DNA from: Octopus vulgaris
Lineage: Eukaryota
DNA length: 64,000 bases
NCBI GenBank assembly: GCA_951406725.2
Contig: OX597815.1
Coordinates: forward strand, 54,808,001 to 54,872,000
Reading direction: 5' to 3'
The notes beneath the pieces are model-generated. The model did not search any database and had not been told where the DNA came from. It saw nothing but the letters and a program-made list of their open reading frames with translations. This document shows, one piece after another, positions 1-64,000 of the stretch (within the stretch, counting starts at the first letter, position 1; the number at the start of each line of letters is the position of its first letter). The translations under genes and the position numbers were made by a program.

Positions 1-61
1 ACTTTTATATCATGAAGAGACAAAAGCCAATTGCACTCCTCTTTCTTAATGTACAGAATAT

Positions 62-250
62 TGGTTTCAAATTTTGGCTAAAGGCCAGCAATTGCGAGTG
101 GAAGCGTAACCGGTATTTATTTTATTGACCCCGAACAATGAAAGGCAAATTCGACCGCGGAGGAATTTGAACTCAGAATGTAAAGATGGATGAAATGCTA
201 CTAAGCATTTTATCCGGCACAATAACGATTCTGCCAGCTCGCCGCCTTAT
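62..250 (-). mobile_element. tRNA-derived SINE (abundant family with CTTTCATCCTTTCGGGGTCGATAAA-type central domain)
   Basis: Reverse complement reads GGCGGCGAGCTGGCAGAATCG...GAGTTCAAATTCC (A/B-box-like). The family recurs at ~17415, 18365, 25600, 29105, 38990, 40990, 50720 and 51285. Confidence 0.75.
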
Positions 251-1089
251 TAATGTACAGAATGTTGATTTCTAAATTTAGCAGGAGACTCCAAATTCTT
301 CGACAGCAATATTTCGCCTATCACCACCCAATATGCCACAGCTTTCAATGATTATTGACCTTTAACATTTGTAAGATTTGGGGGCTAATTATCTGCGAAG
401 TGCCATCATTTCAGGCGTGTGGACTTGGACCCAGGGGAAATTATATGTATTTCTCAACAAGGTCACCCGACAACCGTGTTGTAAATCGAACCAATGACTT
501 ATGTTTGTGAATGTAACATGAAATTAGGCTATTAGGCTCACGTTTCAAATTTTGCTGGTGCATATTTTAGATCAGAACGGAAAAAAATATGTATCTTAGC
601 ACTGAAAACATATTGTATCACCATACTGCTAGCATTGGTCCACGCACATTAACATTTCAAAAATGCACTTCATTCAAGTTTTTCCTTTTCCCAAATGGTT
701 AAGTTAAGAAGGATATAATTTTCACAGATTTATGGTATTGAAGTGACTGTCTATCGATTTACTAATTGAAGATATTTACTTCTTGGATAAATTCTTATCA
801 ACTCCCGAGTCAAGGTGGGAACAGCAAGTTCCCACGGTTTTTTATGCTATCTAATAGCAGTCAAATTTCCTTGAAATTTTTTAAGTATGGAATGACACAA
901 TTTATAAAGTGTCCGGGGAAGGATATGATGGTCACAAATGAGACAGCTTTCACATAGCTTTGTTCTATGAAGACTGATTTGAGGCTTAACAATAATTACA
1001 ACAAAACTAGAGAGAGACGAGGTAGAGAACGTGAGAGGTAGTGCAATATTTGTATACCTGTTGTATTTCTCAATATTCACTTTCTACAC

Positions 1090-2560
1090 GTATCTCATTA
1101 TGTGTCAACCCTATAAACATCGTTAATAGCCAACACATGTCGACACTTTTTCCATTCACTCCTGAGTATTAAAAAAATCATGTGCGTTGTTTTTTTTTTC
1201 TTTCGAAGTTACCAACATGAGCTCGATAATCTTATTACAATTTATACTTGGGTATCTAATATGCCAATTTTTCTTGGACAATGGAACTTGATTTACAACA
1301 TAAGAGAGACACCATGTCAATTTATCGTAATAAATTTAGCTGTATGTTGTAGGTGTGGATCTCGTGCTGCAATAAAAATCATTCGGTCACGGCTGTGAGT
1401 TATGCGCTTCTCAACCCCTGCTGAGATTCTTCTCCGTTTAATCTTATCAGATATTAGTCTTGTAGGCTGTTTTCTTGCAACCGTCTAAGATAGAAATTTC
1501 TATCTTAGTTTTTTTTAACAAATTTTGTTGTTATTTAGGCATTCTCTTCATATCGATCTGTTACCTTAGCCTCTTTTTTATATTTATTGGCTTCCTTGAG
1601 GACAAGTTTCTGTTCTGATCATGTTTTATCCTTTACTGGATATTTTTGTAGTTCTATGATAGATTATCATAATTTTCGAGATAGTGAAGGCTCTTCCTTC
1701 CTCTATTCGTAGTAAATATAAGTTTGCTGAGAGGAGCTTTAGAAAAAATGCATTGCTCTTGATGTACTGAGTTCAAATTCCGCCAAGATCAACTTTGCCT
1801 TTCATACTTCTGGGTCGATGAAATAAATTGCCAGTCAAGTATCGGAAAACACTCTTGTTTCAAACGTGCCAGCATGTGCCCTAAATTAGAAACGATTTTT
1901 TTTCTTGTTTTCTTGCCTGATCTTGTTAATTCACTTAGCGTCCAGGCAAGAATATCATAACAATAAATTATTAATGAGATAACTAATGTATCGATTCCTA
2001 ATATTCTATTCATAATATTAAATGTTTAAAGTACTAATTTTATGTCTGTAAAATCTTTTGTTGAGTTTGTGCGTTGTACACAGTCAAGTTCATTAACTCC
2101 TAAGTATGCGTAAGTCTATGTTTAGAATTCTCATACCATTGATTCTTTATCTAACATTGTATTAGTGGTATTCATTCATTCCTGTTCTTTCGAACTCGCT
2201 TTAGCATATTCTTTTAAACCGAATTCCATATAATTTCTTCTACTGTCTCTAATAATAGCTGTAGTCGTTCTTCTGCGGTTGTAACTTGAGGTCATCCAGA
2301 TATAAAGGATAGTTTATTGTTCCTCCCATCGCATTTATATTCGAATCCAGTTTGTTTAACATGTTAGCTAGAGATACTAAAAGGAAAGAAACAGATAGAA
2401 GGAATCTCTTTGAAATATTCATCTAAGATATTTCGTTCTTAAAAGAAATTCGCTTTCAAAATTCCCCTTTCCTTGTATCTGCAGAATTGTTATTTATTCA
2501 TGACATGGTTAATGTATATAAACAAAAACACTTGCATTACGGGCTCGCAAACTCTTCTGT
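1090..2560 (-). pseudogene. Degenerate R4/Dong-clade non-LTR retrotransposon RT remnant
   Basis: Minus strand encodes YLDDLKL (~2282-2303; cf. YMDDLKL), MEFGL, YAYLG and NRILGIDTLVISLIIYCYDILAWTLSELTRSGKKTRK (ORF 1789-2013), in R4/Dong RT/thumb order. Many stops; interrupted by a SINE piece near 1755-1900. Confidence 0.65.
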
Positions 2561-3869
2561 CTAAAAAGAATTTTTTTCCATCACCCATCCCCACCATCTG
2601 CTATTTATCTCTATCATGTGATTCTGCCCATCCCTTTCGTGCCATACGTTCTAACTAACTCACTTCGACAGATTTTACCTGGTTGTTTTTACACCCCACC
2701 TCTGTGGAATTTACTACTTCTTCACATCCAGCGTATTTTTTTAAAAGAAAGTATTTTTCTTTCTTCCGTGAGAAACGCTTTATACTCTGGTGAACCAACA
2801 CTATTCTATCGCATTCCTCTTGCCTATGTGCGTCACCCAATTTCCTTTACAAGTTACTCTCCATACATAGGACACTCCTACCACAAATGACTTGTGATTT
2901 TTTTATATGATTTTTCTCCACATGCAGAACGCGTAAATTTTTATTCTAGTGCTTTATAGTAATTAATTTATCTCCAATTTTTTTTTACTCCTCTAATCGC
3001 TTTGAGCGCGCATCTTTTTCTCATTTTCGCTTCTCTTATTCATACCTTCCTTCCATATAACAGCGTCTCACACCCACATTCTTGAACCCACTTCCGTCAA
3101 ACCCTCTACTAGCGCCTGCTTCCACCTCAATTCCACGCTTTCCTTACACACTTACACACACACACACACACACACACCAAAACCTCGCGACCTCACTTAT
3201 CCACTCCACAATATTTCTGCACTTGTAAACCTCTTCTCAAGAATATATACACCACAAAACAAATACACACTCCTCTGACATATGCCCCTCTCTAAATACG
3301 GTTACACTTTACCTGAAGGCATTTTTATTGTTTGCCATGCCACCTAAAACTACAACATCAATACAAGAGGTTTTATAGCAATAAAGCTATAGGATAGCAT
3401 TCTAAAAACATTGTATCTATCTTGTTTATGCATACACACGTGTGCGTATGTGCATGTGTCTGTCTGTCTGTGTGCGTGTATACGTATGCGTTACCAATGA
3501 CGAGGTAACTTAAAACTACTAGCGAAAGCATTGTACATGGTAATACCAAGATACGAAGTCATGTTCTTTAATGAGTGACAGCTGTAAATATTCATACATA
3601 CATACTTACATACATTTACATATATACCAATAATAACTGGTGCAATAAGTTTTGTGATAATCTGGAAAAGTTGGAATTTCCAGAAAAAGAAATCAATATG
3701 CAAGTTGTAAGGAGAGCAGTTAAAATATGCGTGGCTTTTCTCATGGTGAAAGTGCGAATAGTTCTTGTTAGCTGCATTCCAGCGATAAAACTTTATGTCT
3801 ATGTTAAAAGCCAACTCTTTCCTTACAGGAAAGACTTACATTAGTTAAAACAGAAGAGAGCACACAAAC

Positions 3870-3900
<31 letters not shown>

Positions 3901-3910
3901 CACACACATA

Positions 3911-3946
<36 letters not shown>

Positions 3947-3959
3947 GTATATTTGTGTG

Positions 3960-4007
<48 letters not shown>

Positions 4008-4008
<1 letters not shown>

Positions 4009-4341
4009 TTTATTTTTTACTTGTTTCAGTTATTAGACTGTGGCTATGCTGGGGCACCGCCTTGAACAATTATTTTAGTCGAATGAATCGATGATAGTAC
4101 TTATTTTCCGATAAGCCTACTACTTATAGGGGACGTAAGCACACCAACACCGGTTGTCAAGCGGTGGCGGGGAACTAACAAAAACACAAAGACACATACA
4201 CACACACCCATACGGAAATGTCAAACGACGAGAATGAGTGCTCAACACTGCATTGGCCGATAGAATTTCTTTATTGGCGTGTTGATGCTACTATTGTTCC
4301 ATGTTAAGAAAATCATTATATCTTAACAATTTTGGCTGAAA

Positions 4342-4419
<78 letters not shown>

Positions 4420-4560
4420 CGGGCTTCTTTCAGTTTCCGTCTACCAAATCCACTCACATGGCTTTGGTCGGCCCGAGGCTATAGTAGAAAACATTTACCC
4501 AAGATACCACTCAGTGAGATTGAACTCAGAATCATGTGGTTGGAAAGCAAGCTTACATAC
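4008..4560 (-). mobile_element. CORE-type tRNA SINE with internal microsatellite
   Basis: Matches the family at 25237-25580 and 53490-53902 (head ...ACCACATG..., GTAGACGGAAACTGAAAGAAGCCCGTC, tail CTGAAACAAGTAAAA). Confidence 0.7.
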
Positions 4561-6314
4561 TGTATAAAGGATTATATTATCAATGAATGAAACAGTCATC
4601 TAAATGCTTAGAAGCCCCAGATTTGTGTTTTGTTTGCAAAGTCAAATATCCTTAAAAATCCGTCAAAGTCACTACAAACTGCGCTTTCTTGAACACTAGA
4701 CGTCGATGCACATTTCGAAGGATAGTTTATTCGACAATATTTCTATTTGGCTTGAAGCCAGGTTGAAAAATTAGCAATAATTCCTAGTCCTGCGGGTAAT
4801 GCTCGATTAAAAGGCTTGTCACTTGTGCACAACTGATAATTCTTTTTCTGCCTCATTTTATGACCATTTGGGGTAATCAGTATTTTAGATGTTCTACAGT
4901 ATGATATTACTCTGTACTAGACGTTAATGGAGCGACCTTTCTACCGATGATAGACAAGCTACGGAATTGTCAGTGATCCACATTCAACATGAGAGGGAGA
5001 TATCCAGTTATCTTGTAAAGCGTTTACAACTGCTATAGTGCAATAGTGTATGACGAACGACTCACAAAAAACATGCACAGAAAATTAGCAATGTTTATAC
5101 AACCTAAATTACAACATTGCTGCATGGTGACAGCTGTTTAGTTTGCTAAGTACTTAGAATGTATAAGTATATAAGTGAGTTCATGGTTGGTTGAGTCAAG
5201 TGATGTATTTGTATGTATAATAGTACTTGCGTGTGTAAATGTGTTTATTTAACTTGCCGTGTGTGACTGTTTTTTCATATGAGTGTGCGTGACTATATGT
5301 TAATATGTGTATGTGGGTGGATGTATGTGTGTATGCGTATGCGGTTAAGTGTTTAAGTGCATGTTGAATACATCTGATATAATAAGTGAAAATTATTATT
5401 TTTTAAAGACCAAATATACTCTTTACTCTTTTACTTGTTTCAGTCATGTGACTGTGGTCATGATGGGGCACCGCCTTTAGTCGATCAAATCGATCCCAGG
5501 ACTTATTCTTTGTAAGCCTAGTACTTATTTTATCGGTCTATCGAAAGTATATTTATAAAAGTATCTTTTTATTTGTTGCTTTTTTTTTTGTATTTCATTT
5601 TTACTATCTGAAGGAATGTCATCTGTTTGAACGGCAAAAATCAAAATGTTTCAGCCACGTTAGTCTTCTCTGTCCCTTCTACTTATGGAATTAATTATTT
5701 TATGAACCTACTGCAAGACCCCTTCCACATATACCCACATGTTTTCTTCAAAATTCGTCAATCTGAACATCAACAACATCAATCTGCTTCATCTTGAAAA
5801 GAGTAGTTGCCAGGTCAGTCTATAATAGAAAGTAAAATGAAAGGAAGAATGCAAGTCTTCTGTCAATAATTGGAACTGCACCGTTCCATTATATTTTAAT
5901 CGTAAATTATCTTTGAAATAGCTTCTTACGTTGGAACAAGTTTCGAGGAACGGATGTACTCGCCTCATTTGACCCTAAAGGATACAACTGAGGCAAGATA
6001 TGTGAGGGAATATAATTTGGCAGCTATTTCATGCGAGTCGAGCGACCGCGTTAAGACTTCCTTGTTGGATTACGAGTGGGTGTAAGTTTAATGATACAAC
6101 AAGCAGACCATTGTGTGGTGAGGAGGTGGGAAACAACTTAATAACTATCGTTTTGAGTTATTTTACATACTCTCTCTGCCTCTCGTTCTAACTCACTCTC
6201 TCTTTCTTTTCTCTGTCTCTCTCACCTTCTCTCTCCCTCCCCCTCTCTATATATATTTATATATGTATATATGTGTGTATGTATATATATGTATGCATGT
6301 ATATATATATACAC

Positions 6315-6385
<71 letters not shown>

Positions 6386-6489
6386 GTTAATCCAAACAAG
6401 AAAACACAAAAAAAAACACAACGCGAGGACGTGGAACAAATATAGTATTATTGGACGCTCAGGATTAGCAATAATCCTGAAGAAGGATG

Positions 6490-6524
6490 GTTTAACGTTT
6501 CAAGCGGAGCTCTTCGTCGGAAAC
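6490..6524 (-). ncRNA. Minimal type I hammerhead ribozyme motif in a PLE-like fragment (6386-6568)
   Basis: Minus strand: GTTT-CCGACGA-A-GAGC-TCC-GCTT-GAAA-CG-TT-AAAC. Palindromic ACGT stem III; fragment flanked by (TA)n. Confidence 0.55.
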
Positions 6525-6564
6525 ATAGGAGAAGGAAAGATCCAGAGAAGGGAAGACAGAGGAA

Positions 6565-6626
<62 letters not shown>

Positions 6627-6630
<4 letters not shown>

Positions 6631-7870
6631 GTCATTAAGAATGAAATGTCTGATTTTGAACGGAAAGTTTATTTTACTTTATCTCAACAAAAAACAAAGC
6701 AACAAAAAGCAATCAAAGTATGCGCCTAAATTATCAACACAATTTTGCCATTTTATCGGTAGCTTATTTATGCCGACAGGGAAGAATTCTGGGGAGCAAA
6801 AGGTAATGAAATCACGAAAGGATGTTTTTGCATTTTCTCCAGATTTGAAGTAGTTTTTTTCTTGCAAAAAGTTGTCCCATGACTGGAAAACGTGATAGTC
6901 AGTTGGTGCAAGGTCTGGTGAATATAGTGGATGACAGAGTACTTCCAAGTTCAATTCATGTATCTTGAGTAGCGTTCTTTGTGCAACATGTGGCCAAGCA
7001 TTGTCTTGCAAGGGAATTGGCCTGTCTCTATTGACCAATCTCGGTTGCATAATTGCAAGTTCACTCATCTTTTCATTCAACTGGTTGATGTATACATCCG
7101 CTGTAATTGACTTCTCATGAAGCTGTAGCGGATGACACCAACGCAGGACCACCAAACAGACACCGTTAGCTTTTTTTTTTTATGAATATCCTTTTTTTCT
7201 TTATTGTGTTTTGACATTTCATCTCTATCTAACCACCATGCAAAACGCTTGCTATTGTTGAAAAACATCTATTTTTCGTCACACGTAACAATACGACGCA
7301 AAAATGGTTCGCTTTTATGCCGCGACAGCAAAGAACAGTAAGTTTCAAGACGACGTGTCATTTGATGCTCGTTCAGTTCGTATGGTGCCCACTTGTCTAG
7401 CTTCTTCACATTGCCGATTTGTTTCAGATAGTCCAATACAGTTGGAATCGAAACATCAAAACTTGCTGCTAACTCACGCATAGTCTGAGATGTATCCACT
7501 TCCACTACAGTTTCCAGCTCATCATTAATCACCTTGGTCTCAGGTCTACCATGGGGTTGATTTTCAGGAGTAAAGTCACCAAACCGGAACTTCTCCAACC
7601 ATCGATGTACAGTGCACTCATTCGCCACGTCTTCACCAAACACCTCATTGATGTTTCGAGCTGTCTGGGATGCATTGGTTCCACAACGGAACACGATTTT
7701 TTTTTATCTATCCATGGTTTCACAAAAATTGATTTACAAGAGAAAACTCATAATATAATCAAACACGATTAATTGCATTTCAAAAACTGATGATGTAACT
7801 CTTCAATGTTGTAAAACAAAGAATTGTCAGGATAAAACATAAGAGTTAACGACTGTCAGACTTAGTGCAT
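6627..7870 (-). mobile_element. Mariner (DD34D) transposon, transposase disrupted
   Basis: ORFs 7269-7694 (HTH, WAPYEL, RIVTCDEK) and 6679-7155 (QDNAWPH, YSPDLAPTDYHVF). Stop and frameshifts present; begins in (TA)n. Confidence 0.9.
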
Positions 7871-8959
7871 AGAATTTATTAGTTAAGACCGTCAAAAGGA
7901 TTAAATCTATCCATTTACTGTTGCCATTTGATTTGATAATCAGTAATTTTCCACAGAGGTAATCTAAGTATTGGATCAACTTTAAACACTCTGTAGTTCA
8001 TAAACATTGAAAGCAGCATTGTACTATATCAACAGAGCATGTACAAATTCATTCAGTTGGAATTGACAGCTTACAAGCATTTTGTGCAGGGTCCATAGCA
8101 TATGGCATCATGCTAGGTTAATCCTGACCCGGGTGTGCCTAGTAGACCTTTATGGATCTGAGTGTTGACCTATAAATATGAAGAGGTACTGCATGCCATG
8201 GAAATGCAGAAGCTTCGCTGTGCTCTGGGCATGACTCGTCGATGTGTGGGTAGTTATGAGAATGGCGCCCATCATTGACAATATGTGTGCCATGCGTCTC
8301 CGAGGAATGCATATGTGAGATGCAGTGATGAGCATTCGGTAACCAAAACAACAATGAGAATCACTTCAAATGAACGATTACTGAGCGGACAGTAAAATAA
8401 ACGAGTTAACCCCTCTAAGCTGCCTTCAACCTGATCGAGTGGAAGAAGGTAAGCGAGAATGTAGACTCCATTCGAGGTACAACACACGTTAGGTTATTAT
8501 TATGTGTGTATCAGTCTGTGTACGTGGGTAGGTGTACGTGTGTGGTCGTATGTTTGTGCGTGTATGTGTGTGTGCGGGGGTGTGTATGTCTTTCCTCTCT
8601 CTGTCTGTCTGTCTCTTTCTCTCTCTCTCCTTCTTTTTCTCTTCCCCCTATCTCCCTCTTGCTAGCTTCCCTGACTGACTAGTTTAAGCTCGTTTGCTGA
8701 CTGACAGCAAGCTTAGTAGTGGGTTCTGTTTATAGTCTTTTTTTTCTGCTTGCTATCTTTGTTTTATGAAGAGGTGTGATAAAGCATAGTTACATATATA
8801 AGACACAAATAACAAGCAGCAGTAGAAACATCGTCAGCGACGCGACAACGAGAGGCCACATACATATATAGATAGACAGAACCAACATCGAAAGCGACAA
8901 CAGAGGAAAGAAAGTAATTACGAATAGCGACTTCCAGCATTTCTACCATGTTAGTAGAT

Positions 8960-9013
<54 letters not shown>

Positions 9014-9206
9014 GTACAAAACCAAATATATTGCACCCAAAGCATAACACCAACATGAACTTCTAACTTGTCTCTTGAGGTCTCTGGGTGAGACTTGGAA
9101 CCAACTTGTACAAATGCAAAACAAAAGTCAAAGATAAAATAATAATAATGATGACGATGATGATGATAATTAACAACAGTACGTTGTAATACCAAGATAT
9201 ATACAT

Positions 9207-9242
<36 letters not shown>

Positions 9243-9278
9243 TGGTAAAAACGGTAAGATAACAAATGAAAGAAATAC

Positions 9279-9313
<35 letters not shown>

Positions 9314-9729
9314 TAAATTGTATCGCCCATCAAACGACCATGCACGTCATTTATATATATATATAAACAATCATATGCGTTCACATGCACACGGACACAC
9401 ACACACACACACACATACACATAAATATATTTGTGCGCATGCATGTACACGCACACACACACACGCATATGTATGTATGTATGTATGTATGTACTAGCTC
9501 ACATAAGAGAGATGAGATAGATGTTTTTTATATACCGTATGCTTGTGTGCGTGTGTGCGCGTGTGTATGTCTCTAATAGTAGTAAACTTGTTTACCGTTT
9601 TTCCAAACTCATATTACTTTTTAATCACTTGATTTAATATTATATTTTTACTTTGTTTTATTTCCTTTTTAACATGCCTAGTTTTCTTTTTCGTATTTTT
9701 ATCCATAAACTAGATACAGACGCTTGACA

Positions 9730-10093
9730 ATGGAAGAGAGGGCTCAAAAACTCATCGAATTTCTTCGAAATGAATGCATTAAACGGGGATGTACATCAGG
9801 TATTAAAGGTCTGGGTCTCATTTTCCGATCAATGGACATCGATTTTTCTAAAAGATTATGCTTCGATGAACTGAAACTCGGTATCCAGAGATATGGAATT
9901 GAGATTAGCGATTCTGATCTGCTTATACTTTTCAATGCCATAGATATAGACAATAATAAAACTATTGATTTTGGTGAATTCATGCATAAGTTACGCCCAC
10001 CACTGACAGGAATTCGCCTGGCTGTTGTCAAAGAAGCATTTCAAAACTTAGATGTTAATAACGACACTGTAATTGCTGTGGACGATCTCAAAG
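9730..10093 (+). CDS. Calcyphosin-like EF-hand protein, coding exon 1
   Basis: MEERAQKLIEFLRNECIKRGCTSGIKGLGLIFRSMD...LRPPL...DDLK matches the calcyphosin (CAPS/CAPSL) pattern with 3 EF loops. Acceptor TAG at 9711-9713 follows a pyrimidine tract, implying an upstream UTR exon. Donor AAG|GTAAGA after 10093, phase 1. Confidence 0.92.
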
Positions 10094-10801
10094 GTAAGAA
10101 GCAAAACACTTTGTTTATTATGTTATTTATACCGCAATGTTTTGTATTGAGGAGGCCCTCGTGGCGAAATACAGAAATTATTTTGTTCTGAGTTTAAGTC
10201 CCATCGAGATCGTGTTTGCTTTCAGGATCGATTTCATCGATTATATCCAACCCTAGGTTTTGTGCCTATGTTAGAAAGTGTTGGCAGCGGAACTGTTTGA
10301 ATATCAGACAAAATGCTTCGTGATATTTAATTGCGGCCCTTTATGATCTGAGTTCACGACCTGCCCAGGTCACCTGAAACTTACATCCTTCAGAGATCGC
10401 TAAAAAAAAATCCCGAGATCGATTTAGTTGACTAGCAGCCTTTTTCTTCGTATATGTGGCACCGGGCCAGTCAGAAATTGTTATGTTAATGGTCATGGAC
10501 TAAATACCATGCGGTATTTTGTTATTCATTGTAAATATTGTATAGTTATTGTATTTAGCTATTGTTTGTATTGTACAAAGGCATAATAACTCTTAATAAA
10601 TTGTATTAGAAATGTATATAATCTAATGTAGTTAGTCATAAACGCATACAATCGGTCGATAAAGACTAAATAGGCATAACGTTTAAACTGTCATGAGCAC
10701 ACATACACATACATACTACGTTCATACACATAACCATACACACACATACACGCGCAAATGCACACTTGCACAATGTGTGCGTGCGTATGCGTGTGCGTGA
10801 T

Positions 10802-10835
<34 letters not shown>

Positions 10836-12102
10836 CGCGTGCTCTGAACGTTTACAAAAGTTATCATCAACTAGCCTAGATTTAATGTCAATATACATAA
10901 ACGAATACTTGTGGTGCTTGTATACATATACACGCATACATACATGTATGCACGCATGCCTACATGCATACATACATACATACAAACATGCATACATGCA
11001 TACGTACATGCATGCATACATGCATACATACATACAAACATACATACATGCATGCATGCAGACGTACATACATGCATACATACAAACATACATACATGCA
11101 TGCATGCATACATACATACATACATACATACATACATACATACATACATACATACATACATACACACATGCATGCATACATGCATACATGCACGCATAAA
11201 ATTCAATATCCAATTCAGTAAATAGCTAATACGTATTTTGATGTTACATAGGCCCAATTTCTGCATGCCTTTCACTTTCAATTTAACACTGACTTAAACG
11301 ACGCATCGTGAATTCCATCCTCAAATATTGTCAAGAATACAAAATGATTTGAGCCATTCGCCCAGTGTCCTTATTGAGTGAGGAGTGTGCTCGTTCTCTT
11401 CAGATAAATTAATTACTTTTTTGAATGTACGTATAAAAATTAGTAATTTATGTACGTATATAAATTAGTGCGCGCATGTGTGTTGCGCGCGCACACACAC
11501 ACGTGCATATGTGTGTGTATATGTGTATGTATGTATGTGTGTGTGTGTGTGAACACAGTTATATAAAAGATATAATCTACCGTATGATGTATATAATAAC
11601 GTTGTTGCTACAGCCCACTCCTACAATTCTCATAAATGTAATTACGTAAATACACTAAATCGTTTGCCTTTGGTATTTGGGTTAATTTTCAAAGAATTGT
11701 CATAGCCGTATGATTAAAATGTTGGTTTCGCATCAACGTGGTCTTGAGCTCTATCCCACTGCGTGGTATCTTGGGCAAATGCCAATTTCTATAGCCTCGG
11801 CTTGACCCATAATTTTCTGAGTAAAACTAGGTAAATGGACTCTGTAAAGAACCCATCGGGTGGATTTATCAGTAAATCAAAAGGGTACAGCCTGTCAGTG
11901 CAATAATCGACCACTTACACATGAATTCGGGTGCAAGTAATTCATATTACCGAAAAAATGGATCCGCCTCGTCGAACGACTGTGGTCCATAACTATAAAA
12001 CAGCAATAATGAATGCAGGATTTATATATGCATGTCTGTGTGTGTATCATGCGTGTGAGTATGAGTATGCTTCTGTAAGTATGTGTAAGTTTATATGATA
12101 TG

Positions 12103-12144
<42 letters not shown>

Positions 12145-12346
12145 ACACACGCACACACACAGAGGTTTGTTTTGTGTCTGAACATGTAGAGCATCTGTAT
12201 GTGTGTGTGTGTGTGTGTGTAAGTGTGTGTATGCGCATGTGTGTGTGATATAAACTCACACATACTGAAGCACACTCACACGCATAATACACACAGAGAC
12301 ATACATATAAATAAATGTGCGTGTAGCTTTGTGCGTATATATATAT

Positions 12347-12410
<64 letters not shown>

Positions 12411-12415
<5 letters not shown>

Positions 12416-12745
12416 CTTTATTACCCACAGGGGGCTAAACATAGAGGGTACAAACAAGGACAAAGTATTAAGTCGATTATATCGACCCCAGTGCGTAACT
12501 GGTACTTAATTTATCGACCCCGAAAGGATGAAAGGCAAAGTCGACCTCGGCAGAATTTGAACTCAGAACGTTTCGTCTGCCGCTACGTTCTGAGTTCAAA
12601 TTCTGCCGAGGTCTGGTCGACTTTGCCTTTCATCCTTTCGGGATCGATAAATTAAGTACCAGTTACGCACTGGGGTCGATATAATCGACTTAATACTTTG
12701 TCCTTGTTTGTCTCCTCTATGTTTAGCCCCTTGTGGGTAATAAAG

Positions 12746-12750
<5 letters not shown>
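12411..12750. mobile_element. Head-to-head inverted pair of 5'-truncated SINEs forming a ~340-bp palindrome in (TA)n
   Basis: 12411-12571 is the near-perfect reverse complement of ~12585-12750; both arms end in the tail GTTTAGCCCC..GTGGGTAATAAAGAAATA. Confidence 0.85.
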
Positions 12751-12806
<56 letters not shown>

Positions 12807-12986
12807 ACAGGACTGTCACGTTAAGTTGACAGTATACAACCACTCTATCGCTCCACCACCGTACATATCTCTATGAGATATTTAGAAATTTAATATTTCT
12901 GATTTTGGTGATCAGTGAATAAACTTCACTGAAAATATATATATATTTGCGAAGTCTAGACAAATATCTTCAGCGAGCAGGCCTTT

Positions 12987-14642
12987 TTGAATTTTTTCCT
13001 CGGTGTCGGTTATTTTGTATTACGGTTATTGTGTATCACGGTTGTGAGTTCGAATTCGTTGGTTGAACCTGTTTCGGCGTGGTGAATTGTGGAAGTTCTT
13101 TTTTCGAAAATGCAAACCCAAACTTATGGAGGAGCGGCAGGCAAGGGTCTGGCTGCGAGCGAGTTGCAGTTGGAGGAAGTGGTCGTCGAGAAGGAAAGCC
13201 TGAAGGAATACTTCAACAGTTTCAAGAAGGAGGGTGACTGCCTGAGGGTCACACTACCAGAAGACGAAGTGAAAGAAGCAGAGAGACGTATTGTGACATA
13301 TAGAACGTGGAACGTGGCTTCGAAGAAAATAGAAGTGGCAGAGATGGAGGAAATTGAGAGGTGTTTGCAGGAGATTGAAGAAAAAGCTACCTTCTATAAT
13401 AGAGGTAGAAAGTACGCGACGGTGGTAGTTCATTTTGAGAACGAAGCTGAAGCAAAGAAGAACGCTACGAAAATACTGAAAAATGAAAAATGGCTATTAC
13501 TACCTAGCTATTGTGGAAGACGAGCGGTGAGAATAAGAATCAGCAAAATTTTATCAGAATTGAAAATGGAGCGAATTATAGCAGCAACAATATTTAACTG
13601 TAAGGAGAATGTCGAGATATTGAAGATAGAAAGGTCGAAGGAAGTAAAGTGGTGGGGTTATGCAGTACAAGCGTTGGTACACATAACCATGCCAGACATG
13701 TATAACATCCCAGAAGAGTTGGTGTTCCCCGACGACACACGACTCAGAGTCGTGGTAGAGGGGAGACCCCCAGTGTGCTACACATGTAAGACTAGAGGCC
13801 ACATGAAGGATGTGTGTCCGAAAAAAAAAGTACAAGAGGAGATGATAACATTGGAGGCTCTGACAGAGGAATTGCAAATGGCGAATGTAGAAGAAGAAAT
13901 TGTGAATACAGATAATGTGGAAAGTGGTGACAAGTTGGTGAAGGAGGAAGAAAAGGAAAGAACAGAAGGAAAAGAAGGTAGAAAGAGAACGCGGGTGGAA
14001 TCACCACCTAAAGTACAAATAAAGAAAAAAGCGAAAAAGAAGACTACCGACGAGATGGAGGATCGAACGTACGAAGAGAAGGATGCAGAAGCGAAAGCGA
14101 GTGAACCGGCAAATTTAAAGGCAGGGGAAGAATGGGACAGAAGAGTGGAAGAGCAGTTAAAAGTATGTAAGGAAGGAGGAAGACCCAAGGGCGTTCATCT
14201 CAAAGTGGTAATATTGTACAAGAAGGACAAAGAATTTGAAAAGAAGTTAGCAAATAAGAAAAGTTTAATCAGAGTAAAGTTAAACCCCAAAATATTTGAT
14301 GACCAAGTGAAGGCAGAGATTGTGGAAAGAGAGACAATGATGAAATTGAAAAGTGTGTTTTCGGCTGTATGCGTAATGCAATATATCCGTTTTGACAGTT
14401 TGCCAGCTATTGTAGACCAGGAGAGGTTACTCGATCACATTACAGATGAACGCCCAGTATAACAAAATTGTATTTTAAATGAAACTGCGAGCTTGGGGAA
14501 CTCGTAAGACATTCCATTAACCCGTTATAAATAATTCATTATCATACCATACTTTTCGATTTTTTTATTATATGTACCCCATGTCCTGTATTGTAATGTC
14601 CCCTCTTAATTCGGGCCATCGTGCCTATAATAAAGATTTCAC
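12987..14642 (+). mobile_element. ORF1/Gag-only non-autonomous retroposon, copy 1
   Basis: 19-bp TSD CTTCAGC(G/T)AGCAGGCCTTT at 12968-12986 and 14643-14661. Single ORF, no RT, AATAAA near the 3' end. Confidence 0.8.
13110..14462 (+). CDS. LINE ORF1/Gag-like nucleic-acid-binding protein (RRM-like region + CCHC zinc knuckle), 450 aa
   Basis: Uninterrupted ORF from the first ATG at 13110. RGRKYATVVVHFENE is RNP-like; EGRPPVCYTCKTRGHMKDVC = C-X2-C-X4-H-X4-C (13776-13817); E/K-rich linker. Architecture resembles Tx1/L1-type ORF1. Confidence 0.8.
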   Translation: MQTQTYGGAAGKGLAASELQLEEVVVEKESLKEYFNSFKKEGDCLRVTLPEDEVKEAERRIVTYRTWNVASKKIEVAEMEEIERCLQEIEEKATFYNRGRKYATVVVHFENEAEAKKNATKILKNEKWLLLPSYCGRRAVRIRISKILSELKMERIIAATIFNCKENVEILKIERSKEVKWWGYAVQALVHITMPDMYNIPEELVFPDDTRLRVVVEGRPPVCYTCKTRGHMKDVCPKKKVQEEMITLEALTEELQMANVEEEIVNTDNVESGDKLVKEEEKERTEGKEGRKRTRVESPPKVQIKKKAKKKTTDEMEDRTYEEKDAEAKASEPANLKAGEEWDRRVEEQLKVCKEGGRPKGVHLKVVILYKKDKEFEKKLANKKSLIRVKLNPKIFDDQVKAEIVERETMMKLKSVFSAVCVMQYIRFDSLPAIVDQERLLDHITDERPV

Positions 14643-14861
14643 CTTCAGCTAGCAGGCCTTTGATGATGGGCAAGATCCAGAAACATGCATGTCTCTAGAT
14701 GCAGGCCTAGCTGTTGGGGGTGTTTGTCTCCCCTTCGTAAATATATAAGGACACAGGAAATATGTCAAGGCCGACAGGAAGCGTCGATGCTTCCTAGGGC
14801 TAAACAGCGGTGGTGTAATTCCTTTACAGGACTGTCACGTTAAGTTGACAGTATACAACCA

Positions 14862-14904
<43 letters not shown>

Positions 14905-14913
<9 letters not shown>

Positions 14914-15520
14914 ATTGGTGAATTGAAGAAATGGAGCTGAACGCAGATTGAACAGAAATCGTTTTATTTCATTCTACACGTGTTTCGAAAGGCACAAATT
15001 ACCAAAATCCGATTGAATAATGGGACCATATTGTGTCTTTCTCTTCAGGAAGAAAAAAGGAAATCCGTTAGAGAAACAAAAACAGAACAGAGGCGGAGCA
15101 AAAACCAAATCGAACTATGCTCCTAAGAGCCCATGGCGAAACCATGGGCTCTTAGGAGCATAGTTCGATTTGGTTTTTGCTCCGCCTCTGTTCTGTTTTT
15201 GTTTCTCTAACGGATTTCCTTTTTCTTCCTGAAGAGAAAGACACAATATGGTCCCATTATTCAATCGGATTTTGGTAATTTGTGCCTTTCGAAACACGTG
15301 TAGAATGAAATAAAACGATTTCTGTTCAATCTGCGTTCAGCTCCATTTCTTCAATTCACCAATAATGTTTTAATTTCAATTATCCGCACCAACGCACGGT
15401 TGCAACGCCAGATGGTTGTACCTCCAACCGTGCTGTTTACTGCTGTGATTTTTGCTACTAAGGTATCGGTTAACTTTTGATTAATCTACAACAAGATTAT
15501 TCATCTTTCTATTTCACATA
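14905..15520. mobile_element. PLE-like hammerhead element with a near-perfect 232/231-bp inverted repeat
   Basis: Arms 14905-15136 and 15142-15372 around loop CGAAA; (TA)n on both sides. Confidence 0.85.
15223..15309 (+). ncRNA. Type I hammerhead ribozyme motif with long stem II (mirror copy on minus strand 14968-15054)
   Basis: TTC-CTGAAGA-GAAAGACACA...TGTGCCTTTC-GAAA-CACGTG-TA-GAA; palindromic ACACGTGT stem III; GUA cleavage triplet. Confidence 0.75.
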
Positions 15521-15758
15521 ATATATATATATATATATATATATAGGTATGGTAGATAAGTTCAGTAAAAAATTTAGATTCAAATGAATATGGTACTTAG
15601 GTTGAGGCATCAGAATTTAGTATGGTATTATCCATACAATTTCAAAATAAGGTGATTAAAATCAAAATAAGCAAAAATGATATCCAGAGGTAATGCAGTA
15701 CGATCGTTTCATACGACTCCATTTAATTGAACAATATATGTTGTCTGTATATATGTAT

Positions 15759-15859
<101 letters not shown>

Positions 15860-16178
15860 ACATATATATATATGTATGTATGCATGTATGTATGTATTTA
15901 TATATATATAAGTTATTAGTTCTAAATCTCTGAACGAGATATATGCAACAGTACTTTAGAGTAAATTTTATTTGCCAACGCAGAGTGGCAAGTATAATTC
16001 TTGTCAATATATTTCGACATATTTATTGTCTTGTTATTGTCTCTCAGATGGCATGGCGGTCTAGGTATGAAGTCCAGAGCGCAACCATGAGATTCCGGTT
16101 TCGATCTCACTAAGACCGACTAATCCCATTAATAAAATAAATGGGATTCGGTAAACGTAATGTGAGCAGAAGTCTGAC

Positions 16179-16660
16179 ATGCATAAGATCTGGTCATCAA
16201 ATCTAAGTAGAGACTTCAAACTTGAAATATTCAAAGCCACAGTCGAACCAATTCTACTATATGGCTCAGAAACCTGGACGTTATCAAAGAAGCTTGAGAG
16301 GCGGTTGGATGGAACCTACACTCGCCTCCTTATGAGAGCTCAAAATCTCTCGTGGAAGCGCCATCCAACCAAAATGCAAATATATGGGAAACTACCACCT
16401 GTGCCATCTCTTGTGAAAGGTAGGGGAGTCCAGTTTGCTGGACATTGTTGTAGAGCTGAAAAAGAAGTAATTTCTACTCTTCTCCTCTGGAAGCCATCTA
16501 CTCGCAATACCAGAGGGCGCACACTCTCCTACCCTGATGTAATCTCCAGGGATACAGGCATCCAGCAACAGGACCTCCGTAATGCCATGATGGACCGTGA
16601 TGTCTGGCGTAGCATGGTAAATTCCATTGTCTCGACCACGGTCGAACAATGATGATGATG
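16179..16660 (+). mobile_element. 5'-truncated RTE-clade LINE
   Basis: ORF with ILLYGSETWTL...FAGHCCR...DRDVWR, (GAT)n tail, and perfect 11-bp TSD AGAAGTCTGAC (16168-16178, 16661-16671). Confidence 0.9.
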
Positions 16661-16793
16661 AGAAGTCTGACGTATATATAAGCGCGATGGTGTGTGATAT
16701 TTATGTGTGTGTATACACGTTTAAAAGCGTCTTGTTTATGCCGTGTACCGTATATTGTGCAGTATATCTAAGATGGTTGGTGTTCGATAAATA

Positions 16794-17350
16794 TTGGGTT
16801 GTCCGGAAAGTTCGTGCCGATTTATAGTAGCTTACTTTTCGACTTATTTTAGAACATGGTTGAGTCCATAAAATAGGATTTGACTACACCTTCATTTAGA
16901 GCAGTTTAAGCTATCTTTCCGTGGAAGAATTTTTATGTTCCTATAACCTGTGTTAATTCTGAAACCCTTTAAAATGGAAGATAAGAAAGTTCATTTTCGG
17001 CACTTGATACTTTGGGAATCAAACAAAAATTGCTGCATCTCGGCTGGGATGTGTTGCCCACCCTCTATATTCACCAGATATTGCTCCTTCGGATTTCCAC
17101 TTATTCAGGTCTCTGCAGAATAGTTTAATGGTAAAAATTTCAATTCCTTGGATGACGTAAAAAGATACCTTGATGAATTCTTTATCATGAAACCACCTCA
17201 ATTCTGTGAAGAGGGTATTTTCAAGTTAAAGGAAAGATGGAGGCGCATTGTGCAACAAAATGGTTCATATTTGGTTGATTAATGTAATGTAATAGCAAGT
17301 ATTTATCGACCTTTTTCTTTCCTTCGGCACGAACTTTCCGGACAACCCAA
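16794..17350 (+). mobile_element. Internally deleted mariner with perfect TIRs
   Basis: TIR TTGGGTTGTCCGGAAAGTTCGTGCCGA at both ends with TA TSD. MEDKKVHFRH joined to WDVLP..YSPDIAPSDFHLF. Confidence 0.92.
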
Positions 17351-17555
17351 TATTAACCGGTAAAATGCATACCTGCCTGAAATAAGAACGGAAGAGGGCT
17401 AAGCTCCAGCTTACTAATATTCAACTGGTACTTATTTTATCAACCCTGAAAGGTAAAATTTACCTCGGTGGAATTTGAACATAGAAGGTGAAGACGGACG
17501 AAATGCCGCTAAACATTTTCCCGGCGCGCGAACGATTTTTTGTCAGCTCACTGCC

Positions 17556-17616
<61 letters not shown>

Positions 17617-17618
<2 letters not shown>

Positions 17619-18172
17619 GCCCTGATGCAGTACCAGGCAGTGGCTCTCATGGCTTCTGATCTTAACTGATTGGAAGTGTTATCATGTACATTGTTTTGTC
17701 TTGGTATAAAAGATGGGCAACAGCAAATATTCTGCTCAATACCATAGATTTGCTTGTCAGTTGTTTGACCTTAACCAGTTGAGCATGTCCCTTAGTGGCT
17801 GACGATATGTGCATCTCTGATCACGAGCAGAAGTAGTGGGGGAGCATCATAGCCATGTGTTGAGAGGGATTCTTTGGGGTTTGAATAATTCACCTCTGGA
17901 AACATGGGTGGTTCTTTCAACATCCTTAAACAACCCTTATTCAGGGACCTTTTGAGCGGGATGGGCTACTCAACCTGAAGAAAATTCTAACTGGGCCCCA
18001 CCTGCAAGGTCATGTGCTGTTTATCTTGATATGAGATCACCATGTCGCGCACATATGGTTGTGATGCATGTGCCTGGTGTACCCTTATCAGACGGGTAGT
18101 CATGATGGGTATATTGGGCTTCGTATATTTTACCCCAGTGTCATTTTGATGGCATGCACTACTCTCTCACTC
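17617..18172 (+). mobile_element. ~550-bp (TAA)n-embedded interspersed repeat, possibly R4/Dong-related non-autonomous element
   Basis: Near-identical reverse copy at 60568-61096 and partial copy at 26428-26680; all lie in or next to (AAT)n tracts. Confidence 0.7.
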
Positions 18173-18228
<56 letters not shown>

Positions 18229-18248
18229 CAACAACAACAAAAATAACA

Positions 18249-18283
<35 letters not shown>

Positions 18284-18296
18284 AACAACAACAACA

Positions 18297-18328
<32 letters not shown>

Positions 18329-19664
18329 AACAACAACAACAACAACAACAACAATAATAATAATCCTTTCAACTATAGGCACAAGGCCTGAAATTTGGGG
18401 GAGGAGGATAATCGGCACAAGTGTTTTACTGGTACTGAAATTATCGACACTCGCAAGGATGAAATCAAAGTCGACCTCGGAATTTGAACTTAGAAGGTGC
18501 AGATGGACGAAATGCCGCTAAACATTTTACCCGGCACGCTAGTCGATTACATCGACCCTAGCACATAAATGGTACTGTATTTTATCGACCCTAAAAGGAG
18601 AAAAGGCAAGGTTGACCTTGTCGGAATTTGAACATAGTACGTAAGGGCTGGAAGAAATATCGCTAAGCATTTTGTCCAACGTGCTAACGATTGTGCTAGC
18701 TCTAATAATGTTGGAAGCTTTTTAATTACTCTCTACCATGAGTATTAACTTATGCTACGTCCCTAGTATATGCGTGCGCGTGCGCGTGTACATACATACA
18801 TACATACATACATACATACATACATACATACATACATACATACATACATACATACATACATACCCAGAATCTCTGGCACCGACACAATGACATCCATATC
18901 AACGCGTTGACGTGGTAAATGAGCAGTGCTGCCAACATATTGAGAAAAGTTATTAGGCGTTGGTTAGGCAAAGCAAAGAGCTACTAAATTTGGTTGGGTG
19001 TTCACTTTATATCAGTCGTTGTATACTATATATATATATTGTACTGGAAGTTACTTCTAGCTAACTTAAGCTTCTACTATTTATATCCGACTTCCTGTTT
19101 TGTGCGTAACGATTATAATACAAAAATAAACCCCACGTAGCAGCAGCAACGATAACAGCAGCAATATCAGAAAAACAGTCTGTTCTCACCTCTATATACT
19201 ACCATTTGAATGGCACTGTATAGGAAATCAATGGACATGTACAACAGTATTAATGTAGTAGAAACTGCAGGAGCGCTGGAATAACTTCCCTTATATTATA
19301 TAATCCCTTTACTTTCTTTTATTTACTTTAAGAGATCACATCCAACCAGTGTTGATCTTACATTCCCTTCCTCTGGGATTGATAAAGAAATGTGTTTGTA
19401 ATTTACTAAGATTGATTCAAGTCATCTGTACTTATAAAGAGAACCTCTAAGAGTTGGTGGAGTTCATCAGTACATCGGTCTAGGGGTAGAAGATCCAAGG
19501 TGAAACCCGTGACTATCTGCCAAACCCACTTACCTAAAAGAAAAAAATATGTTCGTATAACGAATTTTCATTCATTTGAGAGACTATTCACACTACGAGT
19601 GAATATTTTATTCAATGTCTCCTATATACCAGAAGCGACAAATCCCGTCTAGACATGTGTGTAC

Positions 19665-19707
19665 ACACCATTGATGAAGCTCAAGAAAGCCGAAATGCGT
19701 TTGGTGT
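19665..19707 (+). ncRNA. Degenerate type I hammerhead motif
   Basis: ACACCA-TTGATGA-AGCT-CAAGAA-AGCC-GAAA-TGCG-TT-TGGTGT. Stem I is perfect; core and stems carry transitions. Confidence 0.5.
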
Positions 19708-20322
19708 TCTCGCTAGTCGCTGCTAGGATGATTTTCATCTCTCACCGCAAAATGTATATTGTATTTTTAAACACGGCACGTCCATAATAGATATCATCTC
19801 TGGACGAATACCGCAGTGTCTTGTCTTTCAACGATGTATTTACATTAAGTATGATATATAGATGGCCATACAAAATATCTACAAATCACTTAGATTTTGA
19901 GAGAAACCCTTCCTGGAGGTAGGAAGCTGTCGTTTTCCTCTTAGCTAAATGCTTTTCTGGAGGTTCTGTCTATACATTACAAATCGCTTTATTCCTACCA
20001 AGGTGGCAAAATCAGTTCGGAAATATTGCAGTAATGAACTTGAAATTTTGAAGTATAAACTAATAATATTAATTATTAATAAAGGTAAAACAAAAAAAAA
20101 AGGACTGCGAAGTAGAAAACTCGTTAACATGTTAGAAATACCTTGTGGCATTTGTTCCGGCTCTTTACATTCTGAGTACTAATCCTATCGCAATAAATTT
20201 TGCTTTTCATCCTTCCGGGGTCAATAAATTTAAGTATCTGTCAAGTACTGGGGCTGATGGTATCGACTAAACCTCTTCCCCAAAAGAATTGTTAATTTTG
20301 TACTATACTCCGAAGCAATTAA

Positions 20323-21129
20323 TCTCTCTATATATAAACGGCAGTTTGTCTGTCTGAGTGTCTGTGTGTCTGTCAGGTTGTGCCCTCACCCTGACCACGG
20401 CTTTCAACCGATTCTGATGAAACTTGACACACACATAGCCCAATGTCATAATTCAAAACTAACGCAGCGAAAATTTTGAAAAGTTCCCCCAGTTCTGAAA
20501 AAAAATCGATAAATTCGACATAGGTCGAGAATCTAAGCTTTTTATATGCAACACATTTTCTACAGACTGTCTAGAGGACGCGACTCGACCTTTTTAACTC
20601 TCGGAACACGTGGGGTAAGTATCCCAAAATGTATAAAAATGTACAAAAATGGCAAAAAAGCGGGCAGCAATGTAAGTGACAACAACGAAAAAGTCAAAAG
20701 TGACCAAACTGAACAAACGAATGGAAAAGGTTTTTTGATGCACACGACAAAAGCGGTTTATAATAGACCAAGAGTTTGCAAGTAGCGTCCGAGGACCCTT
20801 AGGGTACGTCAAAAATTTAAGGTAAAACGTTTGGGGTGGTAGTTATAAAGAAAGTGTAAACAAAAAAAGTATTCGAATAACTTGCGGCTGCAGCAGCTAT
20901 TAGCAGAAGTGGCGGTGTTGGGGGTAAAGTCTCGAATGTAATTTCTTCCTGGTAGGAATTGGTAGGGTTGAATTATCGATAGCTGTTTGATAGTTATTTG
21001 GGAGTGAAGAGAAGACATTGCAACCTACACATGCGCCTTCGTTCCCTAGTGGGAAAGGACTAGATTGGGATTAGTCGTTGCCTACTAGGGGCTCTTACAT
21101 ACCCGGGCAACGCCGGGCTATGCTGCTAG
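20323..21129 (+). mobile_element. Non-autonomous Helitron
   Basis: 5' TC, (GTCT)n microsatellite, 3' hairpin CCCGGGCAACGCCGGG followed by CTAG; inserted between A and T. Confidence 0.85.
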
Positions 21130-21899
21130 TTTTATATAAAATAATTCAAACTCTCTACTACATAATCGAGGGAGCCTTTCCACGGTTGACCGACTTGATG
21201 AAAATAGTGACCAAATCTCCTTCAAACTGTGCCCTACTGTCTTTAAGCAGACAAGACACACTGGATAATGTAGTCCTAGAAACTCTTAAAAAGAACGGGG
21301 TGACAACGACATGAATTCATGATAACAGCTATGTCATCACGATTCACTCGGGGTTAAACACTAACCCTGCGTAACACTACAGAATACTGAATTAGACTTT
21401 ACTAAATGAGACAATATGGGAGCCTCTACATACGTGCATGAGCTGCTAGAAATAAGAGAAATATGAGACCGGCTAGAAATAAATTAATGGCCACGCTGGG
21501 ACACCTTTGATCGGGTTGACCGAGTGCTAAACAACACTAGCCGAACAAAACAAAGACAAAACCGCTTGGTTGTTACTTGATCTAACAGAAAAAAACAGAT
21601 GATCACCTCTAGAACGCTTTTTATCATATGTCTGCTTGGTCAAGGGGTCAACTCGGTGCCAAACAAAAACAAAACTTCACTCAACTACTGTGTATGATAT
21701 TACTATAAACTGAAACTGTTGATCAATTTGTATTAAACTTGTCACTTTATGCTAAGTATTTAAATATTGCTGCTGTCACCTTTACTTTTTCCCTTTCAGA
21801 ACATTGTAAAATACCTTCATCACTTAGCTTTAAATATAGGATCCACTCCTAGTGCATTGTCTTTACTTCCTAAAACTTTGGATTAGTTGACATTATTGG

Positions 21900-22900
21900 A
21901 GTTATCAACCCAACTTATTGTTTTAGATCTTAAACATGCTTAGAGGGATTTTTTTTCAACCCATTATATTACTTGTGTAAACCTTTACCGAATGTGTATT
22001 TCGAATTCAGAAAATTTAGATGTGACTCTCCATATTTCTATATTCTCTAAATGCTAAGAAATGTGGACTTATACGGGCAGGGTGTTTTTAGATTCATAGA
22101 TAAGCGTCTTCCACCCCTACATAAATATAGGAAACTCTTTAACAGACCTGCAATAAGGATCCCTTTCAGATGTACACATAATATGAAAATCTTAGTTAAT
22201 GGTCCCAAACCTCGAACAGGTAATGACATATGCCCACTTAGTGAAGAGTGTTATGCAGAAGTTGTGTACGAAGCGGATGTAGCGTCCAAAGACTCCGGTG
22301 TTACGATACAAGGGCAGCGATTTGTTAAAGAAGGAGAAGGTCCTCCTTCAAGATCCAGAACAATATACTTGTTGAAGGAAAAAGTTGCGTTGTATGAGAT
22401 AAGGGTGCTTGAAAATCTCTAGTAATATTTTAAGAGCCGTAGACGGTGAAGACTTTGGCAGGACAGCGGATGCTACTGAAGAATTTCCTCCACAACGATA
22501 TCTTTCTGAGTACCAAAAGGAAAATTTTTACCCTCTGACTTCATGAGCGTAAATGCATCTTCAATGCATTTTAACAGGTCAAATCCTACCAAGCAGAAAA
22601 AACTGGTGTTATTGTCTAATGAATTTTCTTCCCTTATTGCATACGCGGATGTCTTTTATAGTTCATTTTTCATTTCCTACTCATTTCGTACTCTCAAGTG
22701 ATCTCCTCACACTCTTTACTTTCTTACGTATATCGTTCTGACTCTATCCTTGTGTCTGTCTCCAGCAACTTTAATCTCATATACGTGTGCTTACACCACC
22801 ACAAGTTATCTTATTTTTTACTTAGCCGTTCTGCTTTTCAATAAAACTGTTCAAACCATCACAAGGAATAAAATTCCGAAAGCTTATAATTTGTCGGGTT
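21900..22900 (+). pseudogene. Penelope-like (Neptune-type) RT-linker/GIY-YIG remnant
   Basis: FRFIDKRLPPLHKYRKLFNRPAIRIPFRC..N and CPLSEECYAEVVYEADV resemble the Neptune PLE linker and endonuclease start. Decayed hammerhead half GGAAT-AAA-ATTCC-GAAA-GCTT near 22866-22886. Confidence 0.65.
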
Positions 22901-23004
22901 TCTCCTTCAAGTTTTGCTGAAACCAAGAAGATATTTGGTTTTATCATCGAAGTTCCGCTTGGCCGGATGTAAACATTAGCATCTTTGGTGTGAAGGACCC
23001 CAGG

Positions 23005-23059
<55 letters not shown>

Positions 23060-23230
23060 TAAAGCTGCTGCTAGGGTGTGAAGTAAAAACAAGCATGTCG
23101 AGATTAACATTGGTTTGAAGGTGTTAACTCCTCGACATTCTATTGCTTTATTTTTCCGTGTCCCTTATACTTAGATGCTCTTAAATTGCTGACTCTCCAT
23201 ATCATTTAGATTTTCAGTTATAGAACATTA

Positions 23231-24515
23231 CGAGGGTCGGCTGAGATATTCATAGCCTAACCAAGATACTCTCATGGAATGTGACCAAGTAAGGTTTATT
23301 TTTCAACATAATCCCCCTTGCGGTCCACACACTTCTTCCATCGGTGTAGCAGTGCTTGGATCCCATTGATGAAGAATCTTTCGTCCTGTTGCTCAAAAAA
23401 AGTCATCAACAGCAGATATGACGTCATCATCATTGCGTTGCTGGTTCCCAGTCAAATGGCCTTTCATGTTGAGGAACAGATGATAGTCAGTTGGGGCTAA
23501 ATCGGGAGAATACGGAGGTTGGTCAACCAGTTTAAAATCACAGTCACGCACAGCAGCATTGAAACCAAGGACATCTGTACTGGAGTATTGTCCAGATGAA
23601 TCAAGACCCATTTCCGTCAATTTTCCTGAAAACGTGGACACTTTTCGTAACTACTTCAGTAAAATGGCATAATACTCTCCATCGATGTTGCGGTCCTTTT
23701 AAAGATAGTCAATAAACACAATATCTTTCGCATCTCATAAAACTGAGGCCATCACCTTCCCTGCAGATGAAACAACCTTGGCCTTCTTTGGGGCAAGTGA
23801 GGAGGGGTGTTTCTACTGTATTGATTGTCTGTTGGTCTCTGGCTCAAAGTGATGAAGCCAACACTCATCCTGGGTTAGAAAACGTTCAAGGAAACCAGCT
23901 GGATCTGCCTGAAATAATTTCAGATTTTCCTGTGATGTGATCAGCCTGGTGCGCTTTTGATCAGGTATCAGAAGATGTGGCGCCCACTGAGCAGAAAACT
24001 TCGTTATGCCCTGCTCATAGTGCAGAATATTTTCAATTCATTCAGGGGATATACTAAAGGCATTGGTTATTTAATCCACAGTCAATCACCTGTCCTCCAT
24101 CACTATGTGATGAAGACAATCTTTTCCTTGGTGGTGGCAAAAACAGGACGCTCGGACCTTGGGTCATCTTCAAGATTCGCTCTTCTGCTCCTAAATTCAG
24201 TTACCAACTTTTGCACTGTTGATAAAGATGGAGCGTCATCCCCTAACGTAACAACTATGTTAGAATGAATGTCGTTGGGGTCTGGGCCCTATACTGCAAG
24301 TACTTGATAACACCACCTTGCCAGAATTTGTCCATTTTCAAGAGAAGTGGCTACCAGTTCCTTTTGAAGTCTTCTTTGAACAGTCAGATGTCAATTTACC
24401 TGGAAAGAAACAATGCAGTTATTAATAAGAAGTGTTGAAATTAATACATGCAAGATTTCACAGCTCTAGTATCATCCCTTCATAGTCAGCCTATGAACTT
24501 TTCAGCCCACCATCG
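23231..24515 (-). mobile_element. Full-length decayed mariner
   Basis: Imperfect TIRs (CGAGGGTCGGCTGAGATATTCATAG / CTATGAACTTTTCAGCCCACCATCG), TA TSD, ~1.29 kb; motifs WAPHLL and PYSPDLAPTDYHLF. Confidence 0.9.
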
Positions 24516-25236
24516 TACTTTGACTTCAGTCTCTGCCAAAGTTCACAGTTTTTCATTCTATTTGGATGGAAGTGTCAGCGGTGTATGAAAGTTCGACTTA
24601 AGTGACTAAATTCCTCCTCTACACATTGGTTTTCATTAAATTTGCATAAATGTCAGAGAGTCTATTCTCTGCAATTGGAGTTTGAATCCTGCGAGAGGTC
24701 AATAAAATAAGAACCAGAAATGCACTAGGACCAGTCGCCTAAGATTATTTCGGTCGACTTTAAATGAATGGCCTTCAGTTAATTTGAGAAATCATTGCTA
24801 AAATTCGGTTAAAACAGTGTTACAGTCATTTTCCTTACACCTGCTGTTACAACAGCTGTTGTTACATCGATAGATAGATGAGTCTCTGATATCCTTTCAT
24901 AGCCCACGTGCATTCATTATAATCGATAGTGTATAGCAATGGTTAGATTTGCCTTTCTCAGTCAAGATAGTAAGAACAATATACGTCAAAGATTCACACG
25001 TCATCACACCACAAATTTTCTTTCATTTTCATTATGCATTCAAAACATGTATTTATTCATAATATCTCGAGTGAGACAATACAAGAAGAGCGACTAATGT
25101 GTCAGTATTGCAAAAGCCTTAAATTGTCTTCAGTAAATTAGAAGATATATACTATAAGAAGATAGAGAAAAATACTTATATTATGATGTTATTCATAATT
25201 ATCCTAGCTTGGTTATCAAGAGGTAAACTATATAGA

Positions 25237-25580
<344 letters not shown>

Positions 25581-26360
25581 CTATTTTGAAGTAATCTTCC
25601 TTTCTGCTATAAGCACAATGCCTGAAATTTTGCAGGAGTAACTGGTTGATTTCATCAACCCCAGTGCTTTATTAGTGCTTATTTCATTGACCCCGAAAGG
25701 ATGAAAGATAAAGTCGACCTCTGCGGAATTTGAACTCAGAACGTAAAAACGAACTAAATACCACTAAGAACTTTGTTTGGCGTGCGAACGATTCTGCCAG
25801 CTAGCCGCCTTATTTTGAGGTAATATTAAAAGTAATTGCAACAGGAAAAGCACATAATCCCATTTTACGACACCTTCAGTGAGTTTCTTCAAGAATTCAC
25901 TATTTCATTGTGAGGGAAATTTGATACACGGAAACTTTCTATATCTGTGTCAGTTGCTCAAAGTGCGAGCCACACAGAAATATAATTTCGTTCGAGTTAA
26001 ACATAGGTGGAACTTGTCTTTCGTTTCCTACACGATCGATAAAATAAGTATTATACAAACTAGATATAATCTACACAAAATAGCTTAGGTGCGATGATCG
26101 AAACCGATAAAACAAACAATAGGCTTGCATAGATACATGTACATAATGAACACCGACATACATGTATGCTTATTTACATGCGTTCTTGTGCGCGCGTGCG
26201 AAGGTGTGTGTGCATATGCACGTTTATGTTTGTGTGAGTAAGGCATTTTACGAACAAACCCTCAAAATTAAAAAAAAAGATAATAGACGACTGTTGCACC
26301 ACATGTACGTTGGATGACTACGGAACCGATTAGGCAACAAAGATTGATGTTATATAAATA

Positions 26361-26695
26361 CGGGGTGGGCCTAAAGTCACGCACAAAACATTTGACATTT
26401 TATTTATATTACGTTATTATCATTATTGAGTGAGAGAGCAGAGCATGCCATCAAAGTGACACTGGGGTACAAATATATGAAGCCTAATATACCCATCATG
26501 GCTACCTGTCTGATAAGCACATGCATCACAACCATTTTCGTGCAACATGGGGATCTCATATCAAAATAAACAGAGCATGACCTTGCAGGTGGGGCCCAGT
26601 TAGAATTTTCTTCAGGTCGAGTAGCCCATCCTACTCAAGAGGTCCCTGAATAAGGTTTGTTTTAAGGATGATGAAGAAAACAAAACATTTTTATA

Positions 26696-26733
<38 letters not shown>

Positions 26734-26848
26734 GAATACATGTGTATTCATCATTATTTTATTGCTTTTATTCAACTTTAGAAACATTGAAGCATGTCAA
26801 GTCTGACGCGCATAGAACTATTTTGTGCATGACTTTTGGCCCACCTGG
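26361..26848. mobile_element. Tc1/mariner-like MITE containing a partial (TAA)n-type repeat
   Basis: TA-CGGGGTGGGCCTAAAGTCACGCAC ... GTGCATGACTTTTGGCCCACCTGG-TA imperfect TIRs. Confidence 0.55.
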
Positions 26849-26959
26849 TACTTACAAACGTTTTGCAGAATAAACTGACAGTATTACTTTCCCTTATATG
26901 ACACGAGAAACATTGATAGCTTCGTAGCAATTCAACCACAAGCGTACATGTACCGATCT

Positions 26960-27525
26960 TTTCTACGCTGGTGACAAGGCCCGAAATTTGGGGGAGGGGT
27001 CAGTCGATTAGATCGTAAATGAAATTAATTTATCGACCCCGAAAGGATGAAAGGTAAAGTCGAACTCAGCGGAATTTGAATTCAGAACGTAAAGACAGAC
27101 GAAATACCTATTTCTTTACTACCCACAAGGGGCTAAACACAGAGGGGACAAACAAGGACAGACAAACGAATTAAGTCGATTACATCGACCCCAGTGCGTA
27201 ACTGGTACTTAATTTATCGCCCCCGAAAGGATGAAAGGCAAAGTCGACCTCGGCGGAATTTGAACTCAGAACGTAGCGGTAGACGAAATACCTATTTCTT
27301 TATTACCCACAAGGGGCTAAACATAGAGGGGACAAACAAGGACAGACATAGGTATTAAGTCGATTACATCGACCCCAGTGTGTAACTGGTACTTAATTTA
27401 TCGACCCCGAAAGGATGAAAGGCAAAGTCGACCTCGGCGGAATCTGAACTCAGTATGTAGCGGTAGACGAAATACCGCTAAGCATTTTGCCCGGCGTGCT
27501 AACGTCTTTGCCAGCTCGCCGCCTT
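26960..27525 (-). mobile_element. Triple tandem/nested SINE, 184-bp period
   Basis: Junction GACGAAATACC|TATTTCTTTA at 27108 and 27292; the single full head ends near 27525. Confidence 0.85.
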
Positions 27526-27900
27526 GATATAAAGATATTAATGATGGACTATCAATCCGGGCAAAATGCTTTATATGTTCTCTCTTAATACAAATACATC
27601 ACGCTAACAATCTTTTGGTATTTAGATTAGTTAAAAATTCCGCATATGCGCTCCAAGGTTCATCACCATTCTGTAATAGTAAATCTACAGTTGCATTCTC
27701 ATTTAAATTGGTTCTTTACAGAGAGTTGTATATAAGACGGTATAATAATGGTCTTTACATATTCCTTTATTATTGCAACAATAAAAGAATATAAGACCCT
27801 TTTTTATACCTCGTCTTATATACCTTACATAAATATATACCTTACATAAAATATACACATAAACATTCAAACTGACAGACAGACAGACAGACAGACAGAC

Positions 27901-27997
<97 letters not shown>

Positions 27998-28192
27998 CCA
28001 TGATTCAAAAATCTTTTAATCATTTCTATAAATCTGCTACCGACTGACGTCAGTTGAGCTTTTCATTCTCTGAATACTAATTAGATCAGCATATTTACCT
28101 TCACAAGTAATGCCAAAATTTGCATAAGTGATGGTATATATTCAAATTAGATGCTCTAAACGATATTAAGAACGCTTTAGGAATGGATATAA

Positions 28193-28480
28193 TCGTGACA
28201 CTCCGTCGATTAGGGTTCTAGTTGATCCGATTAACGGAACAGCCTGCTCGTGAAATTAACGTGCAAGTGACTGAGCACTCCGCAGACACGTGTACCCTTA
28301 ACGTAGTTCTCGGGGAGATTCAGCGTGGTACAGAGTGTGACAAGGCTGGCCCTTTGAAATACAGGTAAAACAAACAGTGAGAGAAAGTTGTGGTGAAAGA
28401 GTACACCAGGCTCCCCTCCACCCGCCGAAGCCTCATAGAGCTTTAGGTGTTTTCGCTAAGCAAACACTCACAACGCTCAC
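28193..28480 (-). mobile_element. tRNA-derived SINE, third family (fuller copy at 55153-55520)
   Basis: Shared CAGCCTGCTCGTGAAATTAACG...GGGGAGATTCAGCGTG; the 55153 copy has an AGTGGTTAGGGCAGCGGACTCG head on minus. Confidence 0.7.
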
Positions 28481-29519
28481 AACTTTTCTCAACAACGCTA
28501 AGAGTAAAAGATGTTCTATATGACACATTCTCCCAATATCCGAAGTTTCAAAGTGTTTAGTTAAAGAAAATTAATTAATCGAGCTACCCATGAAAAGGAA
28601 ACTATCCTAAGATATATTTACAATCACCGTAAACTTTGCCATATTTGTTTTTTACTCCAGCAAATGCTTGAAATAAGGTTTAAGTCTATACGTGTCTCAT
28701 AAGTCTATAACCGACTTTATGGACAAAATATAGATTAGCAAAAATCCAGAATGTAAATATACTATATGTTGAAATGATATAGGTCATAACACTTCAGTGG
28801 AACACTTGCATTAACAACATTCAATATATCTGCTAAAAATTACCTGCGTAATTTAGTTTTGTGCTCTGATTTCAAAACTCATTGCAAATGATTTCTACTG
28901 ATAAAATACGTGTCAGCCCAGTATCACAGTTGATTTTAACAATTATCCCCCAACACACACACACACTAAAATTTGAGACTGCGTACCTATATTTGAAATC
29001 AATACATTTCAGTTTAGTAGCGTTCCAGTCACTTGTTTATGAAGCATCAGCTGTTATATTAATATCTTATATTTTAAATTATCAATATTACGGTGTATAT
29101 GTCGGCCTACAAGCTGGCAGAATCGTTACCGCACCAGACAAACAACTTAGCGGCATTTTTTCCATGCTGACGTTCTGAGTTCAAATGTCGCCGAGGATTG
29201 ATATTGCCTCTCATAGCTTCGGAGTCGATGAAATAAGTACCAGTTGAGACTAGGGGGCGATGTAATTGATTTACCACTACCCCAGAAATTGCTGGCCTTT
29301 TGCAAAAACTTTGAAACCAGTATTACAGTCTACGTGAGGGTGGCAGAATAGATAAAATGACCTCACGCTAATGTAATGGTCTCGTAGTAGACGATTTTGG
29401 ACTTATTTCTGAATTTATTTTCCATCTTTGTCTTTCATCACTTTGTAATGAATAAAGTAGCTAATTATCCGCTGGGAATTAACTTTGCACAATCCCAAAT
29501 TAAGTTTTAAAATTTTATT

Positions 29520-29905
29520 TTCTACTCTAGGCACAAGGCTCGAAATTTTGGGGGAGGGGCCAGTCGATTAGATCTACCCCAGTATGCAACTGGTACTTAA
29601 TTTATCGACCCCAAAAGGATGAAAGGCGAAGTCGACCTCGGTGGAATTTGAACTCAGAACGTAAAGACAGACGAAATACCTATCTCTTTACTACCCACAA
29701 GGGGCTAAACACAGAGGGGACAAACAAGGACAGACAAACGAATTAAGTTGATTACATCGACCCCAGTGCGTAACTGGTACTTAATTTATCGACCCCGAAA
29801 GGATGAAAGGCAAAGTCGACCTCGGCGGAATTTGAACTCAGAACGTAACGGCAGACGAAAAACCGCTAAGCATTTTGCCCGGAGTGCTAACGTTTCTGCC
29901 TGCTC
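29520..29905 (-). mobile_element. Double tandem/nested SINE
   Basis: Same junction GACGAAATACC|TAT at 29680 as in 26960-27525. Confidence 0.8.
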
Positions 29906-30611
29906 TTCCTTTGGAAAGATTAATTATATATTTAATTTCAATATAAAAAAATTATTATAATTGTAAGGACTTCACAGAAACATATATTCCTTTACGTTGT
30001 GTTGCACCATATGTTTATCATCTTGTATTGATAGAGGAACACTTGGCATGTTGGCTGGTGCCTAGCTTAAAATGTCGACACTTATACTGAAATTTAAGGT
30101 AACTGACTTCGCTGGCTTTTACTATTATATGCTAAGGAAAAGGAAACGAATTAGGGTATAGTATGCCAACTGATAGGAAAATATAAACAAACCTAACAGG
30201 ATGTGCTCTATAATTGCTCTATAATTTTCAAATTAACACATGTTTGCACCAGTTTGAACTGGAATTATGATTTTGACTACCTTCTGCTTGTATTCGAAAT
30301 TGTAATCGGATAAGATATTTTGGTTGATTTTTTTTTTCTAATGTATTATTGATTTTAGTTGGGGTGAACCATTTTGCAAATGTATAGATACGTTAACTAC
30401 GAGATAAAGTTAAATAAAATTCCCCATATTATTCTATATGATGTGCGAATCATATTACCATAATTCCTAGTATTTATTTGTAATAAACGACTGTTTTATA
30501 GTAACAGAAATGTTCTTAAAATAAAAATGTATAAAAATTATGGCTAGTTAATACTTTCGTTTCCTATACGGCGCTGAACGTCAGTTCGTGTAATCTATTT
30601 ATATAAAAGAG

Positions 30612-30681
<70 letters not shown>

Positions 30682-31014
30682 TATTCCTTATGCATTCGGA
30701 AACTGAGTTGCCAATTTTGACGTATGGGGTGTCAAAAGATTCAGTAATCTTTCGGCAATTAAATAAACTTTATTTTTATTTACATATTCTCTACGTTATC
30801 TCAACAACCAGCTTTAGTTATTTGAAAGACACTGCTCTACAACGACCCGGTTTCATGAGAAAGTGAAAATAGTTTCATGCTTTCAATTTGAACCAAAATT
30901 ACAAAGTGCTGCACTACGAGAGTGACTATGTGTGAATAATGAAAGTAATGCTTCTCCAAATTAGTTACACCTGTACTATAATAAAGAAAGCTGCTTATTA
31001 TCTATCTATATATA

Positions 31015-33125
31015 TTGAGTCATCTCATAAGTACTGCGGTTTTTTCAATTGCGTGAACTAAAAGTCGGAGGGGGACGGGATAAACTACCTGCATCAACTT
31101 GCTATGAAAGCTGGTTATAATTTTACCTTGTCCTTATTCTTACTGCAAGTCGTATTTTTTAAAGGTGTATTGAGTTATATTGAAGTGTTAATTTTTGTGC
31201 TGCTTTGTAGTGGTTTACCGGTTATGCTTTCTCTCTGTTTCAAGAGAGATAGCGATGGCTAATGAAAAAATGTTCTATTCGGACCTTAGCGGGTCGGAAT
31301 TGTCCACTTCAGAGGAGGAATTAGTGAAGGCAGAAATCCGAATGGACACATGTCTTGGGAAAAAAAGAACTTAGCTGAGATAACGGGGTTAAAAAAGAAA
31401 TAAAATAGACTTGTCTATAATGGAAGAACATCAAAAAATGGCACATAAAGTAGGTGGTGACGTGAAGTTGTCGCCTCCACAGAAAGTTATGGAGGACATG
31501 ATAAAGAGAACCAGTGTTTATAAAGTTTATTCAGTGGAACAGAAAAAGGTAGACCAAGTAGAAGCCGAAACAATTGAGAAGGCGTTGTACATGGTATCTA
31601 AGGATATGGTGTTTTTGGCAAGAGGAAGCAAATATGGGTCGGTAGTGATCCAGTTCAAGACGGAGGAGGTAGCAAGGAGGCTGGCTGTAAACACGGTGAA
31701 GTCGAATAAAGTGGTCCTTCTACCTATGTGTCTTGGAAGGAGGACATGCAAGATCAGGGTAGAAAGAATCTCGCCAGACATAGATGTGGCTTGGGTTGTC
31801 CTCCTTGGAAGTGAGGAGGAAGTGACCGTCCTCCAAGCCGTGGAAACGGAGGAGGTGATGTGGAAAGGAAAAAACATTAGAACTTACTGTTCAGGCTGAA
31901 GTATAACCCTTGGAAGACTTGACGAAGACAGTGACTGTAGGAGACATAATCTTGAGAGTGTGGAGGAGGGCAGAATCCCACGCTGTTTTAATTGTGGCGA
32001 AAAGGGCACACTTCCCTCTGCAGAAGCATAGCCTGGGAAAAGTGGATAAAGAGTCGGAGAACCAAGAGGAGGTACAAATGGAAGAAAGGAAAAAGGAAGA
32101 ATTATGGACAGTGACAGAGGGGAGAAGGAAAAAGAGGAAGAAAGGACAGTGTGATGTGGAACCCCAAGCGATCCCCGCTCCACCCATAACCTCTCAGAGC
32201 CACCCTCTCCCCTCAGACACCAAACTCACCCATTCCCTTCTTTCACGATGTAAAAAAAGAAACAGACATCACAAGATACACAAAAGGTGGAAGACAGCAA
32301 AATTTGTGGATGCGGAGGGATATACTGATGTTGTAGGTTGGCACATGTGTGTGCTGGCGTCTCAGAGTCAGAAGGAAGTGATTGAAAAATATAAAAAAGG
32401 TTATAAGTATTGGAAGACTTATGTGAACTTGAAAAGGATACCGGTAAAAGTAGGATATGAGGAACTGAAAGAAAAATTCGGATTGGACGTTTTGAAGGAC
32501 TCGGGATTCAGAAGGAAGTAAGTGTTGCTGCTTGAGGTGGGGCAAGCAGCTCATTTTCATGTTTCATTTATGTTACCATATTTTTAATTATATTTTTAAC
32601 TTAATTTCTTTTTTTTCGTGTTATGTGTCCCCACATGTTTTTGTGTTGTCCCCTCTATGTCGGCCCTTGTGGATAATTAAAAATTCCTTATTCTTAGTGC
32701 AAGTTTTGAAGAGTGCAATTCGATCTTAACAGCAATTTTTTTAAAGATATAATGGAACTGACAAAGGAACATATTCGGCATATTTTGCTTTATGAGTTCA
32801 ATAAAGGCATCAACGCAACGGAAAGTGAGAGAAATATTAATGCAGTATATCGGGATCGGATAATAAGCGTAAACCAGTCTCAACTGTGGTTCCAGGAATT
32901 ACAATCCGGAAATTACAGCCTAGAAGACAAGCCTCATCCTGGAAGATCTGTAGAGCTCGACGAGGACGTCCTGCAAACCCAGGTGGAACAGAATTCCATC
33001 GTAACTGTTGAGGAACTAGCAGAGAAGTTTTGATTTAATCGTTGAACCAGTCATTCAATTCAGCGATAGAAGGAAAACGACCATTTTTGGTTTCTTCTAT
33101 TAGGGTAATGCTCGGCCACATCCAT
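31015..33125 (+). mobile_element. Truncated mariner interrupted in its 5' leader by an ORF1-only element
   Basis: TA + TTGAGTCATCTCATAAG terminus; transposase N-terminus MELTKEHIRHILLYEFNKG...WFQ...LEDKPHPGR from 32752. Confidence 0.85.
31151..32684 (+). mobile_element. ORF1/Gag-only non-autonomous retroposon, copy 2 (frameshifted)
   Basis: 20-bp TSD TCCTTATTCTTA(C/G)TGCAAGT at 31131-31150 and 32685-32704. RGSKYGSVVIQF..LLPMCLGRR is homologous to the 13110 ORF; EGRIPRCFNCGEKG is a knuckle remnant. Confidence 0.85.
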
Positions 33126-34889
33126 TTTTCTATATGTTACGAGGAAATACAATCACTCTCTCTCTTTCTTTCACACACATACACACACACGCACATGCAC
33201 GTGTATTTATGTACGTGTGTATGAAAGATAATGTGTGTGTGTGTGACAGAGAGAGAGAGAGCGAGTGAGTGCCACTTACACATACATGCAAAAAAATACA
33301 TACATGACAACACACACCTTCACTCACTTATTCTCTCTCTCTCTCTCCCTCACGCACGCGCGCGCGCCTATTACATATACACGTACATACATCTTTCACT
33401 TTCTCCTCTCTTTCAATTTCTGCTCTCTTTAAAGCATAAAGAAATAAAAAACAATTACAGAAATTAACGACCATATGATCGAGTTGATAACTTTGCTGCT
33501 TCAAACTAAAGAATGCCATAAAATAACTTCCTTTCACACACACACACACACACACTTTGGGTAAAACGTCTGTACGAATTATGCTTTTTTCTTGCTGTGT
33601 GCACGCGCAAAATTACACCTCAAATCCAGGTTATTTCTAGCATGTCCAAGATGACATTTGCGCCCCCCCCCCCACTTATTTTTTTCCTAAATTTCTTCCG
33701 ATTCCTATATTTTCTATACAGGAGATTAGGATTTCGCCCGAAAAACACGTTCTCAATATTTTTTCTCCCTCCCCACTTCAATTTCTTCACTTTTACTTTT
33801 TCCAATTTTTTTCTTGGTAATCAACGGAGAAAAGAACAGATTACGAATCTTTAAGAATTTTCTTCCTTTTTTCTTAAAAAACTCTAAAATCTCATTCCCA
33901 CACATTCACCCAATACTTCACCACTTTCAAAAAGCTACAAACTCCCAATGTCTTACTATTAGCTTTTTGAAAAGCGGGTAAGTTTCTTCAGAAACAATGT
34001 CGTTTACCTGTTGCTTCTAGCATGTCGGGTTTTTTGGTGGTGATCTGGTATATTTTACACCTGCTATTTCAGTACAATGCGTGAAACATCAGACGAAAGT
34101 GAATCATTGGGAGTTTTTAGCGTTTTGAAAGCAGGTAAGTGATGGATGGACGACGTGGGGGAAGGGACATTGAATGTTTCATTAAGAAAAATTAAACTTC
34201 AAAAAATATATATATTTCCCAGATTCGTTATCTCTGTATTTTTCTACGTGGATAAAAAAAAATAATTCGTAAAAAGTTAGAAATTAAGAAATTAACTTCC
34301 ATTAATCCAGTAATCCAGTTCACTATATATCAACTGTGCCGATTCTGCCCATAAGAAAGGAACAAATGATACAATGTGGCTGTAGGTCATAACACGCGGT
34401 CAACGCTGGGATGCATTGCAAGAGATAAATAAATCATACGCCTCCCTGCTCACTGTACTTCGGCTAATAATTTTTGGCAGTACTTAAAACCTGCGATTTG
34501 CAGTGTTGGCTTTCCGTTTTAACAAACAGCTACTTTTTACGGTTTTTGCTACTGTTGTTTACAGTATTCATCACAATACGCGCAGTTATGTGGACTCGGC
34601 CTTTAAAAATTAAGTATACTTAACATGGTCACAAGGTAGTACCAGCCAGTACTGTTGAACCACAGATCTCTAAGTTTGTTGTCCAGTATGACCAATCCAC
34701 ACTCAAATTACAGAGCTCATAATATATGATCACAATCGAAAATTAAAAATAGCAAAAAAAAATCAATCTAAAAATTATTATCAGCGTTTATCACATCGAT
34801 ACACAAAATAATGGTTTCTTTTTGCTGAGAGACACATATATTTTAAAAGAAGTGAAAGGATAAAATGTAACAACCGTAATCTGGAGACT

Positions 34890-35345
34890 GCGATCAAACA
34901 GTGGCTGGAGAGGATTGCTGCTAGAAGGCTATATGTGTAGCAGCAGATTTCAGTTCCTCGCAATACCTCCGGAAAGAGTCAGAAATGTTGTCGAAGAATT
35001 TCCACGACTTCACCAGCCCCAATTTGTGGCCTCCTAATTCCTCCAATTGTAATCGCATGGATTACTATGTATAGGTGCAGTTGAGAAAGATACCAACCGC
35101 TCTACCTGCAACACCAAGGCCGAACTGGTAGCCAAGATCAAGGAGGTTTTCGAAGATTTTCCCAGAAACACAGTGAGGAACGCATGCACCAGGCTCCGGA
35201 GCTGTCTTGAGGCCGTGATGGAAGCTAAGGGCGACTACCTTGAGTAAACTGTTATTTTCCAACCATAATCTAGTTATGTGTTCCGCCACCTTTTTTCACT
35301 TGCAATAAATTTACATTATTTTCAAAATTTCGCGGCACACCTGAA
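34890..35345 (+). mobile_element. Tc1/mariner superfamily (DD37D-like) transposase C-terminal fragment
   Basis: LWPPNSSNCNRMDYYV resembles WPPNSPDLNPLDYYVW. Confidence 0.65.
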
Positions 35346-35699
35346 CTAAAAGTATGGCGGGGGGAATTATATTCAGATTACATTGCAGCATACCTAGCAT
35401 CGTCGCGTGGCACACCAGTGTGCCGCGGCATACCGGTCGCGAAGATCTGATCTAGTTGATATGTTTTGATATTTTTTTAAAACATTTTTATTTTCGGATG
35501 AGATATTGTGCTTTCTTTTCCCTTTTTAGTAAGGAATCAAATTTAGCCCGAACACCCTGTAAAATCCAAAGTTGCAACATTGTTGTGCAAATGGAAAATT
35601 CAACCCACCTGCAACATTTTTGAATTTTAATTAAAGAATCTTTGATTTCTAACGAAACCACTTCGAATAGTACCACCTACAATTGAAACATGGTTTCAA

Positions 35700-37110
35700 A
35701 CAGAGATCGTGCATACACCCGAAGAGTTCAATTTACTGCGTATCACCTTCTGCCAAGTAAAATATTACCTGTCGCATATCGACCAGCATCCTTTAACAAG
35801 ATTTACATCCATGATGCAGATGCTGAAACTGTTTATCTAATGTGCATTTAAATAAATAATTCTACTGGACCTGTATAAGCATAATGAGTTCTTAAACATT
35901 TATATAGAACATATCATTTCTCTCAGTACTGTGACATACTATATTTCAGTTTGTCATTGTTTTAGATTTTACTAGAAAATAGGGTAGAGCTACTACTTTT
36001 GAAATAGCAGTAGTTTTACTTTGAGAGAAAATTACAATGAACATTGTGGCATTATTGTACACAAATGCGATCCAGGTTTGCAGTGACTTAGCCATCTGAA
36101 TTACGATCCATTGCACTTCGTCCTCTTTTCCTTGAGAGAGAAAAGGGTGCAACGTGGAATATCATATACAACAACAATCCAAAAGTATTTTTTTAGTCTT
36201 GGAGAAAAAATATTTCAACTAAACACATTGAGTTATGAAGCACATTGGAATAAATCAATCCTCACTTTTACATCAACTGGGTTGGTGCATGTTTTTGCAT
36301 AATTTTTCTATAGCTCATTCACCTTTCCATAATGCTCTAACAGTGATTCTGTTTGCAGCAATGGATTTAACTGCAAGCTAGAGAGATTAATCAGCTTCAT
36401 CTGTTGAAATGAAGTACCACAAACATTTTGGAATGTTTGAGAAACTTTTGATTTGATGTTTAAGAATATGGAGTTGCTATGCGATTTTCTACAAAACTTT
36501 TTTCTTAAAGAAAGCTAGCGGGAGAGCTATTATGAACATATTTATGACTATTCTTCATTCTGATGCAGAATAGTAAAATCAAACCTACTATGAATACAAC
36601 TGGACGACTCTGATGGCAAAATTGATCTTCCAAATTGTGTTGAGGCTATATCAAATTAAAATGAAATAATAAATCAAGTTTTTGACAGCCCATTGAATAC
36701 TATAAAATTCAGAAGTCGAGCAATATGAGCCACTACAAATATTGTTGATTCTACAAATAAAGAAATTATCAACATATTTCATAGAGAAATGTCATAAAAT
36801 TACTGGTTCCTAATGAAAAAAATTTTTAAGTTATCCAATGGCGTTTTTTAAAAACTATCTTTGGTGGGGGAAGCCTTGGTGTTAAATACTGTTTCCAAAA
36901 CTAATTGACGTTACAATGGAATAAAATGCGAATAATCCTTTTGAGTAAACACGATAGTGGACAACAATATCTAAGAATGTATCTCAGAATAAAAGAAAAC
37001 ATGTCAATGCGACGCGAAAACTATTAACCTTTATGCGATTTACACGATTACAGATTCCAGTTCGAGTGGTTTGCACAATAACAGTCAATAAATTCTTCCC
37101 AACCGATCTA
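35700..37110 (+). pseudogene. Highly decayed Helitron RepHel remnant
   Basis: FNKIYIHD (~35792) and FPVRVVCTITVNK (~37055) resemble FAQIYIYD and Pif1 FPVRLAFAMTINK. Confidence 0.45.
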
Positions 37111-37128
37111 TTTACGCATAGAAAATTA

Positions 37129-38614
37129 CACAGTGGCCCGCAAAAGTTTACAAGCACGGTTAAAAATCCAAATTTACGGATACTGAGTTAACGCAGGTTA
37201 ATGAAATTTCCACCATTTATGAAGTTTTTTGTAATAAATTCAATGCAACAGTCATAATTACATAATAAGGAAGAGAAAAGTTTTATATGGAAAAAGTTGA
37301 AATTCAAAACACAAAAGCTTACAACACATTTGTACAGTCAAATCAGTATTTAGTTGCATAACCCTTGTTGATGATGAGAGCTTGCAGGTGCTTTGAATAG
37401 TCTCCTAAATACGTTTTACATGTGGTGGGGCTTATTTTTCCCCATTCTTCAACTTAAATTCTTTTCAATTCTTATAAGTTGCGAGGGTTTCTTTTTTGAA
37501 GTCTGAGTTTCAATTGTTTCCACAAATTTTCGATTCCAGTACATCAATCCCATTTGTTTTCAGCCAATTCTTAGTCAGCTTAGCCGTGTGCTTTGAACCG
37601 ATACCCTGTTGAAAGGCCCATCCTTGTTCCAAGTTTAGGGAGCAAGCACTAGGTATTTAACAACTCTGTAAAATCCCCCTCTATTTTTCGCCATCCATTG
37701 TTCCTTCAGTTACCTCCATTCTTCCAACACCTGATGAGCAAAACAAGCCCGAACCATTACTGATCCGCCTCCGAATTTGACTGTAGGAATAGTACTCTTT
37801 GGCATGTATTCCGTGCCGTTCTTTCTCCAAACCTCACAGATCGAATTTTTGCTGAAAAGTTCAATCTTAGTTTTGTCAGACCAAGCTACGTTTTCCCAAT
37901 ATGCTGTCCGTTCATTTAGATGTTTTTTTGCAGAGGCCAAACGAGCTTTTGGGGTCTTTCTTGGAGAAAGAGAAAAGAGATAATAACAACGAAGTGATCT
38001 ACAAATTGTATCCATGCTCACATGCACTTCACAGTTCTTCCTGCAGCTCTTTGAGTGTAGTTTGTGGTCTGTCATTAGCTGTTCTTGCAAGTTTTCTTAC
38101 TGTACGCTCTGCTAACTTACGTGAGCGACCGAAGCGGACTAGAGAGAAAATGGAATTACAAGATTTCCAGTTACGTATTATCGCCCCAACTGAACTCAGA
38201 GGTCTTTCTGTACCGATTACCACTTTTATGAAGGTCAACAATACGCTCGCAGAGGTCCTGACTAATTTCTTTATTTTTACCCATGATGCTGATGTTCACT
38301 CTACGGTGATATTCGTCAGAACTGGTGCAATGGATATAAATGCCCACAGACGAAACTCCTCGAATCTTCTAGAACATTCATTTTAATTCAAAATGTCTGG
38401 AAAATTATTCAATTAAGTTAAATGTATTGTAAACTTGTGCGTCTTGAATTTCAGCTTCTTTTAATATAAATTTTTTTCCGTTCATTATTATGTACTTCTG
38501 ATTGTTGCATTGAATTTATCACAAAAAACTTCATAAATGGTGGAAATTTTATTAACTTGCGTTAACTCAATATATGACTATTAACTCAATATAAGACTTT
38601 TGCGGGTCACTTTG
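37129..38614 (-). mobile_element. Tc1-type transposon with long TIRs, disrupted
   Basis: ~200-bp inverted termini with TA TSD; GRSRKL, PQTTLKEL, WSDKTKIELF, TVKFGGGSVMV. Confidence 0.9.
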
Positions 38615-38920
38615 TATATTTGTCTGAACTACACAGGGTGCTACAGATATAGTGGCAATGACAACAAATAAATTCTTAAATATTGTTTCCTCTGAAGTGT
38701 CCCAGTACCAAATTTTTTTAAACTTCTATGTTAAATACATCTATACTTAATTCAGACAGAATGTGTATATGTGTGTGTGTCTGTATACGTATGTATGTAT
38801 GTATGTATGTATGTATGTATGTGTGTGTGTACATGCATGCTGCATGTGTACATATACGTACTAGTATACTTCCTATTATTATCTTATGATTGTGACACTC
38901 TAAATTTTAGTAGTAGTAGT

Positions 38921-38990
<70 letters not shown>

Positions 38991-39583
38991 AGGCGACGAT
39001 CTGACAGAATCGTTAGCACGCAGGGCGAAATGCTTAGCAGTATTTCGTCTTCCGCTACGTTCTGAGTCCAGATTCCGCCAAGGTCGACCTTGCCGTTCGT
39101 CCTTTCGGGATCGATAAATTAAGTACCAGTGAAACACTGAGATCGATATAATCGACTAGTATCCTCCCCGAAAATATCAGGTCTTGTGCCTATAGTAGAA
39201 AAGATTATCATTATCATTAGTAGTAGTAAGGGGGCGAACTGGCAGAATCGTTAGTTCTAAGTTCAAATTCCCCCGAGGGCGACTTCGCCTTTCATCCTTT
39301 CGGGGTCGATAAATTAAGTACTAGAGAAACACTGGGGTCGATGTAATCGACTAATCCCCTCCCCGCAAACTTCAGGCCTTGTGCCTCAAATAGAAAGGAT
39401 TTTTTTAAGGCGTAGCTGTGTAGTAAGAAGCTTCCCAAGCACATGGCTCCGGGTTCAGTCCCACTGCGTGGCACCTTAGGCAATTGTCTTCTACTATAGC
39501 CTCGGCCGCCCAAAGCCTTGTGAGTGAATTTGGGAGACGGAAACTGAAAGAATCCGTCGTATATATATATATATATATATATA

Positions 39584-40590
39584 TAACAAAATAATAAATG
39601 AAAAATAAAACATATGCATATATACATACATATATGTACGAACCTACATCTATATGTATATATACATGCATATATAGGTACAGGACACAAAAAAAAAACG
39701 TCGAACACAATGAGAAACGAAAACATAAAAACAGAACCATGAAAACGGACATTTTTTTAAACAACGAAAAAACAGGGTACAAGACATACAATACAAGGAA
39801 AGTTCCCCTTCTTCAGCCGCCTCCGTTTCGTTAACTCCGTTGCGGAGGGGTAAAAGTGGTAACAAAAACAGGACAGTAAAAATAGGACAGTAAAACTACA
39901 AATAAAAATAAAAACGGTAAACGACAGGACAAGTAGAATAACAGTAATACGAACGTTAAGTGCTGTTAAGCCGAACGAAAGGAAAATTATTTTGAACGAG
40001 TGAGAACAACGGCATAAGAAAGGGATAGGATGACGTCTATACTTGTTGAAGGCTGTGTTCAGAAAGACAGAAGGACTCTGGTCACATGTCAGCGACGAGA
40101 GGGAGGAGGAGGAGTAGTAAGAGAAAGGGAACGGTGAAAGGGAGAGAATGGCAGAGAAAACCAGAAAGAATGAAGAATGAGCGAGAGGGGGACAGTAAGG
40201 TTAAGAGTGCGCATCATAATTATTAAGATAAAACTTACTTGGAAGAGGATGAGTGGCGTTTCATCACATAATAACAAAATGATAAATAAAAAATAAAACA
40301 TATGCATATATACATACATATATGTACAAATTTTCCTTGTGTTGTATGTCTTGTACCCTGTTTTTTCGTTGTTTAAAAAAATGTCCGCTTCCATGGTTCT
40401 GTTTTTATGTTTTCGTTTCTCATTGTGTTCGACGTTTTTTTTGGGTGTCCTGTACCTACATATGCATGTATATATACATATAGATGTAGGTACGTACATA
40501 TATGTATGTATATATGCATATATTTTATCTTTTATTTATTATTTTGTTATTATATGATGAAACGCCACGCATCCTCTTCCAAGTAAGTTT

Positions 40591-40592
<2 letters not shown>
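39584..40592. mobile_element. PLE-like tandem-plus-inverted insertion inside the (TA)n of a CORE SINE (39408-40830)
   Basis: 688-bp unit restarts at 40272; 40332-40592 is an inverted copy of the unit junction region. Confidence 0.7.
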
Positions 40593-40657
<65 letters not shown>

Positions 40658-41431
40658 ATGTTTGTGTGTCCGTGTTTGTCCCCCACCATCGCTTGAGAAC
40701 CCATGTTGGTGTGTTTACGTCCCGTAACTTAACGGTCTGGAAAAAAACGATATAATAAGTACTAGGCTTATAAAGTCGATTTGTTCGACTGAAGGCGGCA
40801 GTCAAATGACTGAAACAAGTAAAGGAATAAAATGGCGGTTCATTGGCAGAGTATGGACAAAATACCTTGTGCTACTTGTTCTGGCTCTTTACGTTCTAAT
40901 TTTACGTTCTAATTTTAAATATCATTTCAACTTTGCTTTCCATCATTCCAGGATTGATAAAATTAGATACTAGTCAAGTGGTGGGTTGTTTCTTTTCTAC
41001 TCTAAGCACAAGGGGGAGAGACCAGTCGATTAGATCGACCCCAATACGCAACGGGTACGTAATTCATCGACCCTGAAAGGATGAAAAGCAAAGTCGAATT
41101 CGGCGGAATTTGAACTCAGAACGAAAAGACAGACAAAATACTGATAAACATTTCGCCCGGCGAGCTAACGCTTCTGCCAGCTCGCTGCCTTAGTCAAGTA
41201 GTAGGTTGTGTTAAATCAACTGACATCGCTCACAACCAAATTTCTAACCTTGTGCGAACATAATATTGTTTATAGTTGCTGAGCACTGCCACAATTTGGA
41301 CATTAATCTAATTTAATCAAACTGTAACCAATAAAATGTCATTTTTCTCACTCAGTCAATCATCTTGTTTTCTTTCTTTTACTAATTTATACTTTTTTAT
41401 TTTGTTAAATTTTTATCATAATCAATCATTA

Positions 41432-41463
<32 letters not shown>

Positions 41464-42539
41464 TTACTGATGTCTCGTGACACGAGAGTAGGCATATACT
41501 ATTACACACACACACACACACACACACTACAAGACCACATATATCCATTCAAACATACATACATACATACATACATACATACATACATACATACATACAT
41601 ACATACATACATACATACATACATACATACATAAATTCATACATACATACATACATTACTGGTGGAATATCCTAGTGAAAACGTCAATAAAATGTAAACA
41701 TAAAAGACCTGACATAATGATTTGAATTAGAGAAAAAAAACTGTGTACAGTTGTGGAAATCAGCTGTCCAGCTGATATTAACATAAAGCTAAAGATCGGC
41801 GAAAAAGAAAATACCTAGTCTGAACTATTGAGAAATGTACAGTTATTTTATCCCTGTAATTAGTGGGGCACTAGGATACGTTTAATCTGTAATTATTGGT
41901 CACTGGATATGTAACACACTGCCTAAATACCTGCCTTGAGAAATTAGGCTTCTCAAAACCAGAAAGGAGAAAACTGATTCGAAGACTACAGATTCAATCC
42001 ATCACTGGAACTGTGAAAATCTGTAAAACTTTCCAGAAGTTTATTATTTAAATATATATGAGTATGTCTAGGTATGCAAGTATATGCATGAGAATACCTA
42101 CATAAAACAAGACATACAAATCTGCACATATACATACATACAAAAATACCCCGTTGATGTTGATGAAATTCCAATTAAGGAGTCTTTAATCTAGGTTTAA
42201 AACCAGCTCTTTCTCTATTGGCAAGGAATCTTGAAATAAAACTTAATAATGACATACATACATACATACATACATACATACATACATACATACATACATA
42301 CATACATACATACATACAGACTGTCCTGAAATAAACTTAGAAAATGCCTGTTATAGAATACATTCATAAACACCAACACAAGGAATACTGGTAGAATATT
42401 CCCATCAAAATTTCTGTCAAATGTAAGCATAACATTCCTAAAGTGTCGTCACGATACTACATGAGATTTGAGTCCAGCAAAAGAAAGGCATGGTCTGTCA
42501 CAAACTGTGCACACAAAAAGGTCATTGTCATCCATCTTC

Positions 42540-43000
42540 TAGATCATAACACTCTCCCTTAGATCTCTTTTGAGTCTTACATGCGTTATCCTGGCTTCTC
42601 CAAATGCTTTCACTCCACACTTTTGTTTGCCATCCAACTCGATCCGAAGCAAAGGTTTCTGTATCTTCTAGATCCATTCCAAGTGACTTCATAGTAGTCC
42701 TTATGCCGTTCTTAAACCTTTTTTTTTATGTTTAAGCCGATAGCGTTTCCCCTCTGCAAGCTCACCATAAAACAGCTGTTTCAGCATACGTTCATCCGCC
42801 ATTCGAACAATATAACCACACCATTTCATTTTGGATCCTTAAATCATAGCTTTAATTGAGGTGATGCCCGTAGATGCAAGGACATCTGTGTTTGGAATAA
42901 AAGAACTCCATTTAATATTTAAAATGCGATGAAGGCATTTTTGGTGGAATTGTTCTAACAATTTAAAATGCCTTTCATAACAAGTCCATGCTTCACAATA
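42540..43000 (-). pseudogene. RTE-clade LINE C-terminal remnant
   Basis: Minus strand reads CEAWTCYERHFKLLEQFHQKCLHRILNIKW. Confidence 0.7.
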
Positions 43001-43883
43001 CATCTCATATTTTCAGCAGAAAGTTATAAATGAGTATATATCACGCAAGCTTGTGAATACCATCTATAACATTGACAGGAGTAATAACCTTTTCTGGATT
43101 TGTGAGACACATTCCATCTCACCTATAGAGTTAAGCCATTGCTTTCCACGGTCATGCAATAGCTACTAAATAGCTACTGATTAACAAGTGAGATACAATA
43201 GCTACTGATTGACAGGAGAGATGAGGATATCTCTAAACCTTCGCATTTTAATAGAAAATATCGATTGCCATGTGGGAAAGGTATCGCTCATCTCGACAGA
43301 AGCTGTACAAAATTTTCACATGATACTACCTTTCTAAGAGACACAACACTCTCACTAAAACCATCTACACAGATAATTGTAGAAAGTATTGTCCTGATAG
43401 CTATACGAAAGGTATACCAGGACCAGAATGTACCCTCACCTTTAAAAATAAAGAAAACTGGTAGAACATTCCAATAAAGACAACAACCCAGTCTATGTAT
43501 AATAGGACATATATCCTTCTATAAGGCAGGGTACGAAGATCATGATGTTATGGAGATCAACTGCCCGATATGTGTGAATATCTGTTAATAGACTGAAAGA
43601 GTAGTCGGTAAAAGATAACGTCTGATACACGATATAAAGGAAATATAAGTGATATTACTTTGGACATAACTACACCCCGCCGACTTTGTTGCATCATAAC
43701 TTCCAGAAAAATGGATACTTTCTTACGAAGCTTTCAATAAATAATCGCTTAGATCCTGTAGATTGAGTGTATGTAAAGATTTGTTGGAAAATTTTTTTTG
43801 ATGGGTTCGGGAGAGGAATTTCGAAAAGTTCACATGGCCCGATATTTTCTCTTTTATAACTTTCAGGAAAAAGAGAAAAAAAT

Positions 43884-44390
43884 AACGTAAGGGGGATCAG
43901 CCATCTGAATGTGGCTAGGGACAGGGCGGGGTGGTGGGGGTGTTACTGATGCTTTTAGCCCCAGGCGATCATCAACGTCACCAGAAGGACTGACACCATA
44001 TCAGTGTCCTTGTTTGCCTGTAAAGGGAGGTCATCCTCCCTCGAAGATACGGATACTACATACGGACCGGTTTCGAGGTCATTGCCTCTTATCAACGTAT
44101 GGTAAGTACCGCTCTTCGATGAAGGATTCCCTCTACAAGCAACATATATAAGGTTTTTCACAGTAACTACTGTCACTGATGTAGAAAAACTGTCTGAAAA
44201 CAATAATAAATCTCTGAACGAGATACCCCGCCCTGTCCCTAGCCACATTCAGATGGCTGATTCCCCTTACGTTGTCGAGCAGTTACTGTTTATATCTCGT
44301 TCAGAGATTTATTATTGTTTTCAGACAGTTTTTCTACATCAGTGACAGTAGTTACTGTGAAAAACCTTATATATGTTGCTTGTAGAGGGA
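43884..44390. mobile_element. Retrozyme-like element (family B relative) with inverted partial copy
   Basis: 43884-44225 antisense unit plus 44226-44390 inverted segment; shares TTTAGCCCCAGG and AAAGGGA.GTCATCCT.CC with the 352-bp array. Confidence 0.8.
44059..44101 (-). ncRNA. Type I hammerhead ribozyme motif, U3-A8 core variant
   Basis: CATACG-TTGATAA-GAGG-CAATGA-CCTC-GAAA-CCGG-TC-CGTATG. Confidence 0.75.
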
Positions 44391-45039
44391 CCCAATTGTT
44401 TCCTAAAGCTTATTAGAAAATTTTAGCCCCATTCTTCAAAACTCGTAAAAGCACTCTGATAGTAATCCTGTTTTATTTAAAGCTAGCTAGACTAAGCTTC
44501 AAAGAATTAAATGCTTCCCGAAAACTCGACTCGATAGCAGTAACAGAATCTAAACTGCTGAACATTCGAACAGTAAGATGGTCATCTATTGATTCATTCA
44601 TGTGTGATTTTCTTTGTATAATTTTTTTTTTATACCTGAAATTGTAATCAATAATTATCATGATTTTAACACATGAAAAGTGTGCATGTTAAAGTTGACA
44701 GTATACACATTTTAATATCACCGTCACTGTCTTGACTCTTGACTATCAAAAGATCATGTCTATTTAGACCTAAGTACTGCCATAGAACAACCATGCAACA
44801 GTGTACTATTGACTAGTGCTTGTAGAAAGGCTCTTCCATACTAACAAGTGAGTTATTCCCTGTATGAAGATGATATCTTCAGGAAGACCCCTATGAAAAA
44901 ATTGGTTTCAGGAATTGTTATTATCATACATGAAATTATAATGAATTATGTTACTCTATTTTCTAAGTAATATACAAAATAATTATATCTGCAATGTTTT
45001 TTTTATCTAATGTTTTTAATCTTTTGCTTAATGTTTCAG

Positions 45040-45278
45040 TATTCTTTGCGAATAATGCTATGGAACATCCTAAATATCGTTCTGGAGAATGGACAGAAGA
45101 AGAGACTTTACGGAATTTCTTGGACGGTTTGGACACACCTGGTTGCTGTGATGGCAAAGTAACCGAAGAGGAATTCATAAATTATTATGCTGGGGTCAGT
45201 GCTACTGTAGAAGACAGTAGCTACTTTGATCTTATGATGAGATCTACATACAAACTTCCGGCCAAATCTACTTGTTAG
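45040..45278 (+). CDS. Calcyphosin-like EF-hand protein, coding exon 2 (last)
   Basis: Acceptor TTTCAG at 45034-45039; phase 1 joins exon 1 as G|TA = Val. HPKYRSGEWTEEETLRNFLD...DGKVTEEEFINYYAGVSA...FDLMM is the calcyphosin C-terminus; TAG at 45276-45278. Confidence 0.92.
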
Positions 45279-45655
45279 GTGATAATTTAAAAACACTGGT
45301 CAAACAACTATACAGTCTCTACACAATGGAATTGTAATATAAAAGTTATGTTGCGAATACACACTCACATACACTCTCACACGTACACAGATACACACTC
45401 ACGTACGCACACACATACACATTCGCGCGTGCACACACACACTTATACACATATACAGAGAGAGAGGGGGGAGTGTCACAGGTATTTTAATTTATTTTCA
45501 AAATATACCTAATATACTGCTTTATTAAAACTGGTAGTAATATATGCTTATATATTCTCGCATGAATACAGCTTTATGTTCATGCATGACAGACTACAGA
45601 CATTCATGTATTTTTTATCTCGAAAAACAAAACCTAACCTACAAATGTATACATA

Positions 45656-46520
45656 CGTGGTCTGATCAATAAGTATCCGGACTGTTGCCATAGTAGTGAA
45701 GCTAAAGCAAGCAGAGTAAAGGCGCTTGGCACAGATTGGTCTTGAACTCAGGTGTGCATGTGCACTATGTTTTAACGTTCTAGCTCACTTCCGCTGTTTA
45801 CAGCAGTACATGGAAGGAAGGTGTGTAGCGTGTGATCGTCGCATTGACCATGACAGAGAAAGCTGAGCAGAGTATCTGTATCAAACTTTGCCAAAATTTT
45901 GGCGATACCTGCTCAGAGGCTTACGCAAAGTTTTCAGAAAGTTTTCATCGTTCTCAACACAATCAAAGAGATCTTATGCATCTGAAATCCGAGTGTTTTT
46001 TCATTTTTTTTTTATCAGCTGAAAGTAGTTTTCACACAAACTTGGCAAACACGAGTTTCATATTCAAATCTTCAGTGATAATGAACTGAACTGAAACGTA
46101 ACTAATCTGCACATCCTTTGATAACTCACGGATGGTGATTCGACGATTTCCCCTCACAGCTTCACGCACATCTGCGATGTTTTCTCAGTTCTGCGGGTTT
46201 CCCAGAATGTTCATCAATATCTGAACCACTCGTACACTTGTGTGCGGCTCATACACCTCTCTCCATACTCTTTCTGCAACTTTGCGTAGGCCTCTGAGCA
46301 AGAATCACTATGACAGCTTTCTCTGTCATTGTCAATGCGATGATCACACGCTACACACCTTCCAAGCACTGCTGTAAACAACGGAGGTGAGCTTAGAACG
46401 TTAAAACTTAGTGCACATGCACACCTGAATTTAAGGTTAATCTGTGCCAAGTGGCTTTACTCTTCGTGTTTTAGCTTTGTTACTATGGCAACAGTCTGGA
46501 TATTTATTGATCAAACTTCG
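45656..46520. mobile_element. Mariner-derived foldback element made of two inverted 5' halves
   Basis: TA-flanked. 45656-~45930 is inverted against ~46275-46520; both halves contain the transposase start region (MTEKA..., SEAYAK). Confidence 0.8.
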
Positions 46521-47649
46521 TACATACATACATATGTGCATGTTGTCACTCATATAAGTATTACTTAAAACTCAGTCGATGTATGGAAACTAATGAAAAT
46601 TGTAATCAAATAGTGCTATTTATTCTAAGTTACACAAATACACATGAAAACTTTTCAAATTTTACGGATGTTCTTATTTCTTTCCATCGGGGGTGGATCC
46701 AATTTATTTATACCAAAATTTGGGCCACCTTAATGAGACACACAATGAAGTGTGCATTGTAAATATTAGATTTTAAATTAAGGAAATATTCAGGATTATA
46801 TGTAATATTGAATATGGAGAATAAATGGTTACATAGGACAACTTCCTTTAGTTAGTGAGAAGAGGAGCAGAGATTGAATGAAATAAAATTTGCCTTAATT
46901 TTAAAAAGTAAACCTGTAACTAAACCACAGAGATGCTGAAAAAGAAGTTACCCATACTGCTATACTAGTGAAAGCTAAATCGATATTTTGTACAACTTCT
47001 TATGCAGTGCGTTTGATAGATCTTAATGAAAATCAATTTTCAATTACTTTCGACGACTAATGGCTATTTTTGTTTATTTTTAGTTTGGTCCATCTTTTTG
47101 GTTTGTATTCTGTAACTGAAAGTAATAGTTAATGTAATTTGTTACGATATTCTACGTAGGCCGATAATTTAGACCGATATAATTTTCATGATATTCTATA
47201 TAGGCCGGTAGGGTATCAACTATTGTTTATATATTAGTTTTGCTTCGTGTGTTGTATTACAACGTGTTACAATGGTTCCTTGTAGTAAATTATATGATCA
47301 GACGACGAAAAAGTGTCATATTTGGCCAACGTTCAGAACAAAATTATACGTTAACATACATCAATGTATGTTATACCCACACGTCAATGATGTATTCATT
47401 ACGGTGGACACATTGGAACAACAAAATTGATTGAAAAATTTTGGACAATTCTATCATCAAATTTTCCATTTTGCATAGTTTTAGTTCACATTCAGATAAC
47501 ACGCCCACCCTACTTTTAAATTTGAACATAGAATAAAGAACAACTTACATAGCACATCTGTATTCTCTAAAAGCAACAAATGCCTATATATGCACGGGGA
47601 TAGTCAGCTTCCTCATAGATATAAAATGGCTGTAATGAAATTCCTACCG

Positions 47650-48060
47650 ATTGTTAGTCATTAAATCTTTATCTATAAAAACTTGAAAATAGAAATCCCG
47701 AAGAATTAGACATTCATCAATAACAGATAGTCAAGCACTTTAGTAGGCCAATACAAATCGTAAAACAATACCAAAACTAATTCATTCACACACATATAGT
47801 AAATAGGACGCCCAGAAAAAAACATAGAAACTACATCTGTCGTATAGTACATGAACTAATTAGATCATTAACAAAAGCTCATAAAGTATAACACAACTTA
47901 ACAGCAAATTAACAAGAATAGGTTTTATTTGAACATACAGTATTACAAAAACACCAGAATTATCAACTTTCTCATCAACATGAAACAAAACTGCAAGCCA
48001 CAGAACATGTTTCAGATAACCAACGTAATATACAAATTTCGATGTAAACTTGGAAGCTGT
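47650..48060 (+). pseudogene. Penelope-like GIY-YIG endonuclease remnant
   Basis: QITNVIYKFRCKLGSC at ~48013-48060 resembles the PLE NVVYKF.C motif; upstream sequence is A-rich and decayed. Confidence 0.45.
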
Positions 48061-48889
48061 AAACTTGTTGCTTTTTTCTGCTGACTAAATATGATACATT
48101 TACGGTATTCTATGAGTACTCTATTGGTACTCTATTGATACTCTAACTATACTTCTGCATTGTTTTGCTTTCTTTGCTGTCTTCAACGTGTGGTGTGAAT
48201 GTTGGGACATTTTATATAACTCCAAGTAATTTTATTTTCTGTGTGTGGTGTCTTTGTAATTGAGTGTGGCAAAGTAAGACAGTGCACATTGTATTTACTA
48301 TTTACGTTAAGTCTGTTCTTTTGAAACAGGGTTAAAGTAGTTGTGTCTGGATAATACTTGGAAGATATTAGTATGAAGTTACATGCGCAAGTGGAGGTGT
48401 GGAAAAGATAGGTAAGAGACGGGTTCTTACGGTACTCCTTCGGCAAATTGCAATCCTAAAAATGTTGAGCTAACAGATGACTAGTTTAATAGTCAGTGTT
48501 CTGTGTTATGTTATAAAGAGGTATAGAGTATTTTTCACACAAGCGGACAGCAAAGTGTGGAGTCAAAAACATTCCTGATGTCGATAATAGTCAAATGGTG
48601 CATGCTGCAGATTGCTTCTATTTTCTTTCTCTTTTTGTTTTCTTGTTGAAACTGTCATGTATCTACTGTACTGGGGCATATGTAATTGCAGCTTTTGTTA
48701 TTTTAAACTTTGATTAATACTTTTGAATAAAATATTATCTAATTATGTCCATGCAATATACCATTATGAAGTGCAGATTTCGGTCTGTTAGTTTATGCTG
48801 ATGGTTTGCGTTTCACTGTTTATTGCTTTTTCTTTTTGTTTTTCATTTTAGACTATCAAATTAAAGATGGTAAAATAGCAAATTCATGC

Positions 48890-49619
48890 AATTTACTGTA
48901 TGTGTTCAAAATGGAACACAAAGTAGCAGAAACTACTCACAATATCAACAAAGTATTGATTCCAAAAGTTTCCTAGCAGAGACGAATGATAAAGATGGTT
49001 TCAGACCTTCTGTGATGATAACATCGCATGTGGATCATTGCGGAAGCGATCCCATGCAAACAATTTCTTGGTTGCAGAACTAGGCGTTGACAGTCAACAG
49101 TTGTTCGATATTTGCATCACAGTAGAAAGTAAAAAAAGGCTCGACAAAGAGGTACCGCTCGAGCTGAATGGAACTTCTTTTTTATTCGCCACCCTTACAT
49201 TTTCTACGCTTCTTTTGCACGACAAAAGCTACACTGTCACATGTGACGAACATTGCTTATACACAACAACTGACGGTATTTTGCGTATGACTGAACCTAG
49301 GTTAAGTACCAAAACATTTTCTCGAAATGAAGCTGCATCAAAAGGAGATTGTAGACACTATTTATTAATCGGCAAGTGGAATCATTCACAACTGTTTCTT
49401 AAGCCCCGACGAACACATCACAGCAGAGAAAAATATTTCCAGATATTTGACAAAATATACCAAAATATACAAGAATTACAAAATTTGCGTCTAGTATTGA
49501 TCAATCAAAATAAAAAAGCATATTGCCGAAATGACTCTGCCATGCTAAAGTTAAAAAGGACTGTCGATAGAATAAAATCAATCTTATTTTGGATGCTTTT
49601 ATTTATTTTGAATTCTTTT

Positions 49620-49662
<43 letters not shown>

Positions 49663-49720
49663 TTTTGGCCCCAGTTCAAACGTATCCCTTAGTTCTTTGG
49701 AGACTTTTTTCACATTTGCT
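48890..49720 (+). mobile_element. Old mariner remnant
   Basis: DKEVPLELN (WVPHEL-like) and TVTCDEH (IVTCDEK-like) in ORF 49038-49724. Confidence 0.55.
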
Positions 49721-50592
49721 ATAATTTCTTTTTGAAAGTTTCATATTTTTTAGATGGGCTTCTTATTTGAAATCTCTTTTCAGTGGCTGTCCTAAGTTAC
49801 AAGAATGCTCTTTTCTGACAAAATTTTCGTGGGTAATTTTAAGAGAGTTTGATACCATTTCGTATTTTGATCACTTTGCTCTGATTTCAACTTCAGTAAT
49901 GCATAAATTACGCATTTACTCATTGTTAGTCAGTGTAGTCCAGTGACATTGTACATTACTGTTGACTGAAGTTTATTTACATACAATCAAAGGCGAACCT
50001 TAATGGACACCCCTGGAAGATCTGAATATCTGAATTGTATGTCCATAAATTACCATTATTTTCCTGGAAATTTGCACTTAAGCACGACAGGCCATTCCTT
50101 CTGAAATTGTCCGTTTCTGTTAGTTTAAGAGTGAAATGTATATTTGAAATTTTCCGCTACATCCAGATCGCGCCTGCCTTTGGTCGTTAATATGATCTCA
50201 CGGGAATTTGTTGATAAAACATCAGCCTATCATGCTAGATTTGCCTCCGATTTAGCTGCAGAAAACCATCACCATGATACAATGGCACCTTGTATTCGAG
50301 ACCGCCTTATAAAGATTCTCTTCGGTTGCAATCCATTATCAGTCCGTCTTATCTAGAAGCTGTGATCGCTTTAACAATAAATAATCAAGAAAGAATATTC
50401 ATCTATTTACTTTGTCTATAGAACTTCAAGTAATGCATATCTAAGAATTCATAGCCGTGATGTTGACAGGTCCAGCACATTCAGCTTCACCAAGCCCTTA
50501 ACCCGCTAAGAAAAGTTGGCAGAAAAGCACTACATATTTGATGAATGTATTATGATCATTCCATGAACATAGCTTACTCAGGAATCTCTCTG

Positions 50593-50628
<36 letters not shown>

Positions 50629-52663
50629 CCCCTAGATACATTATGGTGAGAATTCTCTATGAAACCATATCATTAATTGAGAAACTTTATGTAAATAAAA
50701 GCATGCATATAAATATTAACTCTACATTTTGGCACAAGGCCAGCAATTTCGCGTGAGGAAGTAAGCCGATTACATCGACCCCTGCGCTCAACTAGTACTT
50801 ATTTTATCGACACCGAAAGGCAAAGTCGAACTCGGCGGAATTTGAACTTAGGGCAGATGGAATGCCGTAAAGCAGTTTACCCGGCGTGCTAACGATACTG
50901 CCAGCTCGCCACTTTTCAAACATCGTAGTTTAAAAATCAAATGACATTTTGTCAGGCGCTCAAATGATTCCACCAATCTACTGCCAACATGCGTATAAAT
51001 ATTAAAATCGAAAGACAAACACATACGTACGCACATTCGCGTACACACATATCCACATACATACACAAATATTTATACACTCACACATATAACTATGCAC
51101 AAACTATTGGGCAGTTGTATACAGGCAACGTATATACACCCACTAAATACGTATATCTTTTTATATTTGCATCCAAACATTGATGCAAACAAAATATCTA
51201 TGCATAAAAGCAAAACTGTAAACGGTACATCTTAAATAAAAATGTGCGATATAACAAATGGTATCTGCAAATTACATGATAATCATTTCTACTATAGACA
51301 CAAGACCTAAAATTTTGGGGGAGGAGAATGGTCGACTACATTAGTGCTTATTTTATCGACCTCGAAAGAGGATGAAAGGTGAAATCAACCTCCGCAGAAT
51401 TTAAACTCAGAAAGTAAAGACAGACGAAAAGCCGTCCGGCGTGAATGCAACACAATGCAGCAAAGAGACCAAAGTATGATTGAGTACTTAATAACTGACC
51501 AATTCAGTGGAATACATAAAAAAACAATCGATTAAATCACCATAAGTAGAGGAGGTTGAGTGAATAAAGCAACAGGAAATTACTAAAGGTGAAGCATATC
51601 GAAATTTATATCATTAATGTTATTGATTAATTTAATATAGTTCCTACAGATGCAATCGTATACCATCTTAATCCTTTCTACTACACGCACAACACCTGCA
51701 AGTTTGGAGGTACATTAGAATCCGAAAATATGGCCACTGATTTCATTTTTATTTATTGTATCAGTTCACAAACCGGAAACTTAAAACTGTTCTAAAATAT
51801 ACTATTGTCCCTATTTAGTTGACAACTATTAGGTGCTGCAACTATAGCATCCAGGTTCGGGGCTGCAGAACGGGAAAGATCTGGTAGTAAAGTTCTTAAA
51901 AATTCTGAAGAATAATTTTGGCACGTGTTTCACCTGAACAGTATACGGCGGAATATACTAGATAATGTTGCTACCGTTTTCTTTGACTGAATTTAGGCAA
52001 AACATCGTTTGCAGAGTTACAAACAAAAAGGCCTTTTAAGATTTTTCATATTTATTATTTCTGCTTCCTTGGAGCTAGATGCATACATCTACAAACCATT
52101 TCCCAATCCCAGTGAGAGGCTTAGTTATATAAATAAGTAGTTTTATCGTCATTATTTGCATTTGCTGAAATTTTCTGATCTGGAATTCAGCAGTACAGTG
52201 GAATTCTAGGATCTAAAATGGATATGCGATCTTTAAGCTACGCATGACTTGAATTTTTTTTTATTCATTAACGTAGATTATGGAATTTTCTACGATTTTC
52301 TACTTGATATGTGGTGTGGAGTTGGTCTTCAAGCCCTATACGTGCTTAACCAACTTAGTGACTTTAATTTTGTCCATGTGCCGGAAAAAAAGATAGGTGG
52401 TTAGCATAATTCTTCGATTAACTAGATGTAATTCTACTTCCCAATTAGGTTATCATGTAGCGTTGCTGTAATTTCTATCTCATATATGACTGAGTTTATT
52501 ATCATGCACTCTGGTCGAGTGAACAAGTTCCAAGGTCTCGTCAGTTAAAACTGGGAGTAGTCTCTTCGTGGTGTTTTCAGGTAATGATGCTCTTCATACT
52601 GGAGCTGCAGCTATTTGATAATTTAATTGAGCGTCTATTATACATTAATATCTATTAAATATC

Positions 52664-52713
<50 letters not shown>

Positions 52714-52714
<1 letters not shown>

Positions 52715-54656
52715 TAGCAGATATACCCGGCGTTGCTCGGGTTCAAGAGCATAATGAAATTTAAAAACGCCGTCTAGATTACGCAGGTCTCAACTGCTAG
52801 TAGCTGAGATACCAACTTTCTACATTAATAACTCTCCAGCCCATGCCACCATGGAACATAGACGTTAAGTGAAAAGTTAAAAGAAAGTTTTCAACTTATA
52901 TACATATATAAAGTAAATACATGTAATTCAAAAACACGTTTTGTCTAGCTTATTTCGTAACCATAAACAGGTACAGATTATAAACAATGATAGACTGATT
53001 TTGGTGATTCATTTGACAGAGGTAGTAGAGACCCAATCCGATGATAAATCTGACCTCGGATCTTGAAAGTTTGCATGAATCCTAGCTCAGTTAAATCTCT
53101 TGTAGCTCTAAATGATGTTATCTGTAGTGCAGCGTTGTATTGTCTAATTTTATTTTGAAACTGCTTGGAATCTTGATCAGTTGATGACAACAGTTTTTCC
53201 AATGACTTTGGAGGATAGGGGATTGCAGGGAGTTTAACCTTTGCACCACTGCAACACAGTGTAAGTGTCTCTCCAGACCACATCCTTGCTTTAAAATATA
53301 TGCACTCAGTTGTCATAGCACCAACGGAAAATCTAGTGTCATCTGCATAATGAACTACTGGATCATAATTGAAAGCTGCTTCATAGAAGTTGCTTCTCTG
53401 AGCTGTTGCAACTTCTCATCGTTCTGCATTGCAGATCCTATTCCTTGTCAGCCGTGCATACCCCTTTAGCTTTTGTAGTGCACAGTCTCTTTTACTCTTT
53501 TACTCTTTTACTTGTTTCAGTCATTTGACTGCGGCCATGCTGGAGAACCGCCTTTAGTCGAGCAAATCGACCCCGGGACTTATTCTTTGTAAGCCCAGTA
53601 CTTATTCTATCGGTCTCTTTTGCTGAACCGCTAAGTGACGGGGACGTAAACACACGAGCATCGGTTGTCAAGCAATGATAGGGGAACAAACACAGACACA
53701 CAAACACATACACACACACACACATATATATATATACATATATACGACAGGCTTCTTTCAGTTTCCGTCTACCAAATCCACTCACAAGGCATTGGTCGGC
53801 CCGGGGCTATAGCAGAAGACACTTGCCCAAGATGCCACGCAGTGGGACTGAACCCGGAACCATGTGGTTGGTTAGCAAGCTACTTTCCACACAGCCACTC
53901 CTATTTGCTTCTTGGTATGCTTCCCTTTCTGCAGCTGTCTCTCTTTCCCAGGGCAGAGACATTCTTTTGGCTGACCTAGACATTGTAAACAAATTTAACA
54001 CTTTCCTTCTAGACAAGGTTATATACGTATACAGAAATACACGAGTGCAGAAGATAGTAAACAATGAAAGTAACTGGATAACGGGAATTATATTTCTTAA
54101 TACGACGGGCAGAAAGTAAATAAGAAATTTTTATGGAAAATAAAGAATTGTTCGGTTTGAAGCGAAATTTGTCATTGAACCAAAGAGCCAGTATCGAAGG
54201 AACTAGAAAAAAGCTATTAACAACAAAAAAAAAACACAAAACCGTTGCAAAAGTAAATAGGAAATGTTTAGGGAAATTAACCAAGTGTACGGATTTAAGT
54301 GAATTTTTTTAAGTTACTACTGTCAGTAAAGTGTGAACTTACTTTTATCAGTAATTCCGTCAACAACAAAAAAAAAACACAAAACGTTGCAAAAGTAAAT
54401 AAGAAATTTGTTGGCAAATTTAACGAAATGTACGGATTGAAGTGAAATTTATGAAGTTACTTCTGTCAGCAAATTATGTATGAAATATCTTTCATCAGTA
54501 ATTGTGAACTTCTTTCTGTTAGTAATTTGTAGCTGTTGTTTGTAAATAGCGATTAAAAACTTACAGTTAAAAACAGTAACGATTGAACTTAAAATGAAAA
54601 CAATAGTGAGTGAGATATAAAGAGAGGGGAGAGAACTAGCTAGTTAGATAAATAAA

Positions 54657-54746
<90 letters not shown>

Positions 54747-55150
54747 GGATTGATTGATAGATAGATAGAGATAGATAGAGATGGATAGAGAGATATAGAT
54801 AGATATAGACGTCACTGACGCTAGAAAACTGGAAGTAAATATTTTTTTAAACTTTCAAAGACATGAATCTAATTTAAAAAGCAATATCTTTTATGACTAA
54901 TGGGTGTAAGGGAGACAATAAATTTCTGAAAGTCATTTCGCAAAGAGTTATCTCCCTTATCCACATAACCGAGGAACGGGTGTTTTTCGACCCCTGGGGG
55001 CCCGTAACCCATTATGTGACAAATTTTAAGAGTCTAAAACCACCCCTGGAACGTAAGTAATGTATGTTCTCAGTTTGGAGAAAATCAGTTGAAGAATATG
55101 GCCGTTATAAACTATTACTCACACACACAGAACGGGTTTTATATTATATA
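52714..55150 (-). mobile_element. Helitron derivative with Rep N-terminal fragment
   Basis: 3' end CCCGAGCAACGCCGGG...CTAG at 52715-52742 (minus). ORF 52978-53316 CCSGAKVKLP...IRQYNAALQITSF...FKIRGQIYHRIGSLLP. The 5' limit is uncertain; a SINE is inserted at 53490-53902. Confidence 0.75.
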
Positions 55151-55518
55151 TCGTGACACTCCTTCGGTTACGACGACGAGGGTTCCAGGTGATCCGATCA
55201 ACGGAGCAGCCTGCTCGTGAAATTAACGGGCAAGTGGCAGAGCACTCCACAGACACGTCTACTCTTAACGTAGTTCTCGGGGAGATTCAGCGTGATACAG
55301 AGTGTGACAAGGCTGACCCTTTGAAATACAGGTGAAACAAACAGGAAGAAAGAGTGAGGAAAAGTTGTGGTGAAAGAGTTCGCCGCCATCCTTGGCCGGA
55401 GCTTCGTGGAGTTAGGTATTTTCGCATAATAAACACTCACAACACGCGATCTGTGAACCGAAACTGCGAACCTACGACCGCGAGTCCGCTGCCCTAACCA
55501 CTGTTCCATTACACTCCC

Positions 55519-55605
<87 letters not shown>

Positions 55606-55611
<6 letters not shown>

Positions 55612-56332
55612 GAATTTCTAAATCTCTCGTAGAGACCTGTACGGTGGTGGGGCGATAGAATGGTTGTATACTGTCAATCTAACAAGAACGTCACAGTAGG
55701 GGGTACACCACCGTTGTATAGCCCTAGGAGGCATCGAACGCCTCCTGACAGCTTCGACTCATTTTTCCCTGTGTCCTTATATACATATACGACGGGGAGA
55801 CAAACACCCCCAACCGCCAGAACTGCATCTAGGGACACCGTGTTTCAGGATCATTGTCCTTCATCGGCCTAGAGTAGCAGACACCGGTCGGCTGGTGATA
55901 TTTGTCTGGACTTCTTATCTGTATATATGTAAACTCAATGAAATCTATTCACTGATTATCAAAATAAGAAATATTGAATTTCTAAATCTCTCGTAGAGAC
56001 CTGTACGGTGGCGGGGCGATAGAATGGTTGTATACTGTCAATCTAACAAGAACGTGACAGTAGGGGGTACACCACCGTTGTATAGCCCTAGGAGGCATCG
56101 AACGCCTCCTGACAGCTTCGACACATTTTTTTCCCTGTGTCCTTATATACATATACGAAGGGGAGATGCAGTTCTGGCGGTTGGGGGTGTTTGTCTCCCC
56201 TTCGTATATGTATATAAGGACACAGGGAAAAAATGTGTCGAAGCTGTCATGAGGCGTTCGATGCCTCCTAGGGCTATACAACGGTGGTGTACCCCCTACT
56301 GTCACGTTCTTGTTAGATTGACAGTATACAAC

Positions 56333-56340
<8 letters not shown>
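55606..56340. mobile_element. Retrozyme-like element family A: 364-bp unit, ~1.5 tandem antisense copies plus inverted segment
   Basis: Unit restarts at 55970; 56164-56340 is inverted; (TA)n on both sides. Confidence 0.88.
55828..55873 (-). ncRNA. Type I hammerhead ribozyme motif (family A)
   Basis: TCTAGG-CCGATGA-AGGA-CAATGA-TCCT-GAAA-CACGGTG-TC-CCTAGA. Confidence 0.8.
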
Positions 56341-56373
<33 letters not shown>

Positions 56374-56533
56374 CGTATATTTGCCATCTCAATATGGCTA
56401 CCCCTAAGGGTGGATGCTACTGTAGTTTTTAGCCCCAGGAGGACACACTCCTCCAGCTGGCCATAGATACACTTTCTGTGTCCTGTCAGTATTTGCAAAG
56501 GGAAGTCATCCTTCCCGTCTTCAACTTATGATA

Positions 56534-56578
56534 CACACGGACTCGAGTTTCGAGGTATTCACCTCTCGTCAGCGTGTG
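56534..56578 (-). ncRNA. Type I hammerhead ribozyme (further minus copies at 56886-56930, 57237-57281, 57588-57632)
   Basis: CACACG-CTGACGA-GAGGT-GAAT-ACCTC-GAAA-CTCGAG-TC-CGTGTG: full consensus core and three helices. Confidence 0.92.
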
Positions 56579-57954
56579 ACAATCATAGTTGTCTGCGAGA
56601 ATTAGATTTCCTTCACAAATACTTATACTTTTTCCAGCGTCCACTGTCGCTGATATTGAAAAAGTGAAATCAAACAATGATAAATATCAAAGTGAGTTAT
56701 ATACAGTAGCGGTAACACATCGTGACGTATATTTGCCATCTCAATATGGCTACCCCTAAGGGTGGATGCTACTGTAGTTTTTAGCCCCAGGAGGACACAC
56801 TCCTCCAGCTGGCCATAGACACACTTTCTGTGTCCTGTCAGTATTTGCAAAGGGAAGTCATCCTTCCCGTCTTCAACTTATGATACACACGGACTCGAGT
56901 TTCGAGGTATTGACCTCTCGTCAGCGTGTGACAATCATAGTTGTCTGCGAGAATTAGATTTCCTTCACAAATACTTATACTTTTTCCAGCGTCCACTGTC
57001 GCTGATATTGAAAAAGTGAAATCAAACAATGATAAATATCAAAGTGAGTTATATACAGTAGCAGTAACACATCGTGACGTATATTTGCCATCTCAATATG
57101 GCTACCCTAAGGGTGGATGCTACTGTAGTTTTTAGCCCCAGGAGGACACACTCCTCCAGCTGGCCATAGACACACTTTCTGTGTCCTGTCAGTATTTGCA
57201 AAGGGAAGTCATCCTTCCCGTCTTCAACTTATGATACACACGGACTCGAGTTTCGAGGTATTCACCTCTCGTCAGCGTGTGACAATCATAGTTGTCTGCG
57301 AGAATTAGATTTCCTTCACAAATACTTATACTTTTTCCAGCGTCCACTGTCGCTGATATTGAAAAAGTGAAATCAAACAATGATAGATATCAAAGTGAGT
57401 TATATACAGTAGCGGTAACACATCGTGACGTATATTTGCCATCTCAATATGGCTACCCTTAAGGGTGGATGCTACTGTAGTTTTTAGCCCCAGGAGGACA
57501 CACTCCTCCAGCTGGCCATAGACACACTTTCTGTGTCCTGTCAGTATTTGCAAAGGAAGTCATCCTTCCCGTCTTCAACTTATGATACACACGGACTCGA
57601 GTTTCGAGGTATTCACCTCTCGTCAGCGTGTGACAATCATAGTTGTCTGCGAGAATTAGATTTCCTTCACAAATACTTATACTTTTTCCAGCGTCCACTG
57701 TCGCTGATATTGAAATGTGGCCAGCTGGAGGAGTGTGTCCTCCTGGGGCTAAAAACTACAGTAGCATCCACCCTAAGGGTTAGCCATATTGAGATGGCAA
57801 ATATACGTCACGATGTGTGACCGCTACTGTATATAACTCACTTTGATATTTATCATTGTTTGATTTCACTTTTTCAATATCAGCGACAGTGGACGCTGGA
57901 AAAAGTATAAGTATTTGTGAAGGAAATCTAATTCTCGCAGACAACTATGATTGT

Positions 57955-57999
57955 CACACGCTGACGAGAGGTCAATACCTCGAAACTCGAGTCCGTGTG
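57955..57999 (+). ncRNA. Type I hammerhead ribozyme (second plus copy at 58307-58351)
   Basis: CACACG-CTGACGA-GAGGT-CAAT-ACCTC-GAAA-CTCGAG-TC-CGTGTG; predicted cleavage after C57993. Confidence 0.92.
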
Positions 58000-58654
58000 T
58001 ATCATAAGTTGAAGACGGGAAGGATGACTTCCCTTTGCAAATACTGACAGGACACAGAAAGTGTGTCTATGGCCAGCTGGAGGAGTGTGTCCTCCTGGGG
58101 CTAAAAACTACAGTAGCATCCACCCTTAGGGGTAGCCATATTGAGATGGCAAATATACGTCACGATGTGTTACCGCTACTGTATATAACTCACTTTGATA
58201 TTTATCATTGTTTGATTTCACTTTTTCAATATCAGCGACAGTGGACGCTGGAAAAAGTATAAGTATTTGTGAAGGAAATCTAATTCTCGCAGACAACTAT
58301 GATTGTCACACGCTGACGAGAGGTGAATACCTCGAAACTCGAGTCCGTGTGTATCATAAGTTGAAGACGGGAAGGATGACTTCCCTTTGCAAATACTGAC
58401 AGGACACAGAAAGTGTGTCTATGGCCAGCTGGAGGAGTGTGTCCTCCTGGGGCTAAAAACTACAGTAGCATCCACCCTTAGGGGTAGCCATATTGAGATG
58501 GCAAATATACGTCACGATGTGTTACCGCTACTGTATATAACTCACTTTGATATTTATCATTATATATATATATATATATATATACATACATACATACATA
58601 CATACATACATACATACATACATACATACATACATACATACATACGCACATACA

Positions 58655-59300
58655 CACTGGATGAGTGAAAAGTAAGTAGGCATTGGTAATGAAATCCATA
58701 TTCCTTTTACAAATTTATTGAAAGAAATGATATATGTTGTTTATTACATGGGGAAATGAAAGTAAATCTTCATATTTCAATGTAAGCACCGGTAGCGTCA
58801 ACCAGTTTCCTCAAACAGCCAGGGATGGAATGAACAACTTTCTGAAGGACGTCGTCTGGGATATCATTGAGAACCTCCTGAATCCATGTCTTCAAGTCCT
58901 CCAGTGTACACCTCTTTTGTGTAACCCCACAGATAAAAATCACATGGAGTGAGATCTGGACTTCTGCGGTCACACTCATCAGGCTTTAGCTCCTACACGT
59001 AATGGGGTTTCCACAGGCGAAATTTCAATTCTTTATGCAACACCGTACGTATTGTGTGTTTTGTTAGTCTGCTTCCATGGGCTGCTTGGTGTGTTGATTT
59101 TTGCGGTCTGGTTAGAGAGCCACTTCTTGCATCGTTCGCGGAGTCCGTGGTCATCAGCTTTGCATGACAACTTCATATTGTCTCGGGATGTAGTGTCGCA
59201 TGCCGACCTTTCCATGCACGCCACCATCTCTGAACCAAAACAATGGGATTTCACACTTCATAGCATGCTGCTATCTTAGCTCGCTCCTAAACAGAGAAGC
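58655..59300 (-). mobile_element. Tc1/mariner superfamily (DD37D/DD41D-like) deleted element
   Basis: Minus strand RSPDLTPCDFYLWG and TLEDLKTWIQEVLNDIPDDVLQKV. Confidence 0.7.
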
Positions 59301-59444
59301 GACCGGCCATCTGGAAAATAAGAAATAAGACAATAAGAAAATAAGAAATCCCCATTAGTGACATCTATTTAAAAGATGTTTTCCTCGTGACTTCAGTGAT
59401 ACTAAAAATTCTATAAGCAATTTCTAATACCTTGTTACTTTCCA

Positions 59445-59515
<71 letters not shown>

Positions 59516-59597
59516 GGCTTCGAATGTCCCGTCCGTGTTTTTTGTATCGTCTTCGAAATGTTTCACGTTCTTGTCCCAGTTTGTATTTTTTTACATT

Positions 59598-59637
<40 letters not shown>

Positions 59638-59638
<1 letters not shown>

Positions 59639-59887
59639 CAATAGTAAATCTCTGAACGAGATATAAACAGTAACCGCTCGACAACGTAAGGTGTACTAGC
59701 CATCTGAATGTGGCTAGCCATCTGAATGTGGCTAGCCACTGGGGGTGGGGTGTTACTGATGCTTTTAGCCCCAGGCGATCAACGTCACCAGATGGACTTT
59801 AGACACTATCTCGGTGTCCTTGTGTTATTTGCAAAGGGAGGTCATCCTCCCTCGAAAACCTAAGTACTACATACGGACTATAGTTTC

Positions 59888-59892
<5 letters not shown>
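59638..59892 (-). mobile_element. Truncated retrozyme-like element (same subfamily as 43884-44390)
   Basis: Clear homology to the 43884 element; cut inside the ribozyme, retaining GAAA-CTATAG-TC-CGTATG; (TA)n flanks. Confidence 0.8.
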
Positions 59893-59925
<33 letters not shown>

Positions 59926-60358
59926 ATATAGATGTGTATATGTATACTAGTCATCCTTTACACTATCCTCAAAGCCTTTATTCCCCATATTGCTGCCTCT
60001 GTTTTAACTACCTTCATTACATGGAAGTCAATTTAGATCCTTAGCAGAATATTTTAACCTGGAACAGTAATAATCGAAGCGGTCACAATAGATTCAGTTC
60101 ATTTCTGATACTTAATAAATTCTCTCTATCTCTGTATCTATCTATCTTTCTCTTTCCTTTTTCTTTTACTCTCTCTCTCTATCTCTATCTCACTATCCTT
60201 TTCTCTCTCTTTCACTTTCTCTTTCTCGTTTCTCTTGCACATACACAAACCAACACACACACACACAAACACACACACACAAAATCCAAGGGAAATAATT
60301 CTGTCTGGAATTTAACGCAATATCAATCTTAGAAATACACAAAATATATCTTTATGTA

Positions 60359-60520
60359 TATTATTTACATTTGATGGATATCTGTCCTCATCTTGTTTGT
60401 TGTTAACACAACTTTTCGGCTGGTATACCCTCCAGCCTTAATCAGGTGTCTTGGGGAAATTTCGAACCTGGGTTTTCATTCCTAAGGTATTTTTCGATGT
60501 TCTTCTTCTTCTTCTTCTTC

Positions 60521-60567
<47 letters not shown>

Positions 60568-61280
60568 GAGTGAGAGAGCAGTGTATGCACTCAAAGTGAC
60601 ACTGGGGTAAAATATACGAAGCCCAGTATACCCATCATGACTACCCGTCTGATAAGGGTACACCAGGCACATGCATCACAACCATATGTGCGCGACATGG
60701 TGATCTCATATCAAGATAAACAGCACATGACCTTGCAGGTGGAGCCCAATTAGAATTTTCTTCTGGTCGAGAAACCCATCCCGCTTAAAAGGTCCCTGAA
60801 TAAGGATTGATTAAGGATGTTGAACAAACCACCCATGTTTCCAAAGGTGAATTATCCAAACCTCCAAGAATCCCTCTCAACACACGGCTATGATGCTCCC
60901 CCACTACTTCTGCTCGTGATCAGAGATGCACATATCGTCAGCCACTAAGGGACATGCTCAACTGGTTATGGTCAAGAAACTGACAAGCAAATCTGTGGTA
61001 TTGAGCAGAATATTTGCTGTAGCCCATCTTTTATACCAAGACAAAACAATGTACATGATAACACTTCCAATCAGTTAAGATCAGAAGCCATGAGAGCCAC
61101 TGCCTGGTACTGCATCATTATTATTATTATTATTATTGTTATTTTTGTTGTTGTTGTTGTTCAGGTTACTGCCTGGAATCGAACTCGGAATCTTGGAGTT
61201 AGTAGCCCGCGCTCTTAACGCCGTATGCCCGTCAAATGTAAATAATGTACATAATTCCTGATCTCTTAAATATAGAACTA
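60359..61280 (-). mobile_element. tRNA-headed SINE with hammerhead-containing tail, interrupted by a (TAA)n-type repeat (60568-61096)
   Basis: Head GTTAAGAGCGCGGGCTACTAAC...GAGTTCGATTCC at 61160-61230 (minus). Tail motif ACAC-CTGATTA-A-GGCTGG..CCAGCC-GAAA-AG-TT-GTGT at 60406-60449. Inverted tail copy from 61229. Confidence 0.65.
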
Positions 61281-61720
61281 TATCTTTATGTGTTGCTGAA
61301 AATACTATATATAGGCTCAGATTCAGAAACTAGATAAAGAGAATAAAATTAACTATTTTCATACGTCAACTTTATGTGTGCCCTAGTGTGTTTGTTTAGT
61401 TTTTAACTAATTTTGGCCTAATTCTTAAAATTTAGATCAAATTAGCATTGCGAAGCTATTTTATTCTCTATTATTTATTGAATTTCGATCTTGTCTCCAT
61501 AATATTAGAAAGTTCAAAGCCATAGCTTTTTGTTTTTATATAGCTTTGTTTTAAAATATATCTCACGTATGCTCTGGGATGCATTATTAGTAATGTTTCT
61601 GGGATCACATGGGAGTTTAGGTCTCACAACGTCAGACCTCTTATCCAGTTGACCGAGCCAGGGTCATGATGTGAGTTTCAAGTCAAAACTCACATCATAG
61701 AAGTAGCAAACAACAGGTCT

Positions 61721-62400
61721 GGAATCTCTTCCTTTTGAACGGCACATGTCAACACAATTTCTAGTTAACTAACACTTTAAAACTTCGTATACTGGTAGAA
61801 TGTGTCAAAATAAAACATTTTTTTCTCTTGGCTTTCTTGAGAAAATTGTAATTCGTTTGTTTAACGTTGTTTAATTTTTCGAATTTTAACCAATCAATTA
61901 CCTCTAATTGAGCTAAAATCATTTGCTGCGTCTAAAACTGAGACAACATCCTGTCACTAACACTAACCCTAACCCTAAATTTTAGCCTTTCATTTTTTTT
62001 TCTTAATTGTTAAATTAATTTAAGGATAACAATTAAGAAAAAAAAAACGAAAGGCTAAAACGAAAGCAATGGAAAATAATTTAAACAATTAACAAACAAA
62101 ATAATTCTATAATTTTATACACACGCTTTCCGTACGTATACATAACGAAAGGCTAAAACGAAAACAAAAACTCAAAACAAAAACAAAACGAATAATTTTA
62201 GACACACGCGTAACAATTAAGAAAAAAAAGACGAAAGGCTAAAATTTAGGGTTAGGGTTAGTGACAAATTACAATTTTCCCAAGAAAGCCAAGAGAAAAA
62301 AATGTTTTATTTTGACACATTCTACCAGTATACGAAGTTTTAAAGTGTTTAGTTAACTAGAAATTGTGTTGACATGTGCCGTTCAAAAGGAAAAGATCCC
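61721..62400. mobile_element. Foldback MITE with ~130-bp TIRs, 6-bp TSD and internal telomere-like repeats
   Basis: GG...CC termini; TSD AGGTCT (61715-61720, 62401-62406); internal CTAACCCTAACCCTAA / TTAGGGTTAGGGTTAG. Confidence 0.85.
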
Positions 62401-62602
62401 AGGTCTGTTCTATTTATCCAAAGCCATCTAGTGACCTTCTAGCTAGCTTCAATGATAGAATTTATAACCCCCCTAATTGCTGCACCAGTAGCTCCAAGCC
62501 CACGAAAAAAATCATGGATAATAAGAATAATATAAAGAATATTCAATTGAAACGCTTAATTAAAACAAAACTTTTCAAAATTTATCCGATTTATGTTTTG
62601 GG

Positions 62603-63343
62603 TTTTTTTTTTTTTTTTTTGAGGGGTGCTTTTTTATAAATGATACGAGTTTTCTACACACACCTGTAGCGTGTCTGTATTAGATTTAGTTCAAACATGC
62701 ATTTTTGAACTTCATGTTAGGCTCAGGTGATACTGTCAGTTTACAGCTTTACTCAGTCTGTGATTGGCTGAAATAACTTACTCCCTCGGACAGGCGTTTT
62801 CTGCTACGTCCGAGTGTCTCTTACATAATGTGCTTGCTGCCATGATTCAATCGAGTTCCTTGACTTCCTCCGTCTTGTTGATTGCTGTTAAACTGCTGTC
62901 TTTGTGTGGAAAACGTGTGTTTTGTTCAAGGGGCAAAGCGATAAAAGTGAATATAACAGAAGTTAGGGGATTGCCCGAGTACATTCATTGTGCGGTGGCA
63001 GACCCAGAGTATTTTTCGAGAGTAAAGGATTATGAAGAGGACTTCGAGTGGTGTGTCAAGAAAATAGACACCAGCACAATACCAGAACGGGTAATCTATC
63101 TTGAACTTATAAAGAAATTTAACAGATTTTCTTCGAAAAGATGAAAGTTAGCTGTTGCAAATAGTGTTTTGAACTGTTACAAGTAGTGTTTTAAAAAGAA
63201 GTTGTATTAGCAGGTTTAATGAAATTGCTCGGAGGTGGGGGCCGAACGCTTTCATTTCATTTATCATTTTATCTAATTCATCCTTTCCATCCGTTCTTTG
63301 TTTCTGTCTCCTCTGTGTCAGGCCCTGTGTGGCTTATAAAAAA
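62603..63343 (+). mobile_element. ORF1-only family, copy 3 (short, retains the C-terminal domain)
   Basis: ORF 62764-63144 ends IPERVIYLELIKKF, matching IPVKVGYEELKEKF of copy 2. Same G-rich hairpin and 3' tail; no TSD seen. Confidence 0.6.
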
Positions 63344-64000
63344 TGAGAGTTCATTGATTTCTTCGCTTCACTTCCAAAGGACTCTCGGCATACTGTTTTG
63401 CTCTTTCGCGGTTTACGCTAGCCTCTCTCACACAAGAACATTCTTCTTCAACGGATGCTGGCAGAATAAACCAAATTCAATGTCGTTATCTTCATGCTAT
63501 CTAGAAACACTTCTATCTAGTTTCTTCTACATATACAAAGTACAGCTAATGTTTTCATGCATTCATTCATTTACTGTTAACATACCAGAGACATCTCTAT
63601 AAAACACTACAAATCTCTACACAAACACAACTTCTTTGCAGGAAATTTTTTGTAAGACATTAACATTGTACGTAACGCCCTGCTTTGAATAAACTTTGCT
63701 ATTGAACAAGTTGAGTTTGTCCGTCTGTCTTTGTATACCAATTACTATTGAACGAACGTACAAACACAGTATCAACAAACTGCCACCGCCGACGTCGTCA
63801 CTTCACTGAGACTGAACATTGGGCTATAGCTACACATTAGCTACGAAGATAGTGAACTCTCTATACTGGTGGCCCCTTCACTAGACTGGTGATGTCATCA
63901 CTAAACACCTAACTAAATGAAAACAGAATATGAAATAGTGTAATCATCTCAAATGATTAATAAAGCAATGGATTAGCGAATTTAACATTGATTTCAAACA

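Follow-up and report, generated by a model that had tools for sequence, protein, structure and literature searches.

A probable ORF1-only LINE derivative nested in a copy of a hammerhead retrozyme of Octopus vulgaris

Introduction

In a 64,000-nucleotide stretch of the Octopus vulgaris genome (hereafter the window; contig OX597815.1 of assembly GCA_951406725.2), an open reading frame that encodes a CCHC zinc knuckle lies inside a short repeat carrying a hammerhead ribozyme motif, and the whole is bounded by direct repeats. Metazoan non-LTR retrozymes are described in PMC7229834 and bioRxiv 10.64898/2026.07.22.740005 as units of 150-450 bp with a type I hammerhead that has an extended stem I. 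The question raised by this locus is how a protein-coding sequence came to lie within a repeat of this kind: as an independent element that landed there, by chance or by preference, or as part of a ribozyme-bearing unit that moves as a whole.

Results

The host repeat and its hammerhead

The sequences on the two sides of the insert are parts of one permuted monomer, and an uninterrupted relative of this monomer is present elsewhere in the window.

12801-12986, plus strand: left-hand segment of the host retrozyme in circularly permuted form, with a (TA)n tract at its start; 81.5% identity to the relative at 55.9-56.0 kb over 157 nt
14662-14865, plus strand: right-hand segment of the host retrozyme, with a (CT)n(TA)n tract at its end; 79% identity to the relative at 55.65-55.87 kb over 215 nt
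12805-12846, plus strand: left copy of a 42-bp terminal redundancy, an exact repeat
14824-14865, plus strand: right copy of the 42-bp terminal redundancy, an exact repeat
14660-14699, plus strand: defective type I hammerhead, with the core, stems II and III, the cleavage triplet and the 3' strand of stem I present, and the 5' strand of stem I and C3 lost
55606-56345, minus strand: uninterrupted relative of the host retrozyme, with a 364-bp period and partial tandem and inverted copies

Two (TA)n tracts bound a unit of 2,019 bp, insert included, and its flanks are 79-88% identical to the uninterrupted repeat at 55.6-56.3 kb. The host monomer measures 344 + 13 nt here (~357 nt) and 364 nt in the relative; the latter folds with a z-score of -4.8, and none of 100 shuffled sequences folded as well. 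A preliminary description of this locus had the unit bounded by identical 42-bp direct repeats, and the repeat is indeed exact (50 of 53 positions are identical when it is extended). Among the loose ends and "goes back" joints listed from other copies, retrozyme sequence runs on across the 42 bp, and the repeat is therefore the terminal redundancy of a permuted monomer and not an LTR. We also observe that the focal retrozyme (14865) and one copy of the relative (56337) stop at almost identical points of the monomer, ahead of a (TA)n or (CT)n tract, which suggests priming at microsatellites.

Hammerhead positions are given in the general numbering. The last two bases of the right target-site duplication (TSD) are core positions 3 and 4; they are followed by GATGA, stem II, GAAAC, stem III and the cleavage triplet GUC at 14691-14693, and the right TSD forms the distal stem I arm by pairing with 14702-14722. 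Alignment of the focal copy with the 55.8-kb relative leaves a 13-nt gap, in which the 5' strand of stem I is missing. The preliminary description had noted both the absence of this strand and a TSD ending on the first bases of the core. Both are seen, but the gap accounts for them: the TSD abuts the catalytic core because the focal copy lost about 13 nt. Uninterrupted copies in public sequencing runs are 11-13 nt longer at this point, with a C preceding the core, which makes a normal type I hammerhead (4 of 4 joints for which letters were available). The site of insertion is the distal arm of stem I and not the catalytic core, and the focal copy, judged by its sequence, would be unable to form the ribozyme in cis.

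Rfam produced no match in the window at the gathering score, and at the E-value level the hammerhead was detected neither within 12750-14900 nor at the 55.8-kb relative; the ribozyme call therefore rests on reading of the motif. In the hammerhead of the relative (55859-55865, minus strand), a C replaces the conserved core U4, and this copy may be weak or inactive for that reason. We assign the host to a family of type I hammerhead non-LTR retrozymes that is putatively self-cleaving.

Anatomy of the insert

The insert and a degraded paralog, located elsewhere in the same window, comprise the following features.

12987-14642, plus strand: ORF1-only non-autonomous retroelement of 1,656 bp, with a TSD and its own ends; multicopy in 4 of 4 runs
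12968-12986, plus strand: left TSD, a direct repeat of 19 bp, the distal 5' arm of the extended stem I
14643-14661, plus strand: right TSD, 19 bp; its first 13 nt also lie 3' of the element end in an X12 contig
12987-13109, plus strand: T-rich 5' UTR (45% T), with a T-run first and then a GGTGT motif at about 13002
13110-14462, plus strand: open ORF of 450 codons, a predicted type I LINE ORF1
14463-14642, plus strand: 3' UTR of 180 nt, with a terminal motif at 14597-14639 and AATAAA at 14629-14634
31131-32704, plus strand: degraded ORF1-only paralog, flanked by a separate 20-bp TSD (1 mismatch)

The insert of 1.66 kb with a 19-bp TSD, as previously described, is confirmed at 1,656 bp with one mismatch between the TSD copies, and the nesting of an ORF1-like CCHC element in a hammerhead repeat holds up as well; this anatomy is real. 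At the 5' end, head-to-tail joints found in the sequencing runs enter the element at 13002 and 13003, and the paralog starts similarly. The single ORF is followed by the 3' UTR, so that the element consists of ORF1 only, without ORF2, as do the paralog and one X12 contig that spans from the end of the ORF to the 3' motif. This terminal motif occurs twice in the window, once per ORF1-only element, and a profile of the ORF1 family likewise finds 2 copies there. L1-type elements carry poly(A) tails; none is present at the 3' end of the insert in the letters of the window.

The paralog encodes a protein only 27-28% identical to the focal ORF1 and has the same layout, with a T-rich 5' UTR, no ORF2 and the same 3' terminal motif. 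A mariner transposase begins 48 bp downstream of it (HTH_48, E 7e-16), and the ribozyme repeat is absent at this locus. Since an element with the same layout and a TSD of its own sits in a mariner, such elements move without the ribozyme, and the ORF1-only structure must be old in the lineage and have no need of the retrozyme. The TSDs of both elements are of LINE length (19 bp at the focal copy and 20 bp at the paralog, with 1 mismatch each). As a separate observation, the paralog family is a candidate mariner-targeting sister, similar to the crocodilian Tx1-Mar.

We are fairly confident that the insert is a multicopy, ORF1-only, non-autonomous LINE derivative located inside a copy of a high-copy hammerhead retrozyme. 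Its clade and its mechanism are assigned from anatomy, because no autonomous partner or reverse transcriptase (RT) was found.

The ORF1 protein

The protein was previously labelled Gag/ORF1-like. A structure model covering residues 1-257 of 450 (pLDDT 91), together with sequence searches, identifies these parts.

13257-13520, plus strand: first RRM-like domain, about residues 50-137; model pLDDT 91, RRM structure matches with Z about 7-9
13512-13769, plus strand: second RRM/ferredoxin-like domain, about residues 135-220; structure matches with Z about 6-7, which is middling
13773-13823, plus strand: single CCHC zinc knuckle at residues 222-238, with a sub-cutoff match to Pfam zf-CCHC (E 0.022)

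Foldseek searches with residues 1-257 returned tandem-RRM proteins, at a best E value of 4e-4 with low TM-scores, and single RRM or ferredoxin-like domains were matched over residues ~50-137 and ~135-220 with middling Z scores of 6-9. All of the structure matches listed for this model are RRM or ferredoxin-like, over residues 49-219, and no capsid is among them. A zf-CCHC match at E up to 0.1 was obtained for 13 of 44 aligned family members. The PDB sequence search returned zinc knuckles only, and the family profile matches retroviral nucleocapsid knuckles over the ~20-residue knuckle only. The Atlas, as a single source, indicates CCHC and ZCCHC3-like RNA-binding clusters. The C-terminal half of the protein is long and charged. 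In PMC4120745, RRMs directly upstream of a CCHC knuckle define type I LINE ORF1. By its modelled fold, the octopus protein is predicted to be such an ORF1, with two RRM-like domains and a CCHC knuckle; thus the ORF1 half of the earlier label stands, and the Gag half is not supported by the modelled residues 1-257, whose fold is tandem RRM.

Related protein clusters number 397 at E up to 0.001, and for the 10 clusters that were looked up, 11 of 11 listed members carry an octopod label (Octopus or Argonauta). The same labels were found on the 2 of 984 candidates matched in a word search with the N-terminal region; none of 7,997 candidates was matched with full-length ORF1. No endonuclease or RT family was present in the 24 ORF1 homologs scanned. 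Among 8,000 proteins there was one longer fused form, of 813 aa and with a CCHC match only, which is a weak test given that ORF1 and ORF2 are usually separate. Related loci were absent from the 279 metagenome stretches and the 9 viral sequences scanned. One candidate from the scan of prokaryote genomes (L001, 1 of 92) was a weak match, 33% over 73 residues, and was taken as chance. In two further proteins (P0044 and P0122), octopod-type ORF1 sequence is fused to WD40 or RGS domains; these are probably gene models that absorbed an element, although they may represent exonisation.

Copies in public sequencing runs

Four of the 24 listed public runs were analysed (X1, X3, X7 and X12) as contigs at 85% likeness, and 15 of 35 joints and 24 of 913 loose ends were examined. 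In all four runs, pieces matching the element extend over almost all of it, and they range from identity over 180 nt to a divergence of about 14%. The element is therefore multicopy, with subfamilies. Another subfamily, which differs in its 3' UTR, is marked by an X1 joint known by its end points, 14482 and 14610.

Summed contig depth, which is not a copy number, is far higher on the retrozyme flanks than on the ORF in 4 of 4 runs; the values for X1, again not copy numbers, are 70,000-444,000 on the flanks and 248-10,865 on the ORF. Five of the 15 joints examined (35 in total) skip the insert near the hammerhead. At the left junction, depth at 12990 relative to 13038 is 139/854, 86/979, 9/140 and 0/103 in the four runs (16%, 9%, 7% and 0%), and most copies of the element therefore lack the focal 5' junction. 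One contig from X3 aligns on both sides of 12990, near this junction, and may represent the orthologous locus.

Surroundings in the window

A second, unrelated retrozyme array with a 351/352-bp period occupies 56370-58561, with 3.8 tandem copies followed by 2.4 inverted copies at 98-99% identity. Six Rfam Hammerhead_1 matches fall within it (32.2-32.8 bits, E about 2e-5), just below the gathering score of 34. From its sequence, this array appears to be a young family that is probably active. Near-perfect fold-back palindromes bounded by (TA)n are found at 12360-12801, 14905-15372, 55891-56345 and 57715-57718, and two of them directly flank the unit; they are either real inverted integrations or fold-back assembly artefacts. 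An ORF with EF-hand pairs at 9730-10191 (Pfam EF-hand_7, E 7e-11) is probably a host gene exon, and the unit may be located in an intron of that gene. A LINE C-terminal fragment at 16179-16652 (DUF6451, E 4e-4), which we take to be RTE-like, has no link to the ORF1 element.

Discussion

Does the element target the retrozyme?

One head-to-tail joint in X12 runs from the 3' end of the element through the first 13 nt of the focal TSD and seven T into the element start at 13002. This joint is not a simple recombinant of the focal locus: the 3' junctions agree, but its spacer is shorter and its 5' junction is another one. The focal copy and one X12 joint share this retrozyme site, with 15 of 35 joints examined. 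In X7, another head-to-tail joint has a 25-nt spacer between element copies. This spacer ranks in the top 2-3% of 25,588 window tiles, and its best match in the window is no better than those of shuffled spacers; its likeness to the retrozyme is non-significant, with 469 of 5,000 shuffles scoring as well. A by-eye reading of the spacer as retrozyme-derived was rejected, as the shuffle and tile tests gave it no support. Head-to-tail joints are therefore seen in 2 of 4 runs, and a TSD-matching spacer in 1.

A published measure of target specificity is one target type in over 20% of flanks, and tandem insertions that sandwich a TSD are reported for the Tx1-mobilised SINEU-3, whose target is a mariner (both in PMC4494074). 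The X12 joint could also be explained by a 3' flank carried over from one master copy, by template jumping or by a circular by-product, such as that reported for Zorro3 (PMC3510499).

It is quite possible, although we would place it somewhat short of even, that the same element landed in the retrozyme by chance, and that the recurring 3' flank goes back to a single master copy or ancestral insertion. The retrozyme is extremely abundant, its depth exceeding that of the element by orders of magnitude, and repeats make up about 66% of the O. vulgaris genome (PMC13282606). Moreover, the paralog sits in a mariner and the X7 spacer could not be assigned to the retrozyme. Nevertheless, the X12 joint shares the 3' flank of the focal copy while differing from it in spacer and 5' junction, and head-to-tail joints in 2 of 4 runs are what repeated use of one site is expected to produce. 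The paralog, for its part, belongs to a distant family that may have its own target. On this evidence, the case for an endonuclease preference for the retrozyme site is evenly balanced. The preliminary description had proposed a targeted insertion at ribozyme motifs that inactivates them. The targeting component of this proposal has the one X12 joint in its favor, but the core is not the site, and the predicted inactivation would be due to the separate loss of ~13 nt and not to the insertion.

A more elaborate scenario is that an octopod ORF1-only family targets the distal stem I arm and exploits the host ribozyme to generate RNA ends or coding circles. We consider this unlikely. If it were true, the TSD would rebuild the arm, so that, in copies whose ribozyme is intact, element and retrozyme would share a transcript, which the hammerhead would trim in place of polyadenylation. 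Tandem arrays could then release coding circles of ~2 kb, and a retrotransposon would be parasitising a ribozyme-bearing retroelement. In the literature searched (subscription papers excluded), we found no description of a retrozyme as a preferred LINE target.

Could the unit move as a whole?

The preliminary description had also proposed a composite coding retrozyme. For this to be the case, flanking hammerheads would have to free the ~2.0-kb unit, which would then be circularised and put back into the genome whole by Penelope-like machinery; copying of the ~2.0-kb circle would give the 42-bp redundancy. Consistent with such a cycle, one permuted monomer encloses the insert and has identical 42-bp ends, a ribozyme downstream of an insertion in the distal arm would stay intact in copies that have kept the 13 nt, and one X3 contig crosses 12990 near the left junction. 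However, that contig may come from the orthologous locus, the focal hammerhead is without stem I, most copies of the element have another 5' junction (as indicated by depth at 12990 of only 0-16% of that at 13038), and both tandem joints use other 5' junctions, whereas a unit that amplified as a whole would be expected to show the focal 5' junction in every copy. In addition, the element possesses a TSD and ends of its own, a same-ended paralog lies in a mariner, and uninterrupted non-coding copies of the retrozyme dominate. By their mismatches, 0/42 against 1/19 (Fisher p 0.31), the terminal repeats cannot be called younger than the TSD, and no order of events can be derived. A search of metagenomes for the junction pattern gave 0 matches. 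The proposal is therefore not supported, given the element's own ends and TSD, the paralog in a mariner and the differing 5' junctions: an amplified coding retrozyme is unlikely, a one-off move of a composite is conceivable, and the full cycle, including its account of the 42-bp redundancy, is very improbable.

It is also highly improbable that the unit, which has (TA)n tracts and a near-perfect fold-back palindrome on either side, is an assembly artefact. The inverted arms at 12360-12801 and 14905-15372 are 98-100% identical and none of the listed contigs spans the whole unit, but a mismatched TSD, a 3' junction that recurs in X12 and an independent paralog are not products of fold-back. Finally, the idea that the 42-bp repeats are LTRs and the ORF is the Gag of a small non-autonomous LTR element or a plant-type LTR retrozyme can be dismissed as exceedingly improbable: although direct repeats bound a CCHC-encoding ORF and the profile matches retroviral nucleocapsid knuckles, these matches are confined to the ~20-residue knuckle, the fold over the modelled residues 1-257 is RRM-like with no capsid among the listed matches, the repeats do not have the TG...CA ends that LTRs have and are internal to the retrozyme monomer, the ORF has its own TSD within the unit, and the hammerhead is type I, where an LTR retrozyme would show TG...CA LTRs, a type III hammerhead and a 4-bp TSD.

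Proposed mechanism and significance

For an ORF1-only element nested in a retrozyme, we envisage a mechanism in two steps. In the first, a ~357-nt retrozyme RNA would have been reverse transcribed slightly over one round and integrated at a (TA)n tract, which would yield a permuted monomer with 42 bp of terminal redundancy. The retrozyme RNA that was integrated would have been circular or tandem, and the machinery was probably Penelope-like (bioRxiv 10.64898/2026.07.22.740005). In the second, the 1.66-kb element would have been inserted by target-primed reverse transcription, using an endonuclease and an RT borrowed from an autonomous LINE. This step would account for the duplication of 19 bp of the distal stem I arm, which is directly visible in the anatomy. 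The ORF1 protein presumably binds or packages its own RNA. The autonomous partner is probably of the Tx1/L1 type; L1-Tx1 elements have been recently active in O. vulgaris, with 13 families and 421 insertions (PMC13282606), and a partner of this type is therefore plausible.

The high-copy octopod retrozyme family is apparently unreported. No paper on an octopod retrozyme or an octopod ORF1-only element was found in the literature searched, which excluded subscription papers, Repbase, Dfam and the supplement of PMC13282606. The words "ribozyme", "retrozyme" and "ORF1" are all absent from the main text of PMC13282606, as are "octopus" and "cephalopod" from the main text of PMC7229834. A repeat library such as Repbase or Dfam may already contain the family. 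A further outcome of this study is that hundreds of octopod gene models annotated as "uncharacterized CCHC" are probable transposon ORF1s.

Comparison with known systems

The host repeat resembles the metazoan non-LTR retrozymes, as portrayed in PMC7229834 and bioRxiv 10.64898/2026.07.22.740005, in its unit size, in its type I hammerhead with an extended stem I, in its stable self-paired fold, and in its occurrence as non-coding monomers and partial tandems. The focal copy differs from them in being interrupted and without stem I, and the family described here is known from sequence alone.

Among ORF1 proteins, the closest likeness is to the type I LINE ORF1p and ZCCHC3-like domains presented in PMC4120745, which share the placement of RRMs directly upstream of a CCHC knuckle. 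The octopus protein has one knuckle where three are usual, and it is further distinguished by its long charged C-terminal half and by named sequence relatives that are octopod only.

With respect to its way of life, the element is most similar to HAL1 (half-L1), which PMC5753468 describes as an ORF1-only non-autonomous derivative of L1. Both have a single ORF1 and no ORF2, are flanked by a TSD and need a LINE partner. However, HAL1 is mammalian and L1-derived, with a type II ORF1 (coiled coil, RRM and CTD), whereas the octopus element has a type I ORF1, carries no poly(A) tail and occurs in octopods. The element thus works like HAL1 but is no member of HAL1, by its type of ORF1.

Several Tx1-clade systems insert into repeats: Tx1 targets Tx1D, and Tx1-Mar and SINEU-3 target Mariner-N4_AMi (PMC4494074). 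The octopus element is like these in its insertion into a multicopy mobile repeat, in a TSD of similar length (16 nt in SINEU-3), in having a paralog in a mariner and, to judge from one X12 joint, perhaps in tandem copies that sandwich a TSD. It differs in that it has no RT by which its clade could be placed, and in that its possible target is a hammerhead retrozyme. Both ORF1-only LINE derivatives and repeat-homing LINEs were known already, and our basic finding is a lineage-specific variant of them. If the targeting proves true, however, retrozymes would represent a new class of target for site-preferring LINE endonucleases, and insertions of this kind would provide a route by which non-coding ribozyme circles could gain a gene for an RNA-binding protein.

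Follow-up and report, generated by a model that had tools for sequence, protein, structure and literature searches.

The window, that is, the whole stretch of 64,000 nucleotides of Octopus vulgaris DNA that was analysed, carries part of a calcyphosin-like gene and three related repeat copies, hereafter copies 1, 2 and 3, the first two of which are ORF1-only elements. The gene has an upstream exon at 9751..10094 on the forward strand (E 3e-23 to residues 25-137 of a calcyphosin-like protein) and a later exon at about 45040-45278, matching residues 141-208 of a solved homologue. Copies 1 and 2 sit in sense within its intron of ~35 kb. The copies of the window are best explained as passive intron insertions, copy 1 being still open, copy 2 decayed and copy 3 a fragment.

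Structure and insertion of the elements

Copy 1 (12987-14642, forward strand) is bounded by target-site duplications (TSDs), a 19-bp direct repeat whose left (12968..12986) and right (14643..14661) units differ by one mismatch (18/19 identical). It is composed of a T/G-rich 5′UTR of 123 nt (12987..13109), a single, intact ORF encoding a type I LINE ORF1-like protein of 450 aa (13110-14462) and a 3′UTR of 180 nt (14463..14642), which ends, without poly(A), in a tail shared with SINEs (core from 14597). As only 180 nt follow its stop codon, copy 1 has no room for a reverse transcriptase (RT). It interrupts a host repeat, whose left part (12820..12967) resumes at 14662-14820 on the same strand: both flanks align in order with an uninterrupted paralog at 56047-55704, and contigs of the public sequencing run X1 join both flanks, skipping copy 1. 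The host repeat itself (12801-12967 with 14662-14872; 55600-56340) is a very abundant unit of ~350 bp, occurring head to tail, with many "goes back" joints and a depth >100000 in run X1.

Copy 2 (31151-32684, forward strand) is also a whole ORF1-only element, bounded by 20-bp TSDs (31131-31150 / 32685-32704, 19/20 identical); its ORF (31255-32521) is broken by frameshifts and stops and is followed by a 163-nt 3′UTR with the tail. The DNA between stop codon and right TSD is T-rich in both copies (180 nt in copy 1, 163 nt in copy 2), and ORF2, with its endonuclease and RT (EN/RT), is absent from both. LTRs are absent too, the best end-to-end repeat of each element being its own TSD, and the two 5′UTRs bear no significant likeness to each other (523/1000 shuffles). 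Copies 1 and 2 were each inserted as a unit with a TSD and a defined 3′ end, as expected of target-primed reverse transcription. The first-pass annotation of this DNA, which had described two TSD-bounded elements of 1.5-1.7 kb with an ORF1-like protein followed by a 3′UTR, is thereby borne out, and its reading of them as RT-less, ORF1-only retroposons of the HAL1 kind is supported by the layout, the TSDs and the type I ORF1 fold described below.

Copies 1 and 2 are very divergent, as had been said of them: in a tblastn comparison 55 of 205 positions are identical (27%, E 2e-18). Both have the motifs RG.KY..VV..F and LLP...GRR; the knuckle, also given as shared, is complete in copy 1, whereas a frameshift divides it in copy 2. 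At the three codon positions, identity is 0.50/0.60/0.33 over 150 codons, aligned on the protein, which inflates the bias. These values clearly point to an old divergence under protein-level constraint between lineages; the bias may be older than the loss of ORF2.

Copy 3 had been placed at 62603 as a third copy of the family. The profile of the N-terminal domain matches only copies 1 and 2 within the window, and what is found is a 3′ fragment of ~480 bp (~62868-63346, forward strand), colinear with the 3′ part of copy 2 (0/300 shuffles). It contains the end of the C-terminal domain (up to 63144), a 202-nt 3′UTR and the tail. Its best TSD candidate is weak (13/15; 62853 / 63347) and is equalled by 1 of about 60 random regions. 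Copy 3 is 5′-truncated or internally deleted and is compatible with ordinary 5′ truncation. A twin-priming inversion was considered for copy 3 and rejected, as the N-terminal profile has no match there on either strand. The 5′ part of copy 3 (62868-62950) resembles the end of the copy 2 5′UTR up to the start codon, at 77/1000 shuffles; copy 3 may be an internally deleted mini-element, with a 5′UTR joined to the C-terminal domain, on a likeness which is not significant.

The relatedness of copies 1-3 is given by their 3′UTRs, which match for every pair (0/1000 shuffles), together with the tail. The C-terminal motif proposed as common to all three proteins did not hold up in that form: the C-termini of copies 2 and 3 are significantly alike (0/2000 shuffles), and that of copy 1 is not significantly like copy 2 (621/2000) or copy 3 (1374/2000). 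A broad profile of the C-terminal domain, made from 11 database proteins, detects it in copy 1 (0/2000), weakly in copy 2 (6/2000) and not in copy 3 (560/2000), and in the best profile alignments the end of copies 2 and 3 falls on another of the domain's motifs than in the register first chosen. The C-terminal domain may be homologous in all three copies, in copy 3 without support from the sequence.

The surroundings are rich in other repeats. Near-perfect inverted duplications with short spacers and arms 93-100% complementary lie at 12360-12801, 14905-15372, 39583-40550, 44128-44390, 56019-56340 and 56367-58561; two of them flank copy 1, and the one at 14905-15372 forms a palindrome with hardly any loop. 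These duplications may reflect genuine foldback or errors of assembly. Remnants of two mariner transposases, both with HTH domains of Mos1 type, are found at 6679-7703 (reverse strand) and 32710-33033 (forward strand), copy 2 sitting just upstream of the start of the latter. The 3′ end of a LINE ORF, which we take to be RTE-like, lies at 16161-16652 (forward strand; DUF6451 match below cut-off), and a 662-nt repeat, 93% alike between its occurrences, lies in opposite orientations at 17579-18240 and 60500-61161, adjoining TAA runs. An ORF fragment at 52978-53415 (reverse strand) has no Pfam match and presumably resembles a piece of a Helitron Rep. Rfam and ARAGORN find nothing within the window.

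The ORF1 protein

The copy 1 protein was modelled with AlphaFold2 on an alignment of 58 sequences (mean pLDDT 79.5; above 90 for most of residues 21-250, below 50 at residues 268-336 and 81-94 at residues 361-440). In the model, an RRM domain (aa 49-136; 13254..13517) matches the structures of nucleolin (VIA Z 8.7, rmsd 2.3 over 76 residues) and La (VIA Z 8.7, rmsd 2.7 over 82 residues). It is followed by a second, RRM-like or ferredoxin-like domain (aa 136-220; 13515..13769; pLDDT about 95), best matched by ACT-like and ribosomal folds (Z about 7), and by a single CCHC zinc knuckle (aa 222-238; 13773..13823), which Pfam zf-CCHC matches at E 0.022, below its curated cut-off, and which is present in 27 of the 58 aligned relatives (E up to 1). 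An E/K-rich linker, predicted to be disordered (aa 268-336; 13911..14117), separates these from a C-terminal domain (14187..14432), predicted to be beta-alpha-beta-beta-alpha-beta and ferredoxin-like; all five are on the forward strand. The top Foldseek matches are tandem-RRM proteins, and the Atlas neighbours of the protein are eukaryotic CCHC proteins, most commonly of Mollusca, and ZCCHC3-like RBD clusters (0.91-0.93). Pfam gives no match to Transposase_22 in copy 1, and the ZCCHC3 RBD is absent among 25 listed of the 53 Pfam families matched by the 58 aligned members.

Type I ORF1s are defined by an RRM directly before a CCHC knuckle, as stated in PMC4120745, and in the predicted layout of copy 1 at least one RRM stands immediately upstream of the knuckle. 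The confident alpha/beta domains of the model leave no space for the helical capsid domain of an LTR-element Gag. By this prediction the copy 1 protein is a type I LINE ORF1 and not a capsid, and the earlier proposal of a capsid-like protein is not supported, the folded parts being RRM-like and ferredoxin-like alpha/beta in the model. In the second domain, copy 1 differs from the family at positions that its relatives conserve, so that its open frame is no proof that it is a working copy.

The C-terminal domain (the last ~85 residues) is conserved, as a profile of six database proteins finds it in copy 1 (iE 3e-14). It adjoins the protein end (within 26 residues) in 21 of the 22 proteins carrying it, a sample in which 11 are profile seeds and about 10 come from two clusters. 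It has no Pfam family, no Atlas match and no Foldseek match at E up to 0.001, and its best structural match is unspecific (Z 5.8). Modelled alone, it reaches a moderate pLDDT of 71 in the best of five models and 55-58 in the others. These searches neither name a function nor establish a new fold: the structure check suggested at first pass for the 450-aa protein and its C-terminus gave an RRM-type ORF1 fold for the protein and nothing specific for the C-terminus.

A 3′ tail shared with SINEs

Copies 1-3 all end, without poly(A), in the same short tail as the main SINE of the window, one example of which is at 12690..12750 (forward strand), and all terminate a few bases past an AATAAA-like motif. 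A scan of the 64 kb with the tail motif finds eight places, which are five SINEs and exactly copies 1-3. There are 21 matches to the SINE body in the window, 15 of which extend to the body's 3′ end. In five of these 15, the tail is most similar to those of copies 2 and 3 (scores 39-54, 0/500 shuffles), five have a second tail type, scoring 23-32 with copy 1 (0-3/500) and no higher with copies 2 and 3, and the tail of the remaining five has no clear match among copies 1-3. In tandem SINEs with a 184-bp period (27043-27525; 29562-29913), units with the two tail types stand one after the other. The hairpin of the tail does not exceed shuffled sequences in stability (z -0.75 to -1.62), and SINE patterns give 0 matches in genome, viral and metagenome contigs.

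SINEs commonly carry a tail recognised by the RT of their partner LINE (PMC4824008) and copies 1-3 share the SINE tail, so that a shared partner RT is the natural inference. Among the LINE-like fragments of the window, the tail is absent from the RTE fragment, the TAA-tailed repeat and the ORF at 22051. SINEs make up 11.7% of the O. vulgaris genome, according to PMC13282606.

Relatives, copy number and selection

A phmmer search yields 397 relatives at E up to 0.001, a number that falls to 108 at 1e-10; most of the relatives are fragments, and they are spread over many deep lineages, dozens at 25-50% identity. Among the 20 looked up, 14 are named and all of these are from octopods (8 Octopus bimaculoides, 3 O. 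vulgaris, 2 O. sinensis, 1 Argonauta hians). As these are protein matches without DNA context, a part of the 397, perhaps a large one, may belong to full LINEs as their ORF1. No RT or endonuclease domain is found by Pfam in 29 of the 150 listed relatives, a result of little weight, given that a LINE encodes its ORF1 and ORF2 in separate frames. Word-based protein searches add weak evidence: there is no match with the full copy 1 protein, and nothing with the copy 3 ORF against longer proteins or with the C-terminal alignment against proteins of 708-2020 aa. For protein P0137, none of 176 pattern matches in metagenome contigs was confirmed.

A tree was made from 50 rows, each covering 140 or more profile positions; P0044 and eight cluster members that are near-duplicates were left out, and P0007, a knuckle-repeat protein, was wrongly included. 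The topology is star-like, with copy 1 next to an O. bimaculoides protein (99/99) and copy 2 inside a less well supported group (90/86), the other members of which come from O. bimaculoides, O. sinensis and Argonauta. The tree is unrooted and 23 of its 47 inner branches are open, so that it is no test of a single origin. A distant clade (100/100), formed by P0100, P0151, P0155 and the P0101 cluster, has a longer C-terminal domain and 28 near-identical members on long contigs, which suggest recent activity; its proteins are possibly the ORF1 of autonomous relatives. Two O. bimaculoides gene models, P0044 and P0122, fuse an ORF1 piece to WD40 or RGS domains, by either mis-annotation or exonisation.

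Public sequencing runs, four of which were compared with copy 1, contain the element in pieces (best share 0.44). Run X1 covers every bin of the element, with summed depths of 538-11450 and 31-59 for the shallowest listed contigs; this suggests many copies, the depth itself being no copy number. Depth climbs toward the 3′ end (1210, 3949, 9626), the pattern expected of 5′-truncated copies, and is unbroken at the stop codon (1959 before, 1210 after). Diverged contigs continue past the stop codon into the same 3′UTR. The stop is bridged, with at least 31 letters on each side, by two of 32 listed contigs (4344 further): one is near-identical to copy 1, and the other is diverged, its fit being lost 36 bases into the UTR and its last 41 letters unmatched. 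The two best diverged contigs at the stop have 26 and 19 letters on one side, and a contig of run X12 holds the last 26 coding bases and the 3′UTR to the tail, with 18 differences. The three lineages of the window share the same order of ORF end, 3′UTR and tail. Element contigs also occur in two runs guessed to be RNA, and two of these contigs match copy 1 without a difference, at depth <3; as copy 1 lies in sense in an intron, no expression is claimed from them.

Synonymous changes are 13 of the 25 listed ORF differences, against 28% expected (transitions weighted 6 to 1; p 0.011), the 25 having been drawn from 40 of 364 rows, selected by program. Selection on the protein after ORF2 loss is thus weakly supported. 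The first view of the family as a long-lived lineage under selection accordingly stands as far as protein constraint during the divergence of copies 1 and 2 is concerned (0.50/0.60/0.33), and much less firmly for the time after ORF2 was lost. It is likely, though not proven, that the ORF2-less form itself propagated under selection.

Origin of the ORF1-only form

We consider it probable that the family consists of non-autonomous, protein-coding non-LTR retroposons of octopods, similar to HAL1 and HeT-A, the partner RT being most likely that of an L1/Tx1-clade LINE. Three other origins have to be weighed against this reading.

The copies could be spliced or shortened RNAs of two-ORF LINEs, repeatedly reverse-transcribed, with no replication of their own and with selection acting via the parents. 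The constraint on the protein would then be explained without an independent lineage; X1 variants do skip parts of the element, 14482-14610 being skipped in two runs, and a member of the P0151 cluster lies on a contig of 6159 nt, long enough for an ORF2. However, the listed internal skips have no GT..AG ends, the tail is on no RT-bearing fragment within the window, and the depth of X1 runs continuously across the stop codon. Taken together, this origin is improbable.

Even less credit can be given to retrocopies of a domesticated, ZCCHC3-like host gene family which happen to have a LINE-type tail. The intronless, TSD-bounded structure with one intact ORF, the ZCCHC3-like clusters among the Atlas matches and the annotation of certain relatives as Octopus genes would fit such retrocopies, but poly(A) is absent and the SINE-shared tail is present in all three copies. 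Moreover, dozens of lineages at 25-50% identity, mostly fragments, are the legacy of a mobile family, and two of the gene models look as if exons of the host had been joined to a fragment (WD40, RGS). Equally unlikely is an origin by dead internal deletions that arose independently in full LINE copies once these had been inserted. The decay of copies 2 and 3 and the parents not being seen would agree with it, but two lineages 27% identical have each lost precisely ORF2 while retaining a UTR of 163-180 nt, a third lineage has the same stop-to-tail order and the junction is repeated in diverged contigs.

Comparison with known ORF1-only elements

Non-autonomous LINEs in which ORF1 is present are a recognised class, with HeT-A, HAL1 and Ag-Sponge described in PMC5786205, and the ORF1-only kind is already known from mammals, flies and mosquitoes. 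The octopus element encodes, like these, a protein of LINE ORF1 type (RRM, RRM-like domain and CCHC). It resembles HAL1 (half-L1), a mammalian LINE derivative of several origins according to PMC5753468, in being non-autonomous and encoding ORF1p alone. However, the mammalian L1 ORF1p is of type II, with a coiled coil, one RRM and a CTD (PMC4120745), whereas the octopus protein is of type I, with a knuckle, an extra C-terminal domain and a cephalopod host. Mammalian L1 elements end in poly(A), in contrast to the SINE-shared tail of the octopus copies. By its ORF1p type and the lack of poly(A), the octopus element is therefore not a HAL1 in the strict sense.

HeT-A and the other ORF1-only telomeric elements of Drosophila (Jockey clade) also have an RRM-type protein with CCHC and use the ORF2 of another element, but they form telomeric arrays, whereas the octopus copies are dispersed, TSD-bounded, in an intron and other repeats, and have one knuckle. 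In Drosophila, ORF2 was lost repeatedly and ORF1-only lineages also spawn new ones, as reported in bioRxiv 10.1101/2025.06.09.658640. Ag-Sponge of Anopheles is likewise an ORF1-present, bipartite, non-autonomous LINE (PMC5786205), but derived from the CR1 clade, the comparison being one of descriptions. Type I ORF1s of the Tx1/L1 clade and ZCCHC3-like proteins share with the octopus protein the RRM-like domains immediately before a CCHC knuckle, the octopus protein differing by its single knuckle and its C-terminal domain without known family.

No description of the octopus family appears in the literature searched, including the relevant parts of PMC9115989 and PMC4758252, although Repbase, Dfam and the O. 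vulgaris library may hold it; in this repeat library, 11 LINE families are unclassified and 1102 families are listed as unknown, as given in PMC13282606. The family is real and probably an undescribed octopod member of the HAL1/HeT-A class.

Proposed mechanism and significance

An element without a copying enzyme must borrow one from another element. Its RNA would be transcribed from an internal promoter and bound by the ORF1 protein that it encodes, through the RRMs and the knuckle. The protein may co-assemble with the ORF1 of the partner, as proposed for HeT-A, HAL1 and Ag-Sponge in PMC5786205. The RT-endonuclease of an autonomous LINE would then recognise the tail and insert the copy by target-primed reverse transcription. 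The C-terminal domain would probably serve this ORF1 lineage as an additional module for RNA binding or assembly.

As no parent or partner LINE was found, its clade is a matter of inference. An L1/Tx1-clade LINE, from whose ancestors the element would have arisen by loss of ORF2, is the most likely partner, on the basis of the ORF1 type, the Atlas neighbours, the long TSDs and the active L1-Tx1 families of O. vulgaris. Long TSDs are typical of L1/Tx1. Type I ORF1s in non-mammalian animals fit the Tx1 clade according to PMC5203782, and PMC13282606 counts 80 L1-Tx1 families in O. vulgaris, 13 of them recently active; type I ORF1s are found too in I, Jockey, R1, Tad1, L2 and CR1 elements (PMC4120745).

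A bolder scenario, which we regard as speculative and rather unlikely as a whole, is that the ORF1-only state arose once, before the Octopus/Argonauta split, and radiated into dozens of parentless lineages. These would compete with the dominant SINE for one RT via the tail, the two SINE tail types having been captured from two lineages, and the free ORF1 protein, extra domain included, would act in trans as an RNA chaperone for the RNA of the partner LINE or of the SINE.

ORF1-only derivatives of LINEs are known from few lineages. An old, diverse and dispersed family in octopods would offer many independent lineages for testing whether ORF1p acts in cis on a non-autonomous RNA. The shared tail offers a way to trace the LINE by which the main octopus SINE is mobilised. 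Many Octopus gene models named "uncharacterized" or "CCHC-type" are probably pieces of this ORF1-only repeat, a family that annotation based on RT would overlook. The SINE tail, the depth of the radiation and a C-terminal domain without assigned family make a genome-wide census worthwhile.

Follow-up and report, generated by a model that had tools for sequence, protein, structure and literature searches.

Non-LTR retrozymes of metazoans have been described from coral, mussel and axolotl, where each short tandem unit carries a type I hammerhead and where expression and circular RNAs were shown (PMC7229834). The units measure 350-390 nt in mussel and 330/350 nt in axolotl. Circles as templates and Penelope-like elements (PLEs) as candidate mobilisers have already been proposed in the same publication. 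For vertebrate retrozymes, mobilisation by PLEs and an origin from them were proposed as well, and their status as non-autonomous PLE derivatives was argued from co-occurrence and pLTR trees (bioRxiv 10.64898/2026.07.22.740005). Insertion ends are treated in the main text of neither publication, and the movement of animal retrozymes was previously tied to PLEs by co-occurrence and shared motifs only.

PLE insertions themselves are composed of 5'-truncated partial tandems, often together with an inverted 5'-truncated copy (Craig 2021, PMC8557442). They carry a tail of 30-40 bp, often at one end only, and microsatellites serve as targets (PMC8557442). In AT-rich DNA both strands are nicked by a purified PLE protein, and cDNA synthesis then begins at two internal positions which bound the tail (Frangieh 2024, PMC11167929). 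The mechanism by which PLEs produce insertions that are inverted and tailed is given as still undefined in the publications consulted here.

The window analysed here is a 64-kb stretch of DNA from Octopus vulgaris, located at C2:54808001-54872000 of the assembly. It contains a locus of 352-bp units whose family is real, young and mobile and represents a new retrozyme of an already known class. Taken alone this family is an ordinary new retrozyme; its value lies in the insertion record, which links its spread with twin priming by a PLE. The fixed start sites, the strict rule of one end of each type and the common template of the two arms provide insertion-level evidence both on the link between retrozymes and PLEs and on the formation of inverted, tailed insertions. 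We consider it likely that 352-nt monomers of this young, dispersed non-LTR retrozyme are circularised and inserted in TA runs by a PLE reverse transcriptase (RT)-endonuclease which primes twice.

The literature search covered few subscription papers or repeat databases, and within this scope no paper on the 352-bp family, on a retrozyme end rule or on the cassette described below was found. The initial annotation of this DNA had not recognised the family as described. The class itself is described, including mussel members of 350-390 nt (PMC7229834).

Structure of the 352-bp locus

The locus consists of two back-to-back arms whose 5' ends meet centrally and whose 3' ends both enter TA tracts. 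The left arm (56370..57715, minus strand) comprises 3.8 units read leftwards, and the right arm (57718..58561, plus strand) comprises 2.4 units. Both arms are 5'-truncated, and their head-to-head joint holds 2 extra bases (57716..57717). One full monomer of 352 nt, from cut to cut as located by the descriptor scan, spans 57994..58345 on the plus strand. Unit base 1 is here defined as the first base past the cut (window 57994). In this numbering the left arm runs from unit base 231 at its 5' end (57715) to a short site at unit base 170 (56370), and the right arm runs from unit base 77 to a long site at unit base 215-216. The sequence of ~45 nt between the two end sites (unit 171-216), here named the tail, is present at the right-arm end (58516..58561, plus strand) and absent from the left-arm end.

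On the left the locus is bounded by a (TA)16 target tract (56338..56369), which is also the end of a neighbouring element of a 364-bp family, and on the right by a (TA)n and then (TACA)n target tract (58562..58654). The initial annotation had described near-identical units flanked by (TA)n, and this was confirmed with 98-99% matched units in both arrays and TA on both outer sides. It had also described the units as permuted at the ends, but this permutation is not free: each outer (3') end falls on one of two set positions in the unit.

Six type I hammerheads, and none beyond these six, were found across the whole window by a descriptor scan. Four are located on the minus strand at 56534..56578, 56886..56930, 57237..57281 and 57588..57632, with predicted cuts after 56540, 56892, 57243 and 57594, respectively. 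Two are located on the plus strand at 57955..57999 and 58307..58351, with predicted cuts after 57993 and 58345. The hammerheads at 56886..56930 and 57955..57999 carry the family-common letter in loop II. In 20 Markov-shuffled windows the descriptor gave 2 loose matches in total, none with stems as long as those of the locus. Additionally, the Rfam check proposed in the initial annotation was run, and all six hammerheads matched RF00163 over the full model (32.2-32.8 bits, E 2-3e-5). A scan of the window at the Rfam gathering score (34) returned no hammerhead because these scores fall just below it. The six type I hammerheads in 352-bp units claimed initially are thus borne out by the descriptor scan, the shuffled controls and RF00163. 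They were also called perfect, which is an overstatement: stem III is limited to 2 bp with a palindromic loop, UCGA, at its end, and it does not form in the predicted circle. Rfam microRNA matches were hairpin or TA artefacts far below the cut-offs.

The monomer has a predicted folding energy of -118 kcal/mol (z = -5.9 relative to shuffled sequences). When it is folded as a circle, p is ~0.5-0.67 for stems I and II, and stem III stays unformed. A palindromic stem III loop is a known trait of hammerheads which work better as dimers (PMC4209133). The units have a GC content of ~43% and are non-coding, as annotated initially, with no frame of at least 120 aa inside them. No ORF for an RT plus GIY-YIG endonuclease was present within the unit at the window locus or across the 79 loci examined. 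LTR, PBS and PPT likewise appear to be missing from the unit, the ends of which are set by internal sites. A TATA-like box at unit 265-272 (58258..58265, plus strand), ~50 nt before the core, is a candidate promoter, and an AT box occupies the equivalent place in two related families.

At the sequence level the 352-bp family is a non-LTR retrozyme: it has a hammerhead in each short tandem unit, is non-coding and dispersed, and shows target duplications of 11-13 bp. This agrees with the identity assigned by the initial annotation. The family resembles the metazoan retrozymes, as presented in the main text of PMC7229834, in its type I hammerhead per short tandem unit, its unit size, its GC content, its highly self-paired non-coding monomer, the 2-bp stem III with tetraloop, target duplications of more than 4 bp and the presence of PLEs in the same genome. 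It differs in that expression and circles were shown for those retrozymes, whereas the octopus circle is a prediction. The back-to-back arms, the two fixed ends and the TA targeting are undescribed in that main text, in which the words "inverted" and "microsatellite" do not occur.

Hammerhead viroids and viroid-like circular RNAs share with the octopus unit the size and, here as predictions, the self-paired circle and processing by hammerheads. Unlike them, the octopus unit carries the ribozyme in one polarity only, is genome-encoded and spreads via DNA copies. The term viroid-like replicon used initially is not supported, since the hammerhead occurs in one polarity only per unit and nothing points to RNA-to-RNA replication. 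The 352-bp family works like a PLE passenger and is neither an autonomous PLE nor a viroid-like replicon.

Copies of the family and their insertion ends

The 34-nt core is present in 437 exact copies in the 2.8-Gb assembly (control 0), and a similarity search with the whole unit gave 2948 first-look candidates, the best 40 of which were scored. The copies are dispersed over most large contigs, so the copy-number check confirmed the dispersal that had been expected. In total, 79 loci were examined. A first set of 39 was selected by whole-unit similarity and a second set of 40 by the exact core; the latter was drawn from 100 listed places and includes all 33 new ones on contigs C1 and C2 and 7 of the 12 new ones on C3. 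Arms reach 2.1 kb, and the hammerhead cores of the first set were intact in 116 of 117 cases.

Mean divergence was 1.7% between and 0.6% within loci (78 loci, with the duplicate L174 dropped). The family is regarded as young on the basis of these values, in line with the recent activity postulated initially. Substitutions were rarer in the hammerhead (0.35% vs 1.1%); this rate was left unused as evidence because half of the loci had been picked by their exact core. The window locus carries a private haplotype, for which no parent was found among the 40 best-scoring places. Loci L172 and L174 represent one and the same insertion with two arms, found twice in opposite orientation at a distance of ~1 Mb, and a duplicated copy is contained in L203; both cases may be segmental duplications or assembly duplicates.

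The sequence was contained in 20 of 24 listed sequencing runs, from 10 studies with 7 organism labels. Among the 24 listed runs, none of those containing the unit is recorded as RNA, which provides no evidence either way. Contigs of the runs X1, X5, X7 and X10, guessed to be RNA, cover the unit without joints. A 383-nt contig of X5 corresponds to one unit plus about a word length, as would result from tandem DNA and from a circle alike. Compared with a neighbouring high-copy repeat, X1, X10 and X5 showed no excess of the unit over the large run X15; contig depth cannot rank expression, and poly(A) selection would lose circles.

The outer ends of the 79 loci were located at unit base ~170 (short) or ~215-220 (long). 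Inverted 5'-truncated copies and partial tandems were present, with 36 of the 79 loci being two-armed. Among these, 31 had one short and one long end and none had two ends alike. The first set contained 14 two-armed loci with a clean short and a clean long end and 2 with a long and an eroded short end (16 in total). In the second set the pair was short plus long at 17 of 20 loci, two of the 20 being duplicates; one end was odd at the remaining 3, and none were alike. For ends drawn independently, 31 successive discordant pairs would have odds of ~0.5^31. Single-armed loci mostly ended short, with 20 short and 3 long ends in the first set (23 loci) and 15 short, 3 long and 2 other ends in the second (20 loci).

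The targets were AT-rich or microsatellite DNA across both sets. Fifteen loci were inspected for target duplications. Duplications of 11, 12 and 13 bp were found at 3 loci with non-TA flanks, and the remaining loci showed TA tracts or no visible duplication. The 5' breakpoints varied among loci. At the central joint the arms overlapped by 1-16 bases in 21 of 33 cases, were blunt in 4 and were separated by 1-27 extra bases in 8. No poly(A) or simple repeat was found at the 3' end of the unit.

Two fixed outer ends combined with the one-of-each rule are, in the insertion record, a PLE signature. With the EN+ PLEs of the Neptune/Naiad type the octopus family shares the 5' truncation, the partial tandems, the inverted 5'-truncated copy, the one-end tail, the microsatellite targets and the two internal sites of RT start, as far as these are covered in the main texts (PMC8557442, PMC11167929). 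In contrast to these PLEs, the octopus unit lacks an ORF, its tail measures 45-50 nt instead of 30-40, and the repeat unit is the whole element with a full-size hammerhead where that of the PLEs is minimal. The Chlamys non-autonomous PLEs such as MRC1 are likewise non-coding passengers, inserted head to tail in several copies; as a rule their 3' sequence is also that of an autonomous family (PMC8557442), whereas no such partner was found for the octopus unit among the loci fetched. N-terminal-EN PLEs are reported there to lack canonical hammerheads, in contrast to the octopus family.

Intact candidate enzymes exist in the same genome. A young, near-identical PLE family was observed at L131-L146 (e.g. 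G000:C6:112992000-113001000). Many copies of its protein P0002 have intact frames of 781 aa with RT plus GIY-YIG domains (RVT_1 plus GIY-YIG; order RT-CxxC-GIY-YIG) and a Zn-finger-like motif as described for Neptune/Nematis. An upstream frame of 479 aa with coiled-coil-like character (P0003) overlaps that of P0002. The P0002 copies run into (TA)n from either of two end sites with a spacing of 38 nt, corresponding to a 38-nt tail. Single-armed P0002 loci showed 15 short and 2 long ends, and both of the two-armed loci, a sample of only 2, had one of each. These two-site ends, common to the PLE and the retrozyme, support the initial proposal of a PLE-type enzyme far more directly than it had been argued. 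A PLE RT-endonuclease acting in trans is the likely agent that pastes the retrozyme into TA runs, and the unit gives predicted cDNA start positions for such an enzyme.

No hammerhead core was found in the 3' repeat of the youngest PLE. GIY-YIG loci were fetched as 30, 16 and 20 stretches, some of them overlapping, from a family search in which the best 150 of 6136 first-look candidates were scored. No PLE with sequence of the 352-bp unit or the 364-bp family was found among these, and none carried the unit as its own terminal repeat. Two GIY-YIG loci with similarity to the unit contained separate TA-bounded or oppositely placed insertions; the match at L151 was rejected as a unit-bearing PLE for being a separate TA-bounded insertion. 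The tails of the two hammerhead families and the PLE showed no shared sequence or convincing shared fold. The octopus link to PLEs consists of the insertion signature, with no pLTR similarity to a resident PLE among the loci fetched. This differs from the vertebrate study, the text of which contains neither "tail" nor "internal initiation" (bioRxiv 10.64898/2026.07.22.740005). Minimal hammerhead cores located 3' of the endonuclease were observed in the older PLE families L151, L152, L161, L167 and L160. They sit 140-210 nt before the TA ends, a retrozyme-like spacing, and these families are candidate partners.

Template of the arms and alternative explanations

At 8 family-variable sites in 35 two-armed loci, the two arms agreed in 212 of 212 comparisons, while shuffling gave a mismatch of 27.6%. 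Since the arms never disagree, both derive from one RNA sequence and not from two drawn from a pool. Where three or more copies were available, family variants were fixed throughout the locus in 63 of 66 cases; where there were two, this held for 47 of 48. Among the private variants, 8 were present in every unit (up to 6 of 6), 72 in one unit and 6 in some. Locus-wide fixation of private variants requires a monomer bottleneck followed by re-amplification; the six partially shared variants hint at multimer templates or conversion.

No indel was found within 5 nt of the cut at 183 unit joints. Only 3 of 109 5' ends fell in unit bases 1-9, about as expected by chance and without a pile-up at the cut site, in a sample that is depleted for ends inside the hammerhead and omits four ends scored at base 1 (where the flanks run through the cut) and a few small internal pieces. 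The indel-free joints and the missing pile-up therefore point to a circle or an uncut multimer, and the joints speak against jumps of the RT from one cut linear monomer to the next. Copying of one arm from the other by fold-back was rejected, as the end of the long arm runs 45 nt past the start of the short arm. A second point against it is that the short-end arm is the longer arm at the window locus.

These data favour twin priming on a single unbroken RNA, which was probably a circular monomer. The rolling-circle copying of monomers assumed in the initial annotation is accordingly favoured by the fixed variants, the joints and the 5' ends, but it stays a deduction to which the six partial variants fit less well. 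In the proposed sequence of events the array would be transcribed, and the hammerheads, probably aided by dimer pairing of the palindromic stem III, would release monomers to be closed by a host ligase. The PLE protein would nick both strands of an AT-rich target ~11-13 bp apart. One nick would prime at base ~170 and, in about half of the events, the opposite nick at ~215-220. Each cDNA would circle the template for up to 6 turns and stop at random. A lone cDNA would be rejoined to the TA tract, while two cDNAs would be joined together, often via a 1-16-base overlap, so that the arms would stand back to back and only one end would bear a tail. If the circle step is true, a circRNA made by a ribozyme would here be copied into chromosomes in nature by rolling-circle reverse transcription.

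Less probable, though a serious competitor, is a course in which the same PLE machinery primes twice on an uncut linear multimer, with circles as by-products and arrays homogenised at the DNA level. The precise joints and the absence of a 5' pile-up fit such a multimer equally well. At base 332 of the window locus the units of one arm carry G,C,G,G and those of the other G,C, two series that are in register when counted from the outer ends, and L032 has a similar in-register partial variant in both arms at base 108. The base 332 pattern is not explained by a uniform monomer circle, because later conversion or a multimeric circle would be required. Moreover, an anole PLE favoured uncut RNA in vitro with the hammerhead being dispensable, as given in the main text of PMC11167929, and 8 of 9 Xenopus dimers remained uncleaved in vitro (bioRxiv 10.64898/2026.07.22.740005, main text). 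Against the multimer stand the 8 private variants fixed in all 3-6 units and the 63 of 66 fixed family variants, which require a monomer bottleneck, and the 72 single-unit variants, which argue against rapid homogenisation of arrays. Linear 5'-truncated copying alone would shorten arrays in each generation, yet arms of 2.1 kb exist. The private haplotype of the window locus, parentless among the 40 best-scoring places, also speaks against it. We clearly favour a monomer circle over an uncut multimer as the template.

It is improbable that the arrays are stacked pLTRs left by 5' truncation of an autonomous hammerhead-bearing PLE instead of an independent unit. Hammerheads are indeed known from PLE pLTRs, which also occur as tandem and inverted arrangements (PMC4209133, PMC8557442), Xenopus retrozymes match pLTRs (bioRxiv 10.64898/2026.07.22.740005), and minimal cores occur in 3' repeats of some older octopus PLE families. 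Yet the 352-bp units at the examined loci directly abut, cut to cut, and lack any intervening sequence, and no fetched GIY-YIG locus has the unit as its own repeat. An ancient pLTR origin of the unit may apply.

Slightly more improbable still is mobilisation of the RNA by another TA-targeting non-LTR retrotransposon, presumably of a Tx1/L1- or R4/Dong-like clade, with the inversion arising by L1-type twin priming. Twin priming is known from L1, and an ORF1-like cassette is associated with related hammerhead units. Such an element is contradicted by the lack of a poly(A) or simple-repeat 3' end, by two priming sites which are both fixed and internal, and by the same two-site pattern in the co-resident PLE; the cassette, with its own AATAAA end and duplications, acts like an insertion in its own right. 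An artefact of the assembly, or a satellite or palindrome that arose locally when DNA was duplicated in tandem and in inverted form, would suit a short tandem array in microsatellite-rich DNA but is largely refuted, and hardly conceivable, given the hundreds of dispersed copies, their fixed ends and varying 5' breakpoints, the target duplications and the presence of the sequence in 20 of 24 listed runs from 10 studies.

Sister families and an ORF1-like cassette

Directly left of the 352-bp locus, and sharing its TA tract, lies an element of a second family which was absent from the initial annotation. It has a 364-bp unit and two back-to-back arms (55607..56337) with the long end at 55607 and the short end at ~56337. 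A hammerhead with a CCGAUGA core is located at 55828-55873 on the minus strand, with the predicted cut after 55834. The ends of this family lie ~177 and 227-232 nt after the cut. A search gave 1753 first-look candidates, and copies were 92-97% alike. Of 19 two-armed loci, 15 had a short plus a long end and none had two alike, with a query that favoured long ends.

Older relatives of the 352-bp family, 67-75% alike, were observed at window 59640-59892 and 43890-44390: one is a TA-bounded single arm with half a hammerhead, the other a two-armed inverted copy. In a further hammerhead family at L164:1020-1100 (also L092 and L141), a nearly perfect stem I of 37 bp clamps the core.

A cassette of ~1.7 kb with one ORF for a knuckle protein and no RT is a frequent component of related hammerhead units; the 352-bp window array itself is without it. 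In the window the cassette is found in a unit resembling the 364-bp family (12802-14862), with an intact ORF of ~450 aa (P0001) at 13086-14462. P0001 contains a CX2CX4HX4C knuckle, and its Atlas look-alikes are of the CCHC/ZCCHC3 type at 0.90-0.93, to be read as a lead only. No homologous proteins of P0001 were found among those of 251-802 aa, the length range searched, and NCBIfam gave nothing. The ORF was rejected as the coding parent of the family, as it has no RT and belongs to a separate cassette with its own duplications.

The genome contains 19,797 first-look candidates of the cassette, many with open frames at 50-90% identity. Among the best 20 loci, 12 were flanked by 14-23-nt direct duplications which differed with the host family, and 14 sat just 5' of a hammerhead or hammerhead-like core from several different families. 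The cassette ends in its own AATAAA. Its duplications start ~25-30 nt downstream of an AT box that is present in three families, and this position, at the best 20 loci, suggests insertion at the transcription start of the retrozyme. The cassette thus looks like an ORF1-only LINE derivative targeting retrozyme units.

Tentatively, three tiers can be put together, in which a PLE twin-primes on a single hammerhead circle while an RT-less ORF1-only LINE derivative (ZCCHC3/Tx1-ORF1-like) homes to the retrozyme transcription start. Jointly taken it is possible, though somewhat doubtful, that the cassette, of which there are thousands of candidate copies, homes to a point 17-35 bases before the hammerhead core, borrows the promoter and rides along. 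If true, the three-tier reading would explain the spread of retrozymes as well as the long-puzzling inverted-plus-tail structure of PLEs.

The cassette also forms tandem runs of its own (L147-L150). A SINE-like repeat of 184 bp is present in 2.5 tandem copies at 27025-27476 of the window, and its end resembles the 3' end of the L147 tandem cassette.
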